Source of the DNA: a virus
Length of the DNA stretch: 64,000 bases
Strand: one strand, 5' to 3'
IMG/VR virus record: IMGVR_UViG_3300045988_141926
Location: 64,380 to 128,379 of that record
Shown piece after piece: positions 1 through 64,000 of this stretch; the first letter of the stretch is position 1, and each line of letters opens with the position of its first letter. A program made the translations under genes and the position numbers. The notes below the pieces were generated by a model. That model saw nothing but the letters and a program-made list of their open reading frames with translations. It was not told the origin of the DNA and ran no database searches.

Positions 1-116
1 GGAAGAGGGTTATTCAGTAAGTTATTGGGATTATGATGGACAAGCCTGGGGCAATATTTGCGAGGGCGATATTGTTCTTCATTGGATGCCGTTTACAAAA
101 TGGTGGGAGGAGCCTA

Positions 117-803
117 ATGCATAAGTTTTTGTGTATGCTGATGGTCGTGTTGACCATCCTGATGTGTACTGGTTGTGGCGGGCCGAAGGGTGAAACTTTG
201 AGTGGCGACAATGGTCCAGAAGATGAAGCAGTAAAAATCACATTCAACGCCGATTTCTATGACAATGCCGGCGACCTGTGGCTGAGCGCGACTGGCTCCA
301 CTTTCAATATTGAGCCGAACAAGGTGAAGGAATATACTTACAGCACCGAAGGATACTGGCAGTATAACTGGGCAATGTCCTCTGTAATGTCTGTGTATAT
401 TGACGGCAAGCAGATTGATTCGTGCGGTTCAACTATTATTTTCGCCGATAACCGCCTTGAAATTCTGGATATGAATATTCCTGAGGTTATTAATACTCAC
501 GCTCGCACTAATGATGCTTATATTGATGTTAATGAGCCTTGGTACAGTATGAATTGGACTGACTACTGGACTGTTCAGTGGTGGTGTATTAATGAACAGT
601 CTCACGGGCGCACTGTGAAGCCTCGTGTTGTTGTGATTCAATCTCAGACAGGCGAGCCTATCCGAATGTATAGCGGGTCTGATGTTAGTTGGGAACTTTG
701 TAAGAATTTGCCCAAGACCACGCATATCACAATCGACGGTATGGATTTGTATGTTCATAGAGCCAATTTTTCAATTATTGATACAAGTATTTTGAAGGGA
801 TGA
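117..803 (+). CDS. putative lipoprotein (signal peptide with lipobox LMCTGC)
   Basis: ORF 33..803; internal ATG at 117 preceded by GGGAGGAG RBS; hydrophobic N-terminus ending in Cys lipobox. Confidence 0.55.
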   Translation: MHKFLCMLMVVLTILMCTGCGGPKGETLSGDNGPEDEAVKITFNADFYDNAGDLWLSATGSTFNIEPNKVKEYTYSTEGYWQYNWAMSSVMSVYIDGKQIDSCGSTIIFADNRLEILDMNIPEVINTHARTNDAYIDVNEPWYSMNWTDYWTVQWWCINEQSHGRTVKPRVVVIQSQTGEPIRMYSGSDVSWELCKNLPKTTHITIDGMDLYVHRANFSIIDTSILKG

Positions 804-826
804 GGTCTAACGCCTCATCCCTTTTT
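804..826 (+). terminator. rho-independent terminator hairpin (GAGGTCTAACGCCTC + T-run) abutting next promoter -35
   Basis: inverted repeat followed by TTTTTTTGATTTTT. Confidence 0.6.
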
Positions 827-870
827 TTGATTTTTATTAAAAAATATTATATAATATATATATAAGATGA
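827..870 (+). promoter_or_regulatory. conserved phage promoter/leader (TTGATT-17nt-TATAAT-ATATATAAGA..AAGGGA)
   Basis: sigma70-like -35/-10 with 17-nt spacer; family repeated >25x in window. Confidence 0.65.
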
Positions 871-1605
871 ATGAAGGGAATGATACAAATGGTAGCGAAG
901 TCTTTCCAGTCCTACGCTATTGTGAGCGAGGTATATACTGTTAATGGACGTCAGTATGTAAAGGTCCAGAATCCCCGGAACGGTAGCACCAGACAAGTGC
1001 GGTGGTATAGCGAGGACGAATACAATAAGATGTATGGCATCGCCGAACCGCAGAGCATTCCCTTTAAAACTCAGAAAATTGTTCTAGGTTTCGTAGATGA
1101 TTATATCACCATTTTCAAGAATGGTGGAATGGATGAAAACAATGAGTATTTCAAGTATTCTCCTGCCCGGTATTGCCGGCTGTGGGGCTGGTATTTCCCT
1201 TCTGATATCGACCTTCCTGAGGATTTGCCTGCTGACTGTAATCCTATGAAACTGGAATGGGCGCTGGTTGGTAATGATGACGAGAAGTTGAAGACTGATG
1301 CCGAAATCCACGAGAACATTGATGCTCTGTTGTGGCCGGAGCATCCCAGTCAGTACCAGGGCGCCGTTGGTGAGCGCATCGACCGCAATATTGTGGTTAT
1401 CCGCAATTACAAACTGGAAACCAAGTATGGTAATTCCAATATGATGACCTTTGAGGATGAGCAGGGCAACATTTATCTCTGGACTACTACCGCGAAGGAT
1501 TGGCCCGAGGGTACTAAGCATCGTATCCGTGGAACTGTAAAGAGCTATAACCTCTACCATAACATTCATCAGACTGTATTAACTCGCGTTGCGGAGGTAA
1601 GATAA
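871..1605 (+). CDS. hypothetical protein
   Basis: 244-aa ORF directly downstream of conserved promoter/RBS. Confidence 0.6.
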   Translation: MKGMIQMVAKSFQSYAIVSEVYTVNGRQYVKVQNPRNGSTRQVRWYSEDEYNKMYGIAEPQSIPFKTQKIVLGFVDDYITIFKNGGMDENNEYFKYSPARYCRLWGWYFPSDIDLPEDLPADCNPMKLEWALVGNDDEKLKTDAEIHENIDALLWPEHPSQYQGAVGERIDRNIVVIRNYKLETKYGNSNMMTFEDEQGNIYLWTTTAKDWPEGTKHRIRGTVKSYNLYHNIHQTVLTRVAEVR

Positions 1606-1606
1606 T

Positions 1607-1876
1607 ATGAAAATGTATATTTATTATGCCAATGAGGGTCTGAATTTTACAAAGCAGGTAATTATTGCTGAAAATGACGCACAAGCCAAGGCATATGTTT
1701 ATAATCTAATCCGTAGAGCACGCGCCAATGGAGAATCTACGCAGTTTACTGGTCCGATGGAATTTAATGCGGCGTTTATGATGGATTGCCTCGCTCCTAA
1801 AAACATCAGCAATAAGAAATATCGTCTGACAAAGTTTGAATGTGAGATTGAAGAAAGACCTTGGGGGGAAATGTAA
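1607..1876 (+). CDS. hypothetical protein
   Basis: 89-aa ORF, tightly packed operon. Confidence 0.5.
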   Translation: MKMYIYYANEGLNFTKQVIIAENDAQAKAYVYNLIRRARANGESTQFTGPMEFNAAFMMDCLAPKNISNKKYRLTKFECEIEERPWGEM

Positions 1877-2277
1877 TGTGTGATTATTGTAATCCTAAGA
1901 TGTATGACCGCGAAGTCTATTATGATACTACCTCTGATACCTGGTTTCTTGACATTGAAACCGGAGAGTGGAGTGATTATAATGATGATTTCATTCATAT
2001 TCATCGCCAGATAAACTATTGTCCGTATTGTGGTCGGCGTTTGCGCTGTAAAGACAAGAAGAACGAAGTCCAAACTGATGATTATGGTCCGGATTCTCCG
2101 TTCATTCCCAATCCTACAAACTGTGGTTCGAGTTATTTGAATTATAATGCCTGGACTGGTGATGAAATGACAATGTGTAGATTGGATTATAATCATTGTC
2201 CAGTAGCAGAGAAAAACGAGAAATGTCCATTTATTCCAACTTATGAGGAGACAGTTGCTTATGAAAATCCTTGTTGA
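1861..2277 (+). CDS. hypothetical Cys-rich (zinc-ribbon-like) protein
   Basis: CxxC...CxxC pairs in 138-aa ORF. Confidence 0.5.
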   Translation: MGGNVMCDYCNPKMYDREVYYDTTSDTWFLDIETGEWSDYNDDFIHIHRQINYCPYCGRRLRCKDKKNEVQTDDYGPDSPFIPNPTNCGSSYLNYNAWTGDEMTMCRLDYNHCPVAEKNEKCPFIPTYEETVAYENPC

Positions 2278-2539
2278 TGAAATGCCCACTCAGGTAGAAG
2301 ATTGCCCTTGGTCATATCCTACTGAAAATCCTTGGAATGACCACACAATTTGGTTTTGCCAGTGGGCGCAGAGCAATGGCGAAACTTGTCCTATGATAAA
2401 AGGTTGTGAGTGCCCTTATTTTAAACAGAGCGATTTTAATCGTATCGTTGATGCCTTTAATGCCGTTCCCGAGACTTATCCTATTCGCACCCAAGAGGTA
2501 AAAGAATTTATTATCCGTAATCCCAATAGAAAGGATTGA
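2243..2539 (+). CDS. hypothetical protein
   Basis: 98-aa ORF. Confidence 0.45.
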   Translation: MRRQLLMKILVDEMPTQVEDCPWSYPTENPWNDHTIWFCQWAQSNGETCPMIKGCECPYFKQSDFNRIVDAFNAVPETYPIRTQEVKEFIIRNPNRKD

Positions 2540-2856
2540 TTGATATGAATATCTATACGTGGCACGTTATCCGATTCAAGGATGCTTATGCTCTGTGTAA
2601 GTGGGCTATCAAGAACTATGATGTTGACTTCTGGGATATGTGGGATATGCTCATCTCCCAGTGTGAGATGCCTAATGAAGACCTTGTCCGCATTGATTTC
2701 ATCGAGGATGGTTTCCTCTCTATGGACGAGAATCTGGACAAGGAAGAGTTCGATTATAACTGTCTGTTCAATCTGATTATTGGCACTATCCGCAAGGAGT
2801 GTCTGGCCAATGATAATTGGACGGGCAACGAAGTGTATGTCGAGATGAACCGATGA
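2536..2856 (+). CDS. hypothetical protein
   Basis: 106-aa ORF overlapping upstream stop (ATGA). Confidence 0.5.
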   Translation: MIDMNIYTWHVIRFKDAYALCKWAIKNYDVDFWDMWDMLISQCEMPNEDLVRIDFIEDGFLSMDENLDKEEFDYNCLFNLIIGTIRKECLANDNWTGNEVYVEMNR

Positions 2857-2870
2857 AAATGAGGTAAAAG

Positions 2871-3038
2871 AATGATTTATTGTGCGTTTGACCCGTTGAA
2901 TATCCCTAAGGACCCGAACACCAATGAGGATATTCACGTTTGTAAGAACTATGATTCGTTTTTGTGCGCGAAGTGCCCGAGTCGATATGACGGCGACCGC
3001 ATTAAAGAATATATGGAGTCTCACCCTCGTGAACATTA
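2871..3038 (+). CDS. hypothetical small Cys-containing protein
   Basis: 55-aa ORF with AGGTAAAAGA-ATG start; overlaps alternative-frame ORF 2924..3340. Confidence 0.35.
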
Positions 3039-3345
3039 AGTTTTTGAAAGATTATGGGCTTTTAGTCCGCGAAATAAGAGTATCTAATCCAGAAGAATGG
3101 GGTGGAAGGAAGAGTATTAACGCGCAAATGTGGTATCCAAGAAAAGATACCGTGCGCATAGCGTTTTTCACTGGTGAACGAAAAATCGCTTATTTTGATT
3201 TTAATGTATGGGACCGCGATACTAATTGGGATTGGTGTAAGAAGTGGTTTTGGGAGGCCCTCCCTGAAAATGGAATAGATATGAAATGGATGTATGAACA
3301 CGGATATCACCCTTATGAAGATGAAGGTCTAAATACATAATAAAT

Positions 3346-3389
3346 GTTTATAAGGATAACTTTCTATAAGTTATCCTTATTTTTTTTTA
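3346..3389 (+). terminator. rho-independent terminator (AAGGATAACTT..AAGTTATCCTT + T9)
   Basis: perfect 11-bp hairpin followed by T-run merging into TTGATTTTT -35. Confidence 0.65.
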
Positions 3390-3450
3390 TTGATTTTTAT
3401 TAAAAAATATAATATAATATATATATAAGGTAAAGGAAGGAAATGGGCTT
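3390..3450 (+). promoter_or_regulatory. conserved phage promoter/leader
   Basis: TTGATT-18-TATAAT-ATATATAAGGTAAAGGAAGG. Confidence 0.6.
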
Positions 3451-3816
3451 ATGATGTATAAGATTGAGTATGGTCTATATAATATAATCAATGAAGGCAT
3501 ATGTAAAGGTCGTATATTTATTAATGCCTCTAATGTGGAACAAGCTCAATCCAAAGCGATACGACTAGCTCATAGTTTATTTTTTCGTAAAGTAAATGAA
3601 AACCGTGTCCGATTCCCCAGCCAGAAGAAAGTTTATGAAAAAGTAATAAATGATTTACATTTACCTAATACTTGGGATAAATGGGATGCTACTTGGGACT
3701 ATGTTAATAATCTATATTGGTCAATGATTGATGACTATGTTTGGTATAAAATAGAAGAAGCCCCTGACGTACCTCTTTCGTTAATACCAATAGAAGAAGA
3801 GTGGGAGGAGTTCTAA
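3451..3816 (+). CDS. hypothetical protein
   Basis: 121-aa ORF. Confidence 0.55.
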   Translation: MMYKIEYGLYNIINEGICKGRIFINASNVEQAQSKAIRLAHSLFFRKVNENRVRFPSQKKVYEKVINDLHLPNTWDKWDATWDYVNNLYWSMIDDYVWYKIEEAPDVPLSLIPIEEEWEEF

Positions 3817-4172
3817 TGTTTCAGAAATATTTGCTTACATATGGCACTTATGATGTGGGCGATATGATAACTATGACTCGTTATAGCAAGAGTCTTGAAG
3901 AGGCTCTTGAAGATGCTCAATGTATTGCTCGTAATCATTTTGAAGCTCTGGTTCGTGGAAAGAGAATCAGATGGAAACATTCTATTGGCGAGTTTGTTGA
4001 AGAGTATCGAGATAAAGTAAAATATTTGACTGGCAAACGTCCGGTGGGTCCAGAATATAAAGGTCAATCATTTTGGAACCTTGGATACAATAAATACAGT
4101 GATATGCTTGAAGACCATATTTGGTATCAGGCAGAACTGATTGACATTAAAAACCCATTTGAGGAGTTGTAA
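3816..4172 (+). CDS. hypothetical protein
   Basis: ORF 3801..4172; likely start MFQKY at 3816. Confidence 0.5.
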   Translation: MFQKYLLTYGTYDVGDMITMTRYSKSLEEALEDAQCIARNHFEALVRGKRIRWKHSIGEFVEEYRDKVKYLTGKRPVGPEYKGQSFWNLGYNKYSDMLEDHIWYQAELIDIKNPFEEL

Positions 4173-4174
4173 TT

Positions 4175-4483
4175 ATGAATTATCGTTATCATATAAAATA
4201 TGGTTTGAGGTCTGATGACCGAGCCCGTTCCGCATTTATTGTTTGCGACCCTGGTGTGGTCAATATGCGCGCTCAGATTATTGTAGATACCTTTTATGAT
4301 AATTTGGTTGAGCAGGGTGTTATTTTCGATAATACTATTGACTATTATGTCGAGCAGGTGCGCGATGAGTTGGCCAAAGAACATATCCAGTGGGCCGAAG
4401 AGGCTATTTGGGTAGATGCGTATACCCGTTATTACACTCATCGTTCTCTCGCTACTTGGTATCAGGTTGAGGAGGCATATTGA
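4175..4483 (+). CDS. hypothetical protein
   Basis: 102-aa ORF with GAGGAGTTGTAATT-ATG. Confidence 0.5.
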   Translation: MNYRYHIKYGLRSDDRARSAFIVCDPGVVNMRAQIIVDTFYDNLVEQGVIFDNTIDYYVEQVRDELAKEHIQWAEEAIWVDAYTRYYTHRSLATWYQVEEAY

Positions 4484-4628
4484 TGGATTATACAGATGTA
4501 TTTGCTAGCATTATCAAAGAGGCTGTTAACGCCGATTTGGCTGACTGGTATGTAGATACCTATTTTTGTGGTAATTGGCATATGTTCGAGGACGCATTCC
4601 GCAGAGAGTTTGGCAAAAATCTATTCGA

Positions 4629-4680
4629 TTGATTTTTTAAAAAAAATATAATATAATATATATATAAGATAAGAAAGGGA
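4629..4680 (+). promoter_or_regulatory. conserved phage promoter/leader
   Basis: TTGATTTTTTAAAAAAAATATAATATAATATATATATAAGATAAGAAAGGGA. Confidence 0.6.
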
Positions 4681-4998
4681 TTGATGGATATGATTAAGGT
4701 CTTAGTTCTGGACGATGGTTATCACGATAAGGAAGCCGTGATGTTTTATGACAACAAGACTCTGTTGAAGACTAGTCTGGCATATTTCATCAATATTCAC
4801 CTGTGCGTTCCTCATCACGAGGACTATCAGGTTAAGACTATCCATTATGAGGATATGGAGGATAACCATCTCGTTGATATGTTTGACCAACTCAGTTGTA
4901 TGAAGTCTGTCGCCCGTATTGATGATGAAGATTTGGTCTGGTATTTTCAGAAGTTGTATGACTCTGATGAAGTTGTAGATGGGTGTGATATTTACTAA
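4681..4998 (+). CDS. hypothetical acidic protein
   Basis: 105-aa ORF. Confidence 0.5.
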   Translation: MMDMIKVLVLDDGYHDKEAVMFYDNKTLLKTSLAYFINIHLCVPHHEDYQVKTIHYEDMEDNHLVDMFDQLSCMKSVARIDDEDLVWYFQKLYDSDEVVDGCDIY

Positions 4999-5237
4999 TG
5001 ACTATCTATAAGATTAAATATATTCTCGATATAGAAGAGGATTATTACCTGTTCCTCAATGATGCTATTGATGCCGGCAATCACTATATTGATAGAATTG
5101 CCGAAGAAGAGGGTAATTGGGACGATGTGATGATTGCCTATGCCAAGAACTGTTTGAAGCATAACCACGAGTTCAAGGGCGTAGTTGAGATTGATGAGAT
5201 TGAGGCACGCGCTTCACGAAATTCCGCTAACTGGTAA
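4998..5237 (+). CDS. hypothetical protein
   Basis: 79-aa ORF, ATGA overlap with upstream gene. Confidence 0.45.
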   Translation: MTIYKIKYILDIEEDYYLFLNDAIDAGNHYIDRIAEEEGNWDDVMIAYAKNCLKHNHEFKGVVEIDEIEARASRNSANW

Positions 5238-5269
5238 TAAAATGTCCGAAATTTCGATAACGCAGGAGA

Positions 5270-5452
5270 GTGATAAGTATGTTTAATATGAATGACCCGT
5301 TCTGGCCCTATGCGAAGCACACCCAAGAGGTAGAAGATATTATTGACGCGCTGGTTCACGCGGACGCGGGCAATTATACTATTGACGTCGATGATGACTT
5401 GTCGCAGTCTGACCTCGACTATATTAAGTCAGAAGTAATGCGACGTAGGTAG
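5270..5452 (+). CDS. hypothetical small acidic protein
   Basis: 60-aa ORF. Confidence 0.35.
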   Translation: MISMFNMNDPFWPYAKHTQEVEDIIDALVHADAGNYTIDVDDDLSQSDLDYIKSEVMRRR

Positions 5453-5462
5453 GAGGAAGATA

Positions 5463-6974
5463 ATGGCAAAAATTAAGCGTCCCACTCTGACTGTTAAATG
5501 TTCTCAGTTTGCGTTCGATGAACTGTTTGAGAAGTTTAATAAGGCAGTCAAGAGTAAGCAATATAAGAAGTTTGATTACGATGCTTGGTGTAAGATTCGT
5601 AAGACAATTAAGGAGCATTGTTCCAGAACTGATAAGACAATTATTCCGACTAATGTTCATTTCGATATTGATACAAATGAAGTATTAGTAGCTATTGGTA
5701 AGGAGGGTGTGGGATTTCAGTCTGACGATAAATCCTTCGGTCAGTTTCTTGCCAATGAGTGGACTCCTCGATTCATTACTGATGTTCTGATGAGTGGTAT
5801 TGAAGTAAGAGAAGTCAGTGATTATGTCATTTCTACGAAGCCTACTCCGACAGAGCAGACTTGGAAGGAAACAATGTGTGCTAATGATAGTTATTGTTAT
5901 AAGATTTACGTTAAACAGCGTGAGGAAATCAATAACTATTACAATGATGTAAATCAGCATTATGAAAAGATTTACACTGACGCTGATAAGTATAAGCCCA
6001 GTTATGCAACCGCTCAGCCCTCTAATTTGAGTTGGAGGGGCATTACAGGCGGTCCCATCGTAGATAATACTGCGACTAAGGCGACTACCAATACTGAGAA
6101 GCCTGATGGTTTTACTATTGATTGGAATGTGCCTACCAGCACTACTAAACCCATTACCAATGCTGTGAAGCCGGATAGTCTCACTCTTGATTGGTTTGCA
6201 ACTACAAGTAGCACGCCTATTAGTGCGGACGATTTGGGTTCTGTTGTTAAACTTAATACCAAGGCTGATGTTATCAAGTTCGAGCCTTGCGCTGACCAGG
6301 TAAACATTTGCTGTGATGACCTGTGTAAAAACTGTAAGAATTACGAAAAAAAGGATAATGAAGAAAAGGAGAATAAAATGAAGGGTTTCAATTTTGATTT
6401 CGGTAAGATTACCAACGATTCCATCCGTATGTCTATGTATGGTATGGCTGTTAAGAATGCCTCTGGTGTCTGGACTGCCTATGATAAGGGCACTGGCGAC
6501 CTGATGGACGTTGACGTGTTCAATTTCGATGGTTCCAATTTCCTGTTCAAGATGCCTGTGGCTATCAAGGACATTGCGGTGGGCGATGTCGTTATCCACG
6601 CACGCAAGCCTATGTTTGTGGTCAGCAAGACCGAGGCCGGCGACCTGGTTGCCATTGACCCCGTGGCTGGTGAGAAGAAGACTATTATGCCGACTCGCTC
6701 ACCTTTTGGATTTAATTTCTGTACTAAGATTATCTCCCTGTTTGATAACCTGATGGGCCAGACTCCTACCTCTGAGAACCCCTTCGGTAATCTGTGGATG
6801 CTGATGCTGATGGATGGCAAGTCCGATATGAAGGATATGCTGATTCCTATGATGCTGATGAGTCAGGCCAATGGTTCTACCAATGCGTTTAACCCTATGA
6901 TGCTGATGCTGATGAATGATGGCGATATGAAGGACATCGCCCTGCCTCTGATGCTGATGAATCAGGTTAAGTAA
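5463..6974 (+). CDS. hypothetical protein with C-terminal Met-rich tandem repeats (MLMLMxDGxxMKDM x3)
   Basis: 503-aa ORF; GGAGGAAGATA-ATG; repeats visible 6790-6960. Confidence 0.6.
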   Translation: MAKIKRPTLTVKCSQFAFDELFEKFNKAVKSKQYKKFDYDAWCKIRKTIKEHCSRTDKTIIPTNVHFDIDTNEVLVAIGKEGVGFQSDDKSFGQFLANEWTPRFITDVLMSGIEVREVSDYVISTKPTPTEQTWKETMCANDSYCYKIYVKQREEINNYYNDVNQHYEKIYTDADKYKPSYATAQPSNLSWRGITGGPIVDNTATKATTNTEKPDGFTIDWNVPTSTTKPITNAVKPDSLTLDWFATTSSTPISADDLGSVVKLNTKADVIKFEPCADQVNICCDDLCKNCKNYEKKDNEEKENKMKGFNFDFGKITNDSIRMSMYGMAVKNASGVWTAYDKGTGDLMDVDVFNFDGSNFLFKMPVAIKDIAVGDVVIHARKPMFVVSKTEAGDLVAIDPVAGEKKTIMPTRSPFGFNFCTKIISLFDNLMGQTPTSENPFGNLWMLMLMDGKSDMKDMLIPMMLMSQANGSTNAFNPMMLMLMNDGDMKDIALPLMLMNQVK

Positions 6975-7004
6975 TATATATCCCCCAGTTTGTTGATTTC
7001 ATCC

Positions 7005-7045
7005 CCAAAAATAAGGGTCTTACCTCTCGGCGGTAAGACCCTTAT
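7005..7045 (+). terminator. rho-independent terminator (AATAAGGGTCTTACC..GGTAAGACCCTTATT)
   Basis: 15-bp inverted repeat + T-run merging into -35. Confidence 0.65.
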
Positions 7046-7108
7046 TTGATTTTTTTATAAATTTATAATATAATATATATATAAGATGAAGAAAGGAAAT
7101 GATACAAA
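7046..7108 (+). promoter_or_regulatory. conserved phage promoter/leader
   Basis: TTGATTTTTTTATAAATTTATAATATAATATATATATAAGATGAAGAAAGGAAA. Confidence 0.6.
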
Positions 7109-8851
7109 ATGAATCTGTATGACGCCCTGACTACGGAAGATATTGACCTGATTCGTGCTTACATTGAGGCATATGGCGGTAAGAATGATGAGTATGATGC
7201 GACTGGTTGTTGCGTTCAGTCTATGCCGAACACGATGGCGCCGTGGGCAGAGGCTAAGGAGCGTCTCTACACGATGTTCGGTGAGCAGATTATTCTGAGG
7301 AAGTCCTTCAACTTTTCTAAGGGAGCTGATGAGCTGGCTGATGAAATCAATGAAGCTCGTTATCGTAGAGATGATAATGGCATCGCTAAGATGGAGGCCC
7401 TGATTCGTGAAAATTTCTGGATGCGGAGTAATTATTCCGCGTTGGGTCTAACTGACGAGGAAGCAGATAACATTACTCGTCTGGTTGATTCTTATATGCT
7501 GGCTAATAACTCTTGGAGCCGCTCTGAGTTCACTGTGAATGGCATTCGTGTGAATACCGGCGCCAAGGTTGTGAAGATTCTGGGTAAGATTCTCGCTACC
7601 TTTGAGAACCAGGAGTGGAATGAAATCTTCGAAGAGTTTCGTCTGGAACATTCTCGTATCCTCAATCAGAAGAAGCTGACTGGCGAACTGTGCCTGTCTA
7701 TTCACCCTCTGGATTTTATGACAATGAGCGATAATAACGAGGGTTGGGACAGTTGTATGAGCTGGCAGGCTTGCGGTGATTATCGTCAGGGCACCGTAGA
7801 GATGATGAACTCTCCTTGTGTCGTGGTGGCGTATCTGCGAAATCCCAACTATAAGATGGATATTCCTGATGGTCATTGGAACAGTAAGAAGTGGCGTTGT
7901 CTGTTTGTTGTTGACCGCGATGTTATTGTTAATATTCGCGAGTATCCCTATTGTAATGATGAACTGGTGGGCGAGTGCCTGAACTGGTTGAAGAGCCTGG
8001 CCGAGAAGAACCTTCATTATCAGTATCGTGATACTACCTGTCGGTATCGCGCTGATTGCGAGAACAGTGTTCAGGTTGGCGAGAAGAAAATTCCTGTGAA
8101 TTTTTCTACTGGTCATATGTATAGCGATTTCCGTTTTGAGCATCTGATGTATCTGAATGCCGCTCTGCCGGAGAAGATTGACATTTATTACTCTGGCGTG
8201 AGCGAGTGCCTGAGTTGTGGTAAGACTTCCAGCGGCTATGATGAAAGCCTCCTGAGTTCCAATGATTTGATTTGTCATAGCTGTAATGGCGATGGCGAGT
8301 GCGAAGAGTGCGGTCATTATTGTGATGCTGATGAATTGTATGAGGTTGAGGGTCGTTTGATTTGTCAGGATTGCTATGATAACGAGACTGCTGAGTGCCC
8401 GGCCTGTCAGCGTAATATTGACTTCTACAATTCCAAGTGTGAGGATTGGCGCGACCAATTGCCTGGTCCTGAGCGCCATTTCATCCATAGCGATAATACA
8501 TTTGAAATCGCGTTCAATGGCTATATCACTCATCTCCACTTTGATACTCTGTGTGAGTGTTGTGCTAAGAAGATTCGTTCTGGCGAAATCAAGGATTATG
8601 GCCCCGTTGAGCAGTTTGTTGATAAGTGGAACATTTCTCATACCTATCTGGATTTGGAGAAGATGACTGAGGACGCCGTTCAGGACGTTATCCCTTGGAA
8701 CGGTAAGGGCTGGATGAAGAATCGCAGAGACAATCCTAACCGCAGTTGGGTGAGTATCGAGAAGGGATATTGCGATTTTGATAAGGGTTATTTCGTTGAT
8801 GAAGATGGGAACGAAATCAAGAATCCTCACCCGCTCTTCTTCCCCAATTAA
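7109..8851 (+). CDS. hypothetical protein, family A (WNSKKWRCL / IPWNG motifs, Cys-rich zinc-ribbon C-terminus)
   Basis: 580-aa ORF; paralog of 11472..12935. Confidence 0.65.
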   Translation: MNLYDALTTEDIDLIRAYIEAYGGKNDEYDATGCCVQSMPNTMAPWAEAKERLYTMFGEQIILRKSFNFSKGADELADEINEARYRRDDNGIAKMEALIRENFWMRSNYSALGLTDEEADNITRLVDSYMLANNSWSRSEFTVNGIRVNTGAKVVKILGKILATFENQEWNEIFEEFRLEHSRILNQKKLTGELCLSIHPLDFMTMSDNNEGWDSCMSWQACGDYRQGTVEMMNSPCVVVAYLRNPNYKMDIPDGHWNSKKWRCLFVVDRDVIVNIREYPYCNDELVGECLNWLKSLAEKNLHYQYRDTTCRYRADCENSVQVGEKKIPVNFSTGHMYSDFRFEHLMYLNAALPEKIDIYYSGVSECLSCGKTSSGYDESLLSSNDLICHSCNGDGECEECGHYCDADELYEVEGRLICQDCYDNETAECPACQRNIDFYNSKCEDWRDQLPGPERHFIHSDNTFEIAFNGYITHLHFDTLCECCAKKIRSGEIKDYGPVEQFVDKWNISHTYLDLEKMTEDAVQDVIPWNGKGWMKNRRDNPNRSWVSIEKGYCDFDKGYFVDEDGNEIKNPHPLFFPN

Positions 8852-8943
8852 CTAGTTCAATATAAAGTGTTTTGATTTTTTTAAAAAAAAATTATATAAT
8901 ATATATGTAAGGTAAAGGAAGACCTTACAACAAAAATAAATTT

Positions 8944-9369
8944 TTGAAAGAGGTACATACTATGAAGACTACTGACCGCACTACTAAGCGTGATTTCTAT
9001 GAGGCTATTATCAAGGCTATGGAGACCGGCGAGACTGATATCGAGCCCACCAAGATTATCGAGTTCTGTGAGAACGAGATTGCCCTGCTGGATAAGAAGG
9101 CCGATAAGGCTAAGGAGCGCGCCGCAGCTAAGAAGGCCGAGGCTGACGAGCTGATGGATAAGGTGTATGCCGTCCTGAGCGACACCGAGTTTATGACTCG
9201 TAATGCTGTGATGGATGCTCTGGGCGATGTGCCCGAGGATGTGAGCATTGCCAAAGTTGGCGCTCGCCTGACTAAGCTGGTTGGCGCAGAGAAGGTCGAG
9301 AAGGCTGAGCAGACCGTGGCTAATGCCGAGGGCAAGAAGTCCAAGGTGATGGGGTATAGAAAAATCTAA
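8944..9369 (+). CDS. hypothetical Lys/Ala/Glu-rich protein
   Basis: 141-aa ORF downstream of promoter at 8872. Confidence 0.5.
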   Translation: MKEVHTMKTTDRTTKRDFYEAIIKAMETGETDIEPTKIIEFCENEIALLDKKADKAKERAAAKKAEADELMDKVYAVLSDTEFMTRNAVMDALGDVPEDVSIAKVGARLTKLVGAEKVEKAEQTVANAEGKKSKVMGYRKI

Positions 9370-9398
9370 TCGGGACACGCCGATTCTTGAATGAGGTT

Positions 9399-9427
9399 AG
9401 GATTTAATTCCTAACCTCATTTTTCTA
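9399..9427 (+). terminator. rho-independent terminator (GAGGTTAGGATTTAATTCCTAACCTC + T-run)
   Basis: hairpin + TTTTTCT. Confidence 0.6.
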
Positions 9428-9490
9428 TGGGTCTGCTCCGGGCGAGGTCGGGGGCAAAGACCGAAAACCTAAATCAAAATATGGCTTACT
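9428..9490 (+). ncRNA. conserved ~60-nt element (CTCCGGGCGAGG..GG..AAAGACCGAAAAyCyAAATCAAAAaTGG), copy 1
   Basis: near-identical copy at 39478..39545; both lie between a terminator/non-coding region and a promoter. Confidence 0.35.
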
Positions 9491-9561
9491 AATTTTTTGA
9501 CCAATTTATTGACATATATTAAAAAATATGCTATAATAAAAACAAAAAAGGATTTATTATA

Positions 9562-10374
9562 ATGAGATATTGTTTGAAATATATAAAAAATAAATATATC
9601 CAAGAGGCTGATGAAATTTTATTTGGAGATAATCACGGCGATTCGATGATTGACGCAATAGAACTATATCCTAACGCGGATTTTATTTATGAAGTCGTTG
9701 ATGAGCCTGATTGGGATTATTTAAAAATGATTAATAGCAGACTAAATAAAACTAATCGGCGTTTAATCATTTCTACTATGTATACTACAATCGCCCAAAG
9801 CGCAAAGGAAAATGGATTGGCATTTTATTTTTCCTTCGCAATTAATAATTTCGCAGACTTACAAACAGTAAACGAACTGGGTGCTTGCTATGCGCTAATT
9901 ACTGCGCCAATTTTTTTCGAGCAAGACAAATTGGAAAAATTTTCCATTCCGATTCGTTATCGTGCTAATGTAGCATATAGTGGATATTTAACTACCAAGC
10001 GCGTGAATGCGAATGCCGCGTTCATTCGACCTGATGATGTAGAGTTTTATGACAACGATACAACAACTATTGAGTTTGGTGCGTCCAGTAGTGAACAAGA
10101 AGAAGTTTTATATCGTTTATATAAATATGATAAAACTTGGCCGGGCGATTTGAATATGGTAATTACAACTCTTAATGTCGAGCCCGCGCCGATGAATCGA
10201 ATGATTGGGCCAGACTTCGCCAAACATAGATTGAATTGCGGTCAACGATGCGTAGAAGGCGATACACTTCAATGCCATTTGTGCCATAACCAAATGTCAT
10301 TAGCAGTTCCATCTAAAATCAAGAATTATATAGACAATGTAATCTTGCCTGTTAGAACAAATGACCAAAATTGA
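9562..10374 (+). CDS. hypothetical protein
   Basis: 270-aa ORF, lower GC, promoter TTGACA-16-TATAAT at 9510..9537. Confidence 0.5.
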   Translation: MRYCLKYIKNKYIQEADEILFGDNHGDSMIDAIELYPNADFIYEVVDEPDWDYLKMINSRLNKTNRRLIISTMYTTIAQSAKENGLAFYFSFAINNFADLQTVNELGACYALITAPIFFEQDKLEKFSIPIRYRANVAYSGYLTTKRVNANAAFIRPDDVEFYDNDTTTIEFGASSSEQEEVLYRLYKYDKTWPGDLNMVITTLNVEPAPMNRMIGPDFAKHRLNCGQRCVEGDTLQCHLCHNQMSLAVPSKIKNYIDNVILPVRTNDQN

Positions 10375-10431
10375 CAATTTTATTTAAATATTATATAATA
10401 TTTATATAAAATAAGAAAGGAAGATTGATAG

Positions 10432-11472
10432 ATGCGAGTGATGAAAGACTCTGAGTATCTGGCATTCAAGCAGTTAGCCAAGCTCACCCAAGAGCAGATG
10501 ATTAAGGCTATGCGCGCCGTGTTAGAATCTCGTTATACAGATATTATCGCAACAAAGGAATATATTGTAGCCAAGGGAGATATTCCTATCGGATTAGTCG
10601 CCCATATGGATACAGTATTTCCGCTTCCTCCTACTGAAATTTATTATGATACTACACAGAATGTTGTGTGGAGTCCGCAGGGTCTTGGAGCTGATGACCG
10701 CGCTGGTATATTCGCGATTCTTCAAATTTTGAAGACCACAAAACTGCGTCCGCACATTATTTTAACTACCGATGAAGAGAAGGGCGGATGGGGCGCATAT
10801 GCGCTTGTTGAACAGCATCCAGAGTTTCCATTTGGTGATTTGAAATATCTGATTCAGCTGGATCGCCAGGGCGCGAATGATTGTGTGTTTTATGATGGTA
10901 TCAATGAAGATTTTATTCGTTATGTGTCTTCTTTTGGTTTCGTAGAGCATATTGGTTCATTTAGCGACATTAGTATTCTGTGTCCATTCTGGGATGTGTG
11001 CGGTGTCAATCTTTCTGTCGGTTATAAAAATGAGCATAGTCTCATTGAAACATTAAATATTAGCCATTTATTCGATACCATCCAAAAGGTGAAGAGAATG
11101 TTAATGGTGAAGACTATCCCTGACTTTGAGTGGAAGGAAAAATACTATCCTTATTTTACCAATGGGTATCCTCTGGATGATGATATCGACGAATATAGCG
11201 CGGCTTATGGTTATAATTGGGTAAATGATAGGCGTTCTGTCGATGCTTATACTGTAATTTGCCATAATTGTAAGAAGCCATTTTATAATTATGAAACGTT
11301 CCCCACTAAGAAAATTGATGGCGGAACTATGTTCTTGTGCCCCGATTGTGTGGGCGACCACGCTAATTGGTGTGATTGTTGCGGTGAAGCATTCGAGCGT
11401 ACGCCGGAAAATGCCGGGGCCACTATTTGCCCTGACTGTGCGAAAATTGAGAAGATTAAGGTTAAAGGTTAA
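10432..11472 (+). CDS. M28/M20-like zinc metallopeptidase domain protein with C-terminal zinc ribbons
   Basis: HMDTV, GADDRAGI and TTDEEKGGWG motifs resemble the metal-binding motifs of M28/M20 peptidases; four CxxC pairs at C-terminus. Confidence 0.45.
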   Translation: MRVMKDSEYLAFKQLAKLTQEQMIKAMRAVLESRYTDIIATKEYIVAKGDIPIGLVAHMDTVFPLPPTEIYYDTTQNVVWSPQGLGADDRAGIFAILQILKTTKLRPHIILTTDEEKGGWGAYALVEQHPEFPFGDLKYLIQLDRQGANDCVFYDGINEDFIRYVSSFGFVEHIGSFSDISILCPFWDVCGVNLSVGYKNEHSLIETLNISHLFDTIQKVKRMLMVKTIPDFEWKEKYYPYFTNGYPLDDDIDEYSAAYGYNWVNDRRSVDAYTVICHNCKKPFYNYETFPTKKIDGGTMFLCPDCVGDHANWCDCCGEAFERTPENAGATICPDCAKIEKIKVKG

Positions 11473-12935
11473 TGAAGAGTTATAATTTAGATGAACTAAA
11501 ACAGCAAGTTAAACACGTATTAGAGTATAGTCAGGATATCCAGGATGTGAGCGAGGACGCTCTTGATAATATGATGAATGAATGGGAGCGCAATAAAGCC
11601 CGATTCATTAATGATTATATGGGCGGTAAACTCATTATGGAGCTGCCAGGTAAGCGTTCCTTCCATTTGGGAGAAAAGGCAAAAATTAAGAAATACAATG
11701 ATTTCTTGGATTATGTCGCCCTGCGAATGAATAATTATGAACTGTGTCGATTTATTGAGACACAGGGTGAAGAAGCATTCTATGAAAATACGGTGAAAAC
11801 TGGTTGGGATCATACTAAGAGTGATACATTTATTTCACCGGGGTCTAAACTAATACGAGCATTTAAATATTTCATTGAAGATAAGGATTTGCTGGAAACT
11901 GTCCAGAATGAGGCCAGTCGCATTATTCAGGGAGACTGTATCGAGGGCATCCTCTGTATATCAGTACATCCTCTTGATTATCTTAGTCTGAGCGAAACCA
12001 CATATAATTGGCGTTCTTGCCACGCTCTCGATGGTGAATATCGTGCTGGTGATTTAAGTTATCTAATGGATGGCAGCACATTTATCTGCTATTTGAGAGG
12101 CGATGACAAACAAAAACTCCCTTCATTCCCCGATGATTTGCTCTGGAATAGTAAGAAGTGGCGTTGTTTGGGCTTCTTGGCTGATGATAAAAATGGTATT
12201 ATTATGGGGCGCCCATATCCCTATGAAGCCACAGATATTATTGATGAACTTCGTTGGGAAGTGTTTAATAGAAACTGGGATTTGGGCCTTGGGAGTTGGC
12301 GCGCAGACGCCATTCGTTCGGTTCAAGACCGCTTAACTAACTGGGATGAAGATTTGAGCCGTACTTATATCCCTTGGAATGGCCGTCTTGTAGAACTTGA
12401 TAAAACTGTTCATGATTGTCCAAGTCCTACTCATTATAATGATATTCTTTTATCCAGTTGTTATTTGCCTATTTATGCTCGTAGTAAAGGATATTTTGGT
12501 AAGAATGACTGGAAGAAGGTTCAGTATCATATTGGACACTCAGTAATGTGTATCCATTGTAATTCTGAGTATGTATCTCCTGGTGATGGCACAATGATGT
12601 GTCGTTCTTGTGAGATTAGATATGGCAATTCTGACAGTGATGATATTGTTTATTGTGAGAATTGCGGTTGTCGTTTATGGTATGAAGATGCTGTTATCGT
12701 TGGGGATAATGGAAATTATCTTTGTGATGAATGCGCTAGTAGAATCACTAAAACTTGTAGAGATTGCGGTAATCCATATTACATTGATGATTTAACATAT
12801 CATAAAGACGATGAAGATGAAAATGGCGGATATTATCTGTGCGGATGGTGCGAGCAAGATAGACAGGACACGGGAGAAATCGCAGAAAATGAATCTTCTA
12901 CTACTACCATAAGTTTTGATGAGTTTGATTTGTAG
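11472..12935 (+). CDS. hypothetical protein, family A paralog (WNSKKWRCL / IPWNG motifs, Cys-rich C-terminus)
   Basis: 487-aa ORF sharing motifs with 7109..8851. Confidence 0.6.
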   Translation: MKSYNLDELKQQVKHVLEYSQDIQDVSEDALDNMMNEWERNKARFINDYMGGKLIMELPGKRSFHLGEKAKIKKYNDFLDYVALRMNNYELCRFIETQGEEAFYENTVKTGWDHTKSDTFISPGSKLIRAFKYFIEDKDLLETVQNEASRIIQGDCIEGILCISVHPLDYLSLSETTYNWRSCHALDGEYRAGDLSYLMDGSTFICYLRGDDKQKLPSFPDDLLWNSKKWRCLGFLADDKNGIIMGRPYPYEATDIIDELRWEVFNRNWDLGLGSWRADAIRSVQDRLTNWDEDLSRTYIPWNGRLVELDKTVHDCPSPTHYNDILLSSCYLPIYARSKGYFGKNDWKKVQYHIGHSVMCIHCNSEYVSPGDGTMMCRSCEIRYGNSDSDDIVYCENCGCRLWYEDAVIVGDNGNYLCDECASRITKTCRDCGNPYYIDDLTYHKDDEDENGGYYLCGWCEQDRQDTGEIAENESSTTTISFDEFDL

Positions 12936-13053
12936 TCATTAAATACAAGACCTATATATTATATACACGATGAAAATGGCGAATGGATACCTATTACGCG
13001 AGTGCGTCAAATACCTCCGCCAGAACGTGAATAATTATTTAAATATTTAAGGA

Positions 13054-13353
13054 GTGATTGTTATAGCACGCGGAAGTATTGCGAAGGAAAATGTCGCCAA
13101 GGTGCTTGCCGAATCATTCGGTAAGGATTGGATTGGCGAGTCTGATAAGAAGTATTATGTTTGGGCTAATGATGGTGGTGAGCGCGTTCAAATCGCTATT
13201 AGTCTAACCTGTCCAAAGAATCCAGTAGGAGCAGCAGTATCTCCTACCAGTAATGAAATCAATTTTGAGGCCGAGCCTGAAAGACCTGTAATGGAGATTA
13301 CTCCTGATGAACAGGAAATGATTGACAGACTTAAGGCTGAATTGAATCTTTAA
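13054..13353 (+). CDS. hypothetical protein
   Basis: 99-aa ORF. Confidence 0.4.
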   Translation: MIVIARGSIAKENVAKVLAESFGKDWIGESDKKYYVWANDGGERVQIAISLTCPKNPVGAAVSPTSNEINFEAEPERPVMEITPDEQEMIDRLKAELNL

Positions 13354-13432
13354 TATAATGAGATAAGTCATTTGACTTATCTCTTTTTTTTTGTTATAAT
13401 TTAAATAGAATTAGATTATAAGGAGATTTAAA

Positions 13433-14134
13433 ATGTATAATCAAATTATTGAAGAATTAGAAGCTCTTAAATAGCATTTTGATGATGAAGATATTGTATC
13501 ATATCAATTACTCTTAATTAAAATTAAGAAAATTATTGATTTAATTAATGATAAACAACTTGAGGAAGCAGATAAAGGCAAATTATCTAATTATATTCGA
13601 GATTATTTAGCAAGTTTGCATTTAAATAGAATTTTTACAATTTCTGATTTAAATGAATTATTTATTCCAGAAGTGAAAGATTTAGATATTGGTAATAAAA
13701 ATATTTATATTACAATTTTTAATTTATTCGTGGAAGAATTATCTGATGTAGATAATATTTTTTCTCAAAAACTTAAATATTGTATTACAAATATGATTTC
13801 TAGAATTGCTACTTCTGTGGATGAAGCAATGATCGCAGAAGATAAAACTCAAGAAACTGTAGTTAGTGAACCTGTTCAAATTATTCCAACTATAAATACA
13901 GTAAATACTAATTCATTCGATTTGGATATTGATATTACTAATAAAAATTATTTGAAAGAATATATTATGCGTAAAAATTTAAAACCTTATAGATGTGATA
14001 TTTGTGGATTAAGTTCTTGGCAAAACAATCCTCTTATGCTATATTTATATAGTAAAAATCATATTTATTCAAATAAAAATTTAGAAAATCTGATGTTTTT
14101 ATGCCCTAATTGCTATTCTCAGATTGGAGAGTAA
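13433..14134 (+). CDS. HNH endonuclease (TAG read as sense; 1 in-frame TAG)
   Basis: C-terminal CDICG..WQ..NHIYSNKNLENLMFLCPNCYSQ HNH motif; frame continuous with ORF 13616..14134 through TAG at 13472. Confidence 0.55.
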
Positions 14135-14137
14135 TTT

Positions 14138-15325
14138 ATGTATTATAATTCTTATAATTAGAATTATTTTAATGGATTAAATAAAATATTCAATAAATTT
14201 GATACTAATAATATTAATGATTATTATAATTTATTAAAATTAATATATGATATATATTTTAATGAAAATGTATTTATAATTGTTAATGATGATATAAAAT
14301 ATCAATTAGAATCAAATTTAAAATTACTTATTAAAAAAAATAATTGGTTTATAGATTTTGAACAAACTGAAAAAAATATATTAATTTCATTATTTATTAT
14401 AATTACTTAGAAAATTAATTTTGGAAATTATTATCAAATTAATAATACATTAAAACAATAGATTGAATCATTATTATTAGATAAAAATTTAATTAATGAA
14501 AAAATGATTCATGATAGTAAAAATGTTTTTCATTTAGTTGATAGTTTTCCTGAAAATGAAAGTATGATTAAATTTTTTAAGCAATATAATATTGATATTA
14601 TGAATTAGGAATTTTTAACTATTGGTGATACAAAAATTCCTAATTTTTATTTAAAACAAAAAAATAAAATGATAGATCATTATTATGAATTTTGTCATTT
14701 ATTATTTAAAATTTATAGTCCAATTTTATATTATGGTGTTTCATTTGAAGAAGGATATGAATATAAAATAACTGATAAAGATATTGTATTCGATTGTGGC
14801 GGAAATATGGGACTATTTGCGCTATACTGTGCTTCAAAAGGCGCACGAGTATATTGTTTTGAGCCTATGTCTTATATTAGAGATTTTTTATATGAGAGTC
14901 AAAAATTATATCCTGATTTAATCCATATTATTCCTTGTGGAGTGTCTAATAGAAATTAGGAACAATATTTTTCTCAAACCTATAATCCAGGAGCTGGATC
15001 GAATTCAATATTTCATGAATTAGAATATACATCTGATAGATTATATAAAGAAAAATGTAAGTTAATTACATTAGATTCATTTAGTTAGAATAATCATATT
15101 GTTCCTACATTTATTAAAGCAGATATTGAAGGGTCTGAAGCACAAATGCTTGAAGGCGCTTCACAAATTTTACAAACATATAAACCAACTATGAATATTT
15201 GTTTAAATCATCGGATGGAAGACCAATATAATATTCCTACCCTTATTTATAATACCAATTCTAATTATTCATTTTATTATTTTATTGAAGGAGAAATACA
15301 TTCTAAATTTGTATTGTGTAAATAA
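14138..15325 (+). CDS. FkbM-family methyltransferase (several in-frame TAG)
   Basis: VFDCGGNMGLFALYCASKGARVYCFEP and KADIEGSE motifs typical of FkbM MTases; same frame as ORF 14669..14959. Confidence 0.5.
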
Positions 15326-15327
15326 AT

Positions 15328-16281
15328 ATGCCAAATATTATTTTAACAGAATATTGTAATCTTCAATGTCCTTATTGTTTTGCTAGTAAAATGATTGAAG
15401 AAAAAACAGATAATACAAAAAATATTTCTATTGAATAGTTAGATAAAATTTTAAAATGGTTATTACCTTCAGCAACGAATTTAGATCGGATTGGATTAAT
15501 TGGAGGAGAACCCACTTTACATCCTTAGTTTAGAGAGATATTAGGTAGAATAAATTCATTTAATGAATTTACAAATACTTCTTCAATAGTATTTACAAAT
15601 GGAATTAATTTAAGTGAATTTTTATCTACTATTGGACCAAATATGTCAATTTTAATTAATGTAAATAAATTGACTGGTAAATCATTAAATAAACTTAATA
15701 GTGTATTAGATGAAATTAATTATTTAAGTTGGTTTAAAATTGATAAAGTTATTTTAGGATGTAATTTATACCAAAATGAAAATAATTATTCTTATTTTTG
15801 GGATGTAGTTGATAAATATCCAGATATTTCAAGAATAAGAATGTCTATTACTGCACCCAATAGCAAAGAATTAAAAGCAAATAAAGAATTGTATTATACT
15901 ATTATGAAACCTATATTATTACAATTTTTAGAAGAAACTAAAAAACGTGATATAAAAATTTCATATGATTGTAATTAGATTCCGTTATGTTTATTAAACA
16001 ATGAAGAATAGGATTTAGTAAATCAATTAGGGGAATTAAATAGTTTTTGTGAACCCGTTATAGATATTACTCCAGATTTTAAAGCTACTTGCTGTTTTGG
16101 TGTTTATGATAATCCTATTCAATGTAATGATTTTAATAATATCGAAGAATTAACTAGATATTTTAAAAATCAAATAGTAATAAAAACTATAAATAATAAC
16201 ACTTCCATGTGCAAAGATTGTAAAAAATTACAACTTGCTCAATGTCAAGGAGGATGTTTATCATTTTCTAATGTTGGGTAA
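15328..16281 (+). CDS. radical SAM protein (CNLQCPYC CxxxCxxC; 4 in-frame TAG)
   Basis: N-terminal MPNIILTEYCNLQCPYCFA; GGEPTLHP; C-terminal Cys cluster (CKDCKK..CQGGC) suggests an auxiliary-cluster domain. Confidence 0.6.
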
Positions 16282-16339
16282 GTATAAGTAATAAAGTTTT
16301 ATAATTTTTTAATTCTAAAAAAGAAGGAGGAATTTTTTT

Positions 16340-16777
16340 ATGGCAAATATTACTTATGAATTAATTTTTAAATTTACTTCTGGTAAAGAGGTAAATTTTA
16401 TTGATGAAGAACATACATTTTCTATTGTAGAAGATTATCGTTCTCCAGTTCTTTTAACCCCTCAAATGTTTGGTATTGATGATTTACGTGAGTATTATGC
16501 ATTATTATTAATTGATGGCAAACCTATGGAAGATTATGCATCAAATTATTGTAATTTTAAAAATTTTGGTAATTCTATTGTTGATTTGCTTAATAATGAA
16601 GATACTATTTCAGAAATTATTTTAAGAGATACTAATACTAAAGGAGAATATTTCCATATAAACTCTGATCAATTAGTAGGCATTGAAGCCGGCGGAGGAA
16701 CTGATAGAGGTTTTGATAATATAATGGTATATCGTATACAAATTTATTATAAAAAAGTTGGAAAAATAGGTGAGTAA
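16340..16777 (+). CDS. hypothetical protein
   Basis: 145-aa ORF without TAG. Confidence 0.45.
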   Translation: MANITYELIFKFTSGKEVNFIDEEHTFSIVEDYRSPVLLTPQMFGIDDLREYYALLLIDGKPMEDYASNYCNFKNFGNSIVDLLNNEDTISEIILRDTNTKGEYFHINSDQLVGIEAGGGTDRGFDNIMVYRIQIYYKKVGKIGE

Positions 16778-16779
16778 TA

Positions 16780-17400
16780 ATGGGAGCTAATGCTACATCT
16801 GTAGGTACTTTAGTTAAATTATCTGATTTAGATGCATTATATTTACGTTTATATAATTTAAAAGTAGCTCATATTAATGATGCAGATTAGATTAATAAAT
16901 CTGCTCTAACGGTTCCAGCTCAAAGCAGTGGATTAACACGAGGTAGTAAAGTAGAAGTTTCAACTGCTAAAATTGCAACATTAAAATCTGAATTGGCAAA
17001 TTTAGCTCAATCAAAATGGTATCAATCTGACACAGCAAATACTGTAGTAACAATGACAGATTTTAGTACAAATATTAAAGTACCTAATGTAGGAGATTTA
17101 TTAAAAAGCGTAGATTTTAATCTAATTGAAACTGCAATCACTTCTGCAGAATAGATTATTCCTACTTATTCAAATAAATATAATGCTCGTTATAGTTTTT
17201 GTTATAGTGGTCATTATACCTCTGATTATGGTACTTGTTATGATGCTCGATATGGTACTTGTTATAGCAATTGTTATAGTAATCGTTATAGTACTCGATA
17301 TGGTACTTGTTATAGTTGTTATGGTTGTTATGGTTGTTATCGCAGATATAGCTCAAGGTATGGTAGATATGCTGCAAAAAATGTTCAAATTAGATGTTAA
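16780..17400 (+). CDS. precursor-like protein with Cys/Tyr-rich repetitive C-terminus (YGTCY, CYGCYGCY repeats; 2 in-frame TAG)
   Basis: frame from ATG 16780 read through TAG gives ...YSFCYSGHYTSDYGTCYDARYGTCYSNCYSNRYSTRYGTCYSCYGCYGCYRRY...; flanked by radical SAM genes. Confidence 0.45.
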
Positions 17401-17411
17401 AGGTGAATTAA

Positions 17412-18848
17412 ATGTTAATAAATAAATTAGATTTAATGGGATCCAGCAGCTGTGATTTAAAATGTTCTTATTGTTATATTACAAAAAATTGTTCATTTTA
17501 TAATTATGATTCCGCCGTTCAAGAAGCTTGGGAAACTGGATCTTATTTAACTACTATTAAACAAGTTTTTTCGAAATTGGATGCAGACCCTACTCAAATA
17601 AAAGATTTAGAATTTTGGGGAGGAGAACCTACATTACATATTAAAGAAATGGCTTCTCAAGGAAAAGCATTAGGATAGTTATTTCCAGAAGTTGATTTTG
17701 TATTAATCCCAACTAATTGGTATTAGATTAATATGCAAGCCTTAGTAGATTTTATTTACAATTTTAATGATGGTATCTCTCCTCGTGGAAGTAAATCAAA
17801 AAATGTTAATTTTCATTTACAACTATCCATTGATGGGCCTCCTGGAGATTTTAATACTTATGGTCATAAAGTACCTTGGGATATCTATAAAAAACAATTT
17901 GATGATTTTTGTTTTTATTTAAAAGAAAAAGAAAATTCTGGAAGAGAATTAAAAAATATTAATATTATTTTCGCTATTAGTGGAACCTCTTAGCAAAAAT
18001 ATATTTTAAAAAATTTAAATACTTTAGATAAAATAAAAGAATTTCAAGAATATATTAAAAAAGTTTGTAAATATGTAAATGATGAACTAAAACAATTTAA
18101 AACTATAGATATATTTTTAGGAACTCCAATTTGGACTCCTACGGTAGCTATTCCAGATTCGACAACCACTGAAGAAGCATTAGAATTAAATAAAATTGCA
18201 CTAATGTTAGAATATAGTGATTATGTTAATGGAATAAAACCTTATAGTATTGATGCTAATGAAATTCAAGGTTTTCATGCAACTTATGGAGAATTAAATG
18301 TATTGGACAGAAATCACGAATGTCCAGAATCTAATGAACATGCAATTACATTAATGCCTGATGGAACTATAGCTGAATGCCCTTGTACTTTTTTATAGAA
18401 TTTGGATTCTTATAAACAAGAATTATTAAATAATAAATAGTATTGGGAATATAAATCTTGCTTAATTAGAGACGGTAGTTTTTATAATCCATTATTAGGT
18501 GATGAAAAACTTGATAATTACCATAGTTGGTATGTTTATGGTGGTGGATTTATTGGGACTAATTCTACTTATGCTAATTTAAATTTAAATATGGCTTATG
18601 AAATGGCTTTATCAAGATAGATTGATTATAACTATGCATTAAATCCAGAGTTATTAATGAGACATTATATGGCTATTTTTACAACTGCTGAATGCTATCG
18701 TGAAAATGTTAATGTGACTCATAATCATTTTTTAACAGACCATAACATGTTTAGGCGTTGGTATAATGGTTATGCTGAATTAGGATATAAAGATCATCGA
18801 GAGAAGATTAAAAAAATTATGGAAAATGTATTAAAAGGAGAAAATTAA
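17412..18848 (+). CDS. radical SAM protein (CDLKCSYC; ~7 in-frame TAG)
   Basis: ORFs 17412/17733/18204/18657 all in frame 0 separated only by TAG; GGEPTLH motif. Confidence 0.55.
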
Positions 18849-20032
18849 TGTTAGTACAAGAACAAGATAATCTCTTACTGCGAGATATAATAGAACGTAA
18901 TTATTATACATTTTTTCGTAAGGATGAGTATGTAAATAAAAATTTAAATATTTCTTTTTTCTATGATAATGATTATACTGATTATAAAATTATTCCTAAT
19001 TATGAGTCATTAGAAGATAAAAATGCTAACTTTGAATAGATTTATAATAATTTTAAATTATTTTTAAATTATTATAAAAGCCAAGGATTTAATGCTAATA
19101 TTAACATTCATGATGATAAATTTTTTGATAATTTTGAATTAAATTTATCACTATTTAATTTAATTTATGAACAAGAAATTAAATTTAAATCATTAAACTT
19201 TTATATTAGTTTATATAAATTTGAAGATTTAAATTCTCTATTTAATAAAATTAATATATTAAACAATAAATTTCATATAAATTTTGTTTTTAGCTTACTA
19301 ATTTCTCAAATTAATTTATTTAAAAATCAAGATATTAATAATTTAAATTATAAACTAAATATTTTAATTCCTCCACAAATGCCTTCAGAAGAATTAATAT
19401 TTAATTAGAAAATAATTGATAGTAATAATTTTAATATTGATTAGTATATTGAAGTTGATTCTGATTTATGGACTATCGAAGCGATAGAGGATTATTTAAA
19501 ATATTTAAATTACTTAATGGATAATTTAAATGATTTAAATGAAATTTTCTTTACAAATTTACCTATTGCTTTACAAGATTAGCATATATTAGATAATACA
19601 AATTGTAAGAAAAATTGTGATTTTCAAAATTCATTAAATGTTTTGATAGCAGATTTAAGCATTAATTTATGCCATAAATTTCAATTTAAAGATTTAATTA
19701 TTGGTAATTATATATATAATGAAGAAAATAATAAATTAGAAATTGTAAGTAAAAATCTTCCAACGATAATATTAGGTGCGCATTTAAAACGTTCTAGCAC
19801 TCCTCATTGTGAAACTTGTTCTTATGTTAATATATGTCAAGGCTTTTGTTTTATGCGTTCTTATTTAAAATGCTATAATCCTATTATACCCATTCAGGAA
19901 AGTTGCTTATTAAAAAAAATAAAATATAATTTTATTTTTAATAAATTAAAAAATCAAAATTTTAATATTGATAATAATTTAATTATTTCAGATTTATATA
20001 AGCAATATTTATATCAAATCTTAAAACATTAG
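18848..20032 (+). CDS. hypothetical protein with C-terminal Cys motif (CETCSYVNICQGFC), possible SPASM-like partner (TAG-containing)
   Basis: ORFs 18848 and 19643 in same frame joined by TAG codons. Confidence 0.4.
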
Positions 20033-20045
20033 GGAGGGGAAAATA

Positions 20046-20315
20046 ATGTATTTACCAATACATAATAATTATTATTATTTATTAATTAATACTCCTCTTA
20101 CTTATCCAATTTGTTTAGATGAAGAAGAAGCTTTAGCTTATTTAAAATATATTAATCGAGATGACTATCAATATAATAATATTGCTAATTATGATGTTCT
20201 TGATTATGAAAAAATAATATATATTGAAGTTTCTTTCCCAAATAATGAAGAGATTCAAAAATTACTTACTAAAATTAAAGATAATATTGCAACTGGTTAT
20301 GCATTAAGAAATTAG
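20046..20315 (+). CDS. hypothetical protein
   Basis: 89-aa ORF, GGGAGGGGAAAATA-ATG. Confidence 0.45.
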   Translation: MYLPIHNNYYYLLINTPLTYPICLDEEEALAYLKYINRDDYQYNNIANYDVLDYEKIIYIEVSFPNNEEIQKLLTKIKDNIATGYALRN

Positions 20316-20364
20316 TATAAAAATCGTCTTTTTGATTTTAGCAATTATAAAGAGGAGCGGCTTT

Positions 20365-21768
20365 ATGAACCTTCAAGCGCCAAATATTGTGGATTGCCAA
20401 GAGATAACTTGTGATATGATAGAAGATTATCTTGCTAAACGATACCAATAGCAAGTATTAAAAACAAAGTTTCCTTTTGATGTAGAAATACAATTAATTT
20501 TAGCTAGAAATTGTAATTTAAACTGTACTAATTGTTAGGCTGGTTGTAATATTAATGATAAAAATGAATTAATGACATTAAATGAGATTAAATATGCTAT
20601 ACCTAAATTAAAAGAATTTTTCCAAGATAAAATTTTGTAGATAGTTTTATTTGGTGGAGAACCATTATTAAATCCAGAATATGAAGAAATTTGCTATTAT
20701 ATACGAAGTGAATTACCAGAAGTCTCAATAGATATTTATACTAATGGCATCCTTAAATAGAATTGGACTGAAGAAGATTATGAATTTGCAGTGAAAAATG
20801 AAGTGCATTTTACCCAAAGCTTATATCCATTAGGAGAATCATATTTTAATAATACTTAGAAACAAGAAGAATTAATGACTAAATTAGGTATTAAACATGA
20901 AATATGTGGAAATCGTCCTTTTTTTATTAAAGGAGGTTATAATAAAACAGGAAGTTCAAATCCAAATCGTTTTTTTCAGTGTTGTCATTCAATGTTTCCC
21001 CCTCATTTTTATTTATTTAAAAAATAGTTATGGCGATGCGCGCCAACATTAAGCTGGGATAAAATTAATATTCCTTGTTTCCCAGAAGATTATTTAAATA
21101 TTGATAATTTGACAGAAGAACGTTTTATTGAATATTGTAGCAAACCATTAAAAATATGTAAATATTGTGGAAACTCAGATGAATTAGGATTTGGAAGTGA
21201 TGAAATAATAACTTGGCATCATTAGAAAGATTTGCCCAGTAATTATGATTAGACTTTATATGATTTATATATAAATAATTATAAATTATATTATAAGTAT
21301 GTCCATGATTGCAAAACTATTCTTCCTTGTTTTGATAATTAGTATTTTATAGATAATATTAAAGCAGAGGATTTGCCTTCTCATCCAAGTATAATGTTTT
21401 TAAAAAAATTTAAAACAGGATTAGGAGATGTATGTATCCCATTTGATAAAGAATCTTGTTAGGATATAAAAAATTTATTAAAATTTAAAAAATTAATTTT
21501 AAATTAGAATAATTATTTAAATATAAATTTTTATTTTATTTCATTAGATGGAAATAAGCCAGCGAAATCTATTATTTATCGAATGTTTCCTCCCGCTTCT
21601 TGTGATTTAGAAGGGAATATTTATTTATTAGAATCAGACAATCCCAATAATTTTTATCAAATATTTTTACAAAATAGTTATTTAAAAAAGAAAATCTGTA
21701 TTTTAAACTATAAAGATTTATTAGATAAGAATTATTTATCAAATAAATTTAATGAAATGGATGGTTAA
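20365..21768 (+). CDS. radical SAM protein (CNLNCTNC; many in-frame TAG)
   Basis: AGAGGAGCGGCTTT-ATG; VLFGGEPLLNP; frame continuous to ORF 21583..21768. Confidence 0.5.
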
Positions 21769-21771
21769 TAA

Positions 21772-31145: not shown

Positions 31146-31673
31146 ATGGAAATTGAGCGTAAATGGCTTCTGAATAGTTTGCCTAAAAATTTAACATTTT
31201 GGGATCATTATACTACTATTGAGCAAGCATATTTAACGATTGAGAAGTTTAGTGATGTAATCACCAAGGAAGTGCGGGTTCGTAAAAAGACAACCGCAGA
31301 TGGTGAGACAGATTATAAACTGGCCTATAAGATTGGTAGCGGCCTTGTCCGTGAAGAAATTGAAACTCCTATCACTGAGGACTTCTGGAAGGAATGTACT
31401 AAGCATGTTATTCCTATCCATAAGAAATATTATACTGAAACTTGTAAATGTCTGCATTATAAGGATGATGATCTTACTCAGACATTTACAGTAGAGTTCA
31501 GTGAAGTCGATGGTGGCGAGTTCTATTATGCGGAAGTAGAATTTGATTCTATTGAAGACGCAAATCATTTCAATTTCCCTTATCCTAGTTTGGTGATTAG
31601 AGAGGCCACTGATGATGATAGTGTTCGTATGGCCAACTATTGGATGAAAACAGCATATCGTCGCATGGGCTAA
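31146..31673 (+). CDS. CYTH-domain (triphosphate tunnel metalloenzyme) protein
   Basis: N-terminal MEIERKWLL = ExExK signature of CYTH/CyaB-ThTPase family; AGGAGGATAATA-ATG. Confidence 0.55.
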   Translation: MEIERKWLLNSLPKNLTFWDHYTTIEQAYLTIEKFSDVITKEVRVRKKTTADGETDYKLAYKIGSGLVREEIETPITEDFWKECTKHVIPIHKKYYTETCKCLHYKDDDLTQTFTVEFSEVDGGEFYYAEVEFDSIEDANHFNFPYPSLVIREATDDDSVRMANYWMKTAYRRMG

Positions 31674-31681
31674 AAAATGAT

Positions 31682-31756
31682 GCCCTGGTAGTTTAATGGT
31701 GCGAACGGGGGACTTATAATCTCTTGATGGAAGTTCGATTCTTCCCCGGGGCACCA
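31682..31756 (+). tRNA. tRNA-Ile(TAT)
   Basis: GCCCTGG..GTTT-AATGGTGC-GAAC..GGGGA-CTTATAA-TCTCT..GGAAGTTCGATTCTTCC-CCGGGGC-A-CCA. Confidence 0.6.
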
Positions 31757-31832
31757 TTAAAAGACTCATACAGCAATTTTTGCTTGTTAAGCACTCACCT
31801 TTTAAGTGAACTATAAAATGAGTCTTGTATAT

Positions 31833-31908
31833 GTCCCGTTAGTCTAATTGGATAAAACGTTGGGTTTCTACCCCATATTTGAGAGTTCGAATCTTTCACG
31901 GGATGCCA
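31833..31908 (+). tRNA. tRNA-Arg(TCT)
   Basis: GTCCCGT-TA-GTCTAATTGGATAAAAC..TTGGG-TTTCTAC-CCCAT..GAGAGTTCGAATCTTTC-ACGGGAT-G-CCA. Confidence 0.7.
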
Positions 31909-31932
31909 TTAAATTAAATAAGGAGTGTCTCT

Positions 31933-33108
31933 ATGAAGTAGAAATTTTATCTATTTAATTTAGGAGCGTTTGTATTAGGAATAATTTTAGGTTTTATTGT
32001 TCCTTCAATTTTTCCATCAATCGCATTTTTAGGAACAATTTATATTAACCTTTTGAAAATGATGATTGTTCCAATATTATTCTTCGGAATATCAAGTGCA
32101 TTAGCTTCATCTAAACGAGCTGGCGCGATTACATTAAAAACAATTATTCTATTTATTATAATGTTTTCAGTATCATATTTAATCTGTTATGGATTATTTA
32201 GTATGATACAACCTGGTGTAGGATTTAATTTTACTCCAATAGAATGGAATGGAACAACAGTTTCTACTTCATTTGAAGAATTTTTTGTAGCTATTTTTCC
32301 GAATAATATTATTCAAGCTATGGTAAATAATTCAATTCTTCCTGTAATTTTATTTGCTTTTATGTTTGGTATAGCATTACGGCATACAACTCAAGCAGTA
32401 TCAGAGCGATTAATTACTACATTGAATTGTTTTAATTTAGCATTTAATAAAATGCTTGAATATATTTTATATTTTACTCCTATTGGTATTTTTGCTTTAA
32501 TGGGTAATACAGTTGCTACTTATGGTAGCCAAATCCTTACAACTTGCGCCATTTATGTTGGATGCGCTTGGTTGGGTTGTTTAATTATTGCTTTAATAGT
32601 AATGATTTTACCCGTATGGATTTATTGTCATATAAATCCAATAGAGTACATTAAACGAGTGAGTAAAATTTGGTTGATTACTTTATCTACTTGCGGTTCT
32701 GCGGCAACTCTTCCTTATACTATCAAGATTTGTAATGAGGAATTTGGTATTAATAAGGAAATTACTGACATTGTTGTTCCTCTTGGATGCACTATTCATA
32801 TGTGCGGAGGCGCCGTTTCATTTAGTCTATTGGCTTTGTTTAATTGTCAAATGTATGGTATTACAATTACGCCAATAATGTTTATTACAATGTTAGTTGC
32901 GGCTATTCTTATCAATATGGGTGCGCCTGGTATTCCGGGTGGTGGAGTAGTAATTGGTGCTTCTTATTTAGCATTGATTGGTTGCCCGCTTGATTTTATT
33001 GGAGTATATGCTGGTTTTTATCGACTGCTTGATATGGCTTATACTACAATGAATGTTAGTGGAGATATTACAGCTAATTTGTTAATCAATAAAAATATAA
33101 ATAAATAA
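31933..33108 (+). CDS. GltP/DctA-family (dicarboxylate/amino acid:cation) symporter (in-frame TAG at codon 3)
   Basis: multi-TM sequence resembling the dicarboxylate/amino acid:cation symporter (DAACS) family; ATG 31933 in frame with ORF 32053 through TAG. Confidence 0.5.
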
Positions 33109-33149
33109 AATAAAGGCGAAAACAGCAATTTGTTTTTTGATAGGGAACT

Positions 33150-33225
33150 ATTTGTTGAAGGTTCGAGTCCTTCTTCCCGCAACATATGCGGGGATAGCTC
33201 AACTGGTAGAAGCGATAGTATAAAA
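33150..33225 (+). tRNA. tRNA 3' half (GAAGGTTCGAGTCCTTC-TTCCCGC-A) followed after 6 nt by a tRNA 5' half (GCGGGGA-TA-GCTCAACTGGTAGAAGC): possible permuted or fragmented tRNA
   Basis: acceptor strands complementary (6/7 plus G:U) but in reversed order. Confidence 0.3.
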
Positions 33226-33244
33226 AAAATTTCGCCTTGTATAT

Positions 33245-33321
33245 GCGAGTGTAGCTCAGTAGGTCAGAGCAGTGTGCTGATAACGCAAAGGTCGGTGGTT
33301 CGAATCCACCCATTCGCACCA
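33245..33321 (+). tRNA. tRNA-Ile(GAT)
   Basis: GCGAGTG-TA-GCTCAGTAGGTCAGAGC..GTGTG-CTGATAA-CGCAA..GGTGGTTCGAATCCACC-CATTCGC-A-CCA. Confidence 0.75.
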
Positions 33322-33394
33322 TAGGATAAAACTTATTAATTGTCTATATTCAATTCTTAAAATATATAGAAATATGTTTTAAGGAGGTAGAATT

Positions 33395-34198
33395 GTGGAA
33401 TTTTTAGGTTGTAATCCTTCTAAAAAAGATTTAAGAAATTATAAAATTAGAGCTACAGCTTCTTAGATTGATAATTTACCTGATGAATTTGAATTACCAA
33501 AATATTCATTTATTAAAAATCAAGGAAGTGTTGGTTCTTGTGTTCCTCATGTAGTATCTGAAATACTTGAATATCATAATCATGGACAGAATAGATTATC
33601 TACTAATTTTTTATATGGTATAAAACGAGAATTGTGTGATGATTTAAGTTAGGGTATGTATTTAAGTGATGCTTGTAAAATAGCAACTAAATATGGTGAT
33701 ATGCTTGAATCTGATTGTTCAGGTAATGTTGAAATTCCTCATGCTTGGTATGAGGCCGAAAGTGCGTATGCTAATGCTGAAAAAATGAAGCGTGCATATA
33801 CATTTAGATTATAGAGTTATTTTACTTGTAAAACAAATAATGATATTAAAGTTGCCCTTCAAAAATATGGGCCGGTCGCTGCATGTATTGATTGGTATCA
33901 AGGATGTAGGGCTAAAAATGATGGAACATTTATTTATAACATAAAACACAAATCAACTTATCATTGTATTATGATTTATGGATGGAATAAACAAGGGTTT
34001 TTATGTCAAAATTCATTCGGTAAATCATGGGGCAACGATGGTTGTTTTATTTTACCTTATGATTATGTTATTGGTGATGCTCGCGCATTAGTTGATGAGT
34101 ATAATCCAGAAGAAGAAGCATTAATTATACCAAAGACTAATAAATTTTTAGATTTTTGGTATAAAATTTTAAATTGGTTTATTAATTTGGTGAGGTAA
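33395..34198 (+). CDS. papain-like (C1 family) cysteine peptidase (GTG start; 3 in-frame TAG)
   Basis: QGSVGSC (Gln/Cys), HCIMIYGW (His), NSFGKSWGNDGCF (Asn-Ser-Trp) catalytic motifs. Confidence 0.55.
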
Positions 34199-34214
34199 TT
34201 TGGAAAAAAGATTA

Positions 34215-35480
34215 ATGTGGTTTCTTACAAATTAGTGCAATTTAAATTGTTTAAATTGCGCCAATCACTGTGATGATCCAAGCGTTAAAAAATTTTTTAT
34301 AACATTAGATGATGTGGAATTAAATTTAAAAAAAATAAAAATATTATTTTCAAATTTGGATACTTTAGATTTAAGTGGTGGAGAAGCAATTTTACATCCT
34401 TAGATTTAGGATATTTGTAAAATGATTTATAAATTTTTTCCAAATATAAAAATTATGATTTATACAAATGGATTAATATTAAATCATTTAACTGAAGATT
34501 TATTATTTTTTTTAGCTAATTATCATATTAAATTTGTTATTTCTATTTATCCTAGAATAAAATATTTTTAGTAGTATGAGTTATTATTTAATAAATTAGA
34601 TAATAATAATATTGAATATGAAATAAGAAATAGTTTATTATTTCATTGTAATCCTATTATATAGGATTTAAATAATGAAGAAAAGAAAAAATGTTTTTGT
34701 GTTAACTATGATAATTCAACTTATTATTTAATTAATAATTATTTTTATCCTTGCTGTATAGCTGTTAATAATTTTTCTTATTTATCTGATAATAGTCGTA
34801 AAAATCTAACTACAATTTAGGATTTATCAGAATTAGATAATATGATGAATAATTTATTAACTCTTTGTTATAATTGTTCGAATACTCGTGTATTTATACA
34901 TCCTTGGCATGAAACTACATTAGGATTAAATAGAAGTTTATTAAAAAAATATAATTATAATTTATTTGATTTATATTATTATGATTATAATAAATATAAA
35001 TAGATTTATTATGATTATGATAAAGATTATTTAATTTTAATGCATTATCCTATTATGAGGAAATCGTTTGGAGATATGCCAGGATTATTTAATAAATCAA
35101 GCTTAAGTGTAAAATATTTAAACGGTTTATTAGATATTTATGTTTATATTCCAAATAATTTATCATTAAATAAGTTAAATAATTATATCGCCCAAATTCA
35201 AAAACAATCTATTTTTTCTAAATGTAATTTTTATTATTTAAAAAATTTTAATAATAATAATTATAATATAATGAATGAATTATATAATAAATTTTCTCCA
35301 TATAAGCAAGAAGAAAATCATTGTTATTATTTATAGTCTAATTCATATGAAAATGGTTATAAAGAATTTTTAGAACATAGTTTTTTACCTTATAAATTTA
35401 GTTTAGATATAACTAATTTAAATAATTTAAAAGATGAAAACTATCTGGAGAAACAATATAATCAATTACAAGGAATATAA
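34215..35480 (+). CDS. radical SAM protein (CNLNCLNC; many in-frame TAG)
   Basis: MWFLTNQCNLNCLNCANH; GGEAILHP; frame 0 continuous with ORF 35040..35336. Confidence 0.5.
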
Positions 35481-35481
35481 T

Positions 35482-36030
35482 ATGTTAAAAGCTATAATGG
35501 CCGGTGTTTTGATTGGTATTGCCGGTCTTGTTAATCTAAGTATTAATGTTCCTTATTTAGGAGCATTTCTTTTTTCTACTGGACTATTAATTATTTGCTA
35601 TTAGCAATATAATTTATATACTGGTAAAATTGGATATATTAAATCATTAAATGATTTTAAAAATTGTTTAATTTATTTAATCGGCAATTTAATTGGTGTA
35701 TTTTGTATAGGTATTATTCCGCAAACAACTACAATATTAAATAAAATTAATCAACCATGGTATTTAACATTATGGTTGTCTATTGGTTGTGGTATTCTTA
35801 TTTATTATGCAGTTGATATATTTAAGAAACATAATAGTGTAATTGGAATTTTATTATGTGTTCCTACATTTATTATATGCGGTTTTAATCACTGTATTGC
35901 TAATATGTATTATATAATTGCAAGTCGTGAATTTACCATTGATGCTTTAATTTTTATTATTATTTGTATTATTGGAAATTCAATAGGTAGTTTAATTTGT
36001 AATTATGTTGACAATTTTAAAAAAATATAA
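35482..36030 (+). CDS. integral membrane protein, formate/nitrite-transporter-like (GFNHCIANMYY motif)
   Basis: multi-TM; motif resembles FNT family; 1 in-frame TAG. Confidence 0.4.
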
Positions 36031-36078
36031 TATAATATTTATATAAGATGAAGGAAGGGAAAAATCTTCCTTCAATAT

Positions 36079-36154
36079 CCGGGTGTAGCTCAGTTGATAG
36101 AGCGCGGCATTTGGGATGCTGAGGCCGTGAGTTTGAGTCTCACCACTCGGACCA
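36079..36154 (+). tRNA. tRNA-Pro(TGG)
   Basis: CCGGGTG-TA-GCTCAGTTGATAGAGC..CGGCA-TTTGGGA-TGCTG..GTGAGTTTGAGTCTCAC-CACTCGG-A-CCA. Confidence 0.75.
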
Positions 36155-36422
36155 TCGAGAATAAAAATCCTTAATTGATTTTTTATAAAAAATATATTAT
36201 AATATATATAGAAAATTAAGAAAGGGATTTAAAAATGGAAATTTCATTTGAAACTGCTCAGTTGGTTCATGAAGCGATTGCGTATACGATTACTAAAACA
36301 TCGTATTTTACAACTGGTCAAATTCCTTCGGCAGATGATGTCAATAGCGCAACAAGTTTGTTTTTCTGTAAGTTTTTGGAAGACGAGAAGAATATTACAA
36401 CAATTCGGTAATAAGAAAGGAA

Positions 36423-36638
36423 TTGATGAAAATGGAAATTAATTTTGGTTCTCGTTATGCTGACCTCGATAACAATGTTTATAAGGTTGTGGGTAATGCA
36501 TTTCATTATGGCGATAAGACTGATGAAGTGATTTTCCTAGCTCCTATCAAGAATGGCACTGTGGGCGATGTTCAGTATATTTCTCGCAAGGAAATGGAAA
36601 AGGGTGGAATCCTGTTCCCTGTTTCTAAGTATAATTAA
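36423..36638 (+). CDS. hypothetical protein
   Basis: 71-aa ORF. Confidence 0.4.
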   Translation: MMKMEINFGSRYADLDNNVYKVVGNAFHYGDKTDEVIFLAPIKNGTVGDVQYISRKEMEKGGILFPVSKYN

Positions 36639-36713
36639 GTCCCGTTAGTCCAATGGATAAGACCTGTGGCTACGGACCACATAATCGGGGTTCGAATCCT
36701 CGACGGGATGCCA
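36639..36713 (+). tRNA. tRNA-Arg(ACG)
   Basis: GTCCCGT-TA-GTCCAATGGATAAGAC..TGTGG-CTACGGA-CCACA..CGGGGTTCGAATCCTCG-ACGGGAT-G-CCA. Confidence 0.75.
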
Positions 36714-36816
36714 TTTGCTTTGCATTTGATATCGTTTTATATTAATACTCCCTACATACTATAAACCGTGGATTTGTAGCCACAATGCGGAGAGGTAGTT
36801 TTTGACTCCGCTATAT

Positions 36817-36892
36817 GGGCGATTGGCGCAGCTGGTAGCGCATCTGATTTACATTCAGAGGGTCAGCGGTTCGAGTCCGTTATCGCCCACCA
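36817..36892 (+). tRNA. tRNA-Val(TAC)
   Basis: GGGCGAT-TG-GCGCAGCTGGTAGCGC..TCTGA-TTTACAT-TCAGA..AGCGGTTCGAGTCCGTT-ATCGCCC-A-CCA. Confidence 0.75.
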
Positions 36893-36911
36893 GTAGAAAG
36901 GAATGAATTAA

Positions 36912-37343
36912 ATGTCTCAATATCTCAATTTTTTTATTAAAACTGGTGAAAATCAATATCAGCAAATTGCGAGTTATTCTCGTAATCATGTGATTTATAA
37001 GGCATTTGATTCTGCTCCTTATGAGCAAATTAGGCGACTAACTGAATCAAAAATAGTAAATGCTATTGAAAATTTAGTAATGGCAAGAGATTCCTTTCAA
37101 AAAGCAATGAGAGATACTGATGAGCAAGTTGCGATTCAGTATCGGCTATGTTCAAAAGATGAATTTCTTGATATTTATCGTCAAATCCAACAAACAAATA
37201 AAGAATTGAAACAAGATGTTGAGGAATGTAATAATGGGATTCTTGAACTTCAATTTATTCAACGAATGACAAGAATTCCCAATGATGCTATAATTTACTT
37301 CGGAGTTGAGATTTATAATCCAACAGATGAAGATATAATTTAA
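36912..37343 (+). CDS. hypothetical protein
   Basis: 143-aa ORF. Confidence 0.5.
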   Translation: MSQYLNFFIKTGENQYQQIASYSRNHVIYKAFDSAPYEQIRRLTESKIVNAIENLVMARDSFQKAMRDTDEQVAIQYRLCSKDEFLDIYRQIQQTNKELKQDVEECNNGILELQFIQRMTRIPNDAIIYFGVEIYNPTDEDII

Positions 37344-37664
37344 TATAAAGACCCTTGCAGCAAACTCTTCTAATGAAGAATTACAGGTTCAAATCCTGTT
37401 GAACGCACTAGCGTTTATGGCGGAATGGTTTACGCGATTGACTGATAATCAATTTATTCATATTTGGGGTCTTGCGCTTAACGAAATTTAGTTCAAGAAT
37501 ATTAAAATGTTCGAAATTTCGTTTCCGCGTCTATGATAGTAAAAGCACGATAAATAAATTAACTATATCTCTTAGTCATGCCATAAAATAAAATGATATG
37601 GTTTTATAGAGAGAAATTTTGGCTTGGAGAATCGGGAGAGCCAATAGACGCAACAATTTAATAT

Positions 37665-37861
37665 ACGGCCGTCGCCAAACAGGTAAGGCACAGGACTTTC
37701 GAGAAATCGTTTAAATGGGTTATATTGTGTGATGGGTTAAGTAGCATAGTGTAAGTTCTGTTAGTAGGACGCCAACCGGAATGATTGGTAGTATGAGTGC
37801 AAGTCTCATTTTCTCGCCCTGACTCCTGTATCTGCTGGTTCGAGTCCAGCCGGCCGTGCCA
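37665..37861 (+). tRNA. tRNA-Gln(TTG) interrupted after anticodon position 35 by ~121-nt insertion (37700..37820)
   Basis: 5' exon ACGGCCG-TC-GCCAAACAGGTAAGGCA-C-AGGA-CTTT matches tRNA-Gln D-arm; 3' exon GAC-TCCTG-TATCT-GCTGGTTCGAGTCCAGC-CGGCCGT-G-CCA. Confidence 0.5.
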
Positions 37862-37976
37862 CCGGAGCTCTGCTAAATCATATATTTAATTAAGAACTTG
37901 CTATTCTGAACGAATATATGAGGATTGAAAAAATAGGTCTAGATGACGCAGATAACCTACTCCGGACCAGAAGTAA

Positions 37977-38177
37977 GTGAGGAAAATAATGTATATTTGT
38001 CCAACTTGTAATAGAGGATTTTCAACAGAAGAGGGTGTAGCTAAACATTTTCTAAGCTGTTGGAAAGAACAAAATCCATATCATCAATCAAAACCTGCTC
38101 CTCGTAGTGAAGATATTAACACGATGGAAATGAATGATGATGTAATGAATTTTTTTAATTCATTTAAACAGAGGTAA
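37977..38177 (+). CDS. hypothetical small CxxC protein
   Basis: 66-aa ORF, GTGAGGAAAATA-ATG. Confidence 0.4.
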   Translation: MRKIMYICPTCNRGFSTEEGVAKHFLSCWKEQNPYHQSKPAPRSEDINTMEMNDDVMNFFNSFKQR

Positions 38178-38180
38178 AAA

Positions 38181-38531
38181 ATGGAAGAAGTCGCGGTAAA
38201 AACTCATTTAATCATTACTGATATTCATGAAGAATATTATATGAATTGGTGCGGTAAAATTTTTGATGCGAAACCTAAATTGAAAAATGGTTTACCTGTT
38301 TTTACAATTATTGGTAGCCGCGGTCGAATGGAAATTAGCACGATTGATATGAATCAATTGGAAAAATGTGCTAAATCTTTGACTTATCCGCGAGGTCGTT
38401 CTGCCGTTTCTAAAGATAGTTCTCAAATCTATATCCAAGAGATAGACGGAAATGAGAAACTATTGGGTGTTTTAACTCATAAGCATATTAAGAGTTATGC
38501 TCCAATGTATGATAAAGTAGGTTTTAGATAA
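38181..38531 (+). CDS. hypothetical protein
   Basis: 116-aa ORF. Confidence 0.45.
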   Translation: MEEVAVKTHLIITDIHEEYYMNWCGKIFDAKPKLKNGLPVFTIIGSRGRMEISTIDMNQLEKCAKSLTYPRGRSAVSKDSSQIYIQEIDGNEKLLGVLTHKHIKSYAPMYDKVGFR

Positions 38532-38776
38532 GGAGAGTAATATGAATTTTCACACTAAGGCTCATTATGAGTATCGTATTGCAAAACTGAAGGCTAAGGG
38601 TGAGGTTGTTAATGCCAATTTAATTCGTAAGGCCGAGCGCAAATTGCGTAATATGAAGTAATTTGACATTTTAAAAAATTTATTGTATAATAAATATATA
38701 AATTAAAGGCTTGTTCAGCAAATACTTGTGTAATAGATGATTTAATTAGGTTATTTATTCGAGCCTTGTCAGACAT

Positions 38777-38850
38777 TCCGGCTTGGAGTAATGGTAGCCC
38801 GCCTGACTCTAAATCAGGTCGACTCGGTTCGAATCCGAGAGCCGGTGCCA
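38777..38850 (+). tRNA. suppressor tRNA(CTA) reading UAG (probably Gln-derived)
   Basis: anticodon arm CCTGA-CTCTAAA-TCAGG (anticodon CUA), T-arm CTCGGTTCGAATCCGAG, acceptor TCCGGCT/AGCCGGT-G-CCA with U1:U72. Confidence 0.65.
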
Positions 38851-39016
38851 GAAGCGGAGCAATATGTATACAAACCATTGATAAGTCTTCGCTAGATGGA
38901 ATGTAGGGTTCGAAGTGCCCATCATTTAAAGAGTAGTCTGCGGTCGCGAGGTAGATTTTTGGTCGAGGGACACACCATCAAGGTTCTCGATTTACCTTAA
39001 ACAAAATCGAATATTT

Positions 39017-39104
39017 GGGCCGGTAATGTGTTAAAGTAGGCACGTCAGTCTGTAAAACTGATACCTTATGGTTCGAGTGGGTGCGATTCCCTCTCGGCCC
39101 ACCA
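39017..39104 (+). tRNA. tRNA-Tyr(GTA), type II
   Basis: GGGCCGG..GTGT/GCAC D-stem..TCAGT-CTGTAAA-ACTGA, variable hairpin ACCTTATGGT, acceptor TCGGCCC-A-CCA; atypical T-loop TGCGATT. Confidence 0.5.
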
Positions 39105-39477
39105 GTAGGTTATAAAGGTGAAATCCCATCAAGTGGCAATACACCGAGAGCGTGTGTTGGATATTTGATTACCTATGAGTCCCTAAGCATAAAGTTATAA
39201 TAGCGAGGGCGGGCCCTTGTGTCGAAATGACAAGGTGAGTTATAGGGTATAGTTTAATTATTATGAGCTGTTTGGAGTACGTTAATGATTTGTCAATAAA
39301 ATAAGTGTAAGGTGTCCTATTCGCCTGCCAAACATAATACATGAGTTTTATTGGACAGAATTTTTCTGTTATTAATAGTGAAGTAGCTGATGGTTAACAG
39401 GTAGGTAGCATAACACAAGGTGCGCTTTAGTGGTTATGAAGTAAGCGATAGCATTATTAATAACAGGGATTTTTTGT

Positions 39478-39545
39478 TTATAAACGCGCTCCGGGCGAGG
39501 GCGAGCGTAAGAATCGAAAATCCAAATCAAAAATGGTTTTAAAAA
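39478..39545 (+). ncRNA. conserved ~60-nt element, copy 2 (CGCGCTCCGGGCGAGGGCGAGCGTAAGAATCGAAAATCCAAATCAAAAATGG)
   Basis: matches 9428..9490. Confidence 0.35.
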
Positions 39546-39559
39546 ATTTTAATATAAAT

Positions 39560-39634
39560 GCCGGATTAGCACAGTGGTAGTGCAATCGCCTTGTAAGCGA
39601 TAGGTCGGGGGTTCGAATCCGTCATCCGGCTCCA
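39560..39634 (+). tRNA. tRNA-Thr(TGT)
   Basis: GCCGGAT-TA-GCACAGTGGTAGTGC..ATCGC-CTTGTAA-GCGAT..GGTTCGAATCC..ATCCGGC-T-CCA. Confidence 0.7.
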
Positions 39635-39777
39635 TAATATCCGCACGGATGGCCGTGGTCATAAGTTTAGCTAACTTGCTCTATTAGAGATTTAGTGCGG
39701 TATATAAATTAATATGGGCCTATAAGCGAGTGGTATGACCCTCATTCGCTATTTTTTTGAGAAAAAGGTGTATTATT

Positions 39778-40128
39778 ATGAAGTATTCTCTGGATAAGTA
39801 TAAGTATTTTATCTATTATGACAAGAATGGTAAGAAGACGGTTTCCGCAGTTTCTACTTATGCTGGTAGAACTGTAAAGGGCTATGCCAAGTGTGATCCT
39901 CGTGATAATTTTTCTGAGGATAATGGTAAGAAGCTCGCAGCAGCCCGGTGTAATGCTAAGGTGGCTGATAAGCGCGTGAAGCGCGCAGAAAAGAAAATGG
40001 GTGATGCACTCCGTCAGTTAGATGCGGCTGAGGCCTATTACAAGCGTATGCGGACTTATTTCAATGATGCGTCCAGAGATGCTGAGTTCGCGAAGAATGA
40101 AGTTATTTGTCTCGAACAGGAAATGTAA
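39778..40128 (+). CDS. hypothetical basic protein
   Basis: ORF 39757..40128; GAGAAAAAGGTG..ATG start at 39778. Confidence 0.45.
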   Translation: MKYSLDKYKYFIYYDKNGKKTVSAVSTYAGRTVKGYAKCDPRDNFSEDNGKKLAAARCNAKVADKRVKRAEKKMGDALRQLDAAEAYYKRMRTYFNDASRDAEFAKNEVICLEQEM

Positions 40129-40154
40129 TATAAACGGGGTTTAATACCCCATAT

Positions 40155-40245
40155 GCCGGGGTGCGCAAGCGGTCATAAGCGCCTAGTCTTGAAAACTTGT
40201 GTGAGCTAATTACTCCCGTGGGTTCGAATCCCACCCCCGGCGCCA
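40155..40245 (+). tRNA. tRNA-Ser(TGA), type II
   Basis: GCCGGGG..CTAGT-CTTGAAA-ACTTG, long variable arm, GTGGGTTCGAATCCCAC-CCCCGGC-G-CCA. Confidence 0.6.
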
Positions 40246-40252
40246 AATAAAA

Positions 40253-40300
40253 AAAATGGTGATATATATTTATATTATATATCACCATTTTTTTATCCTT
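40253..40300. terminator. bidirectional terminator hairpin (TGGTGATATATAtttatatTATATATCACCA flanked by A/T runs)
   Basis: palindrome between convergent tRNA-Ser (+) and minus-strand CDS. Confidence 0.55.
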
Positions 40301-40982
40301 GCGGATGAGCTGCATTATAATCTGCAATAATTTTTTCAATTTGAGCTTTGGTAAAATGAGGTTTAGATTCTAATTTAGAAATTTTTGTTTTTAATTGAGA
40401 AATTTCATATTCTAATGTAGCAATTTTTGTATCTAATTTTTTAATTTTATCAATACTATCTTGAGCATTTACTACTTCAATACTAGAAAATTTCCAAGTA
40501 GGATTCCCAGTAGTATTTTTATTTAATGTTGATAAATTCCCTAAATTATAAGTATTAGGATTCCATTCTGGATTGTTATTATCATGTTCTTTAGCTTGCT
40601 ATGGATAAAATCGAGAAAATACAGCTTGACTAGGGCTAAGGAAGATAGCATCTAGTAATTCTGCAGAATCATCTGTTTCACTAATTCGTCTTTTAATTAT
40701 TTTATTATCCATACTATCTTGAATGATATTAAAAATTTCATTTGTATTACCTGTAGTATTTATAAATAATAGAGGATTCCCTCCTCCTCCTGAATTCGAA
40801 TTTCCATTTATTAATTCTAATTTTTCATTTATTTCTGTTTTAGTATAACTAATAGGATCATCATTTATAGAATCTGTGTATAAAACTTTTTTATTCCCGT
40901 CATTTTTTAATGCAAATTTTTCTTTTAGCTGTGTATAAAAATCTTTAAGATTCTATAATCCTACAACTTTTTTTTCTGCCAT
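40263..40982 (-). CDS. hypothetical coiled-coil protein on minus strand (2 in-frame TAG)
   Basis: manual translation MAEKKVVGL*NLKDFY...ISQLKTKISKLESKPHF...AAHPQG-TAA; 720 nt; not in ORF track because of TAG. Confidence 0.4.
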
Positions 40983-41064
40983 TTATTTAACAACTCCTTT
41001 ATATCTTTTATAAATTTAAAAAAAAATATAAATGATTTAAATATCTTAGGCCAATAATAAAAAA

Positions 41065-41124
41065 TTGACATTTTCAAAAAAATATAATATAATATATATA
41101 GAAAATAAAAATAGGAGAAAGATT
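41065..41124 (+). promoter_or_regulatory. conserved phage promoter/leader (TTGACA variant)
   Basis: TTGACATTTTCAAAAAAATATAATATAATATATATAGAAAATAAAAATAGGAGAAAGATT. Confidence 0.6.

Positions 41125-64000: not shown

Follow-up and report, generated by a model that had tools for sequence, protein, structure and literature searches.

What does a large, uncultured phage produce from an operon that combines a protein whose tail carries a tyrosine at every fourth residue with dedicated radical SAM (rSAM) enzymes? The operon occupies positions 13433-25172 (plus strand) of the window, i.e., the whole 64,000-nucleotide stretch of DNA analyzed here (positions 64,380 to 128,379 of the IMG/VR record IMGVR_UViG_3300045988_141926). 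When TAG is decoded as glutamine, it is a single operon of co-directional, tightly packed, low-GC genes, encoding an FkbM methyltransferase, three rSAM enzymes, a degenerate rSAM-SPASM partner, three GT8-like paralogues and the 206-aa tail protein.

TAG encodes glutamine in this phage (code 15). The arguments are as follows: the window contains a suppressor tRNA with the anticodon CTA (38777-38850, plus strand), needed for translation of the operon; TAG ends none of the 29 genes checked; comparison with a 96% identical relative revealed TAG/CAA or TAG/CAG swaps at three of the five TAG-changing codons; and in a related locus, L006, TAG stands where a (Y-x-Q)n repeat has its Q. In the operon frames claimed in the earlier note all internal stops are TAG (2-12 per gene), TGA and TAA being absent, and the frames are open solely with TAG readthrough. 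Since the operon depends wholly on this decoding, standard gene callers and RiPP miners cannot see it, and this may be the reason why it has been missed.

The probable upstream boundary of the operon is the region 13360-13400, where consensus matching alone finds a terminator-like hairpin (13360-13383, plus strand) and, overlapping it, a promoter-like site with a TG extension (13372-13400, plus strand; 11 of 12 matches). The operon starts at 13433, upstream of the FkbM gene named earlier, with a gene for a 233-aa protein (13433-14134, plus strand) that bears a C-terminal HNH/zinc-finger-like motif (PHROG HNH, E 3e-15, residues 168-231). Homologues of this protein occur in 10 loci; in L002 and L006, where the gene order was read, they directly precede the FkbM gene. 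An M20/M28-like peptidase is encoded near the operon at 10432-11472, and a papain-like C1 peptidase at about 33.4-34.2 kb of the window; a C1 peptidase also adjoins the cluster in L002. A DNA search of deposited phages with the segment 5463-8851 gave no match.

The tail protein consists of two parts. Residues 1-125 (16780-17154, plus strand) form the N-domain, predicted to be helical (three long helices and a small hairpin, pLDDT 65-84), for which a fold search gave no meaningful match; residues 126-206 with the stop codon (17155-17400, plus strand) form the repeat, containing 19 Tyr and 9 Cys and predicted to be disordered (pLDDT about 30). These and the other structures were predicted on the close homologues P0001 (98%) and P0058 (92%), not on the window's own translations. 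The repeat can be written as (Y-x-x-x)13 followed by (Y-x-x)n, with tyrosines at positions 130, 134, ..., 178 (13 spacings of 4) and then at spacings of 3, 3, 3, 3, 4 and 3; 13 spacings of 4 were not reached once when the tail was shuffled 200,000 times. We propose that the N-domain is a recognition ("leader-like") domain and the repeat a substrate region.

Comparison of homologues indicates which residues of the repeat matter. In 57 full-length homologues, down to 46% identity, all repeat tyrosines are kept, and the tails differ in length by whole repeats; in the 96% identical relative all repeat tyrosines and all tail cysteines are identical. The cysteines stand in register at the fourth repeat position, but across the family just one of their columns is nearly invariant (C177), whereas Tyr is invariant, and the (Y-x-Q)n tail of L006 lacks repeat cysteines altogether. 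Judging from these alignments, the conserved feature is the periodic aromatic residue, not cysteine. The earlier proposal of a Cys/Tyr cross-linking substrate is partly supported: cysteine is not the conserved target, and the thioether (sactipeptide, ranthipeptide or SCIFF) reading is weakened accordingly. The junction I-x-P-x-Y-S-N-K-Y is conserved as well. More broadly, a conserved N-domain is joined to a hypervariable tail that is always of low complexity, with an aromatic residue, Cys or His at fixed spacing among S, N, G and T (units such as YGSR, YSQ, NFSS, GWSQGANGN and CSNSAHSQ) and up to 368 aa long.

Directly after the tail protein gene lies the gene of rSAM2 (17412-18848, plus strand; 478 aa, 6 TAG), with the cluster motif CDLKCSYC and the invariant, twitch-like C304, C323 and C428. 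Its model (pLDDT 90) is nearest to the structures of the peptide- or protein-modifying enzymes TigE, ChlB, anSME, CteB and SuiB, and selection on it is strongly purifying (16 synonymous changes against 1 non-synonymous). The automatic JGI name of its relatives is AslB, a sulfatase maturase. None of the rSAM enzymes of the operon reached a curated family threshold for peptide maturases; rSAM2, in particular, remains below those of PapB (23.6 against 340 bits), XyeB (12.5 against 450) and HxsB (15.5 against 370), and scores 28.1 bits with N_Twi_rSAM (cut-off 170). A sequence search of the PDB gave no match for rSAM2 or rSAM3.

The next gene (18848-20065, plus strand; 405 aa, 5 TAG) encodes the partner, an rSAM-SPASM homologue which has lost CxxxCxxC and kept CETCSYVNICQGFC. 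As to the SPASM-like character noted earlier, the protein has an exact canonical Cx2Cx5Cx3C motif, but its TIGR04085 score of 24.3 bits is below the cut-off of 27; the end of the gene, formerly placed at 20032, has to be moved to 20065, because TAG at 20030 is read through. CxxxCxxC is intact in the partners of L006, L007, L008, L012, L016, L027, L030 and L033 and lost in the window's clade, in which, consequently, the ancestral two-enzyme mechanism cannot operate unchanged. The partner gene is followed by that of a 122-aa protein (20046-20414, plus strand) with the motif YDxxDYEKIIYIE and without family match. This gene had been missed in the earlier note, which correctly saw the third rSAM and the GT8 genes farther downstream. 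Homologues were found behind the partner gene of 12 loci, among them L012 with its minimal four-gene cassette. It is possible that the 122-aa protein is an accessory protein or chaperone, taking the place of HxsD in the HXS system discussed below.

The association of these genes extends far beyond the window. Metagenomic loci were fetched to the number of 88, a viral collection supplying 80; the partner directly follows the rSAM2 homologue in 86, and in 44 loci the N-domain ORF ends at the rSAM start; these counts are not independent events, since the loci share ancestry. The order tail protein, rSAM2, partner, small protein recurs in very divergent phages with quite different tail sequences. 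The conserved core is the tail protein with its helical N-domain of about 125 aa, rSAM2 and the rSAM-SPASM partner. Coupling to the tail protein is universal for rSAM2, and it is rSAM2 with the partner, not rSAM1, that is best tied to the substrate. The adjacency in 44 loci and the conserved N-domain with its hypervariable tail agree with that part of the general definition of a RiPP cluster which asks for a precursor gene beside its modifying enzyme, with a conserved recognition part and a variable core, and support the earlier suggestion of a ribosomal substrate with dedicated rSAM enzymes, i.e., of RiPP-like logic. No Pfam match to an RRE (PqqD-like) domain was found in any protein of the operon; RREs are not present in every RiPP class.

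In size, the family amounts to at least 346 enzyme clusters (90% identity) and 110 viral contigs. The window was searched for another copy of the module, with a negative result; such a copy was found only in the 96% identical relative, as a 4-kb cassette (tail protein, rSAM, rSAM-SPASM and a 96-aa protein) missing from the window at 40245-41053. This cassette behaves like a self-contained unit. Searches of other collections returned few relatives or none: tblastn of rSAM2 and of the members from L030 and L016 against 50,697 phage records gave only one match, of 29% coverage, in the Ralstonia phage RSP15; scanning of the bacterial and archaeal GTDB species genomes with rSAM2 patterns revealed no relative; and a profile search of 1.84 billion representatives yielded 12 relatives at E≤1e-30, along with many false positives, low-complexity Tyr-rich proteins matching the tail columns only. 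The literature on phage-encoded rSAM RiPPs and on recoded phages with rSAM enzymes, as searched by us, contained no description of a Tyr-tail/rSAM system, nor did the curated models and deposited phage genomes turn one up. The module is common in large metagenomic phages, so the earlier remark that phages do not typically carry such clusters is wrong where large uncultured phages are concerned. The family is apparently phage-restricted, and the operon is one example of this widespread, undescribed phage family, whose products are probably chemically cross-linked repeat proteins.

Of the remaining genes of the operon, rSAM1, FkbM, rSAM3 and GT8 are clade-specific add-ons; FkbM and rSAM1 were found only in loci with Tyr-periodic tails. 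The FkbM-family methyltransferase (14138-15325, plus strand; 395 aa, 6 TAG) scores 69.3 against 37.7 with TIGR01444 and 39.3 against 22.7 with PF05050. rSAM1 (15328-16281, plus strand; 317 aa, 4 TAG) has the cluster motif CNLQCPYC and, at its C-terminus, a SPASM-like motif that reads as the variant Cx2Cx7Cx3C instead of Cx2Cx5Cx3C; it matches PF04055 (43.7 against 29.5 bits) and phrog_1802 across residues 4-310, and in the PDB sequence search SkfB alone (E 5e-4). As claimed earlier, two rSAM genes flank that of the tail protein, with the correction that a gene for a 145-aa protein (16340-16777, plus strand; no TAG) also lies between rSAM1 and the tail protein. This protein, without a match in Pfam, NCBIfam, PHROG or PADLOC, is clade-specific, with homologues confined to L001-L005 and L013. 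rSAM3 (20365-21768, plus strand; 467 aa, 11 TAG) has the motif CNLNCTNC and scores 45.7 bits with PF04055. Thus, rSAM1 and rSAM3 belong to PF04055 both by CxxxCxxC and by gathering score, in contrast to the partner, which lacks the motif, and their assignment in the earlier note, like that of FkbM, is correct; neither reached any NCBIfam equivalog.

As to the glycosyltransferases, one of the three predicted earlier (24447-25172, plus strand; 241 aa, 5 TAG; DxD motif WLDADT) passes the PF01501 cut-off (28.1 against 24.3), and the other two are assigned as its paralogues, with 67% and 36% identity. One of them is fused to a Cys-motif domain of about 270 aa (..DRGWPT..) in the product of 21772-23313 (plus strand; 12 TAG), its GT8-like part (residues 291-377) falling just below the cut-off (22.7 against 24.3). 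The other (23306-24445, plus strand; 379 aa, 8 TAG; DxD motif FIDADV), assigned by paralogy alone, shows 36% identity to the other two (E 1e-23 to 1e-26). The DRGWPT part, for which neither Pfam nor the PDB gave a match, is found in 39 loci and is a gene of its own in L002 and L006; its interpretation as a peptidase-U32-like domain, unsupported by Pfam (E up to 1) or by the PDB profile search, was dropped. The clusters of L002 and L006 also contain a gene of YcaO, a family of peptide-backbone enzymes.

We consider it fairly probable that the operon is a phage-borne system making an rSAM-matured repeat protein; we infer which reaction takes place, which residue is modified and what becomes of the N-domain, and the biological role is a guess. 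In favour are the coupling of the genes, the substrate-like tails, the model of rSAM2 and the selection on it, YcaO in L002 and L006, the confinement of FkbM and rSAM1 to loci with Tyr-periodic tails, the precedent of HXS and the TIGR04115 system of the window (both described below); against it speak the peptide-maturase scores below threshold, the negative RRE search and the loss of the cluster motif in the partner. rSAM2 would dock on the N-domain as on a leader, aided by the partner and the 122-aa protein, and would then treat one Y-x-x(-x) unit after another. Most likely, hydrogen abstraction would be followed by cross-linking of the Tyr ring to a residue two to three positions away, in the manner of a cyclophane; where Cys occupies the fourth position, a Cys thioether is the alternative. 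The outcome would be a rigid, protease-resistant, poly-macrocyclic tail, which rSAM1-SPASM, rSAM3, FkbM and the three GT8 enzymes could tailor, e.g., by O-methylation or glycosylation of Tyr, Ser and Thr hydroxyls. Because the helical domain is conserved and the tails reach such lengths, maturation may yield not a small peptide but a protein, as it does in the HXS system; speculatively, this product would stay on the N-domain and, like matured HxsA, act in conflicts of the phage with its host or with other phages as an accessory effector.

Of the other explanations, the one that survives best, though we regard it as unlikely, is a classical small RiPP. In this case the N-domain would be a long leader, for which the NHLP and Nif11 leaders are a model, and the tail would hold one or more cores, from which a peptidase releases small Tyr-derived products, either antimicrobial or cofactor-like, as mycofactocin, PQQ or TVG, and freed at lysis. 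The bipartite conservation and the conserved junction agree with this, but an N-domain of this size, confidently helical and conserved, is not a short leader, and the tails reach 368 aa. The peptidases mentioned above also fit; yet a terminator-like site parts the M20/M28-like one from the operon, and the conserved core includes neither peptidase nor exporter. YcaO in L002 and L006 speaks for a small RiPP, as do the glycosyltransferase and the methyltransferase, since enzymes of both kinds are involved in mycofactocin tailoring; nonetheless, the scores with the mycofactocin and PQQ enzymes MftC (24.5 against 265) and PqqE (23.1 against 381) are far under the cut-offs. Multiple small products have also been proposed for TvgA (PMC9062424).

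Less probable still is a virion structural protein (fibre, decoration or adhesive), which rSAM cross-links and glycosylation would harden or make sticky. Its proponents could refer to a composition rich in Tyr, Gly and Ser, resembling that of structural and adhesive proteins, to a weak match to phrog_9648 "tail protein" (E 0.002), to the position of the L006 cluster after a 2551-aa protein and a Gp10_C baseplate-like gene, and to a 1415-aa fibre-like ORF upstream in L026. Moreover, the TAG-rich genes are translatable only with a suppressor tRNA, and in phages of this kind recoded codons are known to concentrate in late genes. However, no structural genes flank the operon in the window, and the minimal cassette, present or absent between 96% identical genomes, is dispensable.

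It is very improbable that the substrate of the enzymes is not a protein but, for example, a nucleotide sugar, a base of DNA or tRNA, or a cofactor, and that the repeat protein is a mere neighbour. GT8 and FkbM enzymes usually act on sugars or small molecules, and rSAM1, rSAM3, GT8 and FkbM, to which alone this explanation applies, could modify a sugar or another small molecule rather than the tail; but rSAM2 and the partner adjoin the tail protein in dozens of loci without glycosyltransferase or methyltransferase. The best sub-threshold NCBIfam matches of rSAM1 and rSAM3 do include viperin, MoaA and QueE, and in phages, rSAM enzymes that take part in DNA hypermodification are known (PMC8989533). 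These matches are, however, confined to the N-terminal core (PADLOC, too, found only viperin N-terminal core matches in the operon) and lie far under the cut-offs, the best equivalog scores being 51 against 180 for viperin and 50 against 284 for MoaA, so the earlier interpretation is not refuted by a confident assignment to nucleic-acid or cofactor enzymes. Finally, the idea that the Tyr/Cys frame is untranslated, the DNA being just a tandem repeat (periods 12 and 9) or the real frame being 17126-17425 (plus strand) or 17162-17377 (minus strand), can practically be dismissed, for these frames are open, in the window and in the relative, solely because TAY/TGY-rich DNA has no stops in them, whereas the Tyr/Cys frame runs on from the conserved N-domain, suits the gene packing (stop 16777, start 16780, next gene 17412), keeps its tyrosines and whole-repeat indels in the 57 homologues and, among the six frames, shows the best ratio of synonymous to non-synonymous changes (N-part 15:12, tail 4:8; other plus frames 1:14).

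To our knowledge, nearly all ribosomal peptides and proteins with dedicated rSAM maturation come from bacteria and archaea; the family seen here is large, diverse and apparently phage-restricted. Its substrates are unusually long periodic repeats, in which Tyr, Phe, Trp, Cys or His recurs at intervals of 3-8 residues, and for iterative radical cross-linking chemistry they amount to a library provided by nature. A bolder interpretation of the rSAM-matured repeat protein, which we put forward tentatively and hold to be somewhat doubtful, is that phage-specific mobile cassettes, each encoding a protein with helical N-domain and hypervariable periodic tail together with a twitch-type rSAM, an rSAM-SPASM protein and a small protein, make poly-cross-linked effectors out of low-complexity repeat tails, a viral counterpart of HXS in phage-host or phage-phage conflict. 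If so, methylation and possibly glycosylation of Tyr by GT8 enzymes would be additions of the Tyr-repeat version; both the enzyme family and the substrate family would be new, and so, probably, would be the cross-link chemistry on Tyr.

A second system of like design lies in the window itself, at 48205-50227, where a TIGR04115 rSAM (48205-49518; 411.4 bits against a cut-off of 350) accompanies a C-x-x-x repeat protein. The CXXX-repeat maturase family TIGR04115 is said to have been defined in silico by Haft and Basu in 2011. Both systems place a period-4 repeat substrate beside an rSAM-SPASM maturase, and in both proteins the repeat begins at residue 130; however, rSAM2 scores only 15.3 bits against 350 with TIGR04115, the invariant residue of the window's Tyr tail is Tyr, not Cys, and profile comparison of the two N-domains detected no homology.

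Among characterized systems, the sactipeptide, ranthipeptide and SCIFF enzymes (CteB, PapB, ScfB) differ in their reliance on Cys, unconserved in the window's family; the rSAM enzymes of the operon score 23.6-35.7 against 340 with PapB and have no SCIFF match. The enzymes forming triceptides, or three-residue cyclophanes (XyeB, YhhB, ChlB, MicB; PMC12912966, PMC11002830), act on aromatic-X-X motifs, which Y-x-x(-x) here and Y-x-Q, F-x-S and W-S-Q in the relatives recall by motif resemblance alone, whereas the scores are low (rSAM2: XyeB as given above, YhhB 13 against 445; rSAM3: YhhB 34.6 against 445), the period in the window is mostly 4 and the motifs are far more numerous. TvgA/TvgB and TigE are repeat-core rSAM RiPPs with poly-cyclopropylglycine on TVGG repeats (PMC9062424; PDB 8vpo); they are bacterial systems whose target is the Val of TVGG and whose short precursor lacks a 125-aa domain, and the sequence identity is 12%.

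[quoted passage not shown] Both systems combine a folded-domain protein bearing short tandem repeats with two rSAM-family proteins and a protein of about 100 aa. There is, however, no detectable homology: the rSAM enzymes of the operon score 15.5-29.8 bits with HxsB (cut-off 370), the lowest value being that of rSAM2, and rSAM1 scores 29.2 against 268 with HxsC. The repeats are Y-x-x-x, about 18 units, in the window and H-x-S, 5 units, in HXS; neither a peptidoglycan-binding domain nor a signal peptide was found in the window's system; and this system is phage-encoded and has extra tailoring enzymes. The resemblance to HXS suggests that phages and bacteria alike employ matured repeat proteins in their conflict.

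The window looks like a piece of a large phage genome: its + strand holds an array of 26 tRNA genes (26727-43592) that includes a suppressor with a CTA anticodon (38777-38850), and other genes match phage families of RNA ligases, peptidases and methyltransferases; a 197.7-kb contig from IMG/VR is 96% identical across 6778-25288. Between 14 and 26 kb the GC content drops from about 40% to about 21%, and under the standard code the ORFs of this region are fragmented. The interruptions in the frames named in the earlier note are all TAG, never TGA or TAA. That TAG is decoded as Gln is shown by four independent lines of evidence: the CTA tRNA is present; of 29 genes examined from all over the window, none has TAG as its stop; of the five codons that differ between the window and the 96% identical relative and are TAG in one of them, three are CAA or CAG in the other; and in a distant relative, L006, a (Y-x-Q)n repeat has TAG codons in its Gln positions (e.g., YTqYNQYSqYSQ). 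In-frame TAG is concentrated in low-GC islands (14138-25172, 33.4-36 kb and 47.9-50.2 kb; up to 12 per gene) and absent from genes of about 40-47% GC, with still no TAG-terminated gene anywhere; usage of the recoded codon therefore differs sharply from one part of the genome to another, as though the islands derived from, or evolved in the manner of, a different gene pool rich in TAG and AT.

With TAG read through, 13433-25172 becomes a single + strand gene array, in which genes abut or overlap, with a terminator-like hairpin and a promoter-like site on its 5' side (13360-13400; consensus matches only). It begins with a 233-aa protein with an HNH/zinc-finger-like C-terminus (13433-14134), an FkbM methyltransferase (14138-15325; TIGR01444, 69.3 vs. 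cut-off 37.7) and the radical-SAM enzyme rSAM1 with a C-terminal Cx2Cx7Cx3C (15328-16281; PF04055, 43.7 vs. 29.5). A 145-aa protein of no family (16340-16777) and the 206-aa protein with a Tyr-periodic tail (16780-17400) are followed by rSAM2 (17412-18848), which has the motif CDLKCSYC and scores just 17.3 bits with PF04055, its assignment being aided by the predicted fold. Its 405-aa partner (18848-20065) carries an exact SPASM motif, CETCSYVNICQGFC, scores 24.3 with TIGR04085 (cut-off 27) and lacks CxxxCxxC. After a 122-aa protein of no family (20046-20414) and rSAM3 (20365-21768; PF04055, 45.7 bits), the array closes with three GT8-like paralogues (21772-23313, 23306-24445 and 24447-25172), one above the PF01501 cut-off (28.1 vs. 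24.3) and the other two 67% and 36% identical to it. The earlier note had allowed that the rSAM enzymes might prove to be QueE, RNR activase or the like; that class is not borne out, since none of them reaches the curated cut-off of an NCBIfam equivalog, whether peptide maturase, nucleic-acid or cofactor enzyme, and the matches are confined to the N-terminal core.

Upstream of the array, two large paralogous proteins (phrog_18912; 7109-8851 and 11472-13034), whose C-termini are Cys-rich and resemble a zinc ribbon or RING, flank an M20/M28-like peptidase (10432-11472), an arrangement kept 5' of the operon in the relative locus L003. Downstream, an HNH-endonuclease-like gene without TAG (25381-26013; PHROG 15471/5018) lies in a stretch (about 25289-26026) missing from the 96% identical relative; it resembles a mobile homing endonuclease that has inserted where the island ends.

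In the 206-aa protein, Tyr occupies positions 130, 134 and so on to 178, giving 13 consecutive spacings of 4, which none of 200,000 shuffles of the tail attained; further Tyr stand at 181, 184, 187, 190, 194 and 197, and Cys 141, 153, 161, 165, 177, 180, 183 and 186 take the last position of repeat units. The alternative frames raised in the earlier note are open in the window, and likewise in the 96% identical relative, because the DNA is rich in TAY/TGY. The Tyr frame is nevertheless the translated one: it runs on from the N-terminal domain without a break, in each half of the gene its synonymous/non-synonymous ratio is the best among the six frames, and its repeat Tyr are kept in the 57 full-length homologues (46-98% identity, all metagenomic, none named) found by protein search. 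Aligned, they share a conserved N-domain of some 125 residues and have tails in which the x positions vary, the length differs by whole repeats and just one Cys column is nearly invariant. The conserved feature of the tail is periodic Tyr, not a Cys/Tyr pair. The protein has no model in Pfam, NCBIfam, PHROGs or PADLOC, its sole matches being weak and sub-threshold (phrog_9648 'tail protein', E 0.002; PADLOC DruH, E 0.0028).

Contigs with homologues of 46-56% identity keep the order FkbM, rSAM1, ~140-aa protein, tail protein, rSAM2, ~400-aa partner, ~120-aa protein, rSAM3; the cluster of L002 has in addition a YcaO and a papain-like peptidase. YcaO-family genes (PF02624) lie inside the clusters of L002 (1135-2928) and L006 (4945-6741) and are absent from the window, a hint that some versions may modify the peptide backbone (azoline or thioamide). 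Homologues of rSAM2 reach down to 21% identity, all from metagenomes and often on contigs of 140-250 kb. At 24-34% identity a protein with the same N-domain still stands 5' of rSAM2 and the partner 3' of it, the latter as an intact rSAM-SPASM enzyme with CxxxCxxC, while the tails are wholly different: (Y-x-Q)n with no repeat Cys in L006, and Gly/Ser/Asn/Asp-rich sequence with scattered Tyr, Cys and His in L007 and L008. A pattern scan of the viral collection gave 110 relatives, of which 80 loci were retrieved. Searched with an iterated N-domain profile, 44 of 88 loci have a homologous ORF whose end coincides with the start of the rSAM gene, and the partner is 3' of rSAM2 in 86 of the 88. All tails are of low complexity (S 17%, N 15%, T 11%, G 11%, Y 7%, C 5.5%, F 4%), with an aromatic residue, Cys or His every 3-8 positions (NFSS/NFTS, GWSQGANGN, CSNSAHSQ, SNGTx, SYDSS). 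Only the clade with Tyr-periodic tails has FkbM, rSAM1, the HNH-like gene, the 145-aa gene and GT8. Some members of the family, such as the L016, L027 and L030 types, use code 11 and would need no recoding for expression.

The 96% identical relative bears a second, minimal copy of the module in a 4-kb insertion (L012, 5013-9031): a 275-aa protein with a Gly/Ser/Asn/Cys tail, a 466-aa rSAM, a 458-aa rSAM-SPASM protein and a 96-aa protein. At the corresponding site (40245-41053) the window has only about 0.8 kb and no such insertion. Since the copy is complete there and missing here, the core of the module is a mobile cassette, self-contained and dispensable. A domain of about 270 aa with Cys motifs (..CxxxCxG..H.W.. 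/ ..QDRGWPT..), without a match in Pfam or PDB, recurs 3-4.5 kb 3' of the rSAM pair in 39 of 88 loci (window 21772-22600, where it is fused to a GT8 domain; L002 12534-13361; L006 13108-14773) and is probably a further conserved component of the system.

The earlier note held such clusters to be untypical phage cargo, a view that the survey overturns: uncultured large phages commonly carry the module. A profile built from diverse members of the family matches at least 346 clusters (E<=1e-10), and the sole names among them are JGI's automatic 'sulfatase maturation enzyme AslB'. Among 50,697 deposited phage genomes there is no match apart from a partial one in Ralstonia phage RSP15, the patterns applied to GTDB species genomes yielded no relative, and full-text literature searches found no description of the system. 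Predicted viral structures gave weak matches only (TM <0.5), to phage proteins generically named 'Fe-S oxidoreductase/AslB'.

A second repeat system lies at 47905-50227. It consists of a 98-aa protein (47905-48201), an rSAM of the CXXX-repeat peptide maturase family (48205-49518; TIGR04115, 411.4 vs. cut-off 350) and a 233-aa C-x-x-x repeat protein (49526-50227; TTG start, three in-frame TAG), whose gene is split or missed by standard ORF calling. The tail of the latter has Cys at 130, 134 and so on to 166, plus more C-x-x-x runs; its layout matches that of the Tyr-tail protein, both repeats beginning at residue 130, and no homology between the two N-domains was detected. Judging by the family score, the phage encodes at least one bona fide repeat-peptide maturase.

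Elsewhere in the window, a third low-GC, TAG-rich islet (about 33395-36030) holds a papain-like peptidase with the catalytic GSCVPH, homologous to the PF00112 gene of L002, a 421-aa rSAM with nine TAG (34215-35480; homologue of L002 14088-15341) and a formate/nitrite-transporter-like membrane protein (35434-36030); in L002 peptidase and rSAM genes of this type are contiguous with the main cluster. The deposited-phage relatives of an 830-aa protein (51247-53739) are three unannotated 'huge phage' genomes only (LR756500, LR756501 and LR756503; 462-735 kb; 41-42% identity).

The observation made in the earlier note, a module of rSAM enzymes and a Cys/Tyr-rich protein, is confirmed. Post-translational modification of the tail is its best explanation, because hypervariable periodic tails are strictly coupled to two dedicated rSAM-family proteins and the predicted model of rSAM2 is closest to peptide- and protein-modifying enzymes (TigE, ChlB, anSME, CteB, SuiB); the bona fide TIGR04115 maturase of the same phage strengthens this reading. 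The logic of the RiPP-like proposal made before holds, but its emphasis was misplaced and moves from Cys to Tyr periodicity and from rSAM1 to rSAM2 with its partner. In the proposed scheme rSAM2 would recognise the N-domain and modify each repeat unit iteratively by radical chemistry, the likeliest reaction being one that cross-links each periodic aromatic residue with a neighbour 2-3 positions off; where the fourth position is Cys, a thioether could form. In the clade of the window the partner has lost the rSAM cluster motif and kept the SPASM cysteines; it may now serve as a scaffold, the lost activity being supplied by rSAM1 or rSAM3, and rSAM1, rSAM3, FkbM and the GT8 enzymes may perform further tailoring. 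As to the product, we favour a protein that retains its N-domain (an effector or virion component) over a cleaved, classical RiPP, given the size and conservation of the N-domain, tails of up to 368 aa and a module core with neither peptidase nor exporter.

Of the structural neighbours of rSAM2, TigE has a relative, TvgB, that iteratively modifies four-residue TVGG repeats (PMC9062424), and ChlB forms multiple cyclophanes (PMC12912966). Among known systems, the bacterial antiphage system HXS comes closest in architecture, although its families have no detectable homology to those of the window; its parts are an effector protein with repeats, two rSAMs and a small protein, and it functions only after maturation (PMC13128918). 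The system of the window, with its putative chemistry and role, is a variation on a known kind of system.

Follow-up and report, generated by a model that had tools for sequence, protein, structure and literature searches.

The tRNA gene at 38777-38850 of the window (the whole 64,000-nucleotide stretch of DNA that we analysed) is very probably a phage amber suppressor, with which a gut phage of ~130-200 kb adds TAG to its two glutamine codons, as in genetic code 15. The gene and its anticodon are:

38777..38850, + strand: amber-suppressor tRNA(CUA), 71 nt plus encoded CCA (ARAGORN, Rfam RF00005)
38809..38811, + strand: anticodon CTA (CUA), which reads UAG (ARAGORN anticodon position 33 and direct reading of the sequence)

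An initial annotation, made from the sequence, had recognised a tRNA(CUA) here with the anticodon loop CTCTAAA, and both claims were borne out. ARAGORN found a tRNA with anticodon CTA at 38777-38850, and the covariance model RF00005 matched at 52.5 bits, well above its gathering score of 29 (E = 2e-8 for the whole window), with 38777-38847 covering model positions 1-71 of 71. The covariance-model alignment gives an acceptor stem with six of the seven pairs, as had been noted; the 1:72 pair that had been called weak is in fact a U1-U72 mismatch. Describing the cloverleaf as clean was slightly generous: the fold holds, with an A11-C24 mismatch and a U13-G22 wobble in the D stem. The T arm is indeed perfect (CUCGG/CCGAG, loop UUCGAAU), the anticodon stem has 5 bp below a CUCUAAA loop, G10 is paired with C25, and position 9 is G. 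The assignment to type I was also correct, as the variable loop is 4 nt and the D loop 7 nt with GG, and the G73 discriminator is present, followed by the encoded CCA.

ARAGORN prints 'tRNA-Pyl' for this gene, which is merely the default name it gives to any CUA anticodon. That label, and the many radical-SAM genes in the window, PylB being a radical-SAM enzyme, could suggest that TAG encodes pyrrolysine. We consider this extremely unlikely. A tRNA-Pyl has a short D loop without GG, a 3-nt variable loop and a 6-bp anticodon stem, whereas this tRNA is ordinary: its D loop is 7 nt long and contains GG, its T loop is UUCGAAU, and its anticodon stem and variable loop measure 5 bp and 4 nt. The radical-SAM genes match the generic Radical_SAM and Fer4_12 models (SPASM, anSME and CteB kind), no PylS-like gene was found in Pfam and PHROG scans of the window or in the precomputed annotations of the orthologues, and TAG exchanges with CAA and CAG, not mainly with lysine codons.

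The amber suppressor is 100% identical in five independent assemblies (L016-L020) and lies 166 nt upstream of a tRNA-Tyr gene in five fetched loci. The protein of 116 amino acids encoded next to it (38181-38531) is unchanged on nine contigs and belongs to a family with 512 members in public metagenomes. More diverged suppressors were found at the same position in L021, L022 and L023, where the adjoining protein is 78% identical and the tRNA only ~64-68%, and at a different position in L024. The two diverged types score 41.8 and 58.1 bits against the Rfam tRNA model. Comparing the suppressors of the window, L023 and L024, we found compensatory double changes at 12 of 21 stem pairs, with the fold kept, and identity in all three at 22 of 31 unpaired positions compared with 15 of 42 paired ones. 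G73 and CCA are common to all three. The only pair that is non-canonical in every one of them is 1:72 (U-U in the window, C-U and U-U in the other two). This mismatch, present in 3/3 distinct suppressors, occurs in just one of ~83 other clade tRNAs with an encoded CCA, and the clade's canonical tRNA-Gln and tRNA-Trp genes have a paired 1:72 (A1-U72 or U1-A72). We conclude that 38777-38850 encodes a genuine type I tRNA with anticodon CUA, whose structure is under constraint.

The suppressor tends to be found with TAG-containing genes. L021 and L024 carry it together with TAG-rich, AT-rich genes, while in the 20 kb fetched for L029 there is no suppressor, none of 16 genes has an in-frame TAG, and one gene uses TAG as its stop. 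Against this association, the 20 kb fetched for L027 has three TAG-containing genes and no suppressor. The window itself is 100% identical over 20,351 nt to NODE_13 of ENA ERZ1749178, a contig of 131.6 kb, and over 2.4 kb to OIZL01007764.1, and IMG/VR contigs of ~197 kb from sample 3300045988, including 3300045988_140174, are relatives at 90-96% nucleotide identity; 3300045988_140174 shares one identical stretch of 134 amino acids with the window. The one match from a metagenome scan was a 3.3-kb contig, identical to the window. Viral contigs contained no exact copy of a 22-mer from the anticodon arm, and a TAG-free stretch of the radical-SAM gene at 48202 found no viral relatives. Four proteins searched as one concatenated sequence had no match in a large protein database. 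Two hints about the host conflict: a distant relative (55% amino acid identity), the only hit among reference genomes, lies on a phage-like contig of 175 kb that was binned with a Clostridium sp. MAG, and the tRNA array encodes an ArfA-like peptide of a family restricted to beta- and gamma-proteobacteria.

About 20 + strand genes of the window contain in-frame TAG without in-frame TAA or TGA. When TAA and TGA are taken as the sole stops, three blocks of tightly packed + strand ORFs with up to 12 in-frame TAG each come to light, and a few further genes have one TAG each:

13433..25172, + strand: main recoded block, with an FkbM methyltransferase, four radical-SAM/SPASM-like genes, three GT8-like genes and others
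33383..36030, + strand: second recoded block, within the tRNA array, with a papain-like peptidase, a radical-SAM gene (9 TAG) and an FNT-type channel
47902..50806, + strand: third recoded block, with a small ORF, an anSME/CteB-like radical-SAM gene, a Cys-rich ORF and one more ORF
43692..46130, + strand: DNA-methyltransferase-type genes (43692-44258 and 44946-46130), one in-frame TAG each
12933..12935, + strand: single TAG near the 3' end of gene 11466-13034

The recoded class also includes homing endonucleases, a PhoH-like gene and an endolysin.

At 18-30% GC, compared with 39-46% elsewhere, the TAG genes could be taken for foreign DNA, and one might suppose that they are decaying pseudogenes or junk, with a real tRNA that has no systematic decoding role. 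Their reading frames leave hardly any room for this. In the main block, 60 TAG but neither TAA nor TGA occur in frame 0, against 230 and 567 TAA/TGA in the two remaining frames; at main-block composition, a 400-codon ORF would lack TAA and TGA by chance with a probability of ~6e-15. Across all TAG ORFs there are no in-frame TAA or TGA in ~3,900 codons, against ~300 expected by composition. The ORFs are intact at 80-99% protein identity in at least seven relatives, the orthologous genes of relatives to the main block carry TAG too, Pfam domains extend across the TAG sites, the genes are tightly packed, and consensus promoters stand before the blocks (a 12/12 site at 47843 before the third block and another promoter at 13372 for the main block). 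The TAG ORFs are real genes and not pseudogenes.

We used several comparisons to identify the amino acid that TAG encodes. Midway through the main block lies a TAG-free ORF (16319-16777) that has 13 relatives at 81-97% identity. Flanking DNA was fetched for seven distinct relatives, at 87-92% nucleotide identity to the window, and the TAG genes of the window were codon-aligned with these seven. The relatives also have in-frame TAG, in differing numbers. In pairwise comparisons the codons opposite a TAG of the window were TAG (140), CAA (37), GAA (5), AAA (5) and others at no more than 3 each, while those opposite a TAG of a relative were CAA (33), CAG (6), GAA (5), AAA (5), TGG (1) and TAT (1). 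There are 100 alignment columns with TAG, 30 of them TAG in every strain. Glutamine is an alternative in 51 of the 70 variable columns (CAA in 48, CAG in 7) and the sole alternative in 40; lysine occurs in 11, glutamate in 9, arginine in 4, tyrosine in 3 and tryptophan in 2. Seen from the other side, 34% of the columns containing glutamine also contain TAG, compared with 6% for tryptophan and ~3% for arginine, glutamate and lysine, and no other residue exceeds 6%. CAA is two substitutions away from TAG, and therefore mutational adjacency cannot account for the interchange, whereas synonymy can. The GT8-like paralogues within the window likewise have CAA opposite TAG at three sites.

Two further tests were independent of the recoded lineage. 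In L034, a relative at ~92% nucleotide identity, a 612-aa endolysin with three in-frame TAG lies ~6 kb past the point where the window ends. One of these TAG codons is the X of the PG_binding_1 motif AVRSF-X-SKNGL, where an FQ is conserved, and all five of the best PDB homologues have glutamine there. Placing glutamine at this site gave 77.5 bits against Pfam, glutamate 72.3, lysine 71.4 and tryptophan 67.5, so that glutamine was 5 to 10 bits above all other residues tested. We also inserted each candidate residue that is a single step from the anticodon at all 24 TAG sites that lie within Pfam-matching segments of eight window proteins and summed the Pfam scores, which were 241.0 bits for glutamine, 239.2 for glutamate, 235.8 for lysine, 233.7 for tyrosine, 232.0 for serine, 223.6 for leucine and 218.3 for tryptophan. 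A radical-SAM gene of the window aligned with PDB sequences has its TAG at non-conserved sites (A/Y/M at one, Q/K/S at another).

The suppressor could in principle insert another residue whose anticodon is one change from CUA: tryptophan, lysine, glutamate or tyrosine. Its loop CUCUAAA is one change from that of the clade tRNA-Trp, G73 and a weak 1:72 pair are found in Trp tRNAs as well, and its weak blastn similarity is to phage tRNA-Trp and tRNA-Glu besides tRNA-Gln. Lysine and glutamate are the next most common alternatives in the TAG columns, and glutamate is just 1.8 bits behind glutamine in the Pfam substitution test. Against this stand the predominance of glutamine in the variable columns, the endolysin FQ site, and the Pfam ranking, in which tryptophan was the worst residue, ~23 bits behind over the 24 sites. 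Tryptophan would in addition need C35 and A9, both of which are absent, and an amber tRNA-Trp takes glutamine in E. coli (PMC9976931). We judge another residue to be very unlikely, with lysine, glutamate and arginine appearing at TAG columns only as the usual replacement partners of glutamine. The combined codon-comparison, endolysin and Pfam evidence excludes tyrosine, leucine and serine as the TAG residue.

The comparisons thus point the same way. The initial annotation had proposed that TAG is read as glutamine, and the residue that TAG replaces in homologues (relatives, PDB and Pfam) is glutamine; with the covariance-model score above threshold as well, this proposal is well supported by the alignments: TAG encodes glutamine (genetic code 15). 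Tryptophan, lysine and glutamate, which the annotation had left possible, are now disfavoured, glutamate by the small margin given above. Its further suggestion, that the suppressor accounts for the TAG-containing islands, is likewise supported.

Codon use shows where TAG has come to be used. Gene composition is bimodal, with TAG-free genes at 39-46% GC (GC3 0.33-0.53) and TAG genes at 18-30% GC (GC3 ~0.10-0.16), the range found in the main block at 13433-25172. Seven large TAG-free genes use 91 CAG and 7 CAA for glutamine, whereas the TAG genes use 136 CAA, 79 TAG and 4 CAG, and TAG makes up 30-56% of the glutamine codons in each TAG gene. In the AT-rich gene class, then, where CAG is nearly absent, TAG takes its place beside CAA.

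All six strains have the single TAG at 12933-12935, and after it comes a tail of 30-45 residues that is conserved at the protein level. The conserved tail argues that this TAG is read through, and we take it to be decoded and not a stop. A different interpretation of the suppressor starts from the same site: it may give regulated, partial read-through, with TAG still ending some genes and a subset of proteins being extended. With an invariant TAG 30-45 codons from its end, gene 11466-13034 could produce a short and a long isoform, host RF1 presumably still competes at UAG, and the related phage L029 uses a TAG stop. However, a gene with 5-12 internal TAG yields no product unless every one of them is decoded efficiently, TAG is a large share of the glutamine codons in the TAG genes, and no gene in the window, which covers 64 kb of a ~130-200 kb genome, requires a TAG stop, all of them ending at TAA or TGA. 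Partial read-through therefore seems very unlikely, and we continue with TAG as a regular glutamine codon.

How the suppressor came to be charged with glutamine is less clear from its ancestry. It has 58-73% identity to all clade tRNAs and is no closer to tRNA-Gln than to several other isotypes, and its best blastn matches among GenBank phage tRNAs are partial, at 72-83% identity, and mixed between Gln, Trp, Glu and Lys. Its acceptor stem, xCCGGCU...AGCCGGU-G, is near that of the L024 tRNA-Gln(CUG), ACCGGAU...AUCCGGU-G, and both tRNAs have a 7-nt D loop and a 4-nt variable loop. Its anticodon loop, CUCUAAA, is that of the clade tRNA-Trp, CUCCAAA, with C35 changed to U, while the L021 suppressor loop, CUCUAAC, is the Gln(CUG) loop with G36 changed to A. 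An origin from tRNA-Gln or from tRNA-Trp looks ambiguous on these similarities. Because the body is not clearly derived from tRNA-Gln, the assignment of glutamine rests on the decoding evidence.

Binding to GlnRS opens the 1:72 end of the tRNA. The bacterial glutamine identity set comprises G73, U1-A72, G2-C71, G3-C70, G10, U34, U35, G36, A37 and U38, with U35 a main contact of GlnRS; in E. coli, glutamine is also loaded onto an amber tRNA-Trp (PMC9976931). The suppressor has G73, G10, U35 and A37. It lacks U1-A72, with U1 kept and A72 changed to U; it has C2-G71 and C3-G70 in place of G2-C71 and G3-C70, as does one canonical tRNA-Gln(CUG) of the clade (L024, 9440-9513); and it has A38 in place of U38 and, by necessity, A36 in place of G36. 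The initial annotation had read G73 and the weak 1:72 pair as features of tRNA-Gln. G73 stands, and the clade's canonical tRNA-Gln genes also have it; a literal U1-A72 is absent, and Trp tRNAs share both G73 and a weak 1:72 pair. The suppressor does not carry the tRNA-Trp identity set (A1-U72, G2-C71 to G5-C68, A9, C34 C35 A36). Its only tRNA-Trp features are G73, C34 and A36, and U1-U72, C2-G71, C3-G70, G9 and U35 all differ. The indirect pathway to glutamine, through a non-discriminating GluRS and an amidotransferase, prefers U34 and a paired U1-A72 (PMC9976931), and therefore indirect charging of the suppressor in a host without GlnRS would be a poor fit.

Two amber suppressors of E. coli invite comparison. 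supE (glnV44), in which tRNA-Gln(CUG) has become CUA, likewise decodes UAG as glutamine, with G36 changed to A36 and C34 and U35 kept, and it has G73, G10 and A37 in common with the present suppressor. supE keeps U1-A72, G2-C71, G3-C70 and U38, where the present suppressor has U1-U72, C2-G71, C3-G70 and A38, and it is a mutant host gene whereas ours is a dedicated phage gene. su7, a tRNA-Trp-derived amber suppressor charged with glutamine (cited in PMC9976931), resembles the present suppressor in having a Trp loop with C35 changed to U and G73, and shows that the CUA anticodon is by itself enough to redirect a tRNA to GlnRS. In contrast to su7, the present suppressor has G9 and not A9, and its stem, xCCGGCU, is unlike the clade Trp tRNAs (AGGGGUC, AGGGAUG) and resembles the clade tRNA-Gln(CUG), ACCGGAU.

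The suppressor lies in an array of 26 tRNA genes predicted by ARAGORN, all on the + strand between 26.7 and 43.6 kb, and is the only one of them with anticodon CTA. The closest other tRNA of the window is at most 73% identical to it, and ARAGORN found no tRNA-Gln (UUG or CUG), tRNA-Trp or tRNA-Gly in the window's array. Two elements precede the gene:

38663..38691, + strand: perfect sigma-70-type promoter, TTGACA-17-TATAAT, 86 nt upstream of the suppressor
38692..38776, + strand: pre-tRNA leader, with a conserved closing stem AAGGCU...AGCCUU around a CAGCAAA motif

The window has nine perfect 12/12 promoter sites, every one on the + strand, against ~0.03 expected by chance, which is our own rough estimate from composition and not the output of a tool. 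A promoter is retained upstream of the diverged suppressors, with 11/12 matches in L021 and 10/12 in L024. With a consensus promoter 86 nt upstream, the suppressor is therefore probably transcribed as its own unit by a sigma-70-type RNA polymerase. The leader stem has a G-to-A/C-to-U compensatory change in L024, and the folding z-scores of the leader are weak (-0.5 to -2.1). We rejected the leader as a suppressor-specific regulator, as the same element also precedes the tRNA-Leu(UAA) at 41636-41720. Neither a release factor nor a synthetase was found in our Pfam and PHROG scans of the window or in the precomputed annotations of the orthologues. A 50-aa ArfA-like ORF in the tRNA array is the sole translation-factor-like neighbour of the suppressor.

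These results suggest the following picture. Host RNA polymerase would transcribe the suppressor from its own consensus sigma-70-type promoter, and the 85-nt leader would be processed off. Host GlnRS would then charge the tRNA with glutamine, recognising U35, G73, G10 and an already open 1:72 end; the mismatch may compensate for the lost G36. The charged suppressor would compete with RF1 at UAG, and the TAG genes would yield full-length protein only after it had built up. The AT-rich accessory islands, with their radical-SAM, glycosyltransferase, methyltransferase and homing endonuclease genes, would depend on the suppressor, as would the endolysin that a close relative has just outside the window, while the TAG-free, GC-rich genes would be translatable from the start of infection. 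A published model has standard-code genes expressed first, with recoded late and lysis genes needing the suppressor (bioRxiv 10.1101/2021.08.26.457843). The recoded lysis gene here, the endolysin, agrees with that model. However, the recoded blocks (promoters at 13372 and 47843) have the same consensus promoter class as the suppressor itself, which leaves temporal gating of the TAG genes by the suppressor no more than plausible.

It is tempting to go further, and we do so tentatively. The conserved pyrimidine-U72 mismatch, with G73, may have evolved as an identity booster, opening the acceptor end in advance so that host GlnRS accepts a tRNA without G36. TAG would be an AT-shifted replacement for CAG, read by a tRNA one base from tRNA-Gln(CUG), and it may also act as a translational lock on the accessory cargo islands and the endolysin. 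The ArfA-like peptide in the array, which would recruit RF2, may be part of the same takeover of translation. Taken jointly, an identity booster at 1:72 and TAG as the replacement for CAG, with a possible lock on cargo, in a bimodal genome, make a combination that we regard as possible but doubtful.

Reading TAG as glutamine with phage suppressor tRNAs is established in Lak, crAss-like and other gut clades, including ones of ~200 kb (bioRxiv 10.1101/2021.08.26.457843; PMC9523058), has been validated by metaproteomics (PMC9523058) and is widely reported in jumbo phages (PMC13037316). The code-15 phages Lak, crAss-like, Garnet, Amethyst, Agate, Jade and Sapphire (Borges et al.; Peters et al. 2022) likewise have a phage tRNA(CUA) and many in-frame TAG, TAG aligned with glutamine, some TAG-free genes, a recoded lysis gene and low-GC recoded parts, and the Jade and Sapphire clades have genomes of ~200 kb, similar to the size here. 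The present case differs from them in that its tRNA has no sequence-level match to the tRNAs of GenBank phage records, the window has no RF2 or aaRS gene, and recoding is concentrated in hyper-AT islands of radical-SAM, GT8 and methyltransferase genes within a strongly bimodal genome. phAss-1 and the proposed Phassvirus phages (PMC10607447), which also come from the human gut, likewise have suppressor tRNA genes and many TAG-containing ORFs, but their genomes are 136 kb with three suppressor genes, and their TAG lies in characteristic phage ORFs. The Jade 'code change module' of suppressor tRNA, TrpRS and RF1, which converts TGA to Trp, similarly places its suppressor in a region compatible with the standard code near recoded genes; it concerns another stop codon and amino acid, and the present suppressor is not accompanied by a synthetase or release factor.

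The phenomenon of a phage suppressor that reads TAG as glutamine is thus already established, and the conceptual gain here is modest. What this phage might add is the conserved 1:72 mismatch, the CAG-to-TAG dichotomy that goes with bimodal GC, and the ArfA-like ORF. It also adds a well-documented suppressor with diverged orthologues. In practical terms, a widespread and mostly unannotated clade of gut phages must be annotated with genetic code 15, as the standard code fragments its radical-SAM, glycosyltransferase and methyltransferase clusters and its endolysin. For the tRNA itself, the combination of a CUA anticodon, G73 and an open 1:72 end provides a testable rule for its hand-over to host GlnRS.

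GC content in the window is sharply bimodal, as a comparison of 5439-8851 and 51244-53739 with 13400-25172 illustrates, and the division extends to codon use. Genes free of TAG have a GC content of 39-46% and a GC3 that reaches 0.53, and they encode glutamine with CAG. In contrast, TAG-containing genes have a GC content of 18-30% and a GC3 of about 0.1, and they write glutamine as CAA and TAG, with CAG nearly absent.

Perfect TTGACA-17-TATAAT promoters occur nine times in the window, every one on the + strand, while our composition-based estimate of the number expected by chance is about 0.03. Among the matches listed, they start at 9509, 10371, 36008, 38663, 41065, 41590, 42150 and 47843. Recoded genes are preceded by near-perfect versions of the same site at 13372 and 44314. 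This looks like one uniform promoter class, common to the tRNAs, the TAG-free genes and the TAG genes.

A conserved leader element, AAAGGCU..CAGCAAA...GAGCCUUGU, precedes both the amber suppressor tRNA(CUA) and tRNA-Leu(UAA). Copies are found at 38705-38768 and 41636-41720 in the window and, in the relatives' own coordinates, at about 1303-1352 in L021 and about 17781-17850 in L024. It folds as a closing stem stopping about 8 nt short of tRNA position +1; the L024 copy carries one compensatory change (G-to-A / C-to-U), and the folding z-scores are weak.

The tRNA array has the following unusual members; nearly all of its remaining tRNAs encode CCA:
27986-28059, +, tRNA-Thr(GGU), directly adjoining tRNA-Ala, without CCA
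29873-29942, +, tRNA with a CAU anticodon, detected by Rfam alone at 35.8 bits
30086-30158, +, 'tRNA-Phe' with anticodon AAA, without CCA

Homing-endonuclease-type genes (HNH, GIY-YIG and PDDEXK_5) are dispersed across the array and its flanks, for example in the region of 41780-42148 and, in relatives, at L031 3818-4747 and L027 12353-13105. They are AT-rich, contain TAG and vary in presence among near-identical strains; the related loci L016, L017 and L018 show insertion differences around 41.8-43 kb.

Also within the array, a TAG-free ORF of 50 aa (28923-29075, +) ends 3 nt upstream of tRNA-Glu(CUC). It scored 24.3 bits against Pfam PF03889 (cutoff 25.5; E = 2e-5), just below threshold, and all six of its PDB matches were ArfA chains, aligned over the motif FRxR..N.KGKG.Y.RK.KH. 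By sequence it resembles ArfA, the ribosome-rescue factor that recruits RF2, which is otherwise known only from some beta- and gamma-proteobacteria.

The window also holds a set of GC-rich, TAG-free, RNA-related genes:
46199-47785, +, DUF2828/DUF7788 protein, labelled 'RNA-binding protein' in PHROGs
51244-53739, +, 831-aa protein with the major-vault-protein domains MVP_shoulder and Vault_3
57454-58269, +, RlaP-like RNA-repair nucleotidyltransferase
60155-61531, +, RNA ligase

Proteins of the huge phages LR756500-503 (462-735 kb) share 41% identity with the MVP-like protein.

Three GT8-like paralogues lie at 21772-25172 (+). The N-terminal part of the third matches residues 269-367 of the first exactly, shared TAG codons included, suggesting a recent duplication. 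Immediately next to radical-SAM/SPASM genes lie repeat ORFs rich in Cys or in Cys and Tyr (16774-17400 and 49502-50227, +; for example ...YGTCYSNCYSNRYSTRYGTCYSCYGCYGCY... and ...CSGGCSGGCRGGCSGGC...), which could be RiPP-precursor-like substrates of the neighbouring enzymes.

The gene at 11466-13034, of moderate GC, has a single TAG (12933-12935, +), kept in all six strains and lying 30-45 codons before the stop. This codon could yield short and long isoforms, dependent on the suppressor.
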